Shown: positions 1-64,000 of the stretch, piece by piece | How the letters are laid out: each line of letters opens with the position of its first letter | How positions within the stretch are numbered: position 1 is the stretch's first letter | From: Paludibacteraceae bacterium | Lineage (GTDB): Bacteria > Bacteroidota > Bacteroidia > Bacteroidales > Paludibacteraceae | NCBI GenBank assembly: GCA_045658785.1 | Contig: JAZOVR010000013.1 | Location: forward strand, 13,424 to 77,423 | Direction of reading: 5' to 3' | DNA length: 64,000 nt | The notes under the pieces: model-generated | The model's input: only the letters and a program-made list of their open reading frames with translations | Told to the model about the DNA's origin: nothing | Databases searched by the model: none | Program-made: the position numbers and the translations under genes

Positions 1-1
1 C

Positions 2-1138
2 GTGAGCCTCTTTATGCCTGCACTCATGGGTATCGTGGCTGACCGCTGGATTCCAGCAGAGAAAGCATTGAGTCTTTGCCACGCACTTGCAGGTACCTTT
101 ATGATTGCCACAGGCGCCTACGGTCTCATGGCAGGCGACGGCGTAGTTTTCTCTACCCTCTTCTCGCTCTACACCGCTTCGGTAGCATTCTTCATGCCTA
201 CCCTTGCGCTCAGCAACTCCGTGGCTTATACCGCATTGACACAAGCCAACCTCGACACCGTGAAGGCTTTCCCACCTATCCGTGTACTCGGTACCGTGGG
301 CTTCATCGTTACCATGTGGATCGTGGACTTATGCGGTTTCCAAGCTACTCCAAAACAATTTATCGTCAGCGGTGCGCTCAGTATTATTCTCGCCATCTAC
401 TCCCTCACTTTGCCTAAGTGTCCAGTGAAGGGTCATGTGGAGAATAAATCGCTCGTGGAGGCACTCGGATTGGAGTCATTCGCTCTGTTCAAACAAAAGA
501 AGATGGCAGTGTTCTTCATCTTCTCTATGTTGCTCGGTATGTGCTTGCAAATCACCAACGGCTACGCTAACCCATTCATTACCAGCTTCGGAGCTATTGA
601 GGAGTTTGCCGACACCTTCGGCGTACAACATGCCAATATCTTGATCTCTATCTCACAAATCTGCGAGGCATTATGTATCTTGTTTATCCCATTCTTCCTC
701 AAGAAGTTCGGTATCAAATCGGTAATGCTGATGGCCATGTTTGCTTGGGTATTGCGCTTCGGCCTATTTGGCGCGGGTGACCCAGGTATGCCAGGTGTGA
801 TCTTATTCGTATTGAGCTGCATTGTCTATGGCTTTGCTTTTGACTTTTTCAATATCTCTGGTTCACTCTATGTGGATCAAGAAACCGACCCAAGCCAACG
901 CTCTAGCGCACAAGGTTTGTTTGTGATGATGACCAACGGTTTTGGTGCCACTATCGGTACCTTGGCTGCACAAGCAATTGTTAATCATTTCGTGAATGCC
1001 GAGTCAGTGATTGCAGAAGGTCCTATGGCTATTTGGCAAGGTTGGCAAACCAGTTGGTATATCTTCGCTGGCTTTGCCTTGGTTGTAGCTCTGGCATTCT
1101 GGGTAATCTTCCCTAAAACCCCAGTGAAGAAAGACTAA
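2..1138 (+). CDS. Nucleoside:H+ symporter-type MFS permease (NupG/XapB-like), N-terminus cut by window edge
   Basis: ORF is open at the left edge (378 aa shown). It is a polytopic hydrophobic protein with a ..GIVADRWIPAEK.. loop, laid out like Bacteroidota nucleoside permeases. A hairpin terminator follows. Confidence 0.7.
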   Translation: MSLFMPALMGIVADRWIPAEKALSLCHALAGTFMIATGAYGLMAGDGVVFSTLFSLYTASVAFFMPTLALSNSVAYTALTQANLDTVKAFPPIRVLGTVGFIVTMWIVDLCGFQATPKQFIVSGALSIILAIYSLTLPKCPVKGHVENKSLVEALGLESFALFKQKKMAVFFIFSMLLGMCLQITNGYANPFITSFGAIEEFADTFGVQHANILISISQICEALCILFIPFFLKKFGIKSVMLMAMFAWVLRFGLFGAGDPGMPGVILFVLSCIVYGFAFDFFNISGSLYVDQETDPSQRSSAQGLFVMMTNGFGATIGTLAAQAIVNHFVNAESVIAEGPMAIWQGWQTSWYIFAGFALVVALAFWVIFPKTPVKKD

Positions 1139-1177
1139 TCGACGGCAGTCAAAAGATCTTAATACACTTATACAAAT

Positions 1178-1220
1178 AATCGCCATTTATGCCTACGCAT
1201 AGATGGCGATTTTGTTTGTG
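1178..1220 (+). terminator. Hairpin terminator after permease gene
   Basis: Stem ATCGCCAT (about 1179-1186) pairs with ATGGCGAT (about 1203-1210), with a 16-nt loop, then TTTTGTTTG. The stem sequence resembles the rsmI terminator (GCCATTTATG...CATAxxTGGC). Confidence 0.45.
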
Positions 1221-1290
1221 CGATTTAAACAGTTTATTTTCCGCATTTCATACACCAATCTGCACATTTCATACATTTTGCACCAAAATA

Positions 1291-1322
1291 TTTGCATAAC
1301 TCAAAATAAATCACTACTTTTG
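1291..1322 (+). promoter_or_regulatory. Bacteroidota -33/-7 promoter for gldF-like gene
   Basis: TTTG (1291-1294), 20-nt spacer, TACTTTTG (1315-1322); lies 40 nt upstream of ATG 1363. Confidence 0.55.
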
Positions 1323-1362
1323 CAGAGAAAATTAGAACATTAGTATTAAAAAGCACATTCAC

Positions 1363-2028
1363 ATGTTCAGAAAAGAACTCTCATACTACTTCTCGACGCC
1401 GATTGCGTATATCGTGATTGGATTGTTTTTGTTGGCAGTCAGTCTGTTCCTTTGGGTGATACCGGGACAATGGAATGTCATCGAGTCGGGCTACGCTCAA
1501 GTGGATGGACTGTTTCAAATCAGTCCATGGTTGCTCATGCTTGTATGCCCTGCGCTGACTATGCGTTTGTTTGCAGAAGAGCGACAAAGCGGCACATGGA
1601 TACTCTTGCGTGCGCAGCCCATTGCGCTATGGAAAATAGTTGTAGGCAAATACATGGCAGCGTTTGTGCTGACCGTGTTGGCGCTGTTGCCTTGCATTGT
1701 GCACTACTTTATTGTCTTCTATATGGCAGAGCCGATAGGCAATATCGATGGCGGACAATTCGTGGGGTCAATGATGGGATTGGTGTTCTTGAGTGCATCG
1801 TTTACGGGTATTGGACTACTATGTAGCACATTGACTAAGAGCCAGTTAGTATCATTTATCTTGGGCGGAGTGAGCTGCTTTGTATTGTATTGGGTAACAC
1901 TGCAAGACCACTACAGCAGTATCTCACGCGGTGTGGTAGATTTGCGCGATGTGGTATTCTTCCTGAGCGTGGCTATAGCAGCGATGATAGTGAGCATCTT
2001 GGTGCTGGAAAAAGCTGAAAAAAAGTAA
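1363..2028 (+). CDS. gldF: ABC-2 type transporter permease, GldF-like
   Basis: 221 aa and multi-TM. MFRKELSYYFSTPIAYIVIGLFLL... and ...TMRLFAEERQSGTWILL... follow the GldF pattern of Bacteroidota. No partner ATPase or GldG is present in the window. Confidence 0.65.
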   Translation: MFRKELSYYFSTPIAYIVIGLFLLAVSLFLWVIPGQWNVIESGYAQVDGLFQISPWLLMLVCPALTMRLFAEERQSGTWILLRAQPIALWKIVVGKYMAAFVLTVLALLPCIVHYFIVFYMAEPIGNIDGGQFVGSMMGLVFLSASFTGIGLLCSTLTKSQLVSFILGGVSCFVLYWVTLQDHYSSISRGVVDLRDVVFFLSVAIAAMIVSILVLEKAEKK

Positions 2029-2054
2029 AACCACATTTATTTAGAAATATTAAA

Positions 2055-2095
2055 CGACAATTTATGTCAATTAAGATGTCAATTATTGTCAATTC
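2055..2095 (+). repeat. Direct repeats of (A/T)TGTCAATT
   Basis: ATGTCAATTA at 2064 and 2076, TTGTCAATTC at 2086, and the related CGACAATTT at 2055. Spacing is 10-12 bp. Confidence 0.8.
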
Positions 2096-2108
2096 TCGAA
2101 ATATGATT

Positions 2109-2157
2109 TTGTTTTTGCCCATATGAATGCAATTAATTGCATTGGTGGGCAAAACAA
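2109..2157. terminator. Long nested hairpin (terminator or operator) between gldF-like and phosphoesterase genes
   Basis: Outer stem GTTTTTGCCCA/TGGGCAAAAC encloses the perfect 16-bp palindrome ATGCAATTAATTGCAT. T-rich on the left and A-rich on the right. Confidence 0.5.
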
Positions 2158-2169
2158 CAAAAATAATTT

Positions 2170-2664
2170 ATGACACGAATCGGTTTATTGAGCGATACAC
2201 ATAGTTATCTAGATCCACGCGTATTGGAGCATTTTGCTGAGGTGGACGAGATATGGCATGCGGGCGATATTGGTAGCGCCATGGTGCTGCAACACTTGCG
2301 TGAGTTCAAGCCCACGCGAGCAGTGTATGGTAATATGGACAGCGGCGATGTACGGTATTCGCTAAGTGAGTTCTATCGCTTCCGTGTGGAGGACGTAAAT
2401 GTGCTGATGACGCATATTGGGGGCTACCCAGGGAAATATAATCCATGGTTGTTACCCATGTTCAAGAAAGAGACACCACAATTATTCGTCTGTGGACATA
2501 GCCATATATTGAAGGTACAATATGATCCTACCTGGCAGATGCTGACTATGAATCCTGGAGCGGCAGGCAAACAAGGTTGGCAGACGGTACAGACACTATT
2601 GAGATTTGTGATAGATGGGGCTGAAATTCGAGATTTAGAGGTGATTGAGTTAGAAAGACACTAG
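2170..2664 (+). CDS. Metallophosphoesterase, YfcE/MJ0936 family
   Basis: 164 aa with the calcineurin-like motif series LSDTHS, HAGD, GNMD, THIGG, CGHSH. Confidence 0.85.
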   Translation: MTRIGLLSDTHSYLDPRVLEHFAEVDEIWHAGDIGSAMVLQHLREFKPTRAVYGNMDSGDVRYSLSEFYRFRVEDVNVLMTHIGGYPGKYNPWLLPMFKKETPQLFVCGHSHILKVQYDPTWQMLTMNPGAAGKQGWQTVQTLLRFVIDGAEIRDLEVIELERH

Positions 2665-2745
2665 CCAAACGCTCCGAAAACGTATGTTCTACAACATGTT
2701 TGAGCCATTTTAGCCAAAAACGTGTTGCACAACATATAAAGAACT

Positions 2746-2777
2746 CTTGCGGGAATGGTAAAAAAGCAGTACCTTTG
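2746..2777 (+). promoter_or_regulatory. Orphan -33/-7 promoter with no downstream ORF
   Basis: CTTG (2746-2749), 20-nt spacer, TACCTTTG (2770-2777). This matches the spacing and extended -7 (GTACCTTTGCAG) of the gene-linked promoters in this window. Confidence 0.55.
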
Positions 2778-2784
2778 CAGCGGA

Positions 2785-2872
2785 TTTAAAAATCGACACA
2801 ATCTTTTTTGTACCTTAAAAAATCAAACAGACTAATACCGTGGAAAAAAAGCCGTCGTGAGACGGCTTTTTT
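2785..2872 (+). ncRNA. Candidate small RNA (about 90 nt), family unknown
   Basis: Bounded by the orphan promoter (predicted TSS near 2785) and an intrinsic terminator: GCCGTC-GTGA-GACGGC (2851-2866) plus T6. No ORF of 60 aa or more is present. The next gene has its own promoter at 2950-2981. Confidence 0.4.
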
Positions 2873-2917
2873 CTTTATATAGTATTACGTAACGAAGTGA
2901 AGAAATACCATATGAGA

Positions 2918-2940
2918 GGCGTCAAAATGACGGCTTTTTT
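2918..2940 (+). terminator. Second hairpin plus T-run; near-duplicate of the 3' half of the first terminator
   Basis: CGTCA-AAA-TGACG stem followed by T6. GACGGCTTTTTTCTTTGTAT here matches GACGGCTTTTTTCTTTATAT at 2861-2880. Confidence 0.45.
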
Positions 2941-2949
2941 CTTTGTATA

Positions 2950-2981
2950 TTTGCATATATGCAAAAAAAATTGTACCTTTG
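2950..2981 (+). promoter_or_regulatory. -33/-7 promoter of TonB-dependent receptor gene, -33 embedded in a 16-bp palindrome
   Basis: TTTG (2950-2953), 20-nt spacer, TACCTTTG (2974-2981). TTTGCATATATGCAAA (2950-2965) is a perfect palindrome. Confidence 0.6.
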
Positions 2982-3011
2982 CAGGTTAATTTTTCAAATT
3001 AAAAAATAGCG

Positions 3012-5546
3012 ATGCTTCACACCCCTTATACATATCGTGCGCGCAACTACATAGCTGCAGTACGCAGGTATATCTGCCTATTGGTATGTATTATTTTCAG
3101 TATATCAATCAATGCTAAAGTGCAAGAAGTGCGGTTGTTTGGCTACGTATTGGACTCCGACAACCGCGGTATAGAGTTGGCGAACGTGTATGTAGAAGGC
3201 ACTACACATGGTACAACCACCAATAAGAATGGTTATTACGATATCACCGTAGAAATGTCAGACACCATCATCATGGTATATTCTATGATTGGTTATGAGA
3301 GCATACGTCAGCAGTTATACACTCAGAATCAAGTACTTGGTGTGAATGTAGTCCTCCCTACCAACGAGGAGATGCTCAGCGAGATCACGGTACGTGGTAT
3401 CCAACGACAAACAGGTACGATGGAGCGCACCGATGTGAGCGTGGCACGATTGATGCCCGATGCCACAGGTGGCGGCATTGAGAGTCTGCTCATCACCTTT
3501 GCAGGCGTAAGACAAAACAACGAGATGAGTAGCCAGTACAATGTACGTGGCGGAACCTTCGACGAAAACTCGGTGTATGTCAATGGTTTAGAGGTACACC
3601 GTCCATTGCTTATCCGCAGCGGACAGCAAGAGGGATTGAGTTTTGTGAATGCTGACATGGTAGAGAGCGTGGACTTTTCCGCAGGTGGCTTTGATGCCAT
3701 GTATGGCGACAAGATGTCGTCCGTATTAGACATCCGTTATAAACGTCCTACTCAATTGGAATCTCACCTGAACATCAGTATCTTAGGTGCAAGCGCCTAC
3801 CTAGGTTGGGGAGATAGTTTGCAGAGTCAAATGCACGGCATTCGCTACAAGACATCCAAATATATGCTCGGTGCTTTGGATACCAAAGGCAACTACAAGC
3901 CCAACTTCGTGGACTATCAAACGCAAATGACGTGGAAGGTAGGTGGAAAGTCTAAAGTCGAAAGTCAAAAGTTCTGGGAGATAAGGTTCTTGGGTAACTT
4001 CTCGCAGAATAGCTACGAGTTTACTCCTGACTCATCAGTTACAAGCTTTGGTGGTATGCAAAACGCCGTGAAGAACACTATTTATTACGAGGGCAAGGAG
4101 AAAGATATGTTCCGCACCGCCTTTGCTGCACTGAGCGCATACGGCAAAGTACATCCAGAGGTGAAAGTAGGCGTAGATTTGAGTGGATTCTACACCCACG
4201 AACAAGAGACATACGACATCCGTAGCGAATACATGCTTCGCCAACAAGATATGAGTGGCGAAGAGAGTAACCACGGTGGCAATGCCAACAACGAAATCAC
4301 CACCCCTGAAGGCAACCAAAACCTACTCGGCAAGGGTGAGTTCCACGAGCATGCACGCAACACCCTGCAAGCCAGCATGATAACCCTTGCGCATACGGGC
4401 GAATGGAAACGCGGTGAGAACACCTTGAAATGGGGTGTGAGTGGACAATTGGAGATGATCAACGACCGCATCAGCGAGTGGGAGTGGCGCGATTCTATGG
4501 GTTATAGTTTGCCTAATCTGGAGCAAGAGATGGCACTCTACTACGCCATGAAAGGTACCACACGCATGCAGAACGGTCGCCTGCAAGCCTATGCGCAAAA
4601 TACCTATCGCTGGAGCACGGAGCAAGGCAAAGTATTCTTAACCGCAGGTATGCGCCTCAACTACTGGACTTTCACCAATGAGGTGCTTCCTTCCCCTCGC
4701 GTGAGCGTGGTATGGATGCCAGGCTGGAAGCGCGATTTCACGTTCCGTGTGGCAACGGGTCTGTATTACCAAGCGCCCTTCTACAAGGAGTTGCGCCAAA
4801 CCTACCAAGACGAGAATGGCGTGTATCGCATTCACCTGAACGACCAACTCAAAGCGCAACGCTCGTATCAATTGGTACTCGGTACCGACTATTACTTCCG
4901 CGCGTGGGGACGTCCGTTTAAGTTCACCGCCGAAGCGTATGGCAAATATATGGACCGCATGGAGAGCTACACCGTGGATAACGTGCGCGTGCGTTATTCG
5001 GGTAAAAACGATAGCGAGGGCTATACCGTGGGGTTAGACTTGAAGCTCTTTGGCGAGTTGGCACCAGGTGCCGATTCTTGGGTTAGTTTCTCCACCATGC
5101 GCAGCCGTATGCGTTTCACAGACGACAAACACAATCTGGGATGGATTCCTACCCCACAGGAGCAACGTTATAACCTTACGGTTTATTTCCAAGACTACCT
5201 ACCCCAATTGCCTCAATACAAGTTGCACCTCAAGTTCATCTGGAGCGAAGGTTTACCTTTTGGTTATCCCCGCAAAGAGGACATGCGCTATTTGGGACAC
5301 ATGAGCGACTACAAACGTATCGACATCGGTGCCAGCCGCACCTTCGCTGCTAGTCACGATAAGTGGATGAAGAAGTCGAAGCATGTAGATAGTTGGACGG
5401 TGCAGTTTGATGTATTCAACCTGATTGGTTGGAAGAACGTGAATAGCTACTACTGGGTCACCGCCGCTGACGGCATGCAATGGGCAAGTCCGAACTATCT
5501 AACCGGACGAATGTTTAATCTGAAAATAGATGTGAAAATCAAATAG
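3012..5546 (+). CDS. TonB-dependent outer-membrane receptor with N-terminal carboxypeptidase-regulatory-like domain
   Basis: 844 aa. Signal-anchor-like N-terminus, then [39 protein letters not shown] (CarbopepD_reg-like), a plug-like region, and a long beta-rich C-terminal region. No SusD-like partner is present. Confidence 0.8.
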
Positions 5547-5548
5547 TT

Positions 5549-8188
5549 ATGGCAAAGATAGATGCACAAGAAACCCCGATGATGCGACAGTTTCGCGAGA
5601 TAAAGAACCAATACCCTGATGCGGTATTGCTGTTTCGCTGTGGCGACTTCTATGAGACCTATGCCGAAGATGCTGTACGAGCAAGTAAGATTCTGAATAT
5701 CACGCTCACTCATCGCAGCAACGGCGCAAGCAAAGAAGCCAAAGCATTGGAGATGGCTGGCTTCCCCTTCCATGCGTTAGACACCTATTTGCCTAAACTA
5801 GTACGAGCAGGATTGCGTGTGGCTATTTGTGACCAATTAGAAGACCCTAAACTGACTAAGAAGCTCGTGAAACGCGGTGTGACTGAGTTGGTTACGCCTG
5901 GTGTGAGTTATTCGGATACTACTTTGCAGCAGAAAGAAAACACCTGGCTGGCATGTGTAAACTTTGGCAAGCGCGAGGTGGGTGTTTCGTTCTTGGACAT
6001 ATCTACGGGCGAGTTCCTCGTTGCACAAGGCACAAGCGATTATATTGATAAACTATTGGTAAACTTTGCGCCTAAGGAGGTACTATATTTGCGCGGCAAG
6101 AAGCAAATGTTTGAAGCGGCTTTTGGAAGTAAATACTTCACCTTTGAGTTGGACGACTGGATGATGACCCACGATGCGGCAATGGATAGACTGACCAAGC
6201 AGTTTCAGGTGCAAAACTTAAAGGGCTTTGGCGTGGAGCAATTGCCTGAAGGCGTGATAGCAGCAGGTGCTATCCTACACTATCTTGATGCCACACAACA
6301 CTTGCAAAATGGTCATATTCAGCATCTTAGCCGCATTGAGGAGGATAAGTTCGTATGGATGGATCGCTTCACGATTCGTAACTTGGAGCTATTGAGCGGA
6401 CAGCGCGAGAATAGCACTACGCTTTATGATATCATCGACCGCACGACGACCCCAATGGGCGGACGACTGCTGCACCGTTGGTTGGCATTCCCGCTGAAGG
6501 ATGTACGTGCGATTCGCAACCGTCAGACAGTGGTAGAATACTTATTCCGCCATCCAGAGGAGCGCGAGATTATTCGTGAGAACTTAGAGCGTATCATGGA
6601 TATGGAGCGCATCGTGGGCAAGATTTCTACAGGCAGGATATCCCCTCGCGAGATGGTGCAACTCAGTGTGGCACTCAATTGCATTGCGCCTATCAAGCAG
6701 ATCTGTGAGAGCGCAACCGATAATTCGTACTTGCGTTTGCTCGGCGAGCAACTCAGTCTGTGCAGCGAGATGTGCGAGAGAATTCAACGCGAGATTACTC
6801 CTGATCCACCTGCCGTACAAGGTCGTCCAAATACCATTGCACGTGGCGTCAACGCCGAACTAGACGAACTGCGCGACATACAAGCCCATGGCAAGGAACG
6901 CCTCCTGCAAATACAGCAAAGAGAGATAGACGCTACTGGTATTCAGTCGCTTAAGATAGGATACAACAATGTGTTTGGCTATTATTTAGAGGTACGCAAC
7001 ACCTACAAGGATCAAGTGCCAGAGACATGGATTCGCAAACAGACTTTGGTGAATGCCGAGCGCTATATCACACAAGAGCTCAAAGAATACGAAGATAAGA
7101 TTCTCAATGCGGAAGGACAGATTCAGATTATTGAGACACGTCTTTATACCGAACTGATGTTGGCATTGACCGAGTATGTACCACAAATGCAGATGGATGC
7201 CAACGTGATAGCGCAGATGGACTGCTTGATGGGCTTTGCGCGTGTGGCGGTGGAGAATAAGTATGTGTGTCCTGCTATCAACGATAGTCTGGTGATTGAT
7301 ATTCGCCAAGGTCGTCACCCTGTGATTGAAAAGCAATTGCCAATGGATGAGGAGTATGTGCCAAACGATGTGCTATTGGACAACAACGGGCAACAGATTA
7401 TCATCATCACGGGTCCGAATATGGCAGGTAAATCTGCCCTACTCCGTCAGACAGCACTCATCGTGCTGATGGCGCAGATGGGTAGCTTCGTACCTGCAGA
7501 AAGCGCCAGCATTGGTGTGGTAGATAAGATCTTCACGCGCGTAGGCGCAAGCGATAATATATCATTAGGTGAGAGTACCTTTATGGTGGAGATGAACGAG
7601 GCAGCAAGTATCTTGAACAATCTCAGCGAACGCAGTCTAGTACTCTTTGACGAGTTGGGTCGCGGTACCAGCACTTATGATGGTATCTCCATTGCTTGGG
7701 CAATTGTAGAGTATATCCACGAACAAAAGGGGCATGCGAAAACATTGTTTGCTACCCACTACCACGAGCTCAACGAGATGGAAGAGAGTTTCCAACGCAT
7801 ACGCAACTACAATGTGTCGGTGCGCGAGGCCAACGGAAAGGTAATTTTCATGCGTAAGTTGGTGCGCGGTGGCTCGGAGCATAGTTTTGGTATTCATGTG
7901 GCAAAACTGGCAGGTATGCCGTCGTCGATTATTCAGCGTGCGAATCAGATTTTGAAAGATTTGGAGCAAGGAGCAAGGAACCAGGAACAAGGAGCCAAGG
8001 AGACTATAGGTAGTGGCAAAGCTTCGGTGAGTGCTCCTGGAGGTATGCAACTGAGTTTCTTCCAATTGGACGACCCTGTGTTGGAGCAAATACGCGATGA
8101 GGTGAAGACTTTGGACATCAACAACCTGACCCCATTAGAGGCACTCAACAAACTGAGCGAAATTAAGAAATTAGTTGGCGGGAAATAA
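5549..8188 (+). CDS. mutS: DNA mismatch repair protein MutS
   Basis: 879 aa. [11 protein letters not shown]...GDFYE N-terminus, Walker [27 protein letters not shown]. Confidence 0.97.
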
Positions 8189-8205
8189 GCCATAAGTGGC
8201 TACAT

Positions 8206-8246
8206 AAAAAAAACAAAACAGGGGAAATCCCTGTTTTGTTTTTTAT
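8206..8246. terminator. Bidirectional intrinsic terminator between convergent mutS and acyl-CoA ligase genes
   Basis: AACAAAACAGGG-GAAAT-CCCTGTTTTGTT hairpin, flanked by an A-run on the left and a T-run on the right. Confidence 0.8.
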
Positions 8247-8250
8247 GGAA

Positions 8251-9885
8251 TCACTTATACAAGAAACGTTTGATACTTTTCTTTGGTGTTTTCTCAAATG
8301 GTTCTTGTTTCACCTCAATATCGTGAACACGAGAGTATGAAGGGAGCAAGTCGTTGAGTTTTTTTAGGTTCTCTTTCATCATTCGCTCCACCTCAGCAAG
8401 TGAGAATCCCTTGGTAGCCTCCTCATCTGGGAAAACAAGACCGATGAGTTTGCCCTCACGCTCTACGACTACGGACTCGGCTACACCTTGCTGGTTATTG
8501 AGTTTATCCTCAATCTCCTCAGGATAGATATTCTGTCCGCTAGCGCCGAGGAACATGGATTTGATACGACCGCGGATGAAGATATTTTGCTTCTTGTCCA
8601 TATAACCTAGGTCGCCTGTGCGGAGCCACCCATCTTCGGTGAAAGCGGCACGAGTAGCCTCTTCGTTCTTGTAGTAACCCATCATCACGTTCTCTCCACG
8701 TACAAGAATCTCGCCTTCGCCTTTCTCGTTCGGGTTATCAATCTTCGCCTCCATGCCAGGGACAGGTGCACCACAGCTACGACGTTTGAAATACTTAGGT
8801 GGCAGACCGCTGACCAGTGGTCCACATTCGGTCATACCGAAACCGATTGAAAGTGGGAAGTTGACATCCATGAGGCACTTCTCAACGACTGGGTTCATGG
8901 CAGCGCCACCGCAGAGGAAATAGCGCACTTGTCCGCCGAAGGCCTTGACTAGGGATTTCTTGACATAGGCACGAATGAGGTTCATGATACCTGGTGTGTA
9001 CCAACAGAATTTGAGTACTGCCTTGCTGAGTAGTGGATCGAGTTTCTTCTTGTGGATCTTCTCGATGACCAATGGCACCGTAGCTACCAAGTATGGATTG
9101 ACATCTGCCATGGCTTTGAGCAATAGACTAGGAGTAGGTGCTTTGGTGAGATAGTAGATAGTTGCACCTGCGCTGAAAGGATATAAGAAGTCTGCCAACT
9201 GACCGAACATATGTGCTAATGGGAGCATTGACACTACACGTTGTCCAGGTTCAACTGGTAGGATATGCTGACCGTTCTCGGTGTTGTTGCTGAGTGAACG
9301 ATGGCTGATCATCACGCCCTTGGGCGAACCTGTAGAACCCGATGTGTAATTAATCAGTGCCAACGAATCCAAATCGATCTCGCCATCTTGCACGAGAGAG
9401 AAGAAGGTATTCTCGGTGAGCGTACTCTCCTCGCTCATGATATGCTCTACATTACCCTTGTAAGGCTCTGCCAAATGGATAAAAGAGAAATCGTCCATGG
9501 ACATGATGGCTTGCAATTCAGGCAACTGTTGGTGTTGCAACTCGCGCCACACATAAGGTCCTACGATGAGCATCTTCGAGTCGGAATGCTCAATGAGGCG
9601 TGCTAAGTCTTCTGCCTTGAAGTCTTGCAAGAGTGTTACAGCTACTGCTTTGTATGACATAATCGCCATATAGCTTACTACCCAGTTGGAGCAGTTGCGG
9701 CTAGCGATGGCAATCTTATCGCCTGGTTGAATACCCAGTAGGCGGAACAGTTTGTGAAAGCGACGCACTTGTTGTGCTACTTCTCCATGGGTGTACTGTG
9801 TTTTTTCTCCGTAATCTACAAAGGCGACATCTCGCCAACGATTATGGATCACCTGATCCATATAATGTAAAAAATGATGTTTCAT
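8251..9885 (-). CDS. AMP-dependent synthetase / long-chain-fatty-acid--CoA ligase
   Basis: 544 aa with AMP-binding signature YTSGSTGSPKGV, GFGMTE, and GWLRTGDLG...IFIRGRIK. Confidence 0.85.
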   Translation of the reverse strand: MKHHFLHYMDQVIHNRWRDVAFVDYGEKTQYTHGEVAQQVRRFHKLFRLLGIQPGDKIAIASRNCSNWVVSYMAIMSYKAVAVTLLQDFKAEDLARLIEHSDSKMLIVGPYVWRELQHQQLPELQAIMSMDDFSFIHLAEPYKGNVEHIMSEESTLTENTFFSLVQDGEIDLDSLALINYTSGSTGSPKGVMISHRSLSNNTENGQHILPVEPGQRVVSMLPLAHMFGQLADFLYPFSAGATIYYLTKAPTPSLLLKAMADVNPYLVATVPLVIEKIHKKKLDPLLSKAVLKFCWYTPGIMNLIRAYVKKSLVKAFGGQVRYFLCGGAAMNPVVEKCLMDVNFPLSIGFGMTECGPLVSGLPPKYFKRRSCGAPVPGMEAKIDNPNEKGEGEILVRGENVMMGYYKNEEATRAAFTEDGWLRTGDLGYMDKKQNIFIRGRIKSMFLGASGQNIYPEEIEDKLNNQQGVAESVVVEREGKLIGLVFPDEEATKGFSLAEVERMMKENLKKLNDLLPSYSRVHDIEVKQEPFEKTPKKSIKRFLYK

Positions 9886-9890
9886 AATTT

Positions 9891-9960
9891 AATTTTGAAT
9901 TTTGAATTAAGAATTTAGAGTTAGTTTAGCCTCTTACACTTCTGAACCTCTAAACTCCTA
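9891..9960. repeat. Heptamer run (AATTTTG AATTTTG AATTAAG AATTTAG AGTTAGT) plus inverted TTTAGGAGTTTAGAGGTTCAGAAG block
   Basis: Read directly. It fills the junction between the thioesterase stop and the ligase start. On the minus strand it encodes the thioesterase end ..LGV* (tta gga gtt tag). Confidence 0.8.
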
Positions 9961-10459
9961 AAGTGGTTAATATTTCCTCCCGTGTAAAATCCTCTCCTAC
10001 CTCTGTTGGGCGACAAGGCACCTCGGCTGGTGCGTGCGCCGCATCAAAAGTAAAATAAGTGCACGTACACTCCACAAGAATCTCCCCCTCTGCACTTCTG
10101 ATTTCGCCATCCACAACGGCAATATTGCGTCGCATCTCGCGCAATCGCGCACGCAACTCCACATACTCTTGTTCTATTGCCACAGGTTTGCGAAACCGTG
10201 TTTCCATTTTGGCAGTTACCCCCGAAGATTGCAACTTATGAAATACAACCCAACCGCATATCTCATCGAGCAACACAGACTGCACACCTCCGTGCAACGT
10301 GTTAATCCACGATTGATAGCAGTCCTTTGGCTTCCAGAAACTAACAACATCTTGTCCATCCTCATAGAAGCGCATCTTTACGCCATACGGGTTGGTTGGG
10401 CAGCAACCAAAACAGTTGTAGCCCTCTGTACCTATCCATGGGTTTTTAATCTCTCGCAT
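9950..10459 (-). CDS. PaaI/hotdog-fold acyl-CoA thioesterase with N-terminal Cys cluster
   Basis: 169 aa. CFGCCPTNP near the N-terminus, and HGGVQSVLLDEICGW, typical of the PaaI-type hotdog fold. Confidence 0.7.
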   Translation of the reverse strand: MREIKNPWIGTEGYNCFGCCPTNPYGVKMRFYEDGQDVVSFWKPKDCYQSWINTLHGGVQSVLLDEICGWVVFHKLQSSGVTAKMETRFRKPVAIEQEYVELRARLREMRRNIAVVDGEIRSAEGEILVECTCTYFTFDAAHAPAEVPCRPTEVGEDFTREEILTTLGV

Positions 10460-11144
10460 GTAACTCCTCCAATAGTTGTTGAAAATTCACATTATTCGGT
10501 TCTTCCGCCAGCAACTCCGCACATAGCGCTATTGCCTCCTCTTTCCTACGCTGTTTGCTTAGGCATTGGATATAGGTCATCTGGACTGCACGCCTATTCC
10601 AGCGCTCGTAGTCAGCACCTGCCACGCCATACAAACTATCCGCCTTTTGAAAATATTCCAAAGCCGCTTTCTTACTGCCAAATGGGCTGTAGAACTCTAC
10701 ATTTCCTTGCATGGACAGCACAAACGGATCATTGGCATTCAACTCCATCGCACGCTGGATATTGCTGAATATCCCTTTGGCGTATTTCATCAATTGACTT
10801 TTGTTCAATGCCAATTGATAGGTGTAAACACTCGCCAAATAGGCGCAATATCTCTCCTCTGGCAATTCGCCTTTCATCGCCTCAAGATGGGTAGCCAAAC
10901 GCTGAATCAACTTTTTACCTTTCTCCACATCGACTCCCAACATATACGCTGAAAAACCGTATTCATAATTCAGCAGCTGCTTCCTCTGCTCCGTATCCAA
11001 ACTGCTCCAATCTGCTGAATCAATATAATGTTCCCACACGCTCATGTCGCGTGTGGTGTATGCCTCATACAACTGCTGGTTCGAGTACTGTGCACAGCAC
11101 AGACTCGAAACCATCAGTAATATGGGCATTAGCAATCGGATCAC
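10446..11144 (-). CDS. Hypothetical secreted helical (TPR-like) protein
   Basis: 232 aa. Signal-peptide-like [19 protein letters not shown]. The GTG start overlaps the pfp stop (GTGA) and the 3' end overlaps the thioesterase start by 14 nt. No motif recognised. Confidence 0.5.
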
Positions 11145-12799
11145 TTGCCCTCTTGCTCAAGCATCAAAGTGCGAGTAGGTTGGTCGCACACCTCAGATGG
11201 ACCGTAGTATTGGATTGGACCTGGATAGATGTAGCTGAGTTGTGGGTCAGCCCAATCTGCGCGGTGAGCAGCCAAGTACTTGAATGGCTCGCCGTTGAGG
11301 TCCACCAATGCCTTTTGGATAACTGGTTTCATCTTACCGTGGCGACGCTCCATATTCATCATCATGGTCACAGGTACACCACCTGCTACCCACTCGCAAG
11401 CAGGTTTGGTGAGGTTCTTGACGAGTGCCATGTAGCCAGTCTTGCCCGCTGCGATGAGGTGAGCAGCAGTATTACCGAGGCTGTAGCAGTAGTCTGCATC
11501 GAAGTTAGATGGCATAGCACAACGACCTTCGTAGCCGAAGAAGTGGTTGAGGGCAGCGAACTTGCCAGCGTACTCCTTGGTTGCCTTGAGCTGAGCAAGA
11601 CGTTTTTGTACCATTTCGATGAGCAGTTTCTCGGTCTCGATTTGGCTAACCATCACGTTGCCGTGAGGGTCGCGGTCGAGGGTGAGTTGCTTAGCAATAC
11701 CCTTTGGCAAGCTGCGATAGAGTTCGCAAGAAGCTAGTGTGAGTTTGCTCTTCACGTACTCACGCTTAGCATCATCGCCCTCAAGAGCTGCAAACTCCTC
11801 GTTCTCAGCGAGCATGTCGTTGAGCTCTTGGATGAGCACACGCATAGCAGGGATAAACTCGATAAGACCCTCTGGAATGAGGATTGTACCGAAGTTGAGA
11901 CCTGCAGCAGCACGAGCTACGATTACCTCTACGATTTGCTCTACCACTTCGTTGAGGGTCATGTTCTTAGCCTCTACTTCCTCAGAAATGAGGCACACGT
12001 TAGGTTGAGCTTGGAGAGCGCACTCGAGTGCGATATGGCTGGCAGAACGACCCATGAGGCGGATGAAGTGCCAATACTTCTTAGCGGAGTTAGCATCGCG
12101 TTGGATATTACCGATGAGTTCAGCGAAGGTCTTACAAGCGGTATCGAAACCGAAAGAGGTCTCAATCATCTCATTCTTGAGGTCGCCATCGATGGTCTTA
12201 GGGCAACCGATGACTTGGATACCGCAGTTCTTTTGGAGATAGTACTCAGCGAGTACGCAAGCATTGGTGTTAGAGTCGTCACCACCAATAATCACGATAG
12301 CCTTGATACCAAGCTCGTTGCAAACCTTGATACCGTTGTCAAACTGCCATGTTTCTTCGAGTTTGGTACGACCCGAACCGATGATATCAAAACCACCTGT
12401 ATTGCGATACTCGTCGATGATAGCAGCGTCCAACTCAGCATACTTGCCATCTACCAAACCGCTAGGACCACCAAGGAAGCCATAGAGTTTGTTCTCTGGG
12501 TTGATGCGTTTGAGAGCGTCGAAAAGACCGCAGATTACGTTGTGACCACCAGGAGCTTGACCACCAGAGAGGATTACACCCACGTTGAATGGTGCCACTT
12601 CAACTGCCTCGGCAGCAGGTTCAAACTCGATTACAGGCATTCCGTAGGTGTTAGGGAAGAGCTTTTGAATCTCTTCTTGATCCGCTACGGATTGCGTTTT
12701 TGCGCCTTCTTTGAGGCTTACATTTCCTTGCAAAGCTACTGGCATCTTAGGTTGATACGCAGCACGAGCAATTTGCAAAGGACTCTTTGTCATTGTCAT
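11141..12799 (-). CDS. pfp: Diphosphate--fructose-6-phosphate 1-phosphotransferase (PPi-PFK)
   Basis: 552 aa with [11 protein letters not shown] (Asp form characteristic of PPi-dependent enzymes), PKTIDGD, MGRSASH. Confidence 0.93.
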
Positions 12800-12864
12800 A
12801 CGATTTATAAATTTAAAAAAGTTTTAATAGTTTTAACTGTCTTAAGTGATTTCTAATTCCGCCG

Positions 12865-12896
12865 CAAAGGTACGAAAAATTTACGGAATATGCAAA
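12865..12896 (-). promoter_or_regulatory. -33/-7 promoter of pfp operon
   Basis: The minus strand reads TTTG(CATATTCCGTA...), 20-nt spacer, TACCTTTG (plus-strand CAAAGGTA 12865-12872, CAAA 12893-12896). It shares the 16-mer TACGGAATATGCAAAT with the promoter at 43222-43253. Confidence 0.6.
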
Positions 12897-12901
12897 TGGA
12901 A

Positions 12902-15697
12902 CTACTCCTTTATTTCCTTTATCTTGCTTTTGTATATTTCGAATCCTTTTCTCGCGCAGTATTCCTTTTTCATACCAGCAGGCACATATATTCGAAGCTT
13001 CTTGTTGTACTTTGGATCTCCAAAAGCCTCTCTCCCAATGCTCATCACACCGCGTCCTAAAGTTACAGACTGGAGCTTAGTGGAGGACCACCCACCAAAC
13101 GCGTTATCTGCAATAGTACATACATTCTCAGGAATAACAACCGAAGTCATTCCGCAGTCATAGAAAGCATAGCTACCGATATGCGTCAATGATTGAGGCA
13201 AAGTAACAGATGTGATATATTTGCCATAGCTGAACGCATAATCCTTAATTTCCTTTACCCCCTCAGGAATCACCAGGTCAGTCACCTCCTTGTTGTCAAT
13301 ATACAAATGCGTCCACCTACTCAATGGATTAGAGGATAGGTACCGAAATTCAATAGTACACCAACTAGTAATATCGCCCATATAGTTCACTCGCTCCAAT
13401 TTGTAACAAGTCTCATACGCACTAGCTCCAATAGTTTTTATGCTTGCTGTTAGGGTCACTGATTCTAATGATTTCATACCACGACAAAATTCCTCTCCAA
13501 TATATTCCACTCCCTCTCCAAAGGTAATTGATGTTATTGTTTTATTCCATCTAAACGGAGAAAAAGCATCCTTTGATTGCCAAGAATCACTCGTCGGATT
13601 CCAAACCACAGATTTGAGAGAAGAACCTTCAAAAGCCCAACCATCAATATCATTAACATTTTGAGGAATGGTAATGGATTTCAATGAAGAACATCCCTCG
13701 AATACCCGCGAATCAATGCTTGCCAAACTATCTGGCAGCATAACAGATTCAAGAGCAGAACATCCTTCAAAGGTTTTATAATCGATTATTTTAACGCCAT
13801 TGGGTATCACAATGCTTTTAAGCTTACTACAATAACAAAAGGCATTTGAACCTATCCTTATAATACTTTCAGGTAGCTTAATTGATTCTAAAGCTGAACA
13901 TGACAGAAAAGCATGATTATCTATCGCAACCACACTATATTCGCATTCCTCCCAAGTAATAGTTTCAGGTATCACGATGTTTGTCACTCGATATTCATCA
14001 ACCACATCATCTACTTCTACCATAGACTCGTCGCCCCCATAATATCGACTGAATTTCAAGTCTCCAATCGTTACTGGATCAGCGGGGAATGGTTTGGCTG
14101 GTCGGACAACGCCTTTTTTCAAGCTATACTTGACCGTCTTCTCCTTATTCTCTTGCAAATTGACTTTCAGTTCTTGCTTCTGATAGCCCGACTTCGTTAC
14201 TCGCACGGTGTGTTCACCCACCAACATATCGTTTACCACCAAGGGCGATACTCCCACGCGATTGCCATCCACATACACCGTAGCATCCGCTGGTGAGCCA
14301 TTGACAATCAGGGTGGAATACATCGGTATAGGAGCATTGAGCGTAAAGGTCTTACCTGCAGATGATGTAGTTACCTCCACATTGGTGTAGGCAGACTTAT
14401 GGCTTGCCAAGCGGGTCTCTATCACGTACTTACCTATCTCCAGTGTACCAGTCCAGCGACCTGTTCCCAGGCGCTTATTATCCAACCATATCTCCGCTTC
14501 CGCTTTCGTTTGCAGGGCGATTTGCGAGTAGTTAGATATCAGAGAAGGCGTCAGCGTGTGCGATTTGTTCTCCGCAATGGTGATGGTGGTGGAATAGTCC
14601 TTGTACTTATCCTTATATATATCAATTAGGTATTCACCCGCCGTCAAACTCTTTTGGCTGATAGGTATCGTACCCCATTGCGTTCTCTCTTTCGTCTTTT
14701 GATTGGTGACGTACACGAAAGCCCCTTTGGAGGTGGCATTGCCATTGATACTTAGCCAGCCAAAGGTAGGCTTCAGTTGGACTGTGGTAGCAGATTTCTT
14801 GCCCTCTGCCACCACTACAGAGGTAGTAAATGGATGATATTGATCGCGGATGACCTCGATGGTGTAGTTGCCAGCCATCAGTTCCTTGCCATCTACAGGA
14901 ATCATTCCCAGTTGTATCTTCTCGTGGGTCGCTTCCGAAGTGGCATACACCATAGCCCCTTGTTCGTTTTGACTACCAATAACACTTAGCCAACCAAATT
15001 TAGGTTGGAGCGTCACAGTCTTTTCTGTCTGTGTGTCCGATACCGTGATAGTTCCTTCCTCGGCATGGTATCTATTGGCAGATATCCGATAGCGGTAGGT
15101 TCCCCAGTCTAAGTGTTCGCTTGCGATACCCTCTTCGACCTGCCATGGTTTGAACACATTGCCCTCTTTTGCCACCTCTACGATTGCATCCGCAGGCGTA
15201 ATACGGAACTTGAAGTACTGACGTTTAGGAGCTCGAGTCGTCGCTACTTCGGGATCTTGCATGGGGATATAATGCACCCTGCCAGTATATATCCTATTGG
15301 AACGCAGAGTAGGTTCGTCCAAGATCAATTTCTTCTCGCAACCATGTCCACAAAGCAAATAGACCTTGCTTACTGAGGAAGGCACCAGAAACAAAATCTC
15401 GTTATCGGTATCCGTATTCTTGGCCTCTATACCACGACTACGCAAGTCCAGCGAAAGGTTGTCGATGGCATCAATGACGTCTCTGCCAGTTCCCTCAAGT
15501 ATAATACGAACCACCGCATATGGGAAGGGGTCGTCATAATCAGGCATCTCAAAGTCGCCAAACTCGTTTTTGTATTTTGAAAGTACGCTCGTGTACTCCT
15601 CTATCTGAAAGTTCTGCTTGATTTGCACCTCTTGTGCGAAGGCCCATGTTGCTATCGCAGCCACAGACAACAGCAAGAATAATCGCTTCATATGCAC
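12902..15697 (-). CDS. Secreted multi-domain protein: PEGA-like beta-sandwich repeats plus C-terminal BspA-type leucine-rich repeats
   Basis: 931 aa with signal peptide MKRLFLLLSVAAIATWAFAQ. Internal repeats (..KPKFGWLSVIG.. / ..KPTFGWLSING..). PEGA-like VYVDGNRVGVSPLVVNDMLVGEHTVRVTKSGYQ. C-terminal third contains repeated ..AFxxCxxLxSIxIPxxV..I.. LRR_5/BspA-type units. No T9SS C-terminal domain seen. Confidence 0.75.
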   Translation of the reverse strand: MHMKRLFLLLSVAAIATWAFAQEVQIKQNFQIEEYTSVLSKYKNEFGDFEMPDYDDPFPYAVVRIILEGTGRDVIDAIDNLSLDLRSRGIEAKNTDTDNEILFLVPSSVSKVYLLCGHGCEKKLILDEPTLRSNRIYTGRVHYIPMQDPEVATTRAPKRQYFKFRITPADAIVEVAKEGNVFKPWQVEEGIASEHLDWGTYRYRISANRYHAEEGTITVSDTQTEKTVTLQPKFGWLSVIGSQNEQGAMVYATSEATHEKIQLGMIPVDGKELMAGNYTIEVIRDQYHPFTTSVVVAEGKKSATTVQLKPTFGWLSINGNATSKGAFVYVTNQKTKERTQWGTIPISQKSLTAGEYLIDIYKDKYKDYSTTITIAENKSHTLTPSLISNYSQIALQTKAEAEIWLDNKRLGTGRWTGTLEIGKYVIETRLASHKSAYTNVEVTTSSAGKTFTLNAPIPMYSTLIVNGSPADATVYVDGNRVGVSPLVVNDMLVGEHTVRVTKSGYQKQELKVNLQENKEKTVKYSLKKGVVRPAKPFPADPVTIGDLKFSRYYGGDESMVEVDDVVDEYRVTNIVIPETITWEECEYSVVAIDNHAFLSCSALESIKLPESIIRIGSNAFCYCSKLKSIVIPNGVKIIDYKTFEGCSALESVMLPDSLASIDSRVFEGCSSLKSITIPQNVNDIDGWAFEGSSLKSVVWNPTSDSWQSKDAFSPFRWNKTITSITFGEGVEYIGEEFCRGMKSLESVTLTASIKTIGASAYETCYKLERVNYMGDITSWCTIEFRYLSSNPLSRWTHLYIDNKEVTDLVIPEGVKEIKDYAFSYGKYITSVTLPQSLTHIGSYAFYDCGMTSVVIPENVCTIADNAFGGWSSTKLQSVTLGRGVMSIGREAFGDPKYNKKLRIYVPAGMKKEYCARKGFEIYKSKIKEIKE

Positions 15698-15713
15698 CCG
15701 TTTTCTCTAACGA

Positions 15714-18185
15714 TTAATACACCAACTTATCATAGTCATTCATTGTAAAGTGCTTGTCAGGTTGCCATGCACGCACACGAATCATAGGATGCTCGCTATC
15801 GCTGGTATCAATGAGCAAGAATAGATAACCCTGGTCGCCATAGTTGTTAGAGAAATAGTCTTGTGCCAGACTGATACCATACAAATCATCGTTGCGACTC
15901 TGCTCTAATTTGGTGTCTCCAAACTTGATATTGATCCACTCTTTTCTCGTTCGCTTGAGTCGTGCAATATACTCCTTTTTCGATGTTCTCTCATAGACTA
16001 CCTCTTCCCGATTGAGGAATTGTGCTTGCGCATGGTCCGTCACCACATTTTCTGCTTTCTTCACTACACGTCCAGTGATGATGATCGCATCATCGGAGAA
16101 GATGGATGCGATGTAATTCCAGTTTTGCATAGCAAAAGCAGTCTTGTAGTTCTCCATAAAGTTTATCAACGTAAGTCGTGCTGTCTCGTCGATGTTTTTA
16201 AAGCCCATGAAGCTTCGCGCAGCGCGTTCCTCAAGGGTGAACTGCACACCATCAATGAGATTATCTTTGAAGGTAAATGCCACATTCTCGTATTGCGTTG
16301 TTCCGTGAGAAAAAGAGAACGCCATCGGGATACTTCGACACTGCACTTCGTCTCCCATTCGTATAAATCGATAGCCTTCGGCAGTGATTATACGTGCTTT
16401 GCCATATTTGATCAAGCGTTCGAACTGTTTGTATCCTACAGGTGTAAAGATTTTGGCATCGTATGTATATTGTTGCTTGCTGATGGCAGCGCATACCGCA
16501 GCGATAGTTTTCGCCATCTGCATCGAATCAGCAGCCGAAACTCTGTGACTATCTTCACACACCAACTTCGCCACGATATTTCGGTGGATATCGGTAGAAG
16601 TATGTGTATGAGCCATGATGTTCGTATTATCCGAAATAGGTTTCTTGACCACAGGTACAGTCTTGTCGGCATATTGGTCATAGCGATAGGATGCTTGGTA
16701 TTTGTCAAATAGCAAAGGCAGTTCGGGGTCAAACTGCATCTCATCTTCGCACTGATAGTCCAGCAACACGTGTATTTGCTTAGGTGTGTTATTTTCAGGC
16801 AAGAAGGCTTGTCCCCAGCCGTTGATGAGTTTCGTATTTGCGCTCCACCCATCGTTGGCGTTATACTTATATCCGATATTGCTAATAGGCTCTCCGTGGT
16901 AGTAGAAGCTGAGTTTGAGTTCATCTTCCGAATCGTTCATGGTACCATCGCATGTCACCACGACATCCGTCAGTACCGATTGGATCTTAGCAGGCAGATA
17001 GTCTTTGGCATATTCCTCGCTACCGTCGGCTAACTGGAGCTTGACTTCACTTTGCGTCTTAAAATCAAGATCTGCCAACAACAGTTGCGCAGCATAGAGA
17101 TGTCGCAACACATCTCCAATTGCATTTTTGCTCTTATCTAATCCGTTCTCAGCACGCTTCACGTATTCGTGGATTTTGTCTATCTTCAATTGTTGTGGTA
17201 TCTGCCCAAGCAAGTTTCTATTATTCAATGTCTGCTGTTTGATGTCGTCATACTCTTCCTTTTCGTCGATATACGAATCCTCGTCGGTATGTGCGCCAAG
17301 GAATAGGAAGATGGCATCCATATCTCTTAGTTTCTTGAGTATTCGCTGATAGGACGCATCGGCATCAGCCAGTTCGTTGGAGCGGATATGTCCATCGGCA
17401 TTGTCAAGGAAATTGCGACAATGCTCAAGTTCCTCGCCCAAGCGTTTTTTGTAGTATCTTACGGCTATTCGCTTTTCGACATACGCCACAGCATGTCCAA
17501 CGGTCTTATCATTGATTTGTACCTTGACCTCAATGTCCTTGGTCAGTAGCGTATCATTGGTCATGAGTGCTTTTTCGAGTGCGCTTCTCACCTCGTTGTG
17601 CAGATTATCTTGAAAAGTCTTGTTCTCACCTCTCGTCATAGAGCGCTTGACTAGTTTGGCGATATACTTATCCGTCTCATATTCAGCCCATTCCACAGGT
17701 CGCACCTGTGCCCAATCCACCTCGCCACTGCGCATATCGCCGCACTCGGTAAACTCGGTGTATTCGGGTTTGACAAGTCCATTGAAAGCCACTTGGCAGA
17801 GCAAATAGGCTCTGACAGCCCCATTAGGCAATGCCTCAAAATGCTTGCATACTACGCGCAGAGGTATCTTGAAGTTCACATCTTTTAGTTTGAGTTCTCC
17901 CCCCTTCCGTGCCTCTTCCAAGTCTGCTGTATTCATACCTACGCCCAACGCATGCAGGGCATTCTGCCAAGCGGCAATCTCAGCGCCATTGAAAGCAGCC
18001 TCCTCGGTAGCGGCAGTATGAGTGGTTACTTCAAATCGATAGGTGCCATTCTCTGCTTTGGGAGTAGTAGTTACCCATGCTGGCAGTTCTGCCGCAACAG
18101 CTTCGACAGCCAGCAACATCACGATGACCAATGACCATGCCTTACAAATACCATGAGATAGATTTTTTTTCATTTTTCTAATCAT
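15714..18185 (-). CDS. Hypothetical envelope protein, LPP20-like N-terminal region and NTF2/SnoaL-like C-terminal region
   Basis: 823 aa with N-terminal hydrophobic anchor (AWSLVIVMLLAVEAVAA). ELPAWVTTTP resembles the LPP20 lipoprotein motif. The C-terminal ..FMENYKTAFAMQNWNYIASIFSDDAIIITG.. resembles NTF2-like folds. Only 16 nt separate it from the PEGA/LRR gene. Confidence 0.55.
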   Translation of the reverse strand: MIRKMKKNLSHGICKAWSLVIVMLLAVEAVAAELPAWVTTTPKAENGTYRFEVTTHTAATEEAAFNGAEIAAWQNALHALGVGMNTADLEEARKGGELKLKDVNFKIPLRVVCKHFEALPNGAVRAYLLCQVAFNGLVKPEYTEFTECGDMRSGEVDWAQVRPVEWAEYETDKYIAKLVKRSMTRGENKTFQDNLHNEVRSALEKALMTNDTLLTKDIEVKVQINDKTVGHAVAYVEKRIAVRYYKKRLGEELEHCRNFLDNADGHIRSNELADADASYQRILKKLRDMDAIFLFLGAHTDEDSYIDEKEEYDDIKQQTLNNRNLLGQIPQQLKIDKIHEYVKRAENGLDKSKNAIGDVLRHLYAAQLLLADLDFKTQSEVKLQLADGSEEYAKDYLPAKIQSVLTDVVVTCDGTMNDSEDELKLSFYYHGEPISNIGYKYNANDGWSANTKLINGWGQAFLPENNTPKQIHVLLDYQCEDEMQFDPELPLLFDKYQASYRYDQYADKTVPVVKKPISDNTNIMAHTHTSTDIHRNIVAKLVCEDSHRVSAADSMQMAKTIAAVCAAISKQQYTYDAKIFTPVGYKQFERLIKYGKARIITAEGYRFIRMGDEVQCRSIPMAFSFSHGTTQYENVAFTFKDNLIDGVQFTLEERAARSFMGFKNIDETARLTLINFMENYKTAFAMQNWNYIASIFSDDAIIITGRVVKKAENVVTDHAQAQFLNREEVVYERTSKKEYIARLKRTRKEWINIKFGDTKLEQSRNDDLYGISLAQDYFSNNYGDQGYLFLLIDTSDSEHPMIRVRAWQPDKHFTMNDYDKLVY

Positions 18186-18211
18186 TTATAGTGTTAAACT
18201 TTCATTATATT

Positions 18212-20806
18212 TCATGCTTGACAGAGTTGTGCAAAAGCACAATTCTCACACGTTTTCTGTTTCGGAGCGGGATAAAACGGTATATTCATATCATAAATCT
18301 CCTTGAGCAGGCTGTGTAATTCTGTTTCGAAATCCTGTTTGAGTTCCTCGTTCCACGATAGTGGCATGCCCGTTCCCTTGTAGCAAGCGGCAGTAGGTGT
18401 GGTGAGGTCGCCCAACTTGCGCACAGGATATAGGTGAGGCACCAGATTCTGGTAGCGTTCTTCCGAAAGCCAACAATACATGAGCGTTTGCAAAATCTGC
18501 TTACTGCATTTACTGCGTATCATCAGCGCATCTTCCGCCGAATCGACCACCCCAAACACCTCTGGCATAGAGGTAAAAAGCAGGTCGGTAGCACCCGCCT
18601 TATAGTCCACTATTCTTGTTTGTCCCGCTTTGCTATCCACCCTATCTACTACGCCATGGAAGAGTAGTTCTCTGCCTTCCAAATGCAACGTGCGTTTGAG
18701 ATACAACTCCGAAGCGAGGTATTGAAATGGCGTTTGGGTGTAATCATAATTCAACGTCTGAATGACATATGTACGAACCACTCGCTCAGCAAGTTGGTCG
18801 CCTTGAAGGTCATGGAGCGATGGTAAAGCGTACCAAAAAACATCATCCTGCACTTGATGCAAGAGGGTTTGTATATCCTGTTGCGTTAGATTCTTTCCAA
18901 CGAAAGGCTGGTACAAATGTTGCATCGTGGCATGCAGTACAATGCCCAATGTTCGATCGCTCACCAGCACCCTCTCATCCGCTTGAGGCTCTTGCAAGCC
19001 CAGCACATATTGATAATAGAACCGCTTTTGACAGGTCAAATAAGTCGTCAACGCAGTTGCAGATAGTTTATGCAGATTCTGAAGACGCTCATCCTTCGCT
19101 ATGGGTTGAATGTCAGCATTTTGAGACAAGACCAGTTGGTTTGTCACCACAATCTTTTTCACCTCTATTCCATACTGCAATGTCAGCTGCTGCATATAGC
19201 GCGACACTTCGCCCGAGTGTTGCCCATCGACTGAGGAATTGGTAATCAACCATACACGTTTGGCATAGGTAAGCATGCGATAGAAGTTATAGGCAAAAAT
19301 AGCATCCTGGCGTTCAGATGTAGGCATATCAAAACCTCTACGAAGTGTATAAGGGATAAAACTATTACCTGTAGCGCGTCCAGGATACAATTCGTCATTG
19401 AAGCCAGTAATAATCACATTATCAAAAGCCAAAGCACGTGTCTCCAGCACACCCATCACCTGCAAGCCATCCAGCGGTTCGCCTGCGTAAGCAACAGTAC
19501 TTTCTAAAGTCAACATCTTGAGCAGTTGCTGCATATCCGCCACAGAGAAAGTTATCCGCGCATATGCTTCTAACGCAGCATGCAAGCGGTCGATTACCTT
19601 GGTCAATTGATAGATTCCTTCCGAATTTTCAGGAGTGTGCAGGGTAACTAAATATTGACGCATCTGAGACAAGAACGCAGCAGCACTTTCAGGCATGGGG
19701 TGCAGTACCGTTTCTGGATATGCTACTGGCATATAAAGCGACATCGCTCGAAGCGGATATCCCATCGTCACATTGATCTTGCTGACATTTTCAGGAAACG
19801 CACTCAAAAGAGGTATCAACAGTTGCTCATCTGGCAGCACCACCGCAGTGTGGGTCAAATCTACCGAATCCTTTGGAATATTCTCCGACAGAATACGATG
19901 CACCTCATGCACTTCACCCACAGTAGAGGGGACGGAAATACAATTTATCTCTGGTGCTACATATTCGCAGGGAGGGAGCAAATACCTAGCGTGAAACAGA
20001 CGGCGATTCTCCTCCAAAAAGAGAGAAGCTCTATTTTGCGGATCAGAAAGAAAAGGACCATCGTAATCAAAATAAAAATCAGCTCTGCCCATCGCCTGCA
20101 AGCGCAGCATCAGTTCGCGCTCAGATGCTGTCAAAGCGTTGAACCCAATAAACACATACTGACCGCTGAAGCGCGCAGGAGCAATCGTATCCCAATGCTC
20201 TATCACCTCACGATGCAGCATACCCTCATAGGCTATCCCATCACGCAACAAACTATCCCGCAATGCCCTATACAACGGATAAAGAATATCCCATGTATGC
20301 AAAAAACGAGTATGCAATGTACCATGCGCATGGCGCTCATCCGATACATGAAACTCCTTCCAAAAACGTGCCAACGCATTGCGCTGATTTTCTGTCAAAT
20401 AAGTAAAATGTTCATCTATCCTATGCCAATCACGTACCGATGAAAACAAAGCCTCTACGTGCTCTACCAGATGATTGTCTATCTCTGAAAAATCCGCCAA
20501 CATCATTTTGCCCCAATAGATAAAACGCTCCAGCGGCTCTGCATCAGGACGCAATTGAGTATATTCCTCGTACAAGCGGAGCAACAACGTCAGCGAATCA
20601 GCTACCTGCAAATCCGTCAACTCAGCAAAACACTCATTGATTGTCATAATACGAGGGGAGAATAGTGGCTTATCTACACACTCAGACAGATACTTGCGGA
20701 AGAAGAGTCCCGCACGATGATTGGGAAAGACAAACGTATAATGCTGCAAATCAGCACCTAACTCCCCAAAAAAAGTCCTTGCTATAGATTGTAGTTTACT
20801 CTGCAT
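18212..20806 (-). CDS. PD-(D/E)XK nuclease family protein, AddB-like
   Basis: 864 aa. C-terminal nuclease motif ..GVVDRVD...IVDYKAG.. and terminal Cys cluster CENCAFAQLC, as in AddB/RecB-type nuclease domains. No Walker A. No AddA/UvrD partner in the window. Confidence 0.75.
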   Translation of the reverse strand: MQSKLQSIARTFFGELGADLQHYTFVFPNHRAGLFFRKYLSECVDKPLFSPRIMTINECFAELTDLQVADSLTLLLRLYEEYTQLRPDAEPLERFIYWGKMMLADFSEIDNHLVEHVEALFSSVRDWHRIDEHFTYLTENQRNALARFWKEFHVSDERHAHGTLHTRFLHTWDILYPLYRALRDSLLRDGIAYEGMLHREVIEHWDTIAPARFSGQYVFIGFNALTASERELMLRLQAMGRADFYFDYDGPFLSDPQNRASLFLEENRRLFHARYLLPPCEYVAPEINCISVPSTVGEVHEVHRILSENIPKDSVDLTHTAVVLPDEQLLIPLLSAFPENVSKINVTMGYPLRAMSLYMPVAYPETVLHPMPESAAAFLSQMRQYLVTLHTPENSEGIYQLTKVIDRLHAALEAYARITFSVADMQQLLKMLTLESTVAYAGEPLDGLQVMGVLETRALAFDNVIITGFNDELYPGRATGNSFIPYTLRRGFDMPTSERQDAIFAYNFYRMLTYAKRVWLITNSSVDGQHSGEVSRYMQQLTLQYGIEVKKIVVTNQLVLSQNADIQPIAKDERLQNLHKLSATALTTYLTCQKRFYYQYVLGLQEPQADERVLVSDRTLGIVLHATMQHLYQPFVGKNLTQQDIQTLLHQVQDDVFWYALPSLHDLQGDQLAERVVRTYVIQTLNYDYTQTPFQYLASELYLKRTLHLEGRELLFHGVVDRVDSKAGQTRIVDYKAGATDLLFTSMPEVFGVVDSAEDALMIRSKCSKQILQTLMYCWLSEERYQNLVPHLYPVRKLGDLTTPTAACYKGTGMPLSWNEELKQDFETELHSLLKEIYDMNIPFYPAPKQKTCENCAFAQLCQA

Positions 20807-22661
20807 TGCGCCAAAAGATTTTTTTTACACACCGCTTCACACTCGAAATCATGGACCAGGTTTTGCTAGCAGGAGGTATCTCCATCAACAGCGTATCCAC
20901 ATCGGGATCTCCAGTCAACTGTTCAGGATAAACAACCATCGAGCTAAATAGCGTAAAATGCTGTGTCAACATCGTTGGAATAGCCTCGAAAAGAGGATGA
21001 TAACTGGCTGTGGACTTACGCGACGACAACAGCACCAACATATCATTTTCAACAATCGTCTGAGAGATGATGCCCACCTCTTCCCAACCATCCATATTGC
21101 GGAACGAAGCACGCAGATATTTGCCTGGGCGGCGACACATGGTCTGCAAAGCCACCTGCGTATCTGGGTGCGCATAAAATACAACTTTCGCTCCTAACTC
21201 ACCAGCCAATCTACGAACCAAACCAAAACAGGTAATAAAGTCGCGCTCCTTCTCTGCATAACGAGGCACTGCAACGACAAGACGATTGATGGTATTAATG
21301 GGTTGCACCTCATTATATACTATCACCGACTTACTGGTATGTTCTACCATATTTGACACATCTTGCCAGTCCGCCGACTGCTTAATCTCTATATTGTCCA
21401 GCGAAGCCATCTCAGCGACCTCTCGCAACGTAGGACGCAAGTCTTTACCCACCGAAGTGAGCAACCAATAATCGTCTTCGTGATCGGCCTCCAACTTAGC
21501 GTTCTCCTGCAACGCTAACTCCTTGGCTGCATGTTCGGATATAAAACTAGCAGTAGTACACAGTATCAAAATCATCAAGACAGAAGCATTCAGCACATCC
21601 GAAGACAAGATTCCCATCTGGTATGCAATAGTAACAATTGCCAATGTACCTGCCGCTGTGGCATGAGAGAGACCAAAAACCAATTGACGCTCGTGTTTAG
21701 AGAAACGGAATACGAACTGAGCAATCCAAGCAGATAAACTCTTGCCTATCAACTTCGTGATAATCATCACCGACGCAATCGTCAAGGTAGTCCAACCACT
21801 CCAGAAAGCATGAATATCTATCATCAAACCAACACTAATCAAAAACAATGGAACAAAGATGCTATTGCCAACAAAGTTGATGCGTCCCATCAGTGGGGAA
21901 CGATTAGGCAACAAGCGATTGAGTGAGACACCACATAAAAAGGCGCCTAATATACCTTCCAAGCCTGCTAAGTCCGCTAACAACGCACTACCAACCAGCA
22001 TCAGCATCACAACCATAAACTCGGAAATAGGATCGCGATAACGCTTAAAGAACATACGAGCAAAGCGCGGGAAAAGCCATAATACGCTTAGCAGGAAAAC
22101 TACAACCAAAGACAACTGGATCGCATAGTCCATGATACTCTGCGCTGAACGACTCCACCCCTCTACTATCGCCAATACGATGAGTGACAAGATGATAGCT
22201 ACCATGGTAGCTCCTACCGTAATATTGACTGCCACATTCTTCTGCACACCGTATCGACTAACTATAGGATAGGTCATCAGCGTGTGACTACCATACATTG
22301 CACCTAGCAATAGACTAGGCAGCCAACCAAAGGGAAGCAAAAATCTGCTTGTAATCAGCCCCAAACTGAAAGGAATAAAAAATGTACACAACCCAAAAAA
22401 TAAAGAACGATACTTGTATTGCTTGAAATCATTGATATCAATCTCACTACCTGATTGAAACATGATATACAACATACCTAAAGAACCCAAAATCTTTATC
22501 GTTGAACTCTCACCTACCAGATTCAATACTGAAGGACCTATCACTATACCTGCCAAGATAAATCCCACAATACTTGGCACATGAATATAACGACACAACA
22601 AGGGAACAAACCATATCATGCCTATAACCAAAGTCAATATCAACAACGGCGACAAAGTCAT
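20796..22661 (-). CDS. Cation:proton antiporter (CPA family) with soluble C-terminal regulatory region
   Basis: 621 aa. About 12 TM Na+/H+-exchanger-like N-terminal 390 aa, then a roughly 230-aa soluble, USP-like tail. The stop overlaps the AddB-like start by 11 nt. Confidence 0.8.
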   Translation of the reverse strand: MTLSPLLILTLVIGMIWFVPLLCRYIHVPSIVGFILAGIVIGPSVLNLVGESSTIKILGSLGMLYIMFQSGSEIDINDFKQYKYRSLFFGLCTFFIPFSLGLITSRFLLPFGWLPSLLLGAMYGSHTLMTYPIVSRYGVQKNVAVNITVGATMVAIILSLIVLAIVEGWSRSAQSIMDYAIQLSLVVVFLLSVLWLFPRFARMFFKRYRDPISEFMVVMLMLVGSALLADLAGLEGILGAFLCGVSLNRLLPNRSPLMGRINFVGNSIFVPLFLISVGLMIDIHAFWSGWTTLTIASVMIITKLIGKSLSAWIAQFVFRFSKHERQLVFGLSHATAAGTLAIVTIAYQMGILSSDVLNASVLMILILCTTASFISEHAAKELALQENAKLEADHEDDYWLLTSVGKDLRPTLREVAEMASLDNIEIKQSADWQDVSNMVEHTSKSVIVYNEVQPINTINRLVVAVPRYAEKERDFITCFGLVRRLAGELGAKVVFYAHPDTQVALQTMCRRPGKYLRASFRNMDGWEEVGIISQTIVENDMLVLLSSRKSTASYHPLFEAIPTMLTQHFTLFSSMVVYPEQLTGDPDVDTLLMEIPPASKTWSMISSVKRCVKKIFWRNAE

Positions 22662-22704
22662 CTAAACTTTCACCTATTCCACACGCCTTTTCATAATTCG
22701 GGCG

Positions 22705-22736
22705 CAAAGATACTATTTTTTTACCAATTAGACAAA
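22705..22736 (-). promoter_or_regulatory. -33/-7 promoter of antiporter operon
   Basis: Minus strand reads TTTG, 20-nt spacer, TATCTTTG (plus-strand CAAAGATA 22705-22712, CAAA 22733-22736). Confidence 0.55.
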
Positions 22737-22814
22737 TAACAGCCCATTTTTTTTCATTTTCTACTTTATCTAACTCATATTTCGCACAACACATAGAAAA
22801 ATTTATGCACATTT

Positions 22815-22846
22815 TTTGGCAGAGTAAAATATTTTTCGTACCTTTG
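22815..22846 (+). promoter_or_regulatory. -33/-7 promoter of POT transporter gene
   Basis: TTTG (22815-22818), 20-nt spacer, TACCTTTG (22839-22846). Confidence 0.6.
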
Positions 22847-22910
22847 CACGGTAATTTTTGCATTTTTGTGAAGAAATTAATAGTATTAACCATAAAAAAC
22901 GAACTTACTT

Positions 22911-24440
22911 ATGTTTGAAAATCAACCAAAAGGTCTGTTTGCATTGGCGCTTGCCAACACAGGCGAACGATTTGGCTACTACACCATGTTAGCCGTATTT
23001 GCACTCTTCCTCCGTGCGAACTTCGGATTGGAAGCTGCAACCGCAGGACAAATCTATTCTACCTTCCTCGCGTTGGTATATTTTTTGCCACTCGTAGGCG
23101 GTATCTTGGCTGACAAGATTGGCTACGGAAAGTGCGTAACCATCGGTATTATGGTTATGTTTGCAGGCTACGTTCTGCTCGCAGTACCATTGGGCGCAGA
23201 TAAACTTGCTATGGGTGCAATGATTGCTGCATTGGTACTCATCAGTTTCGGTACTGGTCTATTCAAAGGTAACTTGCAAGTGATGGTAGGTAACCTCTAC
23301 GACGATCCTAAGTACGCTGACAAACGTGATGCTGCCTTCTCACTCTTCTACATGGCTATTAACATTGGTGCGATGTTTGCTCCTACCGCAGCGGTGAAGA
23401 TCATGGATTGGGCACAAACCAGCCTTGGCGTAAGCGTGAACGACAGCTATCACTTCGCTTTCATGGTAGCTTGCGCATCACTCGTATTGAGTATTGCTAT
23501 CTACTACGCATGCCGTCCTTGGTTCAAACACGTGGAAAACTCTGCTAAACAAGTGGCTGCTACCGGTGGCGCAAAGGTAGAGGAGCTGACTCCAGAGCAA
23601 ACCAAGAAGCGCATCGTGGCACTCTGCCTCGTATTCGCTGTGGTAATCTTCTTCTGGATGGCTTTCCACCAAAACGGTTTGACACTCACCTACTTCGCTA
23701 ACGAGTTCGTACAACCACTCTGTACAGGCGTTCAGACCATGTGGTTTGATATCATCAACCTCGTGATGATCGTGGCTATCGTTTATGCTGGTTTCTCCCT
23801 CGTACAAAGCAAAGAGAAAAAGACCAAAGTTATCTCTGGCGTCGTAATCGCAGCAGCTTTGGGCGTGTTGGCATACAAGTATTTGAATATTTCTGCTGAG
23901 GGTATCACTTTGAGCGCTCCTATTTTCCAACAATTCAACCCATTCTATGTAGTAGCACTCACCCCATTCAGCATGGCACTCTTCGGTGCACTCGCTAAGA
24001 AAGGCAAAGAGCCATCTGCTCCACGCAAGATAGCACTCGGTATGGTGGTAGCAACTATCGCGTATATCGTGATGGCTGTAGCATGTATCGGACTCCTTAC
24101 TCCTAACGCACAAGAGTTGGCTCGCGTAACGGGTGATCCCACTTTCGTAAATGCTAATGTATTGATCTATACATACTTGATTCTCACCTTCGCTGAGCTC
24201 CTTCTCAGCCCAATGGGTATCTCTTTCGTAAGTAAAGTAGCTCCTCCTAAGTTCAAAGGTATGATGATGGGTGGCTGGTTCGTGGCTACCGCTATCGGTA
24301 ACTACCTCGTTTCTATCGGTGGTAACCTTTGGGGCGACATGCCATTGTGGGGCGTATGGAGCGTATTCGTAGCTGTTTGCGCTATCGCAGCTATCTTTAT
24401 GTTCGCAATGATGAAGAAACTCGAAGACGCAACGAAGTAA
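22911..24440 (+). CDS. Proton-dependent oligopeptide transporter (POT/PTR2 family)
   Basis: 509 aa, about 14 TM, with PTR2 signature NTGERFGYYTM near the N-terminus. Confidence 0.9.
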   Translation: MFENQPKGLFALALANTGERFGYYTMLAVFALFLRANFGLEAATAGQIYSTFLALVYFLPLVGGILADKIGYGKCVTIGIMVMFAGYVLLAVPLGADKLAMGAMIAALVLISFGTGLFKGNLQVMVGNLYDDPKYADKRDAAFSLFYMAINIGAMFAPTAAVKIMDWAQTSLGVSVNDSYHFAFMVACASLVLSIAIYYACRPWFKHVENSAKQVAATGGAKVEELTPEQTKKRIVALCLVFAVVIFFWMAFHQNGLTLTYFANEFVQPLCTGVQTMWFDIINLVMIVAIVYAGFSLVQSKEKKTKVISGVVIAAALGVLAYKYLNISAEGITLSAPIFQQFNPFYVVALTPFSMALFGALAKKGKEPSAPRKIALGMVVATIAYIVMAVACIGLLTPNAQELARVTGDPTFVNANVLIYTYLILTFAELLLSPMGISFVSKVAPPKFKGMMMGGWFVATAIGNYLVSIGGNLWGDMPLWGVWSVFVAVCAIAAIFMFAMMKKLEDATK

Positions 24441-24443
24441 TTT

Positions 24444-24500
24444 GTTTAGAGGACGGCACAAAGTGCCTACTGTTTAGTGAACGCGCCTATGGGCGCTACT
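24444..24500 (+). repeat. Two tandem GTTTAGWG-hairpin-TACT units
   Basis: First unit: GTTTAGAG GAC GGCAC-AAA-GTGCC TACT (24444-24471). Second unit: GTTTAGTG AAC GCGCC-TATG-GGCGC TACT (24472-24500). They begin 4 nt after the POT stop. Confidence 0.85.
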
Positions 24501-24514
24501 GAAATAAAAAAACT

Positions 24515-25243
24515 ATGAATAATCTTATTCAAGCAATAACCGACTACACGACAACTTTGGAGCAGAAACTCTCTGCTCTGGAGGCGCGTGTGGCGCAACT
24601 CGAAGAAGCCAACGAGGCGATGAGGCGAGAAGGCGATGAGGCGAAAGCCTTGATTGCCACGCTGCAAGCGGAAGTGGCTGCATTGGCGGCGACTGGCGTA
24701 GCAGTCACACCAGTTGAAGAACCAGAAGTGGAAATCGAACTCATCGTAGAAGATCCACAAGAGCAAGAAACTCCAGAAGAGTTGGTAGAAAAACCACAAG
24801 AAGAATCTGCAGAAGAGCCACAAGAGGAGCCTGCACAGGAGATGCCACTAGAACCACTAGAATCACTAGAGATAGTAGCGGAAGAAGAGCCAGTGGTAGA
24901 ACCAGTGGCAGAACTAATTGTAGAACCTGCGCCACAACCAGAAGTAAAGGCTGAGCCAGTAGCAGCTCCACAACCTGCTCCACGTCCTGTGCCACAACAA
25001 ACATCGTTGTTTGGCGCTGCCGTAGAAGATATCCGCCAAGCCATATCCTTGGGCGACCGTTTCCTCTTCCAACGCGAACTCTTTGCAGGCAATGGCGAAT
25101 TGATGCAAAAGACTTTGGACGAACTCAATGCGTTGGGCTCATTGGAAGAGGCCATGGATTATGTAGCAGATAACTTCGAGTGGGACAGCGACTCTACCGC
25201 CGTACAACTCTTTGAGAACGTACTCAAGAGACGCTTCGCTTAA
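24515..25243 (+). CDS. Hypothetical protein: N-terminal coiled coil, E/P-rich acidic linker, conserved-looking C-terminal domain
   Basis: 242 aa. LEQKLSALEARVAQLEEANE coiled coil. A long PEEPQEE-type low-complexity stretch. A C-terminal ~80 aa of ordinary composition. Confidence 0.6.
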   Translation: MNNLIQAITDYTTTLEQKLSALEARVAQLEEANEAMRREGDEAKALIATLQAEVAALAATGVAVTPVEEPEVEIELIVEDPQEQETPEELVEKPQEESAEEPQEEPAQEMPLEPLESLEIVAEEEPVVEPVAELIVEPAPQPEVKAEPVAAPQPAPRPVPQQTSLFGAAVEDIRQAISLGDRFLFQRELFAGNGELMQKTLDELNALGSLEEAMDYVADNFEWDSDSTAVQLFENVLKRRFA

Positions 25244-25244
25244 A

Positions 25245-25285
25245 GTTTAGAGAACGCCCTTCGGGCTACAGTTTAGAGTTTAGAG
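25245..25285 (+). repeat. GTTTAGAG-hairpin-TACA unit followed by AGTTTAG heptamers
   Basis: GTTTAGAG AAC GCCC-TTC-GGGC TACA (25245-25270), then GTTTAGAGTTTAGAG (25271-25285), 8 nt before the rsmI ATG. Confidence 0.85.
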
Positions 25286-25293
25286 ACAAGAAT

Positions 25294-25962
25294 ATGCTAT
25301 ACGTAGTTCCTACACCTGTCGGTAATTTGGAGGACATCACTTTTCGTGCGCTGCGCGTACTGAAAGAGGTGGATTTGATTTTGGCTGAAGACACCCGCAC
25401 CTCGTCCGTGCTACTAAAGCATTACGACATCCATACACCACTGAAGAGTCATCATAAGTTCAATGAACATGATACTAGTGATGATATGGCTACTCGTATT
25501 GCTGCGGGCATGACTGTGGCGCTGATTTCCGACGCTGGTACACCATGTATCTCCGACCCTGGATTTATGTTGGTGCGTGCGTGTGTAGAGCGTGGTGTAG
25601 AGGTGCAATGTCTGCCTGGTGCCACCGCATTTGTACCTGCGTTAGTGGATTCTGGTTTGCCTAATGACCGCTTCTATTTCGAGGGCTTTCTACCTCAGAA
25701 GAAAGGTCGTCAGACACGCATGAAAATCCTTGCAGAACAGACGCATACGATGATTATCTACGAGTCGCCCTTCCGACTGGTGAAGACCTTAGAACAACTG
25801 GCGGAGGTGATGGGTGGCGAGCGCAAAGCAAGCGTTAGTCGCGAGATTAGCAAACTACACGAAGAAACTCAACGAGGCACGCTTTTGGAGTTAGCTGCAC
25901 ACTACAAACAAACACCTCCTAAAGGTGAGATTGTGCTGATTATAGAAGGAAAAAAGGAATAG
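25294..25962 (+). CDS. rsmI: 16S rRNA (cytidine1402-2'-O)-methyltransferase
   Basis: 222 aa. LYVVPTPVGNLEDITFRALRVL N-terminus and the tetrapyrrole-methylase-like fold pattern typical of RsmI. Confidence 0.92.
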   Translation: MLYVVPTPVGNLEDITFRALRVLKEVDLILAEDTRTSSVLLKHYDIHTPLKSHHKFNEHDTSDDMATRIAAGMTVALISDAGTPCISDPGFMLVRACVERGVEVQCLPGATAFVPALVDSGLPNDRFYFEGFLPQKKGRQTRMKILAEQTHTMIIYESPFRLVKTLEQLAEVMGGERKASVSREISKLHEETQRGTLLELAAHYKQTPPKGEIVLIIEGKKE

Positions 25963-25987
25963 TTTATTCGTACAAAAAAATATATAT

Positions 25988-26026
25988 TGCCATTTATGTT
26001 TACCGCATAAGTGGCATTTTTTTTTA
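25988..26026 (+). terminator. Intrinsic terminator of rsmI
   Basis: GCCATTTATG-TTTACCG-CATAAGTGGC (one G-U pair) followed by T9. Confidence 0.75.
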
Positions 26027-26032
26027 TAAAAA

Positions 26033-26064
26033 TTTGCTCATTCCAGAAAAAAGCCGTACCTTTG
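26033..26064 (+). promoter_or_regulatory. -33/-7 promoter about 240 nt upstream of the acyltransferase ATG
   Basis: TTTG (26033-26036), 20-nt spacer, TACCTTTG (26057-26064). Confidence 0.55.
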
Positions 26065-26095
26065 CGGCACTGAATCAAAATCTGAGAAGATATTA

Positions 26096-26303
26096 GGTCA
26101 CTTCTATAAATTCACCATTTAAGAAATTTAAGAAGATTGACCATTAATAGTTATAGTTGGACATTTTTATATACTTTTGGCTTTTTATAGGTATCTTGCT
26201 GTTTGTCAATCAGTCACAATGCCCGCATTGCTCCCTCTTTTCGCACAGCAATCTACTCAATAAAAACCTCAAAATCATTATAAATCAATTTATAGAAGTG
26301 ACC
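26096..26303. repeat. Perfect 17-bp inverted repeat enclosing 174 bp (candidate inverton, leader stem or MITE)
   Basis: GGTCACTTCTATAAATT (26096-26112) is the exact reverse complement of AATTTATAGAAGTGACC (26287-26303). The right arm ends on the base before ATG 26304. The AT-rich interior contains a -7-like TACTTTTG (26172-26179) pointing at the gene. Confidence 0.85.
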
Positions 26304-27323
26304 ATGAAGCAGATACATGATGAGAATCGTGGCTATCGGATACTTCTCCCGCTGGTAAACTGGATGTTCCGACATTCGTACCGACATATCAAGTACGTAG
26401 GCGAGGAGAATATACCACAAGACGGTGCTGTAATCTTTGCACCTAATCACACCAACGCGCTGCAAGATGCGCTGGCGGTGTTGTCAATCAATTCCGAGAG
26501 AAAAGTATTTGTTGCTCGTGCGGACATTTTCCGTAAACCGTTGTTTGCTAAGATATTAGGGTTTATGAAGATTATGCCTATCCGTCGCATGCGCGATGGT
26601 GCGAGCGAGGTGCTCAAGAACGATGAAACAGTCGAACGCGCTATTGACACCCTTGGTGAGGGTGTACCTTTCTGCATTCTGCCAGAGGGGACTCATCGCA
26701 CTAAACACTCGCTATTGCCATTAGGTAAGGGAATCTTTCGTATCACTTTGCGTGCCAACGAGAAATTCGGACAAGAGAAACCAATCTACATCGTGCCTGT
26801 GGGGCTGGAGTATAGCGACTGGTTCCACCTCTGGGATACTCTCATTATCAATATTGGCAAACCTATCAACATGACTCAATTCATCGCTGAGCATGCAGAT
26901 TTAGAGCAACCTAAGTTGATTCTTGCTATGCGTGAAGAACTCACCAACCGCATGCGTGAGCAAATCCTTTGGGTGCCAGATGATGAGAATTATGAGAAGA
27001 ACTGGGACAAACTCAGCCACAATCGCCCAGCTAATAAGAACTGGTTTCCAAAACACCGAATGCCGAAATGGCTATTGCTCTTGATGTTAGTTTTGATGTC
27101 GCCTCTCGCATTGGTGGCAGGTGTAGTGACATTGCCATTGTGGTTGGCATGGCTGATTATCCGTTGGGCTATAAAAGACCCTGCTTTCCACAACTCGGTG
27201 CAGTTTGTTTGGCAATTGATTATCATTCCTTTGACTGGATTTATCACGATGCCATTTTGGATGTTCTTGCAAGAGTATATGTACCTTGCTCGCAAACTCA
27301 ACAAACCTGAAGAAACAAAATAA
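26304..27323 (+). CDS. Lysophospholipid / 1-acyl-sn-glycerol-3-phosphate acyltransferase family protein with C-terminal TM segments
   Basis: Acyltransferase blocks APNHTNALQDA and ILPEGTHRT; two C-terminal hydrophobic helices. I chose ATG 26304 (MKQIHDENRGYR...) rather than the TTG-initiated ORF start at 26157. Confidence 0.8.
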   Translation: MKQIHDENRGYRILLPLVNWMFRHSYRHIKYVGEENIPQDGAVIFAPNHTNALQDALAVLSINSERKVFVARADIFRKPLFAKILGFMKIMPIRRMRDGASEVLKNDETVERAIDTLGEGVPFCILPEGTHRTKHSLLPLGKGIFRITLRANEKFGQEKPIYIVPVGLEYSDWFHLWDTLIINIGKPINMTQFIAEHADLEQPKLILAMREELTNRMREQILWVPDDENYEKNWDKLSHNRPANKNWFPKHRMPKWLLLLMLVLMSPLALVAGVVTLPLWLAWLIIRWAIKDPAFHNSVQFVWQLIIIPLTGFITMPFWMFLQEYMYLARKLNKPEETK

Positions 27324-27334
27324 AGACCGCGTTG

Positions 27335-27364
27335 CTGTTAGATCAGGCATAAGCCCTGTTAGAT
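27335..27364 (+). repeat. Degenerate member of the hairpin-element family
   Basis: CTGTTAGAT (27335-27343), CAGG..CCTG hairpin, CTGTTAGAT (27356-27364). Period is 21 bp. Confidence 0.6.
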
Positions 27365-27388
27365 TGCTTCGCATAAAACGAAATAGTT

Positions 27389-28558
27389 ATGATAAAAGTT
27401 TACATTATTCTCGCTTGTTACATCAGTTTCCCAATATTGATTATTGAGGCGTTCAAGCGTTGGACCATTGTTCAAAAGATAGGTACTGTGGTACTCGCGT
27501 ATGCAGTAGGAATCATTGCTTCGCTCTGCGGAGTATTCCACTTTGCCGATCCTACTATTGGAGCCTCCTTTAGTAAGTTGCAATCTACCATCATGAGTGT
27601 GGCAGTGCCATTGGCTATTCCACTGATGCTCTTCAACTGCGACTTTAAGCTATGGACGAAGTCGCTACCGAAAACGGCTTGGGCATTGGTGACAGGTATT
27701 GCTGCGGTCATCGTAGCATCGGTTTCAGGCTATTTTATCTTCCGCAACACGGTGCCTGAGATAGCCAAAGTAACTGGTATGATGGCAGGTATCTACACCG
27801 GTGGGACGATGAACTTCAATGCTCTGGGCGCAGCATTGAATGTGGATCGCTCGGTAATGGCGATTGTGCTGGCGTTCCAAATGGTGATCACTACACCATA
27901 TATATTCTTCCTATTAGGTGGCGGATATAAGATTTTCCGTAAGCTGTTGCCATACAAAGACATCACCCATAAAGGTCGTATGGACGAAGACGAGGTTGAG
28001 ACCAACGATGTGGAGAACTATCGCGGCATGTTCGAGAAGCAGAACTTCATCGGCATGATGAAAGGACTGGGATTGAGTGTCTGCTTCTTGGCTGTAGGTG
28101 CAGGATTGGCACTGCTCATCACTGGTACACTCAACGAGCTTGTTGTCATCTTGGCTATTACCACTTTGTCTATCATTGCGTCGTTCTTTAAGAAGGTGCG
28201 CGAATTGCCAAAGACCTTTGAGTTGGGTATGTTCTTTATCCTGATTTTCAGCGTGATAGTAGCATCCATGTTCGATATCAATAGCGTGAATGGTGGCTCG
28301 CTCTATATCGGTGGCTTTGTACTTTGGATTATTGGTATCTCAGTGGGTTTACACTTGCTGCTTTGCCGTATTGCAAAAGTGAGTGGCGATTTGTTCTGCG
28401 TTTGCCAAGTAGGTCTGCTTTGTTCGCCCCCATTCGTGCCACCTATCGCAGGCGCGATGAAGAATAAGAAAGTTTTGATCTCAGGTATTGTAGTGGGCTT
28501 GGTAGGTTATGCCATCGGCACTTACCTAGGTGCACTGCTGGCTTGGGTGTTGGGATAA
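27389..28558 (+). CDS. Polytopic membrane protein, DUF819-like
   Basis: 389 aa, about 10-12 TM with a central charged loop (KGRMDEDEVETNDVENYRG). The layout recalls DUF819/YjcL-type proteins. Assignment is from memory of the family only. Confidence 0.55.
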   Translation: MIKVYIILACYISFPILIIEAFKRWTIVQKIGTVVLAYAVGIIASLCGVFHFADPTIGASFSKLQSTIMSVAVPLAIPLMLFNCDFKLWTKSLPKTAWALVTGIAAVIVASVSGYFIFRNTVPEIAKVTGMMAGIYTGGTMNFNALGAALNVDRSVMAIVLAFQMVITTPYIFFLLGGGYKIFRKLLPYKDITHKGRMDEDEVETNDVENYRGMFEKQNFIGMMKGLGLSVCFLAVGAGLALLITGTLNELVVILAITTLSIIASFFKKVRELPKTFELGMFFILIFSVIVASMFDINSVNGGSLYIGGFVLWIIGISVGLHLLLCRIAKVSGDLFCVCQVGLLCSPPFVPPIAGAMKNKKVLISGIVVGLVGYAIGTYLGALLAWVLG

Positions 28559-28653
28559 TAGTATACGAATAATTATTAGAAAAAATTATTAACGACAATA
28601 TAGACAACTTGCGCTCGAATCAACTCCCTCGAGCGCTCAAAGAATAAATCTCT

Positions 28654-30162
28654 ATGAAGCGTATTTTTATTTGTGCAATCAGCATACTGTTTGTATTGCC
28701 AACTTTTGCGGCGAAGAAGGAGAAAGTGCAACAAGTGGACTCGTTGGGTCGCAAGATCAAAACGGGTTGGAACTTCGGAGCGTTGCCATCCGTAGCGTTT
28801 GATGCTGACCTTGGTTTCCAAGGTGGCGCTCTTGCCAATATATACTACTATGGTGATGGTTCGCAATATCCTGAGTATATCCACTCGCTCTATGCAGAAG
28901 CTGCTTATACCACGAAGAATTATGGAATCTTCCGTGTGAACTATGATAGCAAGTACTTGATTCCCAAGCATAGATTGACCTTGGATGCTACTTATCAGCC
29001 TGATGCGATGTGCGACTTCTATGGTTATAATGGCTATCAGTCCGTGTATAATCAAGATTTCCACAAGTGGAAGAAAGATCAATCGAAGATGGATAATCCC
29101 GCGGAGTATCAATCGCGCGCGTTTTATAAGTATAAACGTGACCTTTTCCGTTTTGCTGCGGATATTGAGGGTACGATTTGGAAGAATATCAAGTGGAATG
29201 CAGGCGTTGGCGTGCTCGGCTATATGATTGACGAGTGCGATATCAATATGCTCAATGGCAAGAAGAATGTCTATGACCCCAATACGGAGCGCTATGCCCA
29301 AAAAGCGATGGATAAGAACATCGAGGGCATGTATGAGAAATACGTGAAATGGGGACTCATCGATCAAGCCGAAGCCAAAGGCGGTTGGCACCCTTATCTG
29401 CGGGCTGGTTTGACATATGATAGTCGTGACCAACGCACTTGTCCAACCAAAGGTATTTATGCGGATGCGTTCTTTACCTATACTGCTGCGTTCAATGCCA
29501 AGTATGGTCAGCAAGCCGCTGCGGGGTACAATCACTTGCAGTTCAACTTCAACTTCCGCCATTATGTGCCGGTCTATCGTGATCGTGTGACATTTGCGTA
29601 TCGTATTGGTACACAGAACAATATCGCAGGCAAGTCGCCATTCTATATGAACACTTATCTGAACACCTTGTTTATCCAACGCGTGATGTACGAGGGATTG
29701 GGGGGAGCGAACTCATTGCGTGGTATCATGCGTAACCGTATCTTGGCTAACGGCTTCGCGTACGCGAACATAGAGTTCCGCTGCAAGGTGGCTAAGTTTG
29801 ATATCGGTCGCCAGCACTTCTATATCGGTTTGGCACCGTTCTTTGATTTGGGTGTAATTACTCAGCCATATGAGTTGGATGAAGAAGGAATAAAAGCTGC
29901 TTACAATGCAGATACCGACCCGTTGAAATTGCCATTAGACAATTATTTCTTGATGAAAACGGTTGAGGATGATGCTCTAAACACTCAACACTCAACCTTA
30001 AACAAAGACAAAGTCTATATCCCTCACATGGCAGCAGGATTGGGTTTGAAGGCGGCTATGAACGAGAACTTTGTGCTGTCGGTAGACTGGGCAATGGCTT
30101 TGGATAAGCAAGACAATGCCAAATGGGCAAACTTCTATATTAAGATGGGGTATTTATTCTAG
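28654..30162 (+). CDS. Omp85/BamA-superfamily outer-membrane beta-barrel protein without obvious POTRA repeats
   Basis: 502 aa. Signal peptide MKRIFICAISILFVLPTFA. Alternating beta-strand pattern with G/Y-rich turns and C-terminal ..FYIKMGYLF ending in Phe, typical of OM barrels. A surface-antigen (D15)-like region ..GGANSLRG.. is present. Confidence 0.7.
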   Translation: MKRIFICAISILFVLPTFAAKKEKVQQVDSLGRKIKTGWNFGALPSVAFDADLGFQGGALANIYYYGDGSQYPEYIHSLYAEAAYTTKNYGIFRVNYDSKYLIPKHRLTLDATYQPDAMCDFYGYNGYQSVYNQDFHKWKKDQSKMDNPAEYQSRAFYKYKRDLFRFAADIEGTIWKNIKWNAGVGVLGYMIDECDINMLNGKKNVYDPNTERYAQKAMDKNIEGMYEKYVKWGLIDQAEAKGGWHPYLRAGLTYDSRDQRTCPTKGIYADAFFTYTAAFNAKYGQQAAAGYNHLQFNFNFRHYVPVYRDRVTFAYRIGTQNNIAGKSPFYMNTYLNTLFIQRVMYEGLGGANSLRGIMRNRILANGFAYANIEFRCKVAKFDIGRQHFYIGLAPFFDLGVITQPYELDEEGIKAAYNADTDPLKLPLDNYFLMKTVEDDALNTQHSTLNKDKVYIPHMAAGLGLKAAMNENFVLSVDWAMALDKQDNAKWANFYIKMGYLF

Positions 30163-30183
30163 TCTTCTGTCAGAAGTTTCTTT

Positions 30184-30777
30184 ATGAAATACCAACTGGG
30201 TAATATACACTTAGATACACATCTCCATTGCGTAACGCGCGGTGGAGATGTGGTACATCTAACGCAGTTGGAATATGGCATGCTAGCATATCTTTTTCAG
30301 CATGCAGACACAATCTGCAAGCGAGATGATGTAATGCAAGCCGTGTGGGGACAACGCTTCCAATACGACACGGGCACGATTGATGTGCATCTTTATTCGC
30401 TGCGTCGTAAGTTGGGGTTTACACGCAATGCTCCTATTGAGTCGATCCGTGGTGTGGGAATCATTTTGCACACTGCCCCCAAAAAGCGATCACATACTCT
30501 CAATATCCAAGACTTTGCTATTCAATGGATTCGAGAACATGAGGCTGACTTTTCTGCCAAGCAACTCACCCCTCGTTTGCACCTTGATCCTTTTGTGAGT
30601 GAAATCACGATTTCCCCGGATGACTTGCGCACGATGTTGGATGGAATACTGAAAGTCCTTTTGCCTGTTTCTCAGCCAGGCATTATCCGTATCAAGTCGC
30701 AACTTAGTTGTCATTATTTCTCCCTCTCCCTTGATGTCAATGGCACGATCAATGAACTCCGCATTCCATTAAGGTGA
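30184..30777 (+). CDS. OmpR/PhoB-type winged-helix DNA-binding domain fused to a degenerate, truncated histidine-kinase ATPase-like segment; no receiver domain
   Basis: 197 aa. Residues 1-97 match the trans_reg_C pattern (LTQLEYGMLAYLF...DVHLYSLRRKLG...IRGVGIIL). Residues about 100-197 resemble an HK catalytic core up to the first Gly box (..ITISPDDLRTMLDGILKVLLPVSQPGIIRIKSQ...SLSLDVNGT..) but lack the N-box Asn and G2 box. Confidence 0.65.
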   Translation: MKYQLGNIHLDTHLHCVTRGGDVVHLTQLEYGMLAYLFQHADTICKRDDVMQAVWGQRFQYDTGTIDVHLYSLRRKLGFTRNAPIESIRGVGIILHTAPKKRSHTLNIQDFAIQWIREHEADFSAKQLTPRLHLDPFVSEITISPDDLRTMLDGILKVLLPVSQPGIIRIKSQLSCHYFSLSLDVNGTINELRIPLR

Positions 30778-30862
30778 TTGAAATTTAAGTTAGATTTAAG
30801 GATTCTTCAGTATATTTGCAGTACCTTTGTGCCGAAATTCTGCAAATAAATAGCATTTTTTT

Positions 30863-31531
30863 ATGAAAACAAAAATAGTATGGATATTATTGCTTATTGC
30901 CACAACTACTTATGCACAAAAGGATGCAGCAAGTGATTCTACTATTGTGGCAAAAGAAAAGGCTCCTATTTTTCAGGGATATAGCGGTGGCATGATGTTG
31001 CATGCCGGGTATCTCTTCGGCAAGAATCCATCTGCGGTCTTGCCCTCTGGCGAAAGTATTAGTCCGCAAGGTATGACTATGGGTATTGGTGGCTCGCTGC
31101 GTATTAATCTCTGGAAATATTTGCGCGTGGGTTGCGAGGGGTATGTTTCCACTATGAAATCGGGTGCCACCGATATGAGAGATGTTTTACAATCAGGCAG
31201 TTATGTTCGTACTGGTTCGGGTGGATTGATTGCAGATGCCTGCTGGCGTATGGAAAAAGTATGGCCATATATTGGTACCGCAGTAGGCGGTGGTGCCATG
31301 CGCACACTTTCCGTGGTGGAGGGGACAGAAGAAGATTGGCAACCTGAGGAGTTTGCTATGCTCACCAAACAAGGTTTTGGTTATGTGAACCCCTATGTGG
31401 GTATGGATTGGTGTATGACGAAACGCGTGCACCTGACCCTGCGTATGGACTGGATGTTGGCTTTTGCTGACAAGCAACTGATTTTTCCTACCGGTCCACG
31501 ATTCTTCTTCGGCTTTATGTTCTGTCACTAA
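30863..31531 (+). CDS. Small outer-membrane beta-barrel (OmpW/porin-like) protein
   Basis: 222 aa. Signal peptide MKTKIVWILLLIATTTYAQ, alternating hydrophobic beta pattern, and C-terminal ..FFFGFMFCH. Confidence 0.6.
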   Translation: MKTKIVWILLLIATTTYAQKDAASDSTIVAKEKAPIFQGYSGGMMLHAGYLFGKNPSAVLPSGESISPQGMTMGIGGSLRINLWKYLRVGCEGYVSTMKSGATDMRDVLQSGSYVRTGSGGLIADACWRMEKVWPYIGTAVGGGAMRTLSVVEGTEEDWQPEEFAMLTKQGFGYVNPYVGMDWCMTKRVHLTLRMDWMLAFADKQLIFPTGPRFFFGFMFCH

Positions 31532-31596
31532 TCAACAAACCTGCTCGCTTTGCTCGCGAAATCTAAACTATCCAAATTAAAAAAGCAAACATCAAT

Positions 31597-31902
31597 ATGA
31601 ATTTCTCGGGTATAATATTAGGATTGGTTGCCTTTTTGTGCATCGGATTGTTTCATCCGTTGGTGATTAAGGGCGAGTATTATTTTGGCACCAAATGTTG
31701 GTGGGTATTTGCGTTGGTAGGTGTATTGATGTTGGTAGGTTCGCTGCTGATTGACAATATATATTTCTCTGTTATTCTGGGTGTTATATCTTTCTCTAGC
31801 TTTTGGTCTATACTTGAGCTCTTCGAGCAAAAGAAGCGCGTAGAGCGTGGTTGGTTTCCCAAGAACCCCAAACGCTCAAGCGAATATAAATCAGAAAAGT
31901 AG
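31597..31902 (+). CDS. Small 3-TM membrane protein (DUF4491-like)
   Basis: 101 aa with three hydrophobic helices and a basic tail. The family name is recalled from memory, not verified. Confidence 0.5.
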   Translation: MNFSGIILGLVAFLCIGLFHPLVIKGEYYFGTKCWWVFALVGVLMLVGSLLIDNIYFSVILGVISFSSFWSILELFEQKKRVERGWFPKNPKRSSEYKSEK

Positions 31903-31929
31903 AGTTTTTTCCTCAAAACACACATACAA

Positions 31930-31961
31930 TTTGCATAATTCAAAAAAAAATCGTACCTTTG
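31930..31961 (+). promoter_or_regulatory. -33/-7 promoter of porQ-cmk-ispH-pfkA cluster
   Basis: TTTG(CATAA) 31930-31933, 20-nt spacer, TACCTTTG 31954-31961; ATG at 31994. Confidence 0.6.
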
Positions 31962-31993
31962 CAGGTTGAATAATTTGGAGAATTTTTCTCAAA

Positions 31994-33010
31994 ATGAAAC
32001 AACCCAAAGTAATATACATCATACTGCTGTTTATCAGCGTTATACAGTCCCTACCCGCCCAAATCAACGGTGCAGGTAGTAGTGTATTTCATTTCTTAAA
32101 CCTACCAGCTTCATCTCGATTAAATGCATTAGGAGGAGAGAATGTAGCGATTGCTGACGACGACATCAGTATGGCATTTGTCAATCCTGCCTTACTCACG
32201 GCAAAGACCGACAAAGTATTGCAACTCAACTACGCATACTACCTCGCAGGTACCATGTTCGGAAGCGTGATGTATGGACATAACTATCAAGACAACTATT
32301 TTGCCGCAGCCGTGCATTACTTGGATTATGGACAGATGAAATATGCTGATGAGATGGGTAACTTGCTCGGCACTACTTTCACAGCCAAAGACATTTGTGT
32401 TAACCTAATGTACGCTAGGCAATTAGGCCCCATGTTTCGCGTAGGAGCGACCTTAAAGCCTATTTTCAGTGTATATGAGAAATATACTAGCTTTGCGTTA
32501 GGTGCCGATGTTGGAGGTCATTTTCAGACCCAAGATAGTACTTTTCAGATGGGATTAACATTGCGCAATATAGGTTGGCAATTAAAGTCGTTCTACGAGG
32601 AAGACTACGGTCAACATACCGAAATGCTGCCTCTGAACTTGGAATTTGGTTTGAGTTATCGTTTGGCACATGCCCCATTGCGCTTCTCCATGACGGCACA
32701 CAATCTGCAGCGTTGGAATATAGCACCTGCAGGAACAGATGTGAAGTGGTATGACATGCTTTTCCGCCATACCATTTGGGCTATCGACATCGTTCCAAAG
32801 AGCGAAAAATTCTATCTTACAGTAAGTTACAACCACCGTCGTCAAGCCGAAATGAATATAGCAGATGTGCGTAGTATCGCAGGGTTTGCCTTCGGTGCAG
32901 GGGTAAAAGTGTATAAATTTCACGTTGGTTTTGCTATGAGTCAATACACCAAGAGCAATTTTACCTATCAAGTTTCTCTTTCAACCGATATAAATAGTTT
33001 TCTGAAATAG
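31994..33010 (+). CDS. porQ: Type IX secretion system outer-membrane protein PorQ
   Basis: 338 aa with a signal peptide. SVFHFLNLPASSRLNALGGENVAIADDDISMAFVNPALL matches the PorQ/PorV-family N-terminal signature. The conserved Bacteroidota neighbourhood with cmk supports the call. Confidence 0.72.
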   Translation: MKQPKVIYIILLFISVIQSLPAQINGAGSSVFHFLNLPASSRLNALGGENVAIADDDISMAFVNPALLTAKTDKVLQLNYAYYLAGTMFGSVMYGHNYQDNYFAAAVHYLDYGQMKYADEMGNLLGTTFTAKDICVNLMYARQLGPMFRVGATLKPIFSVYEKYTSFALGADVGGHFQTQDSTFQMGLTLRNIGWQLKSFYEEDYGQHTEMLPLNLEFGLSYRLAHAPLRFSMTAHNLQRWNIAPAGTDVKWYDMLFRHTIWAIDIVPKSEKFYLTVSYNHRRQAEMNIADVRSIAGFAFGAGVKVYKFHVGFAMSQYTKSNFTYQVSLSTDINSFLK

Positions 33011-33074
33011 TTAACAACGAGAGGTAAGGAGCAAGAGATAAAGACTGATTACCATTTTATTAAGCAATAATAAC

Positions 33075-33749
33075 ATGCAACCAATCATTGTAGCCATTGA
33101 CGGCTATTCATCTTGTGGAAAGTCCACCATTGCCAAAGCATTGGCAAAGTATGCGGGTTATACCTATGTAGATACTGGTGCGATGTACCGTGCGACGGCA
33201 CTCTATGCACAGCGTGCGGGACTAACAGATAAGTTGGAGCAAGTAGTGCATCTGTTGGATCAAATCCAAATTGGTTTTATTCTCACCCCAGAAGGGCAGC
33301 ACGTGACCCTCAATGGAGAGGATGTAGAAGCGCATATTCGCACATTGGAGATTGGCAATTTAGCTTCACAGATATCAACCATCAAAGAGGTACGTGCATT
33401 CTTGGTTGCACAGCAACAAGCAATGGGTGAGAAGAAAGGGATTGTGATGGATGGTCGAGATATAGGTACAGTAGTGTTTCCGAAGGCAGAATTGAAGTTG
33501 TTTTTAACTGCATCGCCCGAAGTACGTGCCGAGCGTCGCTTCAAGGAACTTCAGTCCAAAGGCGAGTCCCCTGTGTGGGAAGATGTATTAGCCGATGTTA
33601 ATGATCGCGATTATCGCGATACACATCGTGCAGAAAGTCCTTTGCGTCAGGCAGATGATGCGGTGGTGGTAGATAATAGCTATATGACTCGTGAAGAGCA
33701 GATGGAGTATATTATTCATGTGTTTAGTGAACGCTGCGCTACCGTTTAG
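33075..33749 (+). CDS. cmk: Cytidylate kinase
   Basis: 224 aa. P-loop IAIDGYSSCGKST, then DTGAMYRA and MDGRDIGTVV. Confidence 0.93.
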   Translation: MQPIIVAIDGYSSCGKSTIAKALAKYAGYTYVDTGAMYRATALYAQRAGLTDKLEQVVHLLDQIQIGFILTPEGQHVTLNGEDVEAHIRTLEIGNLASQISTIKEVRAFLVAQQQAMGEKKGIVMDGRDIGTVVFPKAELKLFLTASPEVRAERRFKELQSKGESPVWEDVLADVNDRDYRDTHRAESPLRQADDAVVVDNSYMTREEQMEYIIHVFSERCATV

Positions 33750-33758
33750 GGTTTAGAG
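33722..33758 (+). repeat. Hairpin-element copy overlapping the 3' end of cmk and abutting the ispH ATG
   Basis: GTTTAGTG AAC GC-TGC-GC TACC GTTTAGG GTTTAGAG followed directly by ATG 33759. It encodes cmk ..FSERCATV* and supplies its TAG stop. Confidence 0.75.
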
Positions 33759-34655
33759 ATGAAGGTAACGATTGATGATAATTCGGGATTTTGCTTTGGT
33801 GTGACTACTGCCATAGAGTCAGCTGAGAGAGAGCTAAAGAATGGACAATTATTTTGCCTAGGGGATATTGTGCATAATGGTCAAGAGGTAGAACGTCTGA
33901 ACCAGTTAGGATTGGAAACCATTGACTATGATGATCTAAGAACATTGCACAATGTGCGTGTACTCTTTCGTGCTCATGGCGAACCTCCCTCTACCTACAT
34001 GATTGCTCGACAAAATGGTATTGAAGTGATAGATGCGTCCTGTCCAGTGGTTCTCAAACTACAAAAGCGCATCCGAGAAACCTACCTACAACATCATGGT
34101 ACTGGCGTGCAAATTGTTATTTTTGGGAAGAAAGGTCATGCAGAAGTGATTGGATTAGAAGGACAAACCAATAACACCGCCATCGTCATTGAGAGTATCC
34201 ACGATTTAGATCGATTAGATTTCTCTCGCCCAATATATCTCTTCTCACAAACCACTAAATCCGTAGAGGAGTTTCAGCAGATTGTAAATAAGATTAAGGC
34301 GATGAGGCAACTAAGGAACGAGGTAGAAAGTGAGAAAATCGTCTTTGAGTATCATGATACGATTTGTCGGAATGTGGCTAATCGCGTGAAGAAGTTGCAA
34401 GAGTTTGCTAAAAACAACGATGTGGTAGTCTTTGTAGGCGGAAAAAAGTCTTCTAACGCCAAAGTACTCTACAATAATTGTTTGGAAGTAAACTCTAGCA
34501 CAGTTTTTGTGAGTAGCCCAGAAGACCTCACACCAGAAATACTTGCCCTATGCCGCAAGGCAGACAAGGTGGGTATATGCGGGGCGACATCCACCCCAAA
34601 ATGGTTGATGGAGCAGCTTCGCAGCAGTTTAGAGAACGGCGCAGAGCGCCTATAG
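33759..34655 (+). CDS. ispH: 4-hydroxy-3-methylbut-2-enyl diphosphate reductase
   Basis: 298 aa. FCFGVTTAI, DASCPVV, HDTICRNV (three Cys ligands), and GGKKSSN. Confidence 0.95.
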   Translation: MKVTIDDNSGFCFGVTTAIESAERELKNGQLFCLGDIVHNGQEVERLNQLGLETIDYDDLRTLHNVRVLFRAHGEPPSTYMIARQNGIEVIDASCPVVLKLQKRIRETYLQHHGTGVQIVIFGKKGHAEVIGLEGQTNNTAIVIESIHDLDRLDFSRPIYLFSQTTKSVEEFQQIVNKIKAMRQLRNEVESEKIVFEYHDTICRNVANRVKKLQEFAKNNDVVVFVGGKKSSNAKVLYNNCLEVNSSTVFVSSPEDLTPEILALCRKADKVGICGATSTPKWLMEQLRSSLENGAERL

Positions 34656-34669
34656 TTTAGAGTTTAAAG
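34627..34669 (+). repeat. Hairpin-element copy forming the last 9 codons and stop of ispH
   Basis: GTTTAGAG AAC GGCGC-AGA-GCGCC TATA (34627-34654), then GTTTAGAG TTTAAAG. It encodes ..SLENGAERL*. Confidence 0.85.
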
Positions 34670-34679
34670 GAAAAGATAT

Positions 34680-35663
34680 ATGGAATACAAACCTAAAAGA
34701 ATCGGTGTTCTCACCTCGGGAGGCGATGCACCGGGTATGAATGCAGCCTTGCGTGCAGTGACACGCGCTGCTATATCTAACGACATCCAAGTTAAAGCCA
34801 TCTATCGTGGCTACAAAGGTTTGATTGATGGCGAAGTTAAGGAATTTTCCACACAAGACGTAAGTGGTATTATCTCTCGTGGCGGTACTATATTAAAATC
34901 AGCTCGCTGCGCAGAGTTCCCAACTAAAGAAGGACGTCAACAGGCCTACGAAACCATCAAACGCGAGGAAATTGATGCCTTGATTGTCATTGGTGGAGAC
35001 GGCACCTTTACTGGCGCACGTGTATTTGCACAGGAGTACAATATTCCTGTGATTGGTATTCCAGGTACGATAGACAATGACCTATGGGGAACAGATGCCA
35101 CTATAGGCTATGACACTGCTTTGAATACGATTATGAATTGTGTGGATATCCTTCGCGATACAGCAACTAGCCACGAGCGTGTTTTCCTAGTAGAAGTGAT
35201 GGGACGTGATGCCGGTTTCTTGACCCTCAATGCTGCAATTGCTGCAGGAGCCGAAGCTGCGATTATTCCAGAGCGCGCAACTATCATTGAGCAGATAGAG
35301 GCAGCCATTGGTCAAGGTAAACGCAAAAGCAAGAACTCAAGTATCGTATTGGTACAAGAGCATGCTGTGGCAGGTGGTGCGCAAGCAGTAGCCAAGATGA
35401 TAGAAGAAGTACACCCAGAGTTCAGTTCGCGCGTGACTATTTTAGGTCACTTGCAACGTGGTGGTTCTCCTACAGCCAATGACCGTATCTTGGCTTCGCG
35501 CATGGGTATTGCTGCTGTACAAGCGCTATTGGAAGACCAACGCAATATCATGGTAGGCGTGAAGAACGGCGAGATAGACTATGTGCCACTGAGTAAGGCT
35601 ATCAAGCAAAAGAAAGATATTAAAGATGACAAGTGGAGTGCATTGCAAGTATTGAGTATCTAG
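34680..35663 (+). CDS. pfkA: ATP-dependent 6-phosphofructokinase
   Basis: 327 aa. [44 protein letters not shown]. Confidence 0.95.
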
Positions 35664-35667
35664 ACAA

Positions 35668-37323
35668 ATGAAAAAGATAGTTTTATTTTGCATGGCCGTA
35701 GTAGCTATGACTACCTATGCCAAACCACAAGCCACTCCAACAGACACCATAGATGTCGTATGCTACGACTTGCAACTCAACACCGATTTTATCGGCCTGT
35801 TTGGTATGGCGTATATCTTTGCTAACAATAGCGACTATAAATTAACAGGAGCGATTCTAGCCGACTCTATTCCACCTGGCACCTATACCGATTGTATGAT
35901 GGACCTCGTGCATATAGCCACGGGCAAGCAGATTCCAGCAGCAAGTGTAACCCTCGACTTATCGGTGGATAAAAACCGCAATTGCGCCATTGTAGGTCAG
36001 ATGTTGGGCGAAGACAATATCTTGTACAATCTAGACTTGTCTTGGCAGACACCTTCAACCAAAGATACGGTGGCTATTGCCTTTGACAACTCTGCGTGGG
36101 TGGCGTACTATCCTGACTTGGGACATGACTTTATGTTGTCGAACGAAGATGAGAATTATGATATTGCTCTAGACATTGTGCAAGTGCCTATGGGTGAGAG
36201 TTTTACCGAAAAGAACTTAAACATCGGCTATTGCTGCATTGCCAACAAGCAGACGAAGGACACTATCAAGATAGCTGCCGCAGAGGGACGCGTATGGCAG
36301 TCGAATGACACCACCTACCTCAGTGCGATGGTGACAGGATTTGACTCTGTGATGTACGATATTGACTTATGGTATGCTGTTCCAGAAGTAACGAAGACGG
36401 TAGAGTTGAATATCTCCAATGCTACCTTCTACAACGAACTAGAAAGCGATGGCTATTATGCCCTCGTAGGTACTACGACCGATCACGAATATGAGTTCGC
36501 AATCTCGCTACTTGGAGATACGGAGGAGGATATACCTGGCACCTATGTGAATGATGGACTGTTTGGCGGATTTAGCGGAAAGGGATATGATTTCCTCCAC
36601 TTTATTGGCGGACAATACACCACCTATGTTGCGAAGTGGAATGCGGAGAAAAAGGATTATGACATCATCTCCATAGAGAAGGGAGAAACGACGGTAGAGA
36701 TGGATGAGGAGCAGAACGTAAGTCTGCAAGGTCGTTTCATAGGTGCAGATGGTGTGGAATACAAGGTAACTCTTTCCACTAAAGTGGATAAGCCACGCAT
36801 CATCGATGATGCTACCGAAGGAGCTGTGGACCGCATATTTGTCAATGAGGATGAGTTGACCGTGAAGAAGTTGGCAGAGGATGAGGTTCGTTTGGAAATA
36901 ATGACAGATCGCGATTTGCTGGCAATGTGGTTTTATGTTGAGCAAATTGATGATGAGATCATTATCCCTGAAGGAGAGTATTCAATTGATAATTCCGAAG
37001 ACTATTGGTCGGTAGTGGCCGCAGATGGTAGTTTGGGCAAGACCTTCTACGCAACGCATGATGGTGAATACTTCACTTCTTTCTATTTCTTGACTAGTGG
37101 AACTGTGAAGATCAGCAAGAAGAATGGTAAACTGTCGTTTGAGATAGATGCTTTGAACTCCTACGATGTACCCGTACATATCGTGTATGAGGCGACAAAT
37201 ACAACTGGTGTGGGAAACCTGTCCACTAAAAAGATAGATAGCCAAAAGAAGATTGTCAATGGTCAGTTGATGATTATGCGCAATGGCAAGACATATAATG
37301 CAATGGGTGCAGCAATCCAATAA
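35668..37323 (+). CDS. Hypothetical secreted protein with a possible T9SS-type C-terminal tail
   Basis: 551 aa with signal peptide MKKIVLFCMAVVAMTTYA. The C-terminal ..KKIVNGQLMIMRNGKTYNAMGAAIQ resembles the short beta-strand tail seen on Bacteroidales secreted proteins. It starts 4 nt after pfkA. Confidence 0.55.
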   Translation: MKKIVLFCMAVVAMTTYAKPQATPTDTIDVVCYDLQLNTDFIGLFGMAYIFANNSDYKLTGAILADSIPPGTYTDCMMDLVHIATGKQIPAASVTLDLSVDKNRNCAIVGQMLGEDNILYNLDLSWQTPSTKDTVAIAFDNSAWVAYYPDLGHDFMLSNEDENYDIALDIVQVPMGESFTEKNLNIGYCCIANKQTKDTIKIAAAEGRVWQSNDTTYLSAMVTGFDSVMYDIDLWYAVPEVTKTVELNISNATFYNELESDGYYALVGTTTDHEYEFAISLLGDTEEDIPGTYVNDGLFGGFSGKGYDFLHFIGGQYTTYVAKWNAEKKDYDIISIEKGETTVEMDEEQNVSLQGRFIGADGVEYKVTLSTKVDKPRIIDDATEGAVDRIFVNEDELTVKKLAEDEVRLEIMTDRDLLAMWFYVEQIDDEIIIPEGEYSIDNSEDYWSVVAADGSLGKTFYATHDGEYFTSFYFLTSGTVKISKKNGKLSFEIDALNSYDVPVHIVYEATNTTGVGNLSTKKIDSQKKIVNGQLMIMRNGKTYNAMGAAIQ

Positions 37324-37347
37324 GCACGATCATTGGAATTGGATAAT

Positions 37348-37378
37348 AAAAAAGTTCGGCATTGTGCCGAACTTTTTT
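37348..37378. terminator. Bidirectional intrinsic terminator between convergent genes
   Basis: A6-GTTCGGCA-TTG-TGCCGAAC-T6. Confidence 0.85.
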
Positions 37379-37379
37379 G

Positions 37380-37835
37380 TTATCCATTCACTTTGTCTTT
37401 GATTGTTTTGCGCTTTAGATACACCGCATATCCCAAGCACAAGAACGAGAGTAGCAGCGCGACGTCCCAGCCGTCGCCGAGAGGCAATGGTACTCCAGGA
37501 ATCACAGCTCTTTGCTTAGGTGAGAAACCATTAGAAGAAGATGGTATATCAGGAAGTATCTCACCTTTCAGTTGAGAAGCAACTGTAGTAATCTTGCCAT
37601 TAGCCATACGCATAGGGGCAGTAGAATAGGATATGGGAGGTGCTACCTGAGTGACAGAACTACGATCTGCATAACTACTCGTACTGCGGAAAGTAGGAGT
37701 GGTGGGTTGTACTGCTATTCCGCCACCAAATACCGAGCGATAAGTAGCCGAAGAAGTAGTATATACTTGTGCATGCAACATAGGATAGGCTACCCATGTG
37801 CATAGGATAAGTATGATAACAAACAGACGTTTCAA
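37380..37835 (-). CDS. Small Ser/Thr-rich secreted protein with C-terminal motif-TM-basic tail (sorting-signal-like); TTG start
   Basis: 151 aa. N-terminal signal peptide MKRLFVIILILCTWVAYPMLHAQ. C-terminus GVPLPLGDGW-DVALLLSFLCLGYAVYL-KRK. No in-frame ATG precedes the signal peptide, so the start is TTG 37835. It lies 23 nt downstream of the giant adhesin gene. Confidence 0.5.
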   Translation of the reverse strand: MKRLFVIILILCTWVAYPMLHAQVYTTSSATYRSVFGGGIAVQPTTPTFRSTSSYADRSSVTQVAPPISYSTAPMRMANGKITTVASQLKGEILPDIPSSSNGFSPKQRAVIPGVPLPLGDGWDVALLLSFLCLGYAVYLKRKTIKDKVNG

Positions 37836-37858
37836 ATTTTTATACCTTAAATGATACC

Positions 37859-40800
37859 TTATTTACAAACAAACTTATATGCTTGGTTATTCAAGCGTAG
37901 TACATATACACCATTTGGCAAGTGTGACAAATCAATTGTGCATGGCGCATGATGTATGGCGAGTGGCGATGTGATAGCCATACCACTAACTGTATAAACA
38001 GACAAAGTGCTATTTTGTGGCGCAGAGGCTATATACACTCGCTTATTATTCATCCACACTTGAGCAGAGGATAGCAAATTATCTACACTGGTTGTAACAC
38101 CACTTCCTGGTTCGTCATCAGAGAAATCTGGATACAAGAGCAGTTGGAAACGCATATCATTCATCGAATTAGGCTGTGCAGAGAAGGTATATTGTCCATC
38201 CTCTGTGAGCAAGAAAAGTGAATCTGCCTCTATATCATGGAGATACATATCTTGTCCAACAAGCGAATTAAAGGTGAGTGTATATTCGGTATCCTCGCCA
38301 GCAGCAAAGCCAATGAAAGTGCTATCAATTTGGTCAGCTACAGAGATTTCCATTTGTCCATCTACCTCATTTGTATAGATATTCGCTTGACCCTCCGCGA
38401 GGATATTTTTGGCATCATAGCCATTGTCGTAACCGCGAGTAGTATTCTCGTGCTGGATGACATACATACGATCTGCACCACTATTTTGGCTATTTACTTG
38501 CAGGCGCAGACGCATAAAGTTCTCAAGATCCTCTTGTGGCGCACGCATTGGGCGATTCATATCTTCGGTATTGGCACGGAAGACATGCTTGTTGTATTGC
38601 AGTTTGATCTTTCCACCGTTCTCGCCTACTACCACATAGACACCTTGCATAGGTGGAATAACCTTTTGTTCTTCACTTGCTGTGAATTCAGCACTGAATG
38701 GTGCAATGGCATAATACTGTCCAGCAGAACTACCATTTACCATGGTATTAGTGCTTCCGCCTTGACCTTGCCATTGTTCCCAAGATCCTGAATTGAAGAG
38801 ATAGAAAGTCTTTTCTATATCACCCTCAAAATCGTTGGTATCATCTGTAAACTTCGTCACATCAATAGGTGCTAAGTAGCTATTGACAAACAAGTTACCA
38901 CCTTCCATTGCACCTTGTGTATATGTCAAGTCAATCGTATGATCGCCATTGATTGGTTGTGCCGAAATCTTGTATGTCTCACTACCAGAAGCCGTGCGAG
39001 TTAGGGCATATCCTGCAAAAGGAGTCATATTGGTACTGGAGTAAACCCAACCTTCTTTTTCGCTCCATAGGTATACCATCACGCCGTCGTTTGACATTTG
39101 CATATTACTGCCAGGTGCTCCCACATACTGCCAAACTTGATCTTTTGCACCACCAGCTTTCGCACGTGTGGTGTATTGAACATTAATATTTGGCATTGTC
39201 CCTTCCACCTCTCGAGTAAAGTAAGGAGAAACACGTACAAAGCCAACACCATCTTGGTTATTGAGAATGGTGAAGTTATCTCTCGTAACTCCATCAGTAA
39301 ATCCTCCAGCATGGAGTGTTAATCCGCCTTTGGGCTGGATATTCACGCTACCACCCTCAGCGATGGTTACGCCATACGCTACTAGTTTTCCATTATTTAC
39401 AGTCATGTTTTTGGAGATAACAATAGGGAATTGTTTATCAGGAAGCTTACCAGTAGCTCCTTGATATGTCCAGTTGTTAGGATCATTCCACTCACCATCC
39501 TTTATATTAAAATAGAATGGTTCAGACAGAGTAGCGGTAATGGTAACTGGGATATTGACAACATCCCCTGCGCTGGTGTAGAAAGTGATGGTCTCTGTAA
39601 CGTTTGTTTGTGGATATGGGCTTTCGCCTGTAAGGGTGAAGGTGTAAGAACCATGCATATTACAGTCATTATTCACCTCTTGATTAGCAACAACTTTGAG
39701 TCCCAAATCATGGTTGTTACTAACTTTCCATTGCAACAAACGCACATTTGAATAATCAACAGAGAATGTACGCTCAAAAGGAACATTTACTATTGCATCA
39801 CTTATCTCAATAGATTCTACAGAAGGACGGATATAGGTTTGTTGAGGAATAGTGACACCATTGAAATAGATAGTTAATGTTGCCTCAGATTGGAAGCGAA
39901 CTCTCTTTGCTCCTTCTGGTACAGGACATGAATAATTCCAATTATATTGACTACCTGAAACCACTTCTTGCTTGTATTCTCCAATCCAATTATCTCCCTC
40001 CGACTCTGTGCTAAAAGAGATTACAAGTCGATTTTCGTAAGAACTAGACGCTGCATGCGCACCAAATGTCATTGTCTCAGCAGGCAATCCGGTAAGATGA
40101 TATATCCTAGTTCTTTCGTTACTATTTGTAGAATACCGATATACATAAGGTTCATTCTCAATTCTTTCCCAAATGAGCAACGAATTAGGATCACATGCAT
40201 CTGCGCCACTCACACGTATTTCTTTAATCTTGTAGGTAACATCATACATTCGTCCTTCAAACGAGCATTCTTTTGCAGTAGCAACAATATATCCATGTCC
40301 TTCTCCGAAGACACGCACGAAATATATACCTCCTTCTTCAACAATCTCCGCAAAAGGAGTAGAAGTAACTGCATGTAGTTGGTAGGTTATTTCACTTTCG
40401 GGATTAATCGTAGCATCCAATACTCGTTTTTCATCGATGAAGTCATTTGCATCGACTGCGAAATCTAGATAGGATGTATTCCAATCAATCTCTCTTTGGC
40501 AGTAAGGGACGTTAATTGTGACAGTTGTTGAGCAGGGTTTATGTTTGTTAGACCCTTCGAATTCAGCGGTTATAACTACAGAGCCACCACAATGAGCTTG
40601 CAGATAACTCTCTCCATTTTCTTCTACTATTGAAAGAATCTCAGGATTAGAGGAAGTCAATTTGATTTTTGCACCAGCAACTACTCCGTCGTTATCATGT
40701 AGGGTAAAAAGATTAGGAACTAAACCATCTGACTCTGAATAAGTGTCTTTACCATGATACTCCAACCACGTCTCTAATTTATCTTTCACATGACATTTGA

Positions 40801-42823
40801 CAGGTTGGGTATACGTCTTGTTACCGTCGTATGTAATGACGATGTTAGCTATCACATCGGTGTTAGCAACTGACGGATCAACACAAGTGACTGTGATAGG
40901 AGTTTTGCCATAATAAGCCGACGGAGCAGGTATGAAGGTAGGTTGTACCTTGAACTTGGTAGGGTCGTCCACTTCGAGGAAAATTCCCTCGTCATCACAA
41001 GTACTCCAATTAAGTTCGAAAGTATTTTCCGATGGAACACCTACAGCAGTTTCAGGAAGAACAAACACTTCATTTATTGCCAACTGTTGACCATTAACAA
41101 ATGGTTCGACGTATGTGGCTTGTGTCACGAGGACATTCTTTATAAAACGATTAAATGAACCATTACTATAGAATCTTACTTGGGTAGCATTACGGTCTAA
41201 TGTATAACGATGCCCCTCCCAACTCGTCCCAGGCATAAAATCATCTATCTTATGCCATGAACCATTAATCTTCTGCTCCACTTCTATATTACCCACAGCA
41301 GTAGCATTACCAATTCGTGCCTCAAATGAGAGTTGACCAGCAGGGGCATTCCATGACGATGGTGTATACGAGTTACCACCTGGAGCACTATATTTAACGT
41401 CATCAGGTGCATCTAAGACAAATCTCTCGCAACCATCGGTTACATTTCGTACACGGACGGGCATGGTGATTTCTGCTCTTTCGTATGTATCATCGCCGTC
41501 CAAAGTAGCTGTCACATATGTTTCACCTGCTCCAACAATGGTTAGTACTTTACCATTGACTGATACTACATTAGAATTAGCACTGGTATATTTGATAAGT
41601 GCTGTTCGTTCGGGTACTTCTTGCGTTTCCTCTGTCTCTACGTTAACAAGGATATGGGCTGTAGCAGTCATGGTAAATGGCGCATCGCCCGTCTTGAAAC
41701 GAGTGAGGTTGTCCGTCCATTTGATGTATTGGATTTTCTTCTCAGTTACTGTGATAGTTTTTGTACTGCTAATACTATCCCATTTTTCGTCACCTGCTTG
41801 CGAAGCTGTGATAGTGGCTGTTCCTGATGCCAATGCTTTGAAGCTTGCACCATCGTTGGTAATGGCAATTATACTTGTATTACTTGAAGAATATGTAACA
41901 GGTAATCCACTGGTTGCAGTGGCAGCGTCAGACACTTCTTTGCCTACAGGGATGGATGGTTTGTCTGCGGCAAATTTTTCAGACCAAACAATAGATTGAT
42001 TTTTCTTCAAACCTGTACCCGAGACAGAGATTGTGGCAGTAGATGTTCCGTCGGTTAGGGTGATTGTACCACTATAATTTTTTGCTTCGGATGGACAGAA
42101 GTAGATTGTGACGGTATAATTATCAATATTACCCAAATTGCTACCGCCAGCATTGCCTGAACCGCCACCAGCTGCACAGGCATTTGCGCCTACGGCATAC
42201 ACATCACCATTGGTGTTGGTTGAGGTCTTGATGCGGAAAGCATTGTCATTACTTTTGATAGTTATATTGCCTGTAGTTAAGAAAGAACGCAACTTGACCT
42301 CTTGTGCATTGGAAGTACCGTCGATGGTTACCTCTCCAAAAGGGATTGATTTAGAAGTAGTTCCGTATGTTCCGCCCTCTAAAAAAATGTGCTTTTTCAA
42401 AGGTATATACACATCATCAACATATACCTTGCGAGCTAAGTTTTTAGCAGCTGTATAGTTATATTTAAACTCAATAGAGTTAAAACTCTCACTAAACCCT
42501 TCTGCATATTTTGTTGTATATGATTGTTGGTTTCCACCTACAGAAACCGTTTTTCCGCCGACATCCAGTGAGTATTCTCGCGGATCCTGCCCGAAAGATG
42601 TTTCTGACATTTTTGTATTAAAAATAACCTTTCCAGAAGTAGGAGGGTAGAAACTACTATAACTACATATTTTGCCACCACTATCAGTTCCTTTACTTTT
42701 CTCTGAACCATCATAAAAGGAACACCACTCATTATTATAATATACAGGTTGTTGTGCCCAAGCATTAGCAGTTGCCATGAAGAGGGCAAGGAGGAGGGAA
42801 ATATGTCGTAAATTCTTTTTCAT
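37859..42823 (-). CDS. Giant cell-surface protein (Ig-like/Big_2-type domains) with T9SS C-terminal sorting domain
   Basis: 1654 aa with signal peptide MKKNLRHISLLLALFMATANAWAQ. Big_2-like segments (..ATSGLPVTYSSSNTSIIAITNDGASFKALASGTATITASQAGDEKW..). C-terminal ..LSVYTVSGMAITSPL...LSHLPNGVYVLRLNNQAYKFVCK is typical of T9SS type-A CTDs. Confidence 0.85.
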   Translation of the reverse strand: MKKNLRHISLLLALFMATANAWAQQPVYYNNEWCSFYDGSEKSKGTDSGGKICSYSSFYPPTSGKVIFNTKMSETSFGQDPREYSLDVGGKTVSVGGNQQSYTTKYAEGFSESFNSIEFKYNYTAAKNLARKVYVDDVYIPLKKHIFLEGGTYGTTSKSIPFGEVTIDGTSNAQEVKLRSFLTTGNITIKSNDNAFRIKTSTNTNGDVYAVGANACAAGGGSGNAGGSNLGNIDNYTVTIYFCPSEAKNYSGTITLTDGTSTATISVSGTGLKKNQSIVWSEKFAADKPSIPVGKEVSDAATATSGLPVTYSSSNTSIIAITNDGASFKALASGTATITASQAGDEKWDSISSTKTITVTEKKIQYIKWTDNLTRFKTGDAPFTMTATAHILVNVETEETQEVPERTALIKYTSANSNVVSVNGKVLTIVGAGETYVTATLDGDDTYERAEITMPVRVRNVTDGCERFVLDAPDDVKYSAPGGNSYTPSSWNAPAGQLSFEARIGNATAVGNIEVEQKINGSWHKIDDFMPGTSWEGHRYTLDRNATQVRFYSNGSFNRFIKNVLVTQATYVEPFVNGQQLAINEVFVLPETAVGVPSENTFELNWSTCDDEGIFLEVDDPTKFKVQPTFIPAPSAYYGKTPITVTCVDPSVANTDVIANIVITYDGNKTYTQPVKCHVKDKLETWLEYHGKDTYSESDGLVPNLFTLHDNDGVVAGAKIKLTSSNPEILSIVEENGESYLQAHCGGSVVITAEFEGSNKHKPCSTTVTINVPYCQREIDWNTSYLDFAVDANDFIDEKRVLDATINPESEITYQLHAVTSTPFAEIVEEGGIYFVRVFGEGHGYIVATAKECSFEGRMYDVTYKIKEIRVSGADACDPNSLLIWERIENEPYVYRYSTNSNERTRIYHLTGLPAETMTFGAHAASSSYENRLVISFSTESEGDNWIGEYKQEVVSGSQYNWNYSCPVPEGAKRVRFQSEATLTIYFNGVTIPQQTYIRPSVESIEISDAIVNVPFERTFSVDYSNVRLLQWKVSNNHDLGLKVVANQEVNNDCNMHGSYTFTLTGESPYPQTNVTETITFYTSAGDVVNIPVTITATLSEPFYFNIKDGEWNDPNNWTYQGATGKLPDKQFPIVISKNMTVNNGKLVAYGVTIAEGGSVNIQPKGGLTLHAGGFTDGVTRDNFTILNNQDGVGFVRVSPYFTREVEGTMPNINVQYTTRAKAGGAKDQVWQYVGAPGSNMQMSNDGVMVYLWSEKEGWVYSSTNMTPFAGYALTRTASGSETYKISAQPINGDHTIDLTYTQGAMEGGNLFVNSYLAPIDVTKFTDDTNDFEGDIEKTFYLFNSGSWEQWQGQGGSTNTMVNGSSAGQYYAIAPFSAEFTASEEQKVIPPMQGVYVVVGENGGKIKLQYNKHVFRANTEDMNRPMRAPQEDLENFMRLRLQVNSQNSGADRMYVIQHENTTRGYDNGYDAKNILAEGQANIYTNEVDGQMEISVADQIDSTFIGFAAGEDTEYTLTFNSLVGQDMYLHDIEADSLFLLTEDGQYTFSAQPNSMNDMRFQLLLYPDFSDDEPGSGVTTSVDNLLSSAQVWMNNKRVYIASAPQNSTLSVYTVSGMAITSPLAIHHAPCTIDLSHLPNGVYVLRLNNQAYKFVCK

Positions 42824-42828
42824 ACCTT

Positions 42829-42870
42829 TTTTAGTAGCGGCAGAGCCGCGGTTATGCGCAAAGCGCGTTA
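42829..42870 (+). repeat. Two small GC hairpins preceded by TTTTAGTA, immediately upstream of the giant gene ATG
   Basis: TTTTAGTA GCGGC-AGA-GCCGC GGTTAT GCGC-AAA-GCGC GTTAAT. Same build as the GTTTAGAG-hairpin elements. Confidence 0.6.
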
Positions 42871-42966
42871 ATACTATTTTCTCAAACGGAGGATTCGGTA
42901 CATCCTTATGCTCCGAGAGTTGTACAATTCGTTGTTATTGTATATTTTTCGTATATCTTTGCTATA

Positions 42967-43067
42967 CTTATCTTCTACTTATCCCCCGCTTATCTTCCGC
43001 TAATCATTCGGCGAAGTTCCTATGAGGTTCCGATGAAGTTCCTATGAAGTTCCTATGAGGTCACGAT
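42967..43067. repeat. Nine tandem 11-bp units in two sub-families, in strict helical phase
   Basis: First sub-family: CTTATCTTCTA / CTTATCCCCCG / CTTATCTTCCG / CTAATCATTCG (42967-43010). A GC junction follows. Second sub-family: GAAGTTCCTAT / GAGGTTCCGAT / GAAGTTCCTAT / GAAGTTCCTAT / GAGGTCACGAT (43013-43067). Confidence 0.9.
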
Positions 43068-43221
43068 GACGACAGGTGGTAACCAAAGGGCAAATCATGG
43101 GCAAACCAAAGGATTATACACTTTTAGCTTGTTGCTTTTAGGCTTAAAGTTATTAATCAAAAAGTGTCATTTATTAAGATTATAACTATACAAATGCATT
43201 CGTTTAAGCCAAAAATCGGTG

Positions 43222-43253
43222 CAAAATTAATATATTTCTACGGAATATGCAAA
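43222..43253 (-). promoter_or_regulatory. Best -33/-7 promoter candidate for the giant adhesin gene (about 390-nt leader)
   Basis: Minus strand reads TTTG(CATATTCCGTA), 20-nt spacer, TAATTTTG (plus-strand CAAAATTA 43222-43229, CAAA 43250-43253). I found no closer TAnnTTTG on this strand. Confidence 0.45.
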
Positions 43254-43333
43254 TTTTTACGCGCGTACATACGCGAATATAAATAGGTGAGATGTTTTTC
43301 ATAAAAAAAGTACATTTGGCGGGGGAAGCTCAT

Positions 43334-43370
43334 TGCCTGCGGCAGAAATCTAAACTATCTAAACTAAACA
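43334..43370 (-). repeat. Hairpin-element copy in reverse orientation
   Basis: Plus strand reads TGCC-TGC-GGCA GAAAT CTAAACTATCTAAACTAAACA, which on the minus strand is GTTTAG heptamers followed by a hairpin. About 20 nt (GAAATCTAAACTATC.AAA.TAAA) are shared with 31558-31580. Confidence 0.65.
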
Positions 43371-43448
43371 ATCGACAAGTGTGACATGGAAAGCAATACG
43401 TGTCAACGGGTATATAAATCCCAAAAAAATCAAGTTTATGAGAAATTG

Positions 43449-43480
43449 CTTGCATATTTGTAAAATTTTTCGTAACTTTG
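43449..43480 (+). promoter_or_regulatory. -33/-7 promoter of flippase-ribE cluster
   Basis: CTTG 43449-43452, 20-nt spacer, TAACTTTG 43473-43480. Confidence 0.55.
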
Positions 43481-43526
43481 CGGGCTGATTTGTGTGCTTC
43501 TCTCTGTGAGAGAAAAAAGCAGGGCT

Positions 43527-45038
43527 ATGAGTAGTAACCTACAAATGAAAATATTGGCCAAGGAAACCGCTATTTATGGCGTATCGTCCATTGTGGGCAA
43601 GTTCCTCAACTGGATGCTGGTGCCACTATATACCTATGTCTTGCAACAGCAGTCGGACTATGGCATCGTGACCAACTTGTATGCATGGACGGCATTGCTA
43701 TTAGTTGTACTGACATACGGCATGGAGACAGGCTTCTTCCGCTTTGCCAACAAAGAGGGGGAGAATGCGCAGACGGTATATACCACTTCGCTTATTGCGC
43801 TGTTTACCAGTTCGTTGCTCTTTGGTTTGGCGTGCGTGGTGTGGCAAGCACCGTTGGCGAATGCCTTGGGCTATCCTAGCCATTCGGAGTTTGTGGCATT
43901 GCTGGGTGTGACCGTAGCAATAGACGCCTTTGCGAGCATACCGTTTGCGTATTTGCGCTACAAGAAACGTCCGTTGCAGTTTGCTGCATTGAAACTGCTG
44001 TTCGTATTTTTGAATATCGCTCTCAATCTATTCTTCCTCGTGCTTTGTCCGAAGATACAAGACTGGGGGATTATCTCGGCGTGGTACAATGCTGACTACG
44101 GCGTGGGATATGTGTTTGTGGCGAATATCTTGGCGACTGCCATTCAAACAGTCTGCCTATTGCCAGCGGTTGGGGAAGGGTTTAGGAGTTTAGGAGTTCA
44201 GGAGTTCAGAAGTTCAGGAGTATTTTCTTGGGGGTTGCTCAAGCAGATGCTTCGGTACTCGTTGCCATTGTTGGTGTTGGGTGTGTGCGGCATCATGAAC
44301 CAGACATTGGATAGGATATTGTTTCCGTTCTTCTATGACGGAGCGGATGCGCAAGCGCAATTGGGCATCTATGGTGCGTGCTTCAAGGTGGCGATGGTGA
44401 TGATGATGTTCACGCAGGCGTTCCGCTATGCGTATGAGCCGTTTGTTTTTGCTAAGCACAAAGACAGGGAGTCCGTAGCCGCCTATGCCGATGCGATGAA
44501 ATACTATATCATCTTCTCGTATATGATACTACTGGGGATGATATTCTACCTTGACTTGCTGAAATTTATTATCGCTCCTTCCTATTGGGAAGGACTGAAA
44601 GTAGTACCTGTAGTACTTTGGACCTACATCTTCCAAGGCGTGTATTTCAACCTCAGTTTCTGGTACAAACTGACTGACAAGACCCAATGGGGAGCGTATT
44701 TCTCTATCCTCGGGGTGGTGATTACCTTTGCGCTGCAAGCCATCTTTGTGCCACGCATTGGCTATATGGCATCCGCAGCCAGCAGCACGGTTTGCTATTT
44801 GGTGATCATGCTATTGTCGTATTTTGTAGGACGCAAACACCTGGAGATACCCTATGATTTGCGCCGAATTGGCATATACACCCTGCTCGTAGTGGCAGTT
44901 TTGGCAGGATATTACGCTTTGGCACACTTCTTGCCACTCAATGAATGGATGAAGATGGGTATAGGCACTATACTCCTTATTATATATTGTGTATTGTTCT
45001 ATCGTTTGGATGGACGCACACTGATAAAGAAAAAGTAA
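43527..45038 (+). CDS. MOP-superfamily polysaccharide/oligosaccharide flippase (Wzx-like)
   Basis: About 14 TM. The N-terminus MSSNLQMKILAKETAIYGVSSIVGKFLNWMLVPLYT is typical of Bacteroidota polysaccharide biosynthesis proteins. I chose ATG 43527 over the GTG at 43494. Confidence 0.82.
   Translation: MSSNLQMKILAKETAIYGVSSIVGKFLNWMLVPLYTYVLQQQSDYGIVTNLYAWTALLLVVLTYGMETGFFRFANKEGENAQTVYTTSLIALFTSSLLFGLACVVWQAPLANALGYPSHSEFVALLGVTVAIDAFASIPFAYLRYKKRPLQFAALKLLFVFLNIALNLFFLVLCPKIQDWGIISAWYNADYGVGYVFVANILATAIQTVCLLPAVGEGFRSLGVQEFRSSGVFSWGLLKQMLRYSLPLLVLGVCGIMNQTLDRILFPFFYDGADAQAQLGIYGACFKVAMVMMMFTQAFRYAYEPFVFAKHKDRESVAAYADAMKYYIIFSYMILLGMIFYLDLLKFIIAPSYWEGLKVVPVVLWTYIFQGVYFNLSFWYKLTDKTQWGAYFSILGVVITFALQAIFVPRIGYMASAASSTVCYLVIMLLSYFVGRKHLEIPYDLRRIGIYTLLVVAVLAGYYALAHFLPLNEWMKMGIGTILLIIYCVLFYRLDGRTLIKKK
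44180..44219 (+). repeat. Intragenic 5 x 8-bp tandem repeat inside the flippase gene
   Basis: GTTTAGGA GTTTAGGA GTTCAGGA GTTCAGAA GTTCAGGA. It encodes GFRSLGVQEFRSSGV in the central loop between the two TM bundles. Confidence 0.9.
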
Positions 45039-45040
45039 TT

Positions 45041-45658
45041 ATGTTTTCAGGAATAGTAGAAACAATGGCTCAAATCGTGAAGATTGAGCAAGAACAAACC
45101 AACAAGCATTTCACATTGCGCAATCCCTATGGCGAGCCGCTGAAGATCGACCAATCCATCGCACACAATGGTGTGTGCTTGACCGTGGTGAAAATGGAGG
45201 GCGACCTCTACACCGTGACCGCGATGCAAGAGACACTCAACCGCACCAACCTCGGCGAAGCGAAAGAGGGCGATTGGGTGAACTTGGAGCGCAGTATGCT
45301 GCTGGGCGAGCGTTTGGACGGACATATCGTGCAAGGGCATGTGGATCAGACGGCGCGTTGCGTGGAAGTGAAAGAGACAGAGGGCAGCTGGTACTACCGC
45401 TTTGAATATGAGAGCACAAAGGAGATGGCTATGCGTGGCTATTTCTGCGTGGATAAAGGGTCGGTGAGTATCAACGGTGTGAGTTTGACCGTATGTGAAC
45501 CCGATGTGGTGGACGGCAAGGGATATGTGAGCGTATGCATCATCCCATACACCCATGACAATACGAATTTCAAGTATATCGAAGTGGGCACACAAGTGAA
45601 CTTGGAGTTCGATATTATCGGGAAATATATTACGAGAATGAATCAGTTGATGGTTTAA
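45041..45658 (+). CDS. ribE: Riboflavin synthase alpha chain
   Basis: MFSGIVETMAQI N-terminus. Duplicated lumazine-binding halves (..IAHNGVCLTV.. / ..SINGVSLTV..). I chose ATG 45041, 2 nt after the flippase stop. Confidence 0.92.
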   Translation: MFSGIVETMAQIVKIEQEQTNKHFTLRNPYGEPLKIDQSIAHNGVCLTVVKMEGDLYTVTAMQETLNRTNLGEAKEGDWVNLERSMLLGERLDGHIVQGHVDQTARCVEVKETEGSWYYRFEYESTKEMAMRGYFCVDKGSVSINGVSLTVCEPDVVDGKGYVSVCIIPYTHDNTNFKYIEVGTQVNLEFDIIGKYITRMNQLMV

Positions 45659-45690
45659 TGTTGAAAGTTTAAAGAAAAAAATAACAAGAA

Positions 45691-46275
45691 ATGGACAAAA
45701 TTAGTTATGCAATTGGCCTAAGCATGGGTCAGAACTTGATGGGAAGTGGTGTCACTTCCCTGGAATATGCTGATTTGGCAGCAGGTATCAAAGATGTACT
45801 AGAGAAAAACCAACCACAGATCTCTTACCAAGAGGCACAACAAGTGTTGGGTAAGTTCTTCAGCGAATTGGAAGAGAAAATCGCAGGCGAAGCAAAAGCA
45901 GCAGGCGAGGCATTCCTCGCAGAGAACGCTAAGCGCGAAGGCGTGAAAGTAACTGAGAGCGGCTTGCAATACGAAGTATTGGAGGCAACTATCGGTCAAA
46001 AGCCAAAAGCAACCGACAAAGTGCGCGTACACTATGAGGGTACATTAATCGACGGCACTGTATTCGATAGCAGCTACAAGCGTGGCGAGAGCATCACTTT
46101 TGGTTTGAATCAAGTGATCAAAGGTTGGACAGAGGGTCTTCAACTCATGTCTATCGGTAGTAAATACAAACTCTACTTGCCATACCAATTGGCATATGGC
46201 GAGCGTGGTGCAGGTGCAAACATACCTCCATACGCAGCATTGATTTTCACCGTAGAGTTGCTCGGAATTGAATAA
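45691..46275 (+). CDS. FKBP-type peptidyl-prolyl cis-trans isomerase
   Basis: 194 aa. FKBP_N-like helical N-terminus plus VRVHYEGTLIDGTVFDSSYKRGESITFGLNQVIKGWTEGL. Confidence 0.9.
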   Translation: MDKISYAIGLSMGQNLMGSGVTSLEYADLAAGIKDVLEKNQPQISYQEAQQVLGKFFSELEEKIAGEAKAAGEAFLAENAKREGVKVTESGLQYEVLEATIGQKPKATDKVRVHYEGTLIDGTVFDSSYKRGESITFGLNQVIKGWTEGLQLMSIGSKYKLYLPYQLAYGERGAGANIPPYAALIFTVELLGIE

Positions 46276-46292
46276 AAATAAACACTTTATAA

Positions 46293-47558
46293 TTGAAAAA
46301 AGAAATGAAAAAAATCTGTATTCTCGCTATCGCTGCAATGGCAATGGTAGCTTGCGGTAATAAATACACCGCCCAAACAGTTGTTCTTAACAATCAGAAC
46401 GACAGTATGAACTATGCACTTGGTTTGATGAATGGTGCTGGTATCAAGATGTATCAATTGCGCAACGACTCTTCTATTGAAACTGTTGCTGAATTTATGG
46501 ACGCTCTTCAACGCGGTTACGACGGCAAGATAGAGCAATTGGGCGAAGTTGCAGCGATAGGTAAAAACATTGGTCAAGCCATCAAAGCCTCTGAGGCAGT
46601 TGGTTTGGCAGACAACCCAGCATGGACATTGAACGAAAAATTGTTCTTCCAAGGTTTGGTCAATGCATTGTACAACGACACCGTGGTTATGAACGCAGAT
46701 GCTGCACGTAACTATTTCCAAGCTCAGTATCAAGCTTCTGCGATGTCTAATGACAGCGTGAAAGCTGGTAAAACAATCAAGAGTAGTTGTCCTAGCAGCG
46801 TGAAAGTTGTGACCTTGGCCAATCAAAATGATAGCGTAAACTACGCATTTGGCTACCTGAATGGTTCAGAAGTATCTATGTATGTATTGGCGATGGATAG
46901 CACAGGCGAGCAAAAGAAAGAGTTTATCGCATATATTAACAAGGGCTTGAAGAGCAAGATCAAGAATCCACAATTGGCAAATATGGGTGAGCAAATCGGC
47001 CGAAACATCAAGGAGCAAGAAGCTCAAGGTCTGGTTAACGAGCCAAGTTTGTCTACAGACTTCGAACTGATTAAGCAAGGATTTGTGAATGGTCTTTTGG
47101 GTGCTACAGAGCAATGGGATAGTGAACTTGCAGGTGAGTATATCCAATCAACTCTGGCAACTATCAAATATGGTGCTGCTAAAGAAGAAGGCGATAAGTT
47201 CTTGGCAGAGAACGCATTGCGCGAAGGCGTAGTTACAACCCCAAGTGGTTTGCAATACGAGATTATCAAGAAGGGTCGTGGCACAAAGACTCCTACCGCT
47301 ACTGATGTGGTAAAAGTACACTACCATGGAACTCTCATTGATGGTACAGTATTTGATAGTAGTGTGGGCAATGAACCTATCAGTTTCGGTCTGACCCAAG
47401 TGATTCCAGGCTGGACAGAAGGTCTGCAACTTATGACTGTGGGTAGCAAATACAAATTCTACATTCCACAACACCTCGGTTATGGTAGCCAACAAGCAGG
47501 TTCTATTCCTCCATACTCAACCTTGATTTTCGAAGTTGAGTTGCTTGGCATTGAATAA
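46293..47558 (+). CDS. FKBP-type PPIase lipoprotein with duplicated N-terminal helical domain
   Basis: 421 aa. Lipoprotein-like signal ..AAMAMVAC. Two NQNDS(M/V)NYA(L/F)G.. repeats. C-terminal VKVHYHGTLIDGTVFDSS...VIPGWTEGL. Confidence 0.85.
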   Translation: MKKEMKKICILAIAAMAMVACGNKYTAQTVVLNNQNDSMNYALGLMNGAGIKMYQLRNDSSIETVAEFMDALQRGYDGKIEQLGEVAAIGKNIGQAIKASEAVGLADNPAWTLNEKLFFQGLVNALYNDTVVMNADAARNYFQAQYQASAMSNDSVKAGKTIKSSCPSSVKVVTLANQNDSVNYAFGYLNGSEVSMYVLAMDSTGEQKKEFIAYINKGLKSKIKNPQLANMGEQIGRNIKEQEAQGLVNEPSLSTDFELIKQGFVNGLLGATEQWDSELAGEYIQSTLATIKYGAAKEEGDKFLAENALREGVVTTPSGLQYEIIKKGRGTKTPTATDVVKVHYHGTLIDGTVFDSSVGNEPISFGLTQVIPGWTEGLQLMTVGSKYKFYIPQHLGYGSQQAGSIPPYSTLIFEVELLGIE

Positions 47559-47686
47559 GTAAGCAAACTTAGTTTGCGATACTGGCAGCATAGCTGCGAA
47601 AATGGTCTTCGACGAAAGTGGCTAAAGCGTACATGCGGCAGCGAATCACTTTCGTGAAACGCAGCGAACCAATAACGCGAAGTATT

Positions 47687-49207
47687 ATGGGCATTATCGC
47701 CAAACAGAGTATACAAGGTACCATCGTCACCTATCTTGGGGTGGCGGTGGGCTTTGTTACTACTTTTTTCGTTCTGACTCGTTTTCTCACCGCGGAGGAG
47801 ATTGGTTTGGCTCGCGTATTGGTAGATGCTGCTACATTGTTTATTGGACTAGCACAGTTGGGTACTTCGTCCTCAATTATTCGGTTTTATCCGCACTTTA
47901 AGAGCAATGAGCAAAGAACCAAGAGCCAAGATGAGCATGGATTTTTCTTTTGGACCCTTGTTGTGCCACTTGTAGGTTTCGCTCTATTCACCGCTATTTA
48001 TTGCGCATGTTATACACCACTTAGCCGCTGGTTTGGAGAGAAATCACCATTGTTTGTAGAGTACTACTACATGGTACTACCGATGGCATTCTTCATGCTC
48101 TATCAGACCATCTTTGAGACCAACGCCAATGTACGTATGCATATTGTTGTGCCTCGTGCAGTGCGCGAACTTATCACGCGTATAGGACTATTGGTAGTAT
48201 ATCTGCTATACGCCATGGATTGGCTGAACATCAATGGCTTTGTAATCGCCCTTTGCTGCGTATATGCCGTAGCAATGTTCTGCAACATGGGGTATCTATT
48301 CTCCCTGGGCGATATTTCGTGGCGCCCAGATTTGGATTTTCTGCGGCAGAATCATTCTCTGGTTCGTCAGTACATCCTTTATACTGGTTTTCTATTGGTT
48401 TCCGCCGTTGCCAGCGTGTTAGCCCCTACCCTATCTTCATTTTTCATCACTGCAGAGATGGGACTCAACTATACTGGTATATTCGCAATTGCGACCTATA
48501 TTGCTGTGATGGTCAGCATTCCCTATCGCTCCATGACAGCGATTGCTGCACCACAATTGGCGCGTGCAATTAAGGAGGAGCACCAACAAGAAACTGCACA
48601 CCTCATGCAGCAAGTCAGTAGTACCCTGCTACTGATTGGCGGAATGATTCTCTGCATGATATGGCTCAATATTGACCTTATCTTCCATATTCTCCCCAAT
48701 GGTGAAACGTATGCCACAGCACGCCAAGTGGTCTTGATTTTGGGTACCAGTCAACTATTGATTGCTGTGTGTTCATTCACATCTTCAGCACTTAACTATT
48801 CACGTTTTTATGCATTTTCGCTATTGTTTTCATTTATTCTAACCGCGTTATCTATATTACTCAATAATCTCCTCATCCCGCATTTTGGTATGAATGGAGC
48901 TGCACTGAGCAACTTATTGGCATATAGCATCTACTTCTTGCTAATTGTACTAACCGTACGTTATACCTTACACACACCTACCTTTACATGCCAACATCTG
49001 AAGATTATTTTTCTCATCATATTGATTATCAACCTGAATTTCCTTTGGCTCAAACATATGCCAATCAATAATATATGGATTAGTAGTATTGTGCGAACAG
49101 TTGTGCTGATTGGGAGCGGGTGTGCTATAGCGTGGTTTAAGAACCTCTCTCCCGAAATCAAACAACAGGTACGTTCTTTAGGCGAAAAATTAAAGGCAAA
49201 AGGTTAA
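47687..49207 (+). CDS. Second MOP-superfamily polysaccharide flippase-like membrane protein
   Basis: About 12-14 TM. MGIIAKQSIQGTIVTYLGVAVGF N-terminus. I chose ATG 47687 over the GTG at 47618. Confidence 0.7.
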   Translation: MGIIAKQSIQGTIVTYLGVAVGFVTTFFVLTRFLTAEEIGLARVLVDAATLFIGLAQLGTSSSIIRFYPHFKSNEQRTKSQDEHGFFFWTLVVPLVGFALFTAIYCACYTPLSRWFGEKSPLFVEYYYMVLPMAFFMLYQTIFETNANVRMHIVVPRAVRELITRIGLLVVYLLYAMDWLNINGFVIALCCVYAVAMFCNMGYLFSLGDISWRPDLDFLRQNHSLVRQYILYTGFLLVSAVASVLAPTLSSFFITAEMGLNYTGIFAIATYIAVMVSIPYRSMTAIAAPQLARAIKEEHQQETAHLMQQVSSTLLLIGGMILCMIWLNIDLIFHILPNGETYATARQVVLILGTSQLLIAVCSFTSSALNYSRFYAFSLLFSFILTALSILLNNLLIPHFGMNGAALSNLLAYSIYFLLIVLTVRYTLHTPTFTCQHLKIIFLIILIINLNFLWLKHMPINNIWISSIVRTVVLIGSGCAIAWFKNLSPEIKQQVRSLGEKLKAKG

Positions 49208-49218
49208 AGGCAAGAATT

Positions 49219-50019
49219 ATGCGTTATTTTATCCGCTTTGCATACGATGGTACAGCCTTCCACGGCTCGCAACGTCAGCCCAATGGCATTACGGTGCAAG
49301 AGACCATGGAACAGGCACTCCAAATGATCTACCGAGAAGAGGTCCCCGTGACTTTCGCAGGTCGGACCGATGCAGGTGTTCATGCTCGCGAGATGTATGC
49401 ACATATGGACATAGGCGAAAATATACCCCACGAAACTACGATTTCCGCAGTTCCTCCCGTTGAGGCGATGAAGCGAGAATGCGAAAGGCTTGCTTTTCGT
49501 CTTAATGGTATTTTGCCCGATTCCATCGCTATTTTTGATATCCAACCAGTGGTAGATGAGGCACATGCTCGCTTCTCAGCTTTGCGCCGTACCTATGAGT
49601 ATCATGTCATTGACCACAAAGATCCGTTCCTGCTACCTTATGCGACACGCCTTCGCACCCCATTGAACTATGCAGCCATGAACGAGGCCGCACAATATCT
49701 CATAGGGCGTCAAGATTTTGCTTCATTCTGCCGTACACATACAGATGTCAAAACCACTATCTGTGACCTCACACAAGCGGAGTGGAAAGAGTTGGGGAAT
49801 GGGCATGCCGTATTCACCATTCGTGCGGACCGATTTTTGCGTAATATGGTGCGTGCAGTAGTAGGAACACTTTTTCTAGTGGGACAAGGCAAGATGACCA
49901 AAGAGCAATTTGCAGAAGTGATTACCCAACGCAATCGCTGCAGCGCTGGTGACTCTGCACCTGCACGAGGATTATATCTAACACGGATTGAATACCCTGA
50001 CAATATATTTTTGAGATGA
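49219..50019 (+). CDS. truA: tRNA pseudouridine(38-40) synthase
   Basis: 266 aa. MRYFIRFAYDGTAFHGSQRQ and catalytic GRTDAGVHA. Confidence 0.93.
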   Translation: MRYFIRFAYDGTAFHGSQRQPNGITVQETMEQALQMIYREEVPVTFAGRTDAGVHAREMYAHMDIGENIPHETTISAVPPVEAMKRECERLAFRLNGILPDSIAIFDIQPVVDEAHARFSALRRTYEYHVIDHKDPFLLPYATRLRTPLNYAAMNEAAQYLIGRQDFASFCRTHTDVKTTICDLTQAEWKELGNGHAVFTIRADRFLRNMVRAVVGTLFLVGQGKMTKEQFAEVITQRNRCSAGDSAPARGLYLTRIEYPDNIFLR

Positions 50020-50933
50020 CCAGATTTCATATGATTACACTTATCATCTGCACATATAATCGCGAGAAATATATCCGTCCTTTATTGGAAAGCATTGCTA
50101 AAAATGATTATCCTACAACGGATTATGAAATTGTCTTGGTGGATAATAATTGCACCGATAACACTCGTAGTGCTTGTGAGCAATTTGCCACAGCACATCC
50201 AGAAGTAGCGCTTCGCTATGTAGTAGAGCCAGAGCAAGGTTTGTCTGCGGCACGCAATAAGGGTATCAAAGAAGCAAAGGGTGATATTATCATCTATGTA
50301 GATGATGACGCGCTGGTGGATAGTGATTATATTCGAATTTATGCCGAACATTTCGCCACTCATTCAGGTACTATGGCAGCAGGTGGTCCGATTGAACCGC
50401 TGTATGAAACTCAAGAGCCTTTATGGATGTCGCCTTACACCAAAGCCCTATTGACCGCATGGATGAACTATGGCGATAAGGTGCGCGAGTATCCCCAAGG
50501 TCGTTACCCAGGAGGCGGTAACGCAGCCTATCGGAAAGAGGTGTTTGATAAGATAGGGCTATTCAATACGGAATTGGGAAGAAAAGGCAATTTGCTTTTG
50601 GCGTCAGAAGAGAAAGATATCTTTGATAAGATGAAGGCACTGGGTATGAAGGTGCTCTATCTACCAACTCCAGTTCTCCACCACTGCATTCCTCAGGCGA
50701 AATTAGAAGAAGACTATTTCAATCGTTTGACACTACAAATCGGTCGTAGCGAGCGCATGCGCACGCGCGCTATATCTAAAGGTAAATACCTCTCTCGATT
50801 GGTTTCGGAGGCAGTGAAATGGGGTGGTACATTGGCACTGCTATGTATCTACACATTTCAACTCCACCCTATGAAAGGATGGAAACTAGTACTTTTCCGC
50901 AAGAATGTAACGAAGGGATTGTTGGGCGGCTAG
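50016..50933 (+). CDS. Family 2 glycosyltransferase
   Basis: 305 aa. TLIICTYNRE, VLVDNNCTD, YVDDDA (DxD). ATGA overlap with truA. Confidence 0.85.
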   Translation: MTRFHMITLIICTYNREKYIRPLLESIAKNDYPTTDYEIVLVDNNCTDNTRSACEQFATAHPEVALRYVVEPEQGLSAARNKGIKEAKGDIIIYVDDDALVDSDYIRIYAEHFATHSGTMAAGGPIEPLYETQEPLWMSPYTKALLTAWMNYGDKVREYPQGRYPGGGNAAYRKEVFDKIGLFNTELGRKGNLLLASEEKDIFDKMKALGMKVLYLPTPVLHHCIPQAKLEEDYFNRLTLQIGRSERMRTRAISKGKYLSRLVSEAVKWGGTLALLCIYTFQLHPMKGWKLVLFRKNVTKGLLGG

Positions 50934-52126
50934 GAGAGCAATTGAAGTTTCTCGAAAACTAATTCACAACTATTCTTACCACTCGTCTCGCCCCAGAACT
51001 TACCTAGTATCTTCTGGCGAGCGGTTGTGTCCATCGTATAGTCGTTGGTAGAAATCACTCGGATAAGTTCATCAAAAGTATAGACTTTTCTTCCGACAAT
51101 ATTCTCCTGAATATCAAAGATAAACTCACGACTATTCACATACTCCTCGTAGTCATAATGGAAGAGAATGACATGCTTATTAGGCATAAGGATATAGTCG
51201 TACAGGATAGACGAATAGTCCGTAATTAGCACATGGGTGTATGGCAGAATACAATACATATCCACATTGCCGTCTAAGAATATTAGGTTGCTATATTCGA
51301 CTGACTTATCAATAATAGTATTGGCATGGGGCTTCATCAGCACGCATGCATTTTGCGCCGCAGCGCAAGCGTTGAGAGCATTGAGGTCAAATCCATTGGC
51401 GAAGCATTCACGCTGCGAATCACGCCAAGTAGGCATATACACTAATACAGTATCATATTGCTGGATATGTGCTACCAACTGCTTAGTGACCTCTGATTCA
51501 TATTGCTGGATAAACGCTCCCACCTCTGCCAATGGCTTGTTCAAAAGCATATTACGAGGGCATCCAGTCTGAATACATTGCGCCTTGCTTATACGGAAGG
51601 ATTGAGAAAACACACCATCAAAGAAATCTGTAGTAGATACCATATAGTCTGGACGGCGGAATGGTGCAGGATGGAAGAAAGTATCTCGGATATCGCGTTG
51701 TACATAGCGTTTGGCTAAATCTCCCTTGGTGATACCAAACTCAATAGCTTTCATTGGTACACCATGCCAAAGATTGACGATCTTAGCACTACCTGCGAGG
51801 CAGAAAGCTATATCCGACGAATAGGAATTGACAAACCAGTATTTTGCTCTCAACGCATACCATAGTCCTTTAAATGAAGCCACAAAATAAGCTTCATAAC
51901 CCAAACTACGAATATGCGCTACTGTGGATTTTTTGGTAGAAATCCATACGAGCTTGCGATTCTTAATATGCTCATTGGCGTAAATGAACTGGTATTTGGA
52001 ATTATCATTGAATCCACCTCTATAGGAACCAAAGACCAATATCTTACTCGTTCGTGGAACGAGGTAAGACAAAGGGTAAACCATGTAGCACAGGAGGTAT
52101 GCTATGAATTTGGCGAACTGTTTCAT
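50930..52126 (-). CDS. CDP-glycerol/CDP-alditol phosphotransferase (TagB/TagF family)
   Basis: 398 aa. NLWHGVPMK and YMPTWRD motifs of the Glyphos_transf family. Confidence 0.85.
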   Translation of the reverse strand: MKQFAKFIAYLLCYMVYPLSYLVPRTSKILVFGSYRGGFNDNSKYQFIYANEHIKNRKLVWISTKKSTVAHIRSLGYEAYFVASFKGLWYALRAKYWFVNSYSSDIAFCLAGSAKIVNLWHGVPMKAIEFGITKGDLAKRYVQRDIRDTFFHPAPFRRPDYMVSTTDFFDGVFSQSFRISKAQCIQTGCPRNMLLNKPLAEVGAFIQQYESEVTKQLVAHIQQYDTVLVYMPTWRDSQRECFANGFDLNALNACAAAQNACVLMKPHANTIIDKSVEYSNLIFLDGNVDMYCILPYTHVLITDYSSILYDYILMPNKHVILFHYDYEEYVNSREFIFDIQENIVGRKVYTFDELIRVISTNDYTMDTTARQKILGKFWGETSGKNSCELVFEKLQLLS

Positions 52127-53574
52127 TCTCCACGTAGTTTGTGCAATGTTTCGTTAATCAGGGTAGATGAAGTGCCTTTGGTATAAGGGAAATACACTAC
52201 CTTTGCTCCTACAGCATTGAGGTCGGCCTCGATCTTGTTCCACTTGTCGGTGCCCTTCCAATCATCACCCACGAACATAACATGGAAGTGGTATTTCTCC
52301 CATGCCTCCATCTTGTTCATATTCTCTTGGGTGACCACTTCATCTACATACTGAATTGCGCCCACAATCTCCTTGCGTTCCTCAAAAGGAATGACCGCAT
52401 GTTTGTGTTTGTAACTCACTAACTCGTCTGTCGATACACCTACAATAAGGTAGTCACATTGCGCTTTGGCTTTGCGTAATAGATTGAGGTGACCGATATG
52501 GAATAAGTCATACACGCCAGTGGTATAGCCAATTGTGATAGGCTCATACATATTGAGGAACTGCTCCAAGCAGTATAGTTGCCATTTTTGATTGCCCGTG
52601 AGTTGGGTCATGTCAATATCACGGCGAAACTCTGGGCGTGTTGGACCTTGCCAATCTTTGAAATACGCATCCACAGGACGAGGCATTGGCACTTTATTTG
52701 GCACAGGAATCTCAGGGTATTTTATCTGCATGAGTTCACGGATAAGATACTTTGATTCGCCATTGCGTACACGAATCAAGTCCAATGGGTCTGCCATGCG
52801 GAGTAGAGCGTATGGATCGGTATAAGGCATACCCGCTGTCTTAAAGGCATTGTAGTAGGAACTGGATGACTCGCGACTAAACACATCATCCATAAAGTGT
52901 AAGAAATCAATCTTCTCTCCTTGGCGATAGCGCTCATAAAGATAGGACATATCCTCGGACTCTCTCAATACGCGAGCAGGATCAAGGAAGGTATAGCGTT
53001 TCGCAAAGTCTTCTACCGTCCAATCTCTGGAGAGCAGTTGATCCATACCGCCAAAGATCAGGTCGCTACTCTCGCCCACAATCAAGCGAGTCACGCCATC
53101 TGCTTTGGCTTGTAGGGCTGCTTGATAGAGTTGTGGCTCGATGGAGTGAACAGGAGCGTTCTTTGAACGCATTACTGGCTCAAGACAGTTTTGTACTGTA
53201 TTCCAATCTATATCCACATAGTGGAGGTTTAGTCCGTAGTACTTTGCGTAGTATTCTGCACGAGCCAATTCCTCTTTTTGGTATTCACCACCAAGGAAAC
53301 GGAAGGTGTAGGCATCGCAACCAGGCATGTAGGCTGCCAAAATAGCGGAGTCCATACCGCCCGAAAGGCAGATACCTAGTTTCTCGCCTTGGAGCGAGTC
53401 AAAGACTTTTTGGATAGCGTTGTCAATATCCTGTGCGGTATGCACATAAGTAAAATACTCTGGATTAGATAGTGGTATATTTTCGTGATGAAGTTCAGGA
53501 TAGAAATCCATGCCTTCGCGCTCGATGTAACGGAAAGCTAAATAGGAACTCATGCAGAAATTCTTGTTGTTCAT
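52123..53574 (-). CDS. Fusion: asparagine-synthetase-like PP-loop domain (no glutaminase domain) plus TagD-like cytidylyltransferase
   Basis: 483 aa. N-terminal part has the PP-loop LSGGMDSA, then ..VGESSDLIFGGMD... C-terminal ~135 aa has GYTTGVYDLFHIGHLNLLRKA (HxGH nucleotidyltransferase motif) and ..GTSST.., as in glycerol-3-phosphate cytidylyltransferase. Confidence 0.8.
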   Translation of the reverse strand: MNNKNFCMSSYLAFRYIEREGMDFYPELHHENIPLSNPEYFTYVHTAQDIDNAIQKVFDSLQGEKLGICLSGGMDSAILAAYMPGCDAYTFRFLGGEYQKEELARAEYYAKYYGLNLHYVDIDWNTVQNCLEPVMRSKNAPVHSIEPQLYQAALQAKADGVTRLIVGESSDLIFGGMDQLLSRDWTVEDFAKRYTFLDPARVLRESEDMSYLYERYRQGEKIDFLHFMDDVFSRESSSSYYNAFKTAGMPYTDPYALLRMADPLDLIRVRNGESKYLIRELMQIKYPEIPVPNKVPMPRPVDAYFKDWQGPTRPEFRRDIDMTQLTGNQKWQLYCLEQFLNMYEPITIGYTTGVYDLFHIGHLNLLRKAKAQCDYLIVGVSTDELVSYKHKHAVIPFEERKEIVGAIQYVDEVVTQENMNKMEAWEKYHFHVMFVGDDWKGTDKWNKIEADLNAVGAKVVYFPYTKGTSSTLINETLHKLRGE

Positions 53575-53575
53575 T

Positions 53576-54280
53576 TTATATATCTTCTTTGAATGTTATT
53601 TTCTTGTTTTGTTCTTCGCCCTCAACAATATAGATTGGCACCTGAGGCATGTGTTCATGCACAATCCCACAATCGTCTGTTGCTGGCAAATGACATGCAG
53701 AGCATGCTGGTACATCGCAAATATCTGCTCCGAGAGCTTTGGCGTATGCTTCGGCTATCAACTCTAAGCGGAATGCCTGTGGTGTTTGGGCACGCATGAC
53801 GGTAGCACGGTTAGGAATACGCGCGACTTTGCCATCTACCATTTCATAAACAGTGTCTGTACTTGGGATAGCCACCGTCACGGCCTCATGCTCCTCTAGC
53901 GCCTCGCACACACGAGCAATGATGTCTTGACTGACAAATGGTCTTGCCGCATCGTGCAAGAGTAAGTTTGCCTGTTCGCCTTTCGCCTCATCGCCTAATA
54001 GCTTTATTGCCTGTACACTAGACTCCCAACGTTCTTTGCCGCCAGGGATGATGTGGCTAACTTTTTGCCATGCGTTGGCGAGAAGCATTTGCTCGGCATG
54101 CATGATATAGTCGGGGTGCATAACAATGCAAATCTCCTGAATATGAGGCGATTGCTCGAAGGCATCTACTGCGTGTTCCAAGACACTCTTGCCATCTTGC
54201 AATGGCAACAATTGCTTAGGAGTATTACCTCCTACTCGGGCACCTATGCCTCCTGCTAATATGACTGCGATGTTAGTCAA
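53576..54280 (-). CDS. IspD/TarI-family sugar-alcohol-phosphate cytidylyltransferase; TTG start
   Basis: 234 aa. AVILAGGIGARVGGNTPKQLLPL, HDAARPF, QTPQAF. A Cys-rich insertion DICDVPACSACHLPA precedes TDDCG. The only possible start upstream of the glycine-rich loop is TTG 54280; a stop lies 8 codons upstream in frame. Confidence 0.78.
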   Translation of the reverse strand: MTNIAVILAGGIGARVGGNTPKQLLPLQDGKSVLEHAVDAFEQSPHIQEICIVMHPDYIMHAEQMLLANAWQKVSHIIPGGKERWESSVQAIKLLGDEAKGEQANLLLHDAARPFVSQDIIARVCEALEEHEAVTVAIPSTDTVYEMVDGKVARIPNRATVMRAQTPQAFRLELIAEAYAKALGADICDVPACSACHLPATDDCGIVHEHMPQVPIYIVEGEEQNKKITFKEDI

Positions 54281-54313
54281 TTTTGAATTATGAATTAAGA
54301 ATTATGAATTGTT
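54279..54313. repeat. AT-rich heptamer run AATTTTG AATTATG AATTAAG AATTATG AATTGTT
   Basis: Read directly. It spans the stop of the KdsC-like gene and the TTG start of the cytidylyltransferase gene. Near-identical blocks occur at 9891-9918 and 58169-58197. Confidence 0.85.
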
Positions 54314-54805
54314 TTTTGCTGCGAGGATCATTTCGCAGATTTCGCGGATGGCGCCATCGCCACCTTTTTTAGTAAGTTGAATAATGCCAGGAACGGCTTT
54401 TACCTCGGGAATGGCATTGGCTGGGCAAGCGGCTACGCCTGCGTGTTGCAAGAGATCAAGGTCGTTCACATCATCGCCTACAAAGCAGACATTCTCCAAT
54501 GTGATACCTAACTCAGCGCAAATTTGGTTAGCAGCATCGAGTTTGGTCATCTTCACGCCATCCACTACGCGGCCGACACCCGTGTAGATATATTCTAATC
54601 CTAGTTTCTGTCCACGTTTCATGCCAATGGCTGTATTCTCGCTGGTGAGGATACCGCAAGGGATTCCCGCTTTGCGCAGAAGAACAATGCCCATGCCGTC
54701 ATATACGCAAAAGCGTTTGAACTCATCACCGCTCTCGGTGTAGTACATGCCGCCGTCGGTCATGCAACCGTCCACGTCGGTGAGAAAAAGTTTGATATTT
54801 TTCAT
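54302..54805 (-). CDS. HAD-IIIA phosphatase, KdsC family
   Basis: MKNIKLFLTDVDGCMTDGGMYY.. (DxDG motif), ..ILTSENT.., ..FVGDDVNDL... I chose Met41 of the tracked ORF because a TACCTTTG promoter lies inside the upstream extension. Confidence 0.8.
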   Translation of the reverse strand: MKNIKLFLTDVDGCMTDGGMYYTESGDEFKRFCVYDGMGIVLLRKAGIPCGILTSENTAIGMKRGQKLGLEYIYTGVGRVVDGVKMTKLDAANQICAELGITLENVCFVGDDVNDLDLLQHAGVAACPANAIPEVKAVPGIIQLTKKGGDGAIREICEMILAAKNNS

Positions 54806-54825
54806 TTCTTTCCTATTTATGGGGA

Positions 54826-54857
54826 CAAAGGTACAACTTTTTTCGTTAATATGCAAA
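54826..54857 (-). promoter_or_regulatory. -33/-7 promoter of the four-gene tag-like operon
   Basis: Minus strand reads TTTG(CATATTAAC), about 20-nt spacer, TACCTTTG, about 20 nt upstream of ATG 54805. Coordinates are +/-1. Confidence 0.6.
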
Positions 54858-54871
54858 TTAAGCTGAAAATA

Positions 54872-54903
54872 TTTGTGTATGTTAAAAAAAAAATGTACCT
54901 TTG
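54872..54903 (+). promoter_or_regulatory. -33/-7 promoter of GT4-rpe-comEC cluster (divergent from previous)
   Basis: TTTG 54872-54875, 20-nt spacer, TACCTTTG 54896-54903; ATG at 54924. Confidence 0.6.
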
Positions 54904-54923
54904 CGGGTAAAATAGTATGATCC

Positions 54924-56063
54924 ATGCGAATTGTAATTTTAGGTACAGCTTGGCCCTACAGAGGCGGATTGGCAGCGTTTAACGAACGACTTGCTAGACA
55001 ATTTGTAATAGAAGGACACCAAGTGGAAGTGGTGACATTTCGTTTGCAATACCCTGGTTTTCTTTTCCCAGGAAAGACGCAGTATAGCCATGAAGTTGCT
55101 CCTGAAGGATTGAAAATCACCCGCGAAATAAATTCGTGCAACCCATTGAGTTGGATTAAAGTAGGCAAAAGATTGAAAAAGGAAGCACCCGATTTGTTAA
55201 TCAGTTGCTATTGGATGGCATTCTTTGCGCCATGCTACGGAGTGATTCAAAACATCGTCAAACGCAATGGTAAGACAAAATGTATCGCACTGGTACACAA
55301 CATGATACCACATGAGCCAAGTATATTGGACAAATTATTGGCGCCATTTTACGTAAAGCAGAACGATGGTTTTGTAGCGTTGTCAGATAGCGTAGTGAAG
55401 GATATTGCTTCGTTGGATAAATACAACAAACCCAAAACGTTCTCTCCTCACCCTGTATATGATCATTATGGCGAAAAAATGGACAAAAATGCAGCATGCG
55501 AAGCGTTAGGATTGAATCCTCACAAAAATTACATGCTATTTTTCGGTTTGGTTAGAGCATACAAGGGACTGGACTGGTTGTTGGAAGCGTTTGCAAAAGT
55601 GAAAGATGAATTGACGGATTTGCAGTTGATTGTAGCGGGAGAGTTTTATGAGGATGAGGATAAATATCGCAAGCAGATTGCGGATAACGGCTTGATAGAT
55701 AGAGTGATTATCAAGAACGAGTTTGTTGCAGATGCTGATTTGAGAAAATATTTTGGAGCAGCCGATTTAATCGTTCAGCCATACAAGACAGCCACGCAAA
55801 GTGGGGTGACACAGGTGGCGTTCCACTTCGAGAAACCTTGTTTGGTGACCAATGTAGGTGGATTAGGTGAGATTATTCATCACGGGAAGATGGGCTATGC
55901 CGTTGATCCGCAAGTAGATGCAATAGCCGATGCGCTGATTGATTATTATGCGAACGATAGACAGGCAGCGTTTACAGAATACTTAATAAAGGAAAAAGAA
56001 TTGTACGGATGGAATATCATGGCGCAAGCTTTCTACCGTATTTTGTTACATATGGAAAAATAA
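54924..56063 (+). CDS. Family 4 (GT-B) glycosyltransferase
   Basis: 379 aa. MRIVILGTAWPYRGG N-terminus. The C-terminal half has ..PYKTATQSGV...EKP..TNVGGLGEII.. (E-x7-E-like region). Confidence 0.82.
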   Translation: MRIVILGTAWPYRGGLAAFNERLARQFVIEGHQVEVVTFRLQYPGFLFPGKTQYSHEVAPEGLKITREINSCNPLSWIKVGKRLKKEAPDLLISCYWMAFFAPCYGVIQNIVKRNGKTKCIALVHNMIPHEPSILDKLLAPFYVKQNDGFVALSDSVVKDIASLDKYNKPKTFSPHPVYDHYGEKMDKNAACEALGLNPHKNYMLFFGLVRAYKGLDWLLEAFAKVKDELTDLQLIVAGEFYEDEDKYRKQIADNGLIDRVIIKNEFVADADLRKYFGAADLIVQPYKTATQSGVTQVAFHFEKPCLVTNVGGLGEIIHHGKMGYAVDPQVDAIADALIDYYANDRQAAFTEYLIKEKELYGWNIMAQAFYRILLHMEK

Positions 56064-56070
56064 CAATACA

Positions 56071-56721
56071 ATGATGCGAGCAATATCTCCCTCTCTTTTG
56101 GCAGCGGATTTTGGCAATTTGCAACGCGAATGCGAAATGATCAATGCAAGTAGTGCAGAATATCTGCATATTGACGTGATGGACGGCGTGTTTGTGCCTA
56201 ACATCTCGTTTGGATTTCCCGTGATGGAAGCGTGTAAGAAACACTGTACCAAGCCATTGGACGTACACTTGATGATTACCCACCCCGAAAAATATGTAGA
56301 ACGCTTTTGCGATGCTGGCGCATGGAGTGTGGGATTTCACATTGAAGCAGTAGATGACCCTATGCCTGCGATAGAGCTGATAAGGAAAAAAGGTGTACGT
56401 ACTTGCCTGACAATCAATCCAAAAACCGACATTCATAGTCTGGATCCCTATTTAGGCGAGGTGGATATGGTACTCTTGATGTCGGTACAAGCGGGATATG
56501 GAGGTCAGGGCTTCATCCCAGAGTCATTGGATCGTTTGCGCTATCTTCGCCAAGCGATTGATGAGCGCGGATTGAAGACACTGATTGAGGTAGATGGCGG
56601 AGTAAATGCCAAGTTGGCACCTGAATTGTGGGCAGCTGGAGCAGATATTTTGGTGGCTGGTAGTGCGGTGTTTAATGCCAAAGATCCAATAACAATGATT
56701 AACCTCTTGAAAGAGGGTTAA
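56071..56721 (+). CDS. rpe: Ribulose-phosphate 3-epimerase
   Basis: 216 aa. SLLAADF, LHIDVMDGVFVPN, VDGGVN, VAGSAVF. Confidence 0.95.
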   Translation: MMRAISPSLLAADFGNLQRECEMINASSAEYLHIDVMDGVFVPNISFGFPVMEACKKHCTKPLDVHLMITHPEKYVERFCDAGAWSVGFHIEAVDDPMPAIELIRKKGVRTCLTINPKTDIHSLDPYLGEVDMVLLMSVQAGYGGQGFIPESLDRLRYLRQAIDERGLKTLIEVDGGVNAKLAPELWAAGADILVAGSAVFNAKDPITMINLLKEG

Positions 56722-56728
56722 CCACCGC

Positions 56729-56770
56729 AATTCAGAGGACGCTCTACGAGCTACAGTTTAGAGGTTAAAG
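56729..56770 (+). repeat. Hairpin-element copy plus heptamers between rpe and comEC
   Basis: ATTCAGAG GAC GCTC-TAC-GAGC TACA (56729-56755), then GTTTAGAG GTTAAAG. GCTACAGTTTAGAG is shared with 25265-25278. Confidence 0.8.
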
Positions 56771-56781
56771 GCGAGAGATAT

Positions 56782-58197
56782 ATGAGATGGTTGGCGGCAC
56801 ATACATGGTTGATAGCATTGGTGCCGTTGGTAGTGATAATATGGGTAAGCGGCTATACAGGTAAGCCGCTTAACTTATTGAAAGACACTGAAGTAGGCTA
56901 TATTGGTAAAGATACGGTTCTAGCGATGCGCCTACAGAGCGAAGGACAAGAAAAAGCTAAGACCATACGCTATGAAGCAACGGTAGAAGACGGGAGTAAA
57001 GTGTTGCTCTACCTGCAAAAAGATAGCCTCATGATGCCTAAAAGGGGGGATGTATTGTTGGTGCAAACGACTGTTAAAAGAGGCGATCAATTGGGAGAGT
57101 TTGACTATGGATTGTATCTTAGGAGGCAAGGGATAGCAGGCACATGTTGGGCATATAGAAGAAACTGGCAAGTGATTGGTCATGAGGAAGATAGGAGTAT
57201 CAAAGGATATGCACGAAGATGTCAATACTATCTGCACCAACAATACCAAAAAATGGGGATAACGGGCAAAGAGTTGGGCATCCTTTCCGCACTAACCTTG
57301 GGCTACCGTGAAGAATTGGACAAAGACGTACAACGCGTTTTTTCAGCTTCGGGCGCGATGCATGTATTGGCAGTCAGTGGTTTGCACACAGGAATCGTGT
57401 GGGGTGCTATCGTCTGGCTTTTGACTTTGGGAGGATGGAAGAAACCATTGTGGGACGAGAAGGGCAAGCGTTGGCTGCTGAATATCAGTTCGATCATGCT
57501 GATTTGGGCATACGCGTTGATCACGGGCCTGAGTCCATCGGTGATGCGAAGCGCATTGATGTTGAGTTTTTGGGCTTTGAGCAATCTATTTGAGCAATAT
57601 ACCTCGCGATGGAATCCCGTGTTAGCAGCAGCTTTTATCATTCTGGTAATCAATCCATTAGCATTATGGAGTGTGAGTTTTCAGTTGAGTTTTGCAGCAG
57701 TGATAGGTATCATGTGGGCAGGCAGTAAGATGCAGCGAATGGTGATTTTGCATGGGAGAATATGGCAGTACATCGGAGGATTGCTGCTGGTTTCAGTAGC
57801 CGCACAGGTAGGTACGATGCCGTTGACGTTGCATTATTTCGGGCAAACGAGCAACTATTTTGCGCTGACAAATCTGATAGTAATTCCCATGGCAGGATTG
57901 CTTTTGGTATTGGGTTTCAGTACGTTATCCATGTCGTGGTGCGTAGTCGGGGAATGGTTAGGAGCGGCCACCAAATGGTGTACGTGGGTCATGCGGGAAG
58001 CCGTAGAATGGGTAGAGAGTTTGCCTTTTTCAACGACCCAGATACATTTAAGTAGCGAAAGTGTAGTGGGGCTTTACTGCGCGTTTATTTGTGGATTGCT
58101 CATGCTACGTGGCGGCAAAGTACATTGGTGGTGGCTAATCGGAGTGGTCGTTAGTTTGGTTGGGATAATGAATTTTGAATTAAGAATTATGAAATAG
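56782..58197 (+). CDS. comEC: ComEC/Rec2-family DNA internalisation channel protein, short form without metallo-beta-lactamase domain
   Basis: 471 aa. N-terminal TM plus OB-like region. Competence domain with ..VFSASGAMHVLAVSGLH.. and multiple TM helices. It ends ..NFELRIMK* inside an AT-rich heptamer block. Confidence 0.82.
   Translation: MRWLAAHTWLIALVPLVVIIWVSGYTGKPLNLLKDTEVGYIGKDTVLAMRLQSEGQEKAKTIRYEATVEDGSKVLLYLQKDSLMMPKRGDVLLVQTTVKRGDQLGEFDYGLYLRRQGIAGTCWAYRRNWQVIGHEEDRSIKGYARRCQYYLHQQYQKMGITGKELGILSALTLGYREELDKDVQRVFSASGAMHVLAVSGLHTGIVWGAIVWLLTLGGWKKPLWDEKGKRWLLNISSIMLIWAYALITGLSPSVMRSALMLSFWALSNLFEQYTSRWNPVLAAAFIILVINPLALWSVSFQLSFAAVIGIMWAGSKMQRMVILHGRIWQYIGGLLLVSVAAQVGTMPLTLHYFGQTSNYFALTNLIVIPMAGLLLVLGFSTLSMSWCVVGEWLGAATKWCTWVMREAVEWVESLPFSTTQIHLSSESVVGLYCAFICGLLMLRGGKVHWWWLIGVVVSLVGIMNFELRIMK
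58169..58197. repeat. AT-rich heptamer block AATTTTG AATTAAG AATTATG AAATAG
   Basis: Read directly. It encodes the last 8 residues and the stop of comEC. Confidence 0.8.
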
Positions 58198-58303
58198 ATG
58201 AGCGATGTCAGTCAGTATAAAAAGAAAAAAAAACGGTCTATCTACAGCGTATCATCAGCGCATCTACAGCGGAATAACTAACTACTAACTAATCATTAAT
58301 CAG

Positions 58304-59458
58304 ATGAAAACGTTTAGTTTAAGAGAATTGTGCGATTGCATTCAGGATGTCATTGAGCATGAACTCCCCGAACGGTATTGGGTTTGCGCGGAAGTTGGTT
58401 CGATGAGCACCCGCGGACATTGCTATATGGAATTGGTGGAAAAAGGCGAAAATGGGATCCTTGCAGCCAAAGTAAGAGCCACCTGCTGGAGTAATGTATA
58501 TACCTTATTATCAGCTTATTTCACCCAAGAAACAGGACAAGCATTGCGCGCAGGTATGCAAGTACTCATCGAAGTGAGCATAGAGTTTCACGCCGTGTAT
58601 GGATTGAGCCTAAACATCTGGAATATAGACCCCACTTACACCATAGGCGATTTGGCCAAACAACGCCAAGCCACCATCCGCCGATTAACCGAAGAAGGTG
58701 TGATGGAGTTACAACAAGCATTGACAATCCCAAGTCTGCCACGACGGGTGGCTGTAGTATCATCGGCTGATGCGGCAGGATATGAAGATTTCTGCAACCA
58801 ACTGAAGCATAACCGTTTTGGATTCACCTTCCACACCCACCTATATCCCGCTGTTATGCAAGGAGATACAGCACCCAAAAGTATCATTGGCGCGCTCAAC
58901 GAGATTGCCTCTGTGGAAGACGAATGGGATGTGGTAGTCATTATTCGCGGTGGAGGCGCAAGCTCAGACTTAGGGTGCTTTGATGATTATGATTTGGCTA
59001 ACCATTGCGCACAGTTTCCCTTGCCCATCATTGCAGGTATAGGTCATACGCGAGACGTAAGTGTGGTGGACATGGTAACACATACGAGCGTCAAAACTCC
59101 AACAGCAGCCGCAGAACATCTGATTGAACACATCGCAATGCAAGTAGAGCATGTGGGAGACCTATTAGCACGTTTACGAAATGCCACTCAAAGCGTGGTG
59201 AATAAAGAAAAAAATAGGCTACTCATGTACCCTCAAAGAATGGAGAGCGCCATCAGAAGGGCTGTAATAAAAGAACAAGGAAAATTGTCTTTATGGATGA
59301 AAACCATAGAGTTACACTCACCAGAGAGGATATTCAACATGGGATATAGCCTAACTATGCGGAATGGCAAAATAGTAAAAAGTAGCCGAGATATTGAGTC
59401 TGGCGATACGATTGAAACCTATTTACAAGACGGAACAATTCATTCAGTTGTGAAATGA
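58304..59458 (+). CDS. xseA: Exodeoxyribonuclease VII large subunit
   Basis: 384 aa. N-terminal OB-fold (..YWVCAEVGSMSTRGHCYMELVEK..), IIRGGGASSDL, GIGHTRD. Confidence 0.9.
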   Translation: MKTFSLRELCDCIQDVIEHELPERYWVCAEVGSMSTRGHCYMELVEKGENGILAAKVRATCWSNVYTLLSAYFTQETGQALRAGMQVLIEVSIEFHAVYGLSLNIWNIDPTYTIGDLAKQRQATIRRLTEEGVMELQQALTIPSLPRRVAVVSSADAAGYEDFCNQLKHNRFGFTFHTHLYPAVMQGDTAPKSIIGALNEIASVEDEWDVVVIIRGGGASSDLGCFDDYDLANHCAQFPLPIIAGIGHTRDVSVVDMVTHTSVKTPTAAAEHLIEHIAMQVEHVGDLLARLRNATQSVVNKEKNRLLMYPQRMESAIRRAVIKEQGKLSLWMKTIELHSPERIFNMGYSLTMRNGKIVKSSRDIESGDTIETYLQDGTIHSVVK

Positions 59459-60378
59459 AAAAGCAACGGAAAATATATTTCTTAATGACCCTTGAGCAAT
59501 GGTTGGGGCTTGTGCTATTGATATTCTTGATTATTGGCACGCTAGTTATTGTGCGTCATCTTCAACCTCAAAAAACGACAGAGAAGAGCTGGGCAAACGA
59601 TTCGACAATAACACAATTCGCTGATTATCAACAGAAACAAGATAGTATCCATAAAGACAGATGGAAAAAGGAGCGTGACACCATAGCGATTCGCATGCAA
59701 GCATTTGATCCTAACAACGCAGATAGCCTTACTTTACTGCACTTAGGACTCAAACCCTGGCAAGTCAAAAACATATTGAAATACCGCTCAAAAGGCGGTA
59801 AATATCGCAAAGCCGCAGATTTAAAACGGATGTACGGCATGACAGATAGTATGTATCAAGCGTTGACACCTTATATATATATCGCGCGCGAGGAAGAAGA
59901 TAGTCTAGCACCAGACTCCACACGATTAGATAGTCTGCCAAAATGGAAAAAAGAGAACAAAGATACCATACTCAATTTGCGAACAGCAGACACAACAGAG
60001 CTAAAAATGATTCGCGGAATAGGTTCATACAGAGCACGACAAATCATACGCTATCGCGAGCAATTAGGTGGATTTGTCAAGATAGAGCAAGTGCTTGAGG
60101 CACCAGGAATGGAAAAAGTGGAAGCTGATAGCCTGCTGAGGTGGTTGATGATAGATAGCATCGCTGTGGAGCAGATGAATGTGAATCAAGTGAGTGCGCA
60201 ACGATTAGCCAAGCACCCTTATCTACGCTTCGAACAAGCCAAAGCGATCTATGAACTACGAAGAAAGAAGATACGGCTACATTCGATAGAAGATTTAGAG
60301 GAATTGGATTGTATGGATGCAAGAACCCTTGAAAAGATAGCTCCATACCTTAATTTTGACAAAAAAAATAATTACTAA
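59455..60378 (+). CDS. Membrane-anchored helix-hairpin-helix DNA-binding protein, ComEA-like
   Basis: 307 aa with one N-terminal TM. Repeated HhH units (..ELKMIRGIGSYRARQIIRYREQLGGF.., ..LGLKPWQVKNILKYRSKGG.., ..LAKHPYLRFEQAKAIYELR..). ATGA overlap with xseA. Confidence 0.72.
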   Translation: MKKQRKIYFLMTLEQWLGLVLLIFLIIGTLVIVRHLQPQKTTEKSWANDSTITQFADYQQKQDSIHKDRWKKERDTIAIRMQAFDPNNADSLTLLHLGLKPWQVKNILKYRSKGGKYRKAADLKRMYGMTDSMYQALTPYIYIAREEEDSLAPDSTRLDSLPKWKKENKDTILNLRTADTTELKMIRGIGSYRARQIIRYREQLGGFVKIEQVLEAPGMEKVEADSLLRWLMIDSIAVEQMNVNQVSAQRLAKHPYLRFEQAKAIYELRRKKIRLHSIEDLEELDCMDARTLEKIAPYLNFDKKNNY

Positions 60379-60429
60379 TTTAGTTTGGCACAGTATTTGT
60401 AGTAATTAGAATCAGAACATTACTATGCA

Positions 60430-61113
60430 ATGAAGAAAGTACAAACTAACATACTAGTAGTAGATGGTGATGCTAACTTGAGCACCGTCTTGGCAGATTA
60501 CCTACGCAGCAAAAACTATTCAGTAGAAATAGCAGCCGATGGAAAAGAAGCATGGGATCTAGCCATGATCAAGCATTACGATCTGGTTATCAGCGATATA
60601 GTATTACCAAAAGTCAGTGGTTTTGATCTAATCAAAATGATTCGCGCCCAGAAATCTGACTTGCCTATCATCGTGTTAAGTGCAAAAATGGATCGAGATG
60701 ATGTGATACGTGCATATGAATTAGGATGCGATGACTACATGAGTAAACCATTTTCTATGGACATCTTGATCTGCAAAATCGAGGCCGTCTTACGAAGATA
60801 CCGTATGATCATGGAGTCAGAACAAACAGAATGGCAGTTGGGCGCACTGACATATGACTCTGTTCGACAACAGTTAGGAGAGAAGCATTTGAGTTCCAGA
60901 GAGAATGATTTGTTGAAGATGCTATGCATTAGCATGAATAACGTTGTGGAGCGTAACCGTATCCTAATGAGTATCTGGGGAGCAGATACATACTTCAACG
61001 CTAGGTCATTGAGCGTATATATCAATCACTTACGCAAATATCTAGGAGAAGATACGCCCGTTCGAATAATGAGCGTTCATGGCAAAGGATACAAATTAGT
61101 AATCTTAGAGTGA
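60430..61113 (+). CDS. OmpR/PhoB-family response regulator (receiver plus winged helix); no kinase gene adjacent
   Basis: 227 aa. ILVVDGD, phospho-acceptor context LVISDIVLP, LSAK, DDYMSKPF. C-terminal ..LSVYINHLRKYL...VHGKGYKL. Confidence 0.9.
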   Translation: MKKVQTNILVVDGDANLSTVLADYLRSKNYSVEIAADGKEAWDLAMIKHYDLVISDIVLPKVSGFDLIKMIRAQKSDLPIIVLSAKMDRDDVIRAYELGCDDYMSKPFSMDILICKIEAVLRRYRMIMESEQTEWQLGALTYDSVRQQLGEKHLSSRENDLLKMLCISMNNVVERNRILMSIWGADTYFNARSLSVYINHLRKYLGEDTPVRIMSVHGKGYKLVILE

Positions 61114-61226
61114 CAACAAAGACCCAAACACGATTAAACTCAATCGTGTTGATAAAAAATAGTGTTTTTCATAATATGTGTGGAGAGTTCGATGGGATAT
61201 CGCGCTCTCTTTTTTTATCCCAATTA

Positions 61227-61258
61227 TTTGCGTATATCAAAAAAAAATTGTATCTTTG
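61227..61258 (+). promoter_or_regulatory. -33/-7 promoter of ansA
   Basis: TTTG 61227-61230, 20-nt spacer, TATCTTTG 61251-61258. Confidence 0.6.
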
Positions 61259-61275
61259 CAGCGGATTAATAGCAT

Positions 61276-62313
61276 ATGAAAATGAAAGTATTGCTTCTTT
61301 TTACTGGCGGCACTATATCTATGGTACGCGACCCACAATCTGGCGCTCTGCATCCTGCGGATATGCAGACATTCAAGGGCGTAGTACCTGAGTTATTCGC
61401 CAGTGATATTCAGGTAGATATGATTCCGTTTGATCCACTCTTGGACTCTTCGGATCTAAATCCAGACAACTGGCGACAAATGGCGCGCGTAGTGCAAGAG
61501 AACTACGATAGGTATGACGGTTTTGTCATCCTTCATGGCACTGACACCATGGCCTATTCTGCCTCGGCATTGAGTTTCATGTTTGACAATTTGTGCAAGC
61601 CAATCGTGTTTACAGGTAGCCAATTGCCCGTGGGAGTATTGCGGTCGGATGCAAAAGAGAACTTATTGACAGCCATAGAGATAGCCGCTGCGAAAGACGA
61701 AAATGGCAATGCGATAGTGCCCGAAGTAACGCTGTATATGGATGGCGAACTATATCGAGGCAATCGCGCAACCAAACGCAATGCAGAGCATTTCTCCGCG
61801 TTCAACTCCTACAATTATCCTGCGCTCGCGCGTGCTGGCGTACACATCACCTACAACCGTCAATTGATTGAACCAATTGGAAATACAGCACGTCCGTTGC
61901 ACGTGTTTGACCGTTTTGATACACGCGTCGCCATACTGAAATTATTTCCAGGAATTACCGAAGAGGTGGTGGCCTCTGTCTTGAACATTCCTACCCTACG
62001 AGGAGTAGTACTAGAGACATTTGGCGCAGGCAATGCACCTTCGCACGAGTGGCTATACGAACGCTTGCGCAGTGCCGTAGATCGCGGAGTGGTCATCGTC
62101 AACAAAACCCAATGCAATACAGGTTCAGTAAGCATGGGACAGTATGCAGTGAGTCTTAACCTGCTAAAAGCAGGCGTAATCTCGGGTTATGACATCACGA
62201 CAGAAGCTTTGCTAACAAAGATGATGCATGTGCTGGGCGAATATGGAGATGATATAGCAAAAATCAAAACGATGTTGTCTGCCTCCATCTGCGGAGAAAT
62301 GACCAAGGCATAA
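61276..62313 (+). CDS. ansA: Type I (cytoplasmic) L-asparaginase
   Basis: 345 aa. LLFTGGTISM and ILHGTDTMAY catalytic motifs. Confidence 0.9.
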   Translation: MKMKVLLLFTGGTISMVRDPQSGALHPADMQTFKGVVPELFASDIQVDMIPFDPLLDSSDLNPDNWRQMARVVQENYDRYDGFVILHGTDTMAYSASALSFMFDNLCKPIVFTGSQLPVGVLRSDAKENLLTAIEIAAAKDENGNAIVPEVTLYMDGELYRGNRATKRNAEHFSAFNSYNYPALARAGVHITYNRQLIEPIGNTARPLHVFDRFDTRVAILKLFPGITEEVVASVLNIPTLRGVVLETFGAGNAPSHEWLYERLRSAVDRGVVIVNKTQCNTGSVSMGQYAVSLNLLKAGVISGYDITTEALLTKMMHVLGEYGDDIAKIKTMLSASICGEMTKA

Positions 62314-62348
62314 AAGATTCAAACAAACGTAACAAAAAAGAAAATAAT

Positions 62349-63788
62349 ATGAAGAACTTACAACCTCAAGGTCTCTGGAGCAATTTCTACGACCTAACTC
62401 AAATTCCTCGTCCATCGGGTCAAAAGGAGGAAGTCAGTGCGTTCCTTGCTAACTACGGTCGCTCACTCGGATTGGAAACCATAGTAGATGCTATCGGAAA
62501 TGTGATCATCCGTAAGCCAGCCAGTCCTGGCTATGAGAACCATCCTGGCGTGATACTACAAGGACACATGGACATGGTACCACAGAAGAACAATGACACA
62601 GTATTTGACTTCGCGAAAGACCCTATCGAGGCATATATAGATGGCGAATGGGTAACAGCCAATGGCACTACACTCGGTGCAGATAACGGCATTGGTGTAG
62701 CAGCAGCTATGGCTATCTTGGCAGACAAGAATGTGGTTCACCCACCATTAGAGATGCTTGTAACCGTGGATGAAGAGACTGGTATGTATGGTGCATTTGC
62801 TCTAGAAGGTGGTATGCTACAAGGCAAGACGTTGCTCAACCTCGACTCGGAAGCAGAAGGCGAATTGTATGTAGGTTGCGCAGGCGGCGTAGATACCACA
62901 GCCAAATTCGCTTACACACCAGTAGAAGTGGAGGAAGGCGATGTAGCAGTGAAGGTTAGTTTGACAGGTTGCAAGGGTGGTCACTCAGGTTGTGATATCC
63001 ATCTGCAACGTGCCAATGCCAACAAGCTGTTATTCCGTTTCTTGAAAGAAGCAGTAGCTAACTACGAGGCACGTTTGGCAAGCGTAGAAGGTGGTAGTTT
63101 GCGCAATGCAATCCCGCGTGAAGCTTCAGCCATCATCACTATTCCAGCAGAAGGATTGGATGAGCTAATTGACTTGGTGGCAGAATGCGAAGACCTATTT
63201 GTGGCTGAATACGATGGCATAGAAGATAATATCCGTCTCACCGCAGAGCAAGTAGAATGCCCAGCTATGGAGCTACCAGAAGACGTACAAGACTTCTTGA
63301 TCCATGCCATCACCGCTTGCCCTCACGGCGTATATCGCGTGATACCAGAGATGCCAGACGTGGTAGAGACCAGCAACAACTTGGCCATGCTCAAGACAGA
63401 AGATAACTGCGTAACGGTCATGTGCTTGACACGTTCTTCTGTAGAATCACGCAAGGAAGAGTTGCAAGAGATCATCCAATCCGTATTTGCCATGGCAGGT
63501 GCCGAAGTGGAGTTCTCTGGTTCGTATCCAGGATGGAAACCTAACCTCAAGAGCCATATATTGGATGTAATGAAGCAAACCTATCAATCCAATTATGACG
63601 TTGAACCACGTGTGATCATCATCCACGCGGGCTTAGAGTGCGGTATCATTGGACGTAATTACCCTGGTATGGATATGATCTCGTTCGGTCCTACCATCAA
63701 GTATCCACACTCACCAGACGAGAAAGTAAACATCGCTTCTGTGGCAAAATTCTATGAATATCTATTAGCAACACTAAAAGCGTTATAA
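62349..63788 (+). CDS. pepD: Aminoacyl-histidine dipeptidase (M20 family)
   Basis: 479 aa. LWSNFYDLTQIPRPSG N-terminus, LQGHMDMV, ADNGIGVA, VDEETGM. Confidence 0.92.
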   Translation: MKNLQPQGLWSNFYDLTQIPRPSGQKEEVSAFLANYGRSLGLETIVDAIGNVIIRKPASPGYENHPGVILQGHMDMVPQKNNDTVFDFAKDPIEAYIDGEWVTANGTTLGADNGIGVAAAMAILADKNVVHPPLEMLVTVDEETGMYGAFALEGGMLQGKTLLNLDSEAEGELYVGCAGGVDTTAKFAYTPVEVEEGDVAVKVSLTGCKGGHSGCDIHLQRANANKLLFRFLKEAVANYEARLASVEGGSLRNAIPREASAIITIPAEGLDELIDLVAECEDLFVAEYDGIEDNIRLTAEQVECPAMELPEDVQDFLIHAITACPHGVYRVIPEMPDVVETSNNLAMLKTEDNCVTVMCLTRSSVESRKEELQEIIQSVFAMAGAEVEFSGSYPGWKPNLKSHILDVMKQTYQSNYDVEPRVIIIHAGLECGIIGRNYPGMDMISFGPTIKYPHSPDEKVNIASVAKFYEYLLATLKAL

Positions 63789-63801
63789 TCAGACACATAC
63801 C

Positions 63802-63837
63802 AAAAAAGCCGTTTCATGGATGTGAAACGGCTTTTTT
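63802..63837. terminator. Intrinsic terminator after pepD (A-run / hairpin / T-run)
   Basis: A6-GCCGTTTCA-TGGATG-TGAAACGGC-T6. Confidence 0.85.
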
Positions 63838-63891
63838 CTTTAATCAGCAGCTATCTCATAACAAAAGAAGAAGCATTTCTGCTTCTTCTTG

Positions 63892-63965
63892 CGGTGCGGA
63901 CGGGACTCGAACCCGCGACCCCATGCGTGACAGGCATGTATTCTAACCAACTGAACTACCGCACC
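63892..63965 (-). tRNA. tRNA-Asp (anticodon GTC)
   Basis: The reverse complement folds as a cloverleaf: GGTGCGG TA GTTC AGTTGGTTA GAAT A CATGC CTGTCAC GCATG GGGTC GCGGG TTCGAGT CCCGT CCGCACC G. It is 74 nt and the CCA is not encoded. Confidence 0.92.
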
Positions 63966-64000
63966 AATTTTATGTCTTAGCTTCATTTTCGAAACCGAGT

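Follow-up and report, generated by a model that had tools for sequence, protein, structure and literature searches.

A 17-bp inverted repeat abutting the start codon of a PlsC-type acyltransferase gene in a ruminant-gut Paludibacteraceae bacterium most probably represents the termini of an inserted 208-bp MITE

The locus studied here belongs to a Paludibacteraceae bacterium from the ruminant gut and lies in a 64-kb stretch of its DNA, which is referred to below as the window; related loci come from Paludibacteraceae MAGs of the ruminant hindgut. Upstream of the region of interest there is an open reading frame identified as rsmI (25294–25962, TIGR00096 match), which is followed on the plus strand by an intrinsic terminator at positions 25988–26025, consisting of a 12-pair stem (25988–26016) and a run of nine T. 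This terminator is situated outside the element described below and delimits the acyltransferase transcription unit on its upstream side. The native promoter of the acyltransferase gene, P1, occupies positions 26033–26064 of the plus strand and is composed of a −33 TTTG (26033–26036), a 20-nt spacer and the −7 box TACCTTTG (26057–26064). It is known that TAnnTTTG is the −7 consensus of Bacteroidota (PMC4747536, PMC8748976). The canonical promoter that an earlier note on this DNA had placed upstream of the left arm of the repeat is indeed present there, is of Bacteroidota type and is conserved among orthologues: P1 is kept in nearly all orthologous loci, where the end of its −7 box is separated from the ATG by approximately 21–31 nt. 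The gene itself is intact, extends on the plus strand from 26304 to 27323 and codes for a PlsC-type acyltransferase of 339 aa (PF01553, E = 1.6e-18), which agrees with the lipid acyltransferase identity previously ascribed to it; its close relatives are named 1-acyl-sn-glycerol-3-phosphate acyltransferase in database sources. Further downstream a DUF819 membrane protein and an Omp85-family protein are encoded. Exact-protein look-ups for RsmI and DUF819 of the window matched no record.

Between P1 and the gene, the sequence GGTCACTTCTATAAATT at positions 26096–26112 (left arm) is the exact reverse complement of AATTTATAGAAGTGACC at positions 26287–26303 (right arm). The arms are separated by 174 nt, and the right one stops at 26303, so that it directly abuts the ATG at 26304; the coordinates, the perfect complementarity, the length of the interior and the contact with the start codon were all confirmed from the sequence. 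To be regarded as a feature the repeat has to exceed what arises by chance, and it was described as doing so. In 60 dinucleotide-preserving shuffles of the window, with loops of 20–500 nt allowed, the longest perfect inverted repeat was 11–15 nt versus 17 nt in the window, and since an arm of this length appeared in none of the 60 shuffles, the 17-bp repeat can be considered as a non-chance feature. The second-longest inverted repeat of the window (14 bp, 57052–57246) is located inside a coding region and falls within the range of the shuffles; it was therefore discarded. Elsewhere in the 64-kb window the 17-mer found no match with up to three mismatches allowed. Three readings of this arrangement had been offered, namely an invertible promoter segment, a regulatory RNA stem and a MITE of about 208 bp.

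For comparison, 60 acyltransferase loci from species-representative genomes were used, about 50 of them with a readable upstream region, and most of these approximately 50 loci are empty: the conserved promoter is followed by a leader of about 20–30 nt running straight into the start codon. The empty site has the sequence …CTGAGAAGAT|ATGAAGCAG, which across relatives takes the form …CTGAGAAGA(C/T)ATGAAGCAG or the longer form …TACCTTTGCAGCACTGAATCAAAATCTGAGAAGA(C/T)ATGAAGCAG, and the window reads …CTGAGAAGAT ATTA (GGTCAC…208 bp…GTGACC) ATGAAGCAG. At the junction, GAAGAT|ATGA|AGCAG of the empty relatives is opposed to GAAGAT ATTA (element) ATGA AGCAG of the filled locus, and the empty consensus at the target, GAAGA(C/T)|ATGAAG, is intact in most of the approximately 50 orthologues. 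Because most orthologues with a readable upstream region are empty, the segment has to be regarded as an insertion. The alignment of orthologous loci, which the earlier note had named as a check, thus found the arms absent from most of them, i.e. not conserved.

The 212 extra bases were found, among the orthologous loci, only in the window and at L001, L002 and L005, always in the same orientation and with 93–100% identity. Five more loci represent decayed alleles. At L018 the 17-bp right arm alone is preserved beside the ATG, and at L022, L027, L028 and L058 there is ATTAG followed by the last 31 bp of the right end, a remnant that is fixed in 10 assemblies; the right arm beside the ATG is retained in every decayed allele. 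Contigs P0130, P0138 and P0144 represent lineages without the element. The altered left duplication ATTA is common to all full copies at the acyltransferase locus, and this shared left junction argues for one insertion with later internal deletions in some lineages. In the neighbour-joining tree of the acyltransferase gene the insertion-bearing loci are not grouped. We attribute this mismatch to poor resolution or to recombination between close species rather than to repeated insertion, since the species are very close and the tree was built from a single 1-kb gene; given the altered left duplication shared by the full copies, it was not taken as evidence of multiple insertions.

The element is not confined to this locus. 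Scanning of metagenome contigs with the 17-mer returned 79 loci, many of which are chance matches in unrelated sequence, while about 20 match the whole element and nothing else, being 72–83% identical and having unrelated flanks. The search for other copies of the 17-mer, also suggested earlier, has thereby revealed about 20 dispersed copies with the same termini in gut metagenomes. A profile made from 11 full copies recovers the family at E = 1e-18 to 1e-57. At least 13 distinct family loci were contributed by a single metagenome, JAEIGA01, from which L001 was also obtained, and in one contig (L073) two partial copies are found 2.3 kb apart. Full copies are 198–229 bp long, within the range of about 50–800 bp expected of MITEs, and have no coding capacity, and their 17-bp terminal repeat is perfect in 9 of 11. 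The 4-mers flanking the element are identical at L127, L132 (TTAA), L118 (TTTA) and L067 (TAAA) and agree at three of four bases in the window, at L122 and at L083, so that the eight loci with both flanks readable comprise four identical duplications, three with 3/4 bases and one poor. Loci L067, L118 and L076 differ in their flanks but have one and the same 30-bp insertion in the interior of the element, and this speaks for a recent transposition of the subfamily.

No transposase ORF was detected beside any arm in the 79 metagenome loci or in the one matching viral contig, all of them recovered with exact 17-mers. Several neighbours of the arms were tried as candidates for a parent IS and rejected: L073 carries sufS, an EEP-family gene and Hsp20, L115 a VapE-like protein, L077 a small HTH-like ORF and L128 a 50-bp remnant, none of these loci offering a transposase. 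In the plasmid collection blastn gave no match to the family, and the single 17-mer match in viral contigs is located inside a 1571-aa ORF and looks like chance. A transposase of the DDE type would fit the GG termini and the A/T-rich duplication of 4 bp. With Rfam gathering thresholds the whole window yielded a tRNA and nothing else, leaving the element unmatched, and in the Rfam E-value scan of positions 25900–26450 no match on the element fell below E = 2.2. With no match in Rfam, in the plasmid collection or in the literature searched, the family appears to be undescribed. Against the MITE model it counts that the search brought up neither an autonomous element nor a transposase associated with such termini, and that the 64-kb window contains one copy.

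At the acyltransferase locus the element occupies positions 26096–26303 in plus orientation, its right end facing the gene, and over these 208 bp it matches the 11-copy profile from end to end (E = 3e-56). Its left terminal inverted repeat (26096–26112) is the terminus found on the approximately 20 dispersed copies, and the right one (26287–26303) now provides leader positions −17 to −1. The left target-site duplication ATTA (26092–26095) differs in one base from its right counterpart ATGA (26304–26307, plus strand), which is composed of the start codon plus one base, and it follows from this pair that the target of insertion was the start codon itself. The statement that no target-site duplication accompanies the repeat was therefore wrong: three of four bases agree here, and the duplication is perfect in other copies. 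The duplication of the window, being imperfect, can alternatively be parsed as a 2-bp AT duplication with two extra bases. The only open frame in the element runs from TTG 26157 into the gene and is interrupted in L005; a hydrophobic N-terminal extension of the acyltransferase by 49 aa, starting from this TTG, was rejected for this reason.

MITEs are recognised by the combination of small size and lack of coding capacity with inverted repeats at the termini, duplication of the target site, copies dispersed over several loci and an empty site (PMC10969869). The segment is inserted relative to its relatives, family copies with duplications are present elsewhere, and the acyltransferase locus has gone through a single event followed by partial decay. 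Most probably, therefore, the inverted repeat represents the termini of a 208-bp non-autonomous transposable element of a family dispersed in ruminant-gut Bacteroidales, and we estimate the probability of this reading as approximately 0.87. Of the three readings offered before, it is the MITE that the empty orthologous sites, the dispersed copies and the 4-bp duplications bear out.

Besides its termini, the element is best conserved in the block TTTTTATATGCTTTTGG and in an imperfect hairpin about 85 nt long. In the window this core hairpin (26182–26266, plus strand) comprises 25 pairs, with an apical stem formed by 26217–26221 and 26226–26230. Across 12 distinct copies 93% of its cells are standard pairs versus 39–53% with the 3′ partners slid by 1–3 columns, both sides are changed in 15 of 25 hairpin pairs versus 1–5 in the slid controls, and the observed values were reached by 0 of 500 shuffles. 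The apical stem, for instance, is CAATGC/GCATTG in the subfamily of the window and GCGTAGC/GCTACGC in another one. Since pairing and both-side changes exceed the slid controls as well as the 500 shuffles, the hairpin is considered to be under constraint, which may act either on DNA, in transposition, or on RNA. An intrinsic terminator it is not, because no T run follows the hairpin on either strand. Slightly upstream of the hairpin there is the −7-like box TACTTTTG (26172–26179, plus strand) of a candidate internal promoter, P2. The part of the earlier description that concerns its presence and its direction toward the gene is correct, but neither TTTG nor TTG was found at the usual −33 distance from it. 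A canonical TAnnTTTG box is seen only in copies at the acyltransferase locus (window, L002 and L005), whereas the other 11 copies with a locatable box have TGnnTTTG, so that the box of this locus differs from the family consensus by a G-to-A change.

Based on these data one can propose how the insertion took place and what it may have done to expression. A transposase supplied in trans would have cut a 4-bp stagger at ATGA, that is, at the start codon plus one base, and the element would have inserted there with duplication of ATGA, the upstream copy of which now reads ATTA. The native leader of about 20–30 nt was thereby extended to about 235 nt, with positions −17 to −1 taken from the right terminus of the element. 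The transcript from P1 is predicted to fold with both termini paired, and the predicted cost of opening positions −20 to +13 around the AUG in it is 16.2 kcal/mol, versus 8.1 kcal/mol in a transcript that begins at the internal box and 8.3 kcal/mol in the leader of an orthologue lacking the element. In Bacteroidota translation initiation is adjusted through the folding of the mRNA around the start codon (PMC6847099), and for this reason P1 transcripts, in which the 17-bp stem would lie over the initiation region, should be translated poorly. Expression is probably rescued by transcription from the TACTTTTG box inside the element, since transcripts of this kind are devoid of the left arm. The acyltransferase gene is intact in all insertion-bearing lineages. 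That the canonical box occurs only here, that the initiation region of internally started transcripts is predicted to be as open as the ancestral one and that in several lineages the greater part of the element has been lost by deletion, which restored a short leader, suggests that the insertion was accommodated rather than neutral. Speaking against this model of expression are the lack of a −33 element at the correct spacing from P2 and the natural variant L158, in which the −7 box is mutated.

The position of the right end deserves separate consideration. At 5 of about 15 independent loci a long ORF has its first ATG 0–5 nt away from it: 0 nt in the window (339 aa), 2 nt at L065 (317 aa), at L122 (at least 212 aa) and at L128 (230 aa), and 5 nt at L067/L094 (135 aa), while 0 of about 10 left ends come that close to a start codon. 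By a crude null, in which gene starts were called mechanically, 4.9% of the intergenic all-A/T tetramers of the window are situated as close, which gives a binomial P of about 6e-4; the copies counted were found by an exact 17-mer, which over-samples arms conserved as leaders, and deletions cannot enter the gene. One may suppose from this that the MITE has been domesticated, i.e. that it serves as a portable promoter and leader cassette and is now a functional regulatory part of the acyltransferase gene, its right end being selected for or targeted to start codons and its core hairpin acting in RNA, for example in stability or processing. Such a reading extends the MITE explanation and does not contradict it. 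The start adjacency agrees with it, and so do the covariation of the core hairpin, the canonical TAnnTTTG confined to the acyltransferase locus by a G-to-A difference and the right arm always kept beside the ATG in decayed alleles. However, the adjacency could stem from survivorship and from detection by the exact 17-mer, a preference for A/T-rich targets may contribute to it, the null uses rough gene calls, and covariation of the hairpin could reflect a need of transposition at the DNA level. Because of the rough null and the bias of detection and survivorship we regard domestication as a portable cassette as a possible but rather unlikely reading. In its most explicit form it would describe a cassette suited to Shine-Dalgarno-less Bacteroidota, which lands or is retained at start codons, swaps the leader and carries a constrained 85-nt RNA hairpin, the acyltransferase gene now depending on a MITE-borne promoter and leader after one G-to-A change that gave a canonical −7 box. 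This scenario is speculative and, we think, improbable.

Much less can be said for a dedicated riboregulator or RNA thermometer, in which the stem would have evolved to occlude initiation of acyltransferase translation and would open with temperature or ligand. The folding check supported one part of this earlier proposal: the stem is predicted in the P1 transcript, where it approximately doubles the opening cost of the initiation region, so that occlusion in P1 transcripts stands as a prediction. The dedicated purpose does not stand, as the stem is missing in most orthologues, whose leaders are short and unstructured. Copies at unrelated loci have the very same arms, which means that the complementarity was inherited from the transposon; the arms do not covary, being invariant or, as in variant L159, broken by an uncompensated mismatch, and no Rfam match was obtained. 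The predicted opening energy changes little with temperature, being 18.7 kcal/mol at 25 °C and 14.3 kcal/mol at 45 °C. Since the arms are complementary as termini of a transposon, the stem is better understood as a side effect of insertion than as an evolved sensor, and the regulator reading is to be considered as very improbable.

Least credible of all is the inverton, where a recombinase acting in trans would flip 26113–26286 and switch the gene between two expression states. Its geometry fits (perfect 17-bp arms 174 bp apart, with a −7-like box inside directed toward the gene), and invertons of such size are common in Bacteroidales (PMC8748976, PMC11892184). However, arms and core recur at about 20 unrelated loci flanked by target-site duplications, a signature of transposition and not of a switch tied to one locus, and a flipped orientation was seen in 0 of 13 independent assemblies of the filled locus, each reporting the majority orientation only. 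These 13 comprise the window, L001, L002 and L005 together with nine additional contigs (among L152–L161) that come from different samples; sources with the filled locus include ERZ28633568, ERZ28019155, ERZ27297789 and GCA_017558065.1. The exact L002 protein has 29 contigs on record, and the 10 listed, one of which is the L002 contig, all have the orientation of the window. The apparent same-locus pairs L067/L094 and L066/L130 also agree in orientation, and a mismatch is present in the right arm of variant L159. Nine ORFs in the surroundings of the site were scanned, and none of them codes for a recombinase. The flipped junction, …AAATGGTG-AATTTATAGAAGTGACC-ATGAAG, gave 0 matches when metagenome contigs were scanned, a result that was given no weight, since the forward junction is also absent from that collection.

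Among known systems the closest functional analogue of the inserted MITE is the Correia elements (CREE/NEMIS) of Neisseria (PMC2649163, PMC2229807). Those are MITEs of 100–200 bp that have long inverted repeats at both termini and duplicate a short A/T target; they insert beside genes, may bring promoters along or generate them at their ends and, folded into a long hairpin upon co-transcription, alter expression of the neighbour, as is predicted here. They belong, however, to another phylum and have no sequence similarity to the present family, they duplicate TA instead of 4 bp, and their −10/−35 promoters are formed at the ends, whereas the element of the window has a candidate Bacteroidota −7 box inside. 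BrickBuilt of Porphyromonas gingivalis (PMC4596501) is likewise an intergenic, multi-copy, non-coding repeat of Bacteroidales with small inverted-repeat ends, and its promoter activity was shown experimentally (PMC4596501). It differs in that it is constructed on a 23-nt minisatellite and is found 49–591 nt from coding sequences, while the family described here has a unique hairpin core, no tandem repeat and a position 0–5 nt from the start codon at several loci; the two have no sequence relationship. Bacteroidales invertons (PMC8748976, PMC11892184, PMC4747536) also have 10–30-bp inverted repeats around a few hundred bp with TAnnTTTG upstream of a gene, but they are locus-specific substrates of recombinases seen in both orientations, whereas the element of the window is dispersed, makes duplications and is seen in one orientation. 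ERIC, RUP and BOX (PMC2229807, PMC3049150, PMC10969869) are small interspersed repeats as well, which form a long stem-loop in RNA and can alter flanking expression, yet they are unrelated sequence families of Proteobacteria and Firmicutes.

Thus, what looked like a phase-variation switch or a riboregulator becomes an insertion of a mobile element, ordinary in its kind and unusually precise in its position. For inverton predictors working from sequence only this is a caution, since a MITE with a promoter-like box has the geometry of an inverton. For the biology of these bacteria it offers a natural example of a Shine-Dalgarno-less organism in which a transposon terminus has taken the place of a gene's entire 5′ leader, and the full, decayed and empty alleles in related species make up a series in which the role of leader structure and promoter position in Bacteroidota translation can be tested.

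Of 14 independent loci carrying the MITE (208 bp in the window, 26096–26303), 6 have the tetranucleotide AGAT within 16 nt outside its right end, as compared with 5.4% of background 16-nt windows. Such sites are located in the right flanks of L066, L067, L069, L118 and L122, all of them dispersed copies of the element. On the opposite side the window (26082–26095) and another dispersed copy, L130 (2042–2053), have the left flank GAAGATATTA in common, and AAGAAGAT is present inside the element approximately 25 nt from its left end. The occurrence of AGAT near the ends may reflect a preference in the target site or protein binding.

In two dispersed copies (L076, ~90–130; L094, about 515–600, minus strand) the loop of the core hairpin, the conserved imperfect hairpin of the MITE, contains an inserted, nested palindrome some 40 bp long, …CACCCCAAAAA(T/G)(C/T)CACGA(G/A)(A/C)TTTTTCGGGGACCCCG…. 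This palindrome appears to represent a further family of repeats, smaller than the MITE, which inserts into hairpin loops. The second-longest perfect inverted repeat of the window (57052–57065 and 57233–57246; 14-bp arms, 167-nt loop) is probably a product of chance, since its length falls inside the range obtained with dinucleotide-preserving shuffles and it sits within an ORF of 471 aa.

The reading frame of the acyltransferase gene adjoining the MITE remains open for 49 codons upstream, running across the element from a TTG (26157–26303) and potentially encoding the hydrophobic stretch DIFIYFWLFIGILLFV. An N-terminal extension of the enzyme by these 49 codons was considered and rejected: the same frame is broken by stops in L005, another locus containing the element, and its openness was therefore taken as a coincidence. 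Gene callers may over-extend the acyltransferase.

Different alleles of the acyltransferase locus were registered on two contigs of one and the same MAG in JAZNKZ01 (L016 and L021) and in JAXJWX01 (L003 and L058), where an empty site on one contig contrasts with the 31-bp remnant of the element on the second. Such pairs indicate strain mixtures in the bins. In another lineage (L142–L151, about 2221–2365) the acyltransferase gene is separated from the DUF819 gene by 30, 92 or 143 nt depending on the sample, the longer spacers being built from GC-rich GTTAGA(C/A)CGC-like modules, which are another small variable repeat at this operon. An approximately 11-nt tandem repeat (CGGTAGATATA-like, ~5 units) was observed upstream of the promoter in one lineage lacking the MITE at this locus (L162–L167), about 100–150 nt upstream of the called start; the acyltransferase is annotated there as a protein of 374 aa, the gene caller having run through the promoter. 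The upstream neighbor of the conserved promoter–acyltransferase block also varies among close lineages (25294–26032 in the window versus L152–L161, L178–L187 and L142–L151): the window has rsmI in this position, lineages of the L002 and L022 types have GAPDH and that of the P0130 type has YceG/MltG, so that a rearrangement breakpoint lies just upstream of the acyltransferase promoter.

Follow-up and report, generated by a model that had tools for sequence, protein, structure and literature searches.

Which surface structure might be built by an operon in which an asparagine-synthetase-like domain is fused to a cytidylyltransferase resembling those of teichoic acid synthesis? The operon lies in a 64,000-nucleotide stretch of a contig (the window) from a member of the Paludibacteraceae (Bacteroidales) of the gut or rumen. 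Reading the sequence directly, we located four minus-strand genes where a sequence-only reading had placed them: a HAD phosphatase gene (54302..54805; 167 aa, ATG at MKNIKLF), an IspD/TarI-family cytidylyltransferase gene (53576..54280; 234 aa, with a TTG start where orthologues have an ATG at the equivalent position), the fusion gene (52123..53574; 483 aa), and a TagF/TarF-like phosphotransferase gene (50930..52126; 398 aa). As that reading described, the first two junctions leave 21 nt and 1 nt between genes and the third is a 4-nt overlap (ATGA); its TTTG (-33, 54857..54854) and TACCTTTG (-7, 54833..54826) motifs are present ahead of the HAD gene with a spacing of 20 nt and a further 21 nt from the end of the -7 motif to the ATG. 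Going by the Bacteroides promoter consensus, we take this minus-strand element (54826..54857) to be a predicted Bacteroidetes-type promoter; a longer HAD ORF from 54925 in the mechanical ORF list was rejected because it would traverse it. Pfam searches agreed with the proposed domains of all four proteins and with those of the flanking genes, namely a convergent GT2 glycosyltransferase (50016..50933, plus strand; PF00535, E = 3e-31), a GT4 glycosyltransferase divergent from the promoter (54924..56063, plus strand; PF13692 and PF00534) that is kept beside the HAD and IspD-like genes in 25 related loci, and two MOP-family flippase candidates (Polysacc_synt, 47618..49207, plus strand, PF01943, E = 8e-11; and 43494-45038, PF13440, E = 1e-7). 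The flippase genes had been described as upstream of the operon, but they lie 1.7-7.4 kb past its 3' end.

The proposal that the fusion joins an AsnB-type synthetase domain lacking the glutaminase to a TagD-like domain is borne out by HMMs, an AF2 model (pLDDT 89.6, pTM 0.89), and Foldseek. The N-terminal domain (aa 1-345; 52540..53574, minus strand) is a PP-loop adenylating domain in which PF00733 matches aa 64-217 (E = 2e-16); its family profile matches AsnB (1ct9, E = 4e-11), CarA, and beta-lactam synthetase in the PDB, while Foldseek returned AsnB, TsnB9, and CarA for this half of the model. In an 85-sequence alignment, the PP-loop S71-G-G-x-D-S76 (SGGMDSA at aa 71-77 in the window), D171, and K294 are conserved, the latter two corresponding to D351 and K449 of AsnB, and these residues and about 30 further positions are invariant at just 36-45% identity. 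The family thus shares the synthetase fold and key catalytic residues of the AsnB superfamily (AsnB, beta-lactam synthetase, CarA carbapenam synthetase, TsnB9), and acyl-adenylate formation followed by amide formation would be its expected chemistry. It differs from the superfamily in lacking the Ntn-glutaminase domain, in whose place is a conserved N-terminal segment of about 60 aa (K4, C7, S9, R15), and in having additional invariant arginines (R15, R193, R299, R313). At the position of AsnB Glu348 the window protein has Glu but other family members differ among themselves, which suggests that the chemistry may differ from that of AsnB.

The C-terminal domain (aa 346-483; 52123..52539, minus strand) belongs to a distinct subfamily of TagD-like HxGH nucleotidyl(cytidylyl)transferases (PF01467 at aa 350-473, E = 1e-16; HIGH at aa 359-362). 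Its PDB matches include TagD (1coz), TarD (2b7l), and ECT (3elb), and Foldseek returned TagD, TarD, and the Fom1 cytidylyltransferase domain. The fold and family assignment stands, but the NCBIfam equivalog for glycerol-3-phosphate cytidylyltransferase, TIGR01518, is missed (100.9 bits against a cut-off of 165.4). The domain is 41% identical to Bacillus subtilis TagD, and its subfamily conserves HIGH, GDDW, and TagD residues Lys44, Lys46, and Arg55, but it has YTKGTSST in place of RTEGISTT throughout and a 7-aa insert. As the RTEGISTT arginine is missing and the equivalog cut-off is not reached, the nucleotide used could be ATP rather than CTP. Thousands of metagenome proteins have this same architecture, as do proteins of over 50 species-level genomes, and the fusion is therefore no assembly artefact. 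The sequence-only reading could name no characterised enzyme of this architecture, and our search of the literature and databases likewise found no characterised member of the AsnB-like/TagD-like module, nor a specific model in NCBIfam.

We also compared the occurrence and gene neighbourhoods of the two domains across genomes. The AsnB-like (~345 aa) and TagD-like (~140 aa) domains are near-obligately linked, being fused in N-to-C order in Bacteroidales, fused in reverse order in P0122, and encoded in Firmicutes and Elusimicrobium by separate genes that overlap or adjoin. The pair spans at least seven phyla (Bacteroidota, Bacillota, Campylobacterota, Spirochaetota, Planctomycetota, Hydrogenedentota, and Elusimicrobiota), with Bacillota examples on Lactobacillus plantarum EPS plasmids, where the gene order is TagF-TagD-AsnB-flippase, and in a flagellar glycosylation island of Clostridium sporogenes, where the copy adjoins nonulosonic-acid genes. 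The AsnB-like family consists chiefly of stand-alone proteins of about 350 aa. We looked up eight of these without regard to TagD (Campylobacter lanienae, C. sporogenes, Brachyspira, Planctomycetes, Hydrogenedentota, a Bacilli MAG, and two metagenome contigs), and every one has a PF01467 gene as its neighbour or no more than four genes away. Identity among the TagD-like partners is 57-70% between phyla, and YTKGTSST is common to them. A LicD or TagF gene lies within 7 kb in 66 of 79 genome loci, and within two genes in 64. The unit conserved across phyla is thus an AsnB-like domain, a TagD-like domain, and a phosphotransferase of the TagF or LicD type. In the Bacilli MAG it is reduced to a minimal LicD/TagD/AsnB/AsnB island amid housekeeping genes, suggesting that the substrates of the module are central metabolites.

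The phosphotransferase in the window (PF04464, E = 1e-53; NLWHG at aa 118-122, YMPTWR at aa 230-235) is presumed to take the product of the fusion as its substrate. Its gene always immediately follows the fusion gene, although in the nearest relative LicD stands in for it: synteny between the window and L001 ends exactly at 52126, the stop codon of the fusion, and LicD and a GT4 gene replace TagF and GT2 from there on. The TagF-GT2 block (50031-52125) occurs in L007, L010, L024, and L050 and not in L001 or L055, so that GT2 moves with TagF as one cassette. HxGH cytidylyltransferases paired with PF04464 enzymes are also found in the wall teichoic acid pathways of Bacillus and Staphylococcus (TagD/TarD with TagF/TarF) and beside TagF-like capsule polymerases of Gram-negative pathogens, systems that have in common the formation of phosphodiester links from a CDP-alcohol donor. 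Teichoic acid pathways lack an AsnB-like partner, however, and the window protein falls far under the cut-offs for TarF (NF041712, 108 bits against 550), TarL, and TarB. Being short, single-domain, and interchangeable with LicD, it would suit decoration by one phospho-substituent. The host here is a diderm; the predicted enzymes of CDP-alcohol/TagF chemistry are encoded, as had been proposed, while nothing demonstrates a teichoic-acid-like polymer.

Taken together, the linkage across phyla, the cassette swap, and copies without the first two genes of the operon indicate that the fusion and its phosphotransferase are the core unit. The two-enzyme module is uncharacterised and probably makes a new CDP-activated, amide-bearing substituent of surface glycans. 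We favour, at a probability of roughly 0.55, a reading of the window in which the product of the fusion is a CDP-activated phospho-alcohol that carries an amide, and TagF passes the moiety to a glycan of the LOS or CPS type; an amidated phospho-substituent, in line with the possibly amidated glycan of the sequence-only reading, is the most economical interpretation of the operon. Using ATP, the AsnB-like domain would activate the carboxylate of a small phosphorylated metabolite, or of its CDP derivative, by adenylation and convert it to an amide, with free ammonia as the simplest amine source given the missing glutaminase, or else another amine. With CTP, the TagD-like domain would activate the phospho-compound as a CDP-linked donor, for which CDP-glyceramide from phosphoglycerate is one candidate, and the TagF-like enzyme, or LicD in sister genomes, would place the phospho-moiety in phosphodiester linkage on a glycan sugar. 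The acceptor, an LOS-core or CPS-type glycan, may be built by the neighbouring GT2 and GT4. The reaction order, the roles of ammonia and CTP, the nature of the moiety, and the identity of the acceptor are all inferred. An amide-only substituent leaves unexplained the second AsnB-like paralogue and the DUF362, radical-SAM, or methyltransferase genes that accompany the module in many relatives, and the 1-nt packing of the HAD and IspD-like genes with the fusion is compatible with a shared pathway and counts against this reading.

The HAD and IspD-like genes most likely serve outside the pathway of the fusion. The HAD protein (PF00702 and PF08282) is probably a phosphatase of the KdsC subfamily (C0), of the Kdo-8-P or KDN-9-P type: it exceeds the cut-off of TIGR01670 (125.6 bits against 107), falls under that of the KDN-9-P phosphatase model NF058599 (168.7 against 180), and has as its best PDB match BT1713 (3e81, E = 6e-39), of which it retains Glu56, Arg64, and Lys67, whereas Bacteroides KdsC (4hgn) matches at just 2e-15. 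It probably lies outside the core module. The IspD-like protein (PF01128, E = 1e-43) could be either the housekeeping IspD or a CDP-pentitol paralogue, scoring 167 bits against a TIGR00453 cut-off of 181 (orthologues 168-177), with TarI and IspD mixed among its top PDB matches. In related loci the pair sits beside KpsF/KdsD, ThiL, and heptose genes, which fits roles in Kdo/LOS-core synthesis and housekeeping. Both genes are missing from every module outside Bacteroidales, from the copies L015, L051, and L028, where the fusion and TagF occur without them, and from some Paludibacteraceae copies. They are probably co-transcribed genes for Kdo and isoprenoid supply, or else a separate arm that would supply a CDP-pentitol.

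The first alternative, close to the sequence-only reading, is that the four genes together encode a single pathway in the style of teichoic acid synthesis, in which the IspD-like protein would make CDP-pentitol (ribitol or arabinitol), the TagD-like domain CDP-glycerol, the HAD protein would trim a phosphorylated intermediate, the TagF-like enzyme would polymerise or attach alditol-phosphates, and the AsnB-like domain would add an amide or aminoacyl decoration. The genes are tightly packed as a single transcription unit, TarI structures match the IspD-like protein no worse than IspD does, its score is under the IspD cut-off in every locus, and in several related loci an SDR and KpsF adjoin the HAD-IspD pair, an arrangement resembling AbpA/AbpB-type CDP-arabinitol synthesis. 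A HAD protein, a nucleotidyltransferase, and a TagF-like protein also make up the Clostridioides difficile Fta system (PMC10714395). However, domain searches of the window found neither a TarJ- or AbpB-like reductase nor KpsF, two putative donors would have to share a single phosphotransferase, and the neighbourhood of HAD, KpsF, heptose genes, and ThiL resembles one for Kdo/LOS-core and housekeeping functions. In PDB alignments the C-terminal TDDxG of the IspD-like protein resembles IspD and not TarI. Since the HAD and IspD genes are missing from the conserved unit outside Paludibacteraceae, one integrated four-gene CDP-alditol pathway is probably not encoded, and we consider this alternative unlikely.

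A second alternative, which we find doubtful, is that the halves of the fusion serve separate targets, the TagD-like domain making ordinary CDP-glycerol for TagF or LicD and the AsnB-like domain amidating a glycan carboxylate (uronic acid, Kdo, or nonulosonic acid), so that fusion would reflect co-regulation only. WbpS, LtsA, and AsnB1 are AsnB homologues that amidate carboxylates of the cell envelope, the conserved TagD Lys44, Lys46, Arg55, and GDDW fit glycerol-3-phosphate as substrate, and nonulosonic-acid genes adjoin the C. sporogenes copy. Two independent fusion orders and near-obligate adjacency in at least seven phyla, and in glycan contexts that differ greatly, are nevertheless difficult to account for unless the pathway is shared; LicD is the sole glycan gene of the minimal Bacilli island, and the TagD-like partners make up a subfamily of their own, highly conserved and different from canonical TagD. 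That the AsnB-like domain is catalytically dead, a mere scaffold or regulator of a CDP-glycerol synthase, is very improbable given its invariant SGGxDS, D171, K294, and some 30 other positions at such low identity and its chiefly stand-alone occurrence, even though the Glu348 equivalent is unconserved and PF00733 covers just the first half of the domain.

The favoured reading, a CDP-activated amide-bearing moiety transferred by TagF, has analogues in characterised systems. The Campylobacter jejuni O-methyl phosphoramidate pathway, which decorates the capsule, proceeds through CDP-L-glutamine, a CDP-activated, amide-containing intermediate; its glutamine kinase, NTP-transferase-type cytidylyltransferase, and hydrolase belong to other enzyme families, and no homology to the window proteins is expected. 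In the Type A flagellin modification of C. difficile (FtaABCD, CD0241-CD0244), the group activated with CDP is likewise small and not an alditol (CDP-threonine, CDP-N-methylthreonine); it is tailored in its CDP-bound form before the TagF-like FtaD, which transfers N-methyl-phosphothreonine from CDP-N-methylthreonine, puts it on the glycan (PMC10714395; bioRxiv 10.64898/2026.02.12.704994). The Fta operon resembles that of the window in also encoding a HAD protein and a nucleotidyltransferase (PMC10714395), but its cytidylyltransferase has a GT-A-type NTP-transferase fold rather than a TagD-like one, its HAD protein is PSP/ThrH-like rather than KdsC-like, and its tailoring enzyme is a methyltransferase rather than an AsnB-like ligase; going by how the four Fta enzymes are described, neither an AsnB-like nor a TagD-like type is among them. 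As for the moiety, a D-glyceramide 2-phosphate substituent is reported on the Providencia alcalifaciens O22 O-antigen, as cited in PMC6222762.

The sequence-only reading also pointed to a five-Cys insertion just before the TDDCG motif of the IspD-like protein. The insert is present at aa 186-200, but DICDVPACSACHLPA holds three cysteines, or four with TDDCG. It is confined to close relatives, being missing in more distant IspD-like orthologues, and its number of cysteines is inconstant (e.g., VDSLSAEACAEAHLPA); we therefore attach no significance to it and rejected a conserved metal site in favour of a variable, lineage-specific feature.

The four minus-strand genes of the operon were read as open reading frames from the window and agree with an earlier sequence-only reading, which had described a teichoic-acid-style CDP-alditol operon. 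They encode a KdsC-type HAD phosphatase of 167 aa (54805..54302), an IspD-like protein of 234 aa (54280..53576), a fusion of 483 aa (53574..52123) and a TagF-like protein of 398 aa (52126..50930). As that reading had it, 21 nt separate the HAD gene from the IspD-like gene and 1 nt separates the latter from the fusion, whose end overlaps the TagF-like gene in ATGA. The TTG start proposed for the IspD-like gene is supported by its orthologues, which begin with ATG at the same residue. The promoter pair, TTTG and TACCTTTG, can also be seen in the sequence, with its elements 20 nt apart and ending 21 nt 5' of the HAD ATG. It lies in a divergent intergenic region of 118 bp (54806-54923) that has a GT4 gene on the plus strand on one side and the HAD operon on the other. 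A 207-aa ORF found by mechanical listing is the HAD frame read across this promoter from position 54925, where its ATG coincides in part with the start codon of GT4, and it is almost certainly spurious. At the other end, the convergent TagF-like and GT2 genes share a palindromic CTAG (50930-50933) that provides a TAG stop on either strand, which leaves no room for a terminator between them; this 4-nt overlap is kept in four relatives with the same TagF and GT2 cassette (loci L007, L010, L024 and L050). Pfam and NCBIfam searches confirmed every domain call that had been made for the operon proteins, and Pfam supported those of the flanking GT2 and GT4 genes. Two flippase genes had been reported upstream; Polysacc_synt-type candidates are present (47618-49207 and 43494-45038), but both are found on its 3' side, past the end of the operon. 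Elsewhere the window consists of ordinary chromosomal genes (mutS, pfk, truA, rpe, comEC, xseA and those for FKBP isomerases and a T9SS cargo protein), and the operon is therefore outside any large capsule locus.

The N-terminal half of the fusion has the features of an AsnB-superfamily synthetase, namely the PF00733 domain (aa 64-217, E = 2e-16), the SGGxDS loop, the equivalents of AsnB Asp351 and Lys449, and the fold. When a single fusion sequence was searched against PDB sequences only the C-terminal domain was matched, while a family profile of the N-terminal part reached AsnB (1ct9) at E = 4e-11, and in that match the SGGxDS loop and the GxxxD..FGG segment line up. An AlphaFold2 model built from an 85-sequence alignment was confident (pLDDT 89.6, pTM 0.89), and Foldseek paired its residues ~1-345 with AsnB, TsnB9 and carbapenam synthetase (CarA), in each case with the synthetase domain. 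The PP-loop (S71-G-G-M-D-S76), D171 (roughly equivalent to AsnB D351) and K294 (roughly equivalent to AsnB K449) are invariant or nearly so among sequences that are only 36-45% identical, and because of this conservation the domain looks catalytically competent. At the position of AsnB Glu348 the window protein has Glu, but the family as a whole varies there. No GATase match was found in the fusion with Pfam, and the synthetase domain begins ~60 aa from the N-terminus; the place of the AsnB-type Ntn glutaminase, with its Cys at position 2, is taken by a conserved segment of ~60 aa (K4, C7, S9, R15). The score against the model for glutamine-hydrolysing AsnB (TIGR01536) was 43.6 bits, with a cut-off of 267. 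Pfam, the family profile and Foldseek thus all uphold the earlier view of this half as AsnB-like and without a glutaminase. The fold of this half and the adenylation chemistry expected of it are those of AsnB, beta-lactam synthetase and CarA, but the domain organisation is not.

The C-terminal half was matched by PF01467 (aa 350-473, E = 1e-16), and residues ~347-483 of the model resemble TarD, TagD and the cytidylyltransferase domain of Fom1; with the alignment to PDB sequences, these results bear out its assignment as TagD-like. The HxGH motif is kept as HIGH (aa 359-362), and B. subtilis TagD Lys44, Lys46, Arg55 and the GDDW motif also align in PDB and family alignments. The domain therefore has both the HxGH motif and the phosphoglycerol-binding Lys44/Lys46 that characterize TagD/TarD. 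Where TagD/TarD have the RTEGISTT signature, the window protein has YTKGTSST, as do all of the eight partner proteins compared, which come from five phyla, and the score against the TagD/TarD equivalog (TIGR01518) was 100.9 bits, below the cut-off of 165.4. Across phyla, identity among the partner TagD-like proteins is 57-70%, and they have YTKGTSST in common. The C-terminal domain is an HxGH nucleotidyltransferase that belongs to a TagD-like subfamily of its own.

The nearest genome loci, with up to 96% identity, belong to Paludibacteraceae and other Bacteroidales MAGs from the guts of ruminants and other animals. A word-index search returned 6771 proteins at E <= 1e-3, with PF00733 and PF01467 together in most among the matches listed, and an exhaustive search at E <= 1e-30 gave 266 clusters at 50% identity; the fusion architecture is accordingly abundant beyond the window. 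Most relatives of the AsnB-like domain are stand-alone proteins of ~350 aa. In genome loci of Firmicutes, Elusimicrobium and "Tenericutes", a TagD-like gene of ~145 aa lies directly 5' of the AsnB-like gene, often with an overlap; in one protein (P0122) the two domains are fused the other way round, with the TagD-like domain first, and proteins of 700 aa are tandem duplications of the AsnB-like domain that adjoin a TagD-like gene and LicD. Eight stand-alone AsnB-like members were picked from the profile search without reference to TagD, and every one had a PF01467 gene adjacent or at most four genes away. These eight come from Campylobacter lanienae, Clostridium sporogenes (within a flagellar glycosylation island), Brachyspira, Planctomycetes, Hydrogenedentota, a Bacilli MAG (a minimal LicD/TagD/AsnB/AsnB island amid tRNA-modification and DNA-repair genes) and two further metagenome contigs. 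Six Lactiplantibacillus plantarum plasmids carry TagF-like, TagD-like, AsnB-like and flippase genes in an EPS cluster. The module is widespread among bacteria of the gut and rumen, with hosts that include Paludibacteraceae, Lachnospiraceae, Oscillospiraceae, Selenomonadaceae, Brachyspira, Campylobacter/Helicobacter and the L. plantarum plasmids. As the linkage holds in every arrangement seen, the pairing of the two domains is obligate, and the two independent fusion orders, together with near-universal adjacency, are strong Rosetta-stone evidence that both enzymes work in one pathway.

Some of these loci have further features. In C. sporogenes (L085, MWJJ01000002.1, 4053-11270) the module lies beside two flagellin genes, with a 1475-aa Glyphos_transf and radical-SAM protein, DUF362, a Maf (MptE-like) protein and nonulosonic-acid genes as neighbours, and this placement suggests that flagellin glycans are decorated from the same donor. 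A DUF362 gene (PF04015) directly follows the AsnB-like gene in L085 and in eight other loci (L087, L088, L091, L053, L058, L067, L072 and L077) from Planctomycetes, Hydrogenedentota, Clostridia and others, and radical-SAM and TylF-like methyltransferase genes often accompany it; these are absent from the fusion loci of Bacteroidales. A search of DUF362 against PDB sequences gave no match and hence no functional clue. The L. plantarum plasmids, for example NZ_CP035567.1 (4021-8168), which encodes the pair as WP_129607501.1 and WP_128468836.1, are mobilizable or conjugative, and their host is culturable and genetically tractable. The Paludibacteraceae MAG RGIG7379 (JAFYSK01) has two copies of the fusion on different contigs (L012 and L016), with 95% and 92% identity to that of the window.

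A CDP-alcohol phosphotransferase, either TagF or LicD, is the third conserved partner of the pair. The TagF-like protein of the window contains the full-length PF04464 domain (aa 17-387, E = 1e-53), and in the TagF/TarF/TarL/TarB equivalog models it scored 108, 70 and 37 bits against cut-offs of 550, 1000 and 500. When ORFs within 7 kb of the gene were clustered across 79 genome loci, LicD was found in 35 of them, a TagF of the window's type in 25 and another type of TagF in eight. At least one of these was present in 66 of the 79 loci, and within two genes in 64; several loci without one are contig ends. DNA alignment showed the window and its closest relative, L001, to be collinear from rpe through GT4, HAD and IspD to the fusion, and this collinearity ends exactly at 52126, where the fusion stops and TagF starts. 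Past this point L001 has LicD and GT4 while the window has TagF and GT2, the cassette it shares with L007, L010, L024 and L050. The enzyme that makes the donor has therefore been kept while the transferase and glycosyltransferase were exchanged, a pattern typical for glycan diversification, and the swap argues that the product of the fusion is used by TagF and LicD on different acceptors.

The HAD and IspD-like genes stand alongside the fusion in 33-40 Bacteroidales loci. They were absent from all non-Bacteroidales modules, where the only matches are 27-29% identical, and from four Paludibacteraceae loci (L015, L051, L028 and L030) in which the fusion occurs with TagF or LicD in other contexts; in RGIG7379 they adjoin only one of the two fusion copies. 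In more divergent relatives they are found next to a KpsF/KdsD arabinose-5-phosphate isomerase (TIGR00393, 317 bits), with ThiL, GT4, GmhA, a GHMP kinase, a nucleotidyltransferase-HAD heptose set and sometimes an SDR as other neighbours. KdsD beside a KdsC-type HAD makes up the pair classically seen for Kdo (E. coli kdsD-kdsC), and this neighbourhood therefore points to the LOS/LPS core. We consider that the two genes are probably co-transcribed housekeeping or Kdo-supply genes. That they form a separate CDP-pentitol arm is somewhat less probable. The IspD-like protein (PF01128, E = 1e-43) matches TarI and IspD structures in the PDB equally well; IspD-like proteins scored 131-144 bits against the TarI subfamily model (cut-off 166), and for IspD (TIGR00453, cut-off 181.3) the score was just under in every locus, at 167.2 bits in the window and 168-177 in orthologues without an insert. 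The HAD protein matches PF00702/PF08282 and exceeds the cut-off of the KdsC subfamily (TIGR01670; 125.6 bits, cut-off 107), scoring 168.7 bits against the KDN-9-P phosphatase equivalog (cut-off 180) and 112 against the KdsC equivalog (cut-off 208). Its best PDB match is the KDN-9-P phosphatase BT1713 (E = 6e-39), with Glu56, Arg64 and Lys67 conserved, and B. thetaiotaomicron KdsC (BT1677) was matched at 2e-15. It is much nearer to the former, which speaks against a Bacteroides-type KdsC, yet the KpsF linkage in relatives still fits a Kdo role, and either role is possible. Disruption of the IspD-like gene in relatives is not a decisive argument against housekeeping, as the gene is intact in L003, with a HipA-like insertion beside it, and its split across two reading frames in L016 stems from a frameshift or from an error in assembly. 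The insertion in L003, a close relative (7940-9202), consists of two genes, by their sequence a putative HipA-type toxin-antitoxin pair, that break the tight packing between HAD and IspD-like. A "five-Cys" insertion, DICDVPACSACHLPA, had been described in the IspD-like protein; it contains three Cys, and because it is variable and confined to close relatives, with more distant orthologues lacking it, a metal or redox site can be ruled out.

The AsnB-like/TagD-like pair may make a CDP-activated phospho-alcohol in which a carboxylate has been turned into an amide, and TagF or LicD would then put this amide-bearing phospho-alcohol on a glycan as a phosphodiester. Free ammonia would be the simplest nitrogen donor, since the AsnB-like domain is without a glutaminase and nearly all hosts live in ammonia-rich habitats. 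The lysines kept in the TagD-like pocket suggest a substrate resembling glycerol-3-phosphate, and the self-sufficiency of the minimal Bacilli island implies that the substrates come from central metabolism. A speculative candidate is phosphoglyceramide, converted to CDP-glyceramide; according to a citation in PMC6222762, D-glyceramide 2-phosphate is a known O-antigen substituent of Providencia alcalifaciens O22. We put at roughly one in three the probability that the pair makes a previously undescribed CDP-linked small acid amide (e.g., CDP-glyceramide from phosphoglycerate, ammonia, ATP and CTP), with which members of at least seven phyla, via interchangeable TagF or LicD, attach a phosphodiester-linked amide to LOS, capsules, EPS and flagellin glycans. 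CDP-glyceramide leaves unexplained the second AsnB-like paralogue and the DUF362, radical-SAM and methyltransferase genes of many relatives.

Teichoic-acid TagD/TagF and the TagF-like capsule polymerases of Gram-negative bacteria follow the same logic as the fusion and its TagF-like partner, but the window proteins fall short of the TagD, TarF, TarL and TarB equivalogs, and an AsnB-like partner is missing from teichoic acid pathways. In the FtaABCD system of C. difficile, threonine is tailored while bound to CDP and transferred by a TagF-like enzyme (PMC10714395; bioRxiv 10.64898/2026.02.12.704994), which shows that such enzymes handle non-alditol donors; conceptually, this system is the nearest precedent. 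Going by those papers, it comprises a PSP/ThrH-like HAD, a GT-A-type NTP-transferase, a CDP-Thr N-methyltransferase and a TagF-like transferase. The papers' descriptions, with Pfam and NCBIfam, set its HAD, cytidylyltransferase and tailoring enzyme apart as other families than those of the window's operon, which has no methyltransferase. Searches of open-access literature returned nothing relevant on a characterised AsnB-like and cytidylyltransferase pair, and we found no curated model, solved structure or paper for the gene pair, which databases name only "asparagine synthase-related" and "cytidyltransferase family". Decoration from a CDP-donor by TagF or LicD is already a known paradigm; the enzyme pair and its presumed product appear to be new, and the module probably defines a new nucleotide-activated donor. 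Phosphodiester-linked non-sugar substituents (glycerol-P, ribitol-P, choline-P, phospho-threonine) strongly shape surface immunogenicity, recognition by phages and lectins, and charge, and to our knowledge only a handful of CDP-activated donors have been described. Once the product is defined, the list of donors and the uses of the AsnB fold would each grow by one, a gene pair that recurs unannotated in glycan loci would be explained, and orphan structures such as glyceramide phosphate might be given their genes; the module is directly testable in the culturable hosts L. plantarum and C. sporogenes.

In 28 Bacteroidales loci (including L001, L007 at 13581-16148, L010, L030, L035 and L040) the fusion locus has downstream of it an apparently multi-pass membrane protein of ~855 aa, which has no Pfam match and no copy within the 64-kb window, and which could be a GT-C-like enzyme or a polymerase. 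The window encodes two large surface or secreted proteins on the minus strand, one of 1654 aa with a weak T9SS C-terminal sorting domain (37859-42823) and one of 931 aa with BspA-type leucine-rich repeats and PEGA (12902-15697). It also contains tandem FKBP-type peptidyl-prolyl isomerase genes on the plus strand (45691-46275 and 46293-47558), the second with an N-terminal extension of ~230 aa, located between riboflavin synthase and a flippase candidate.
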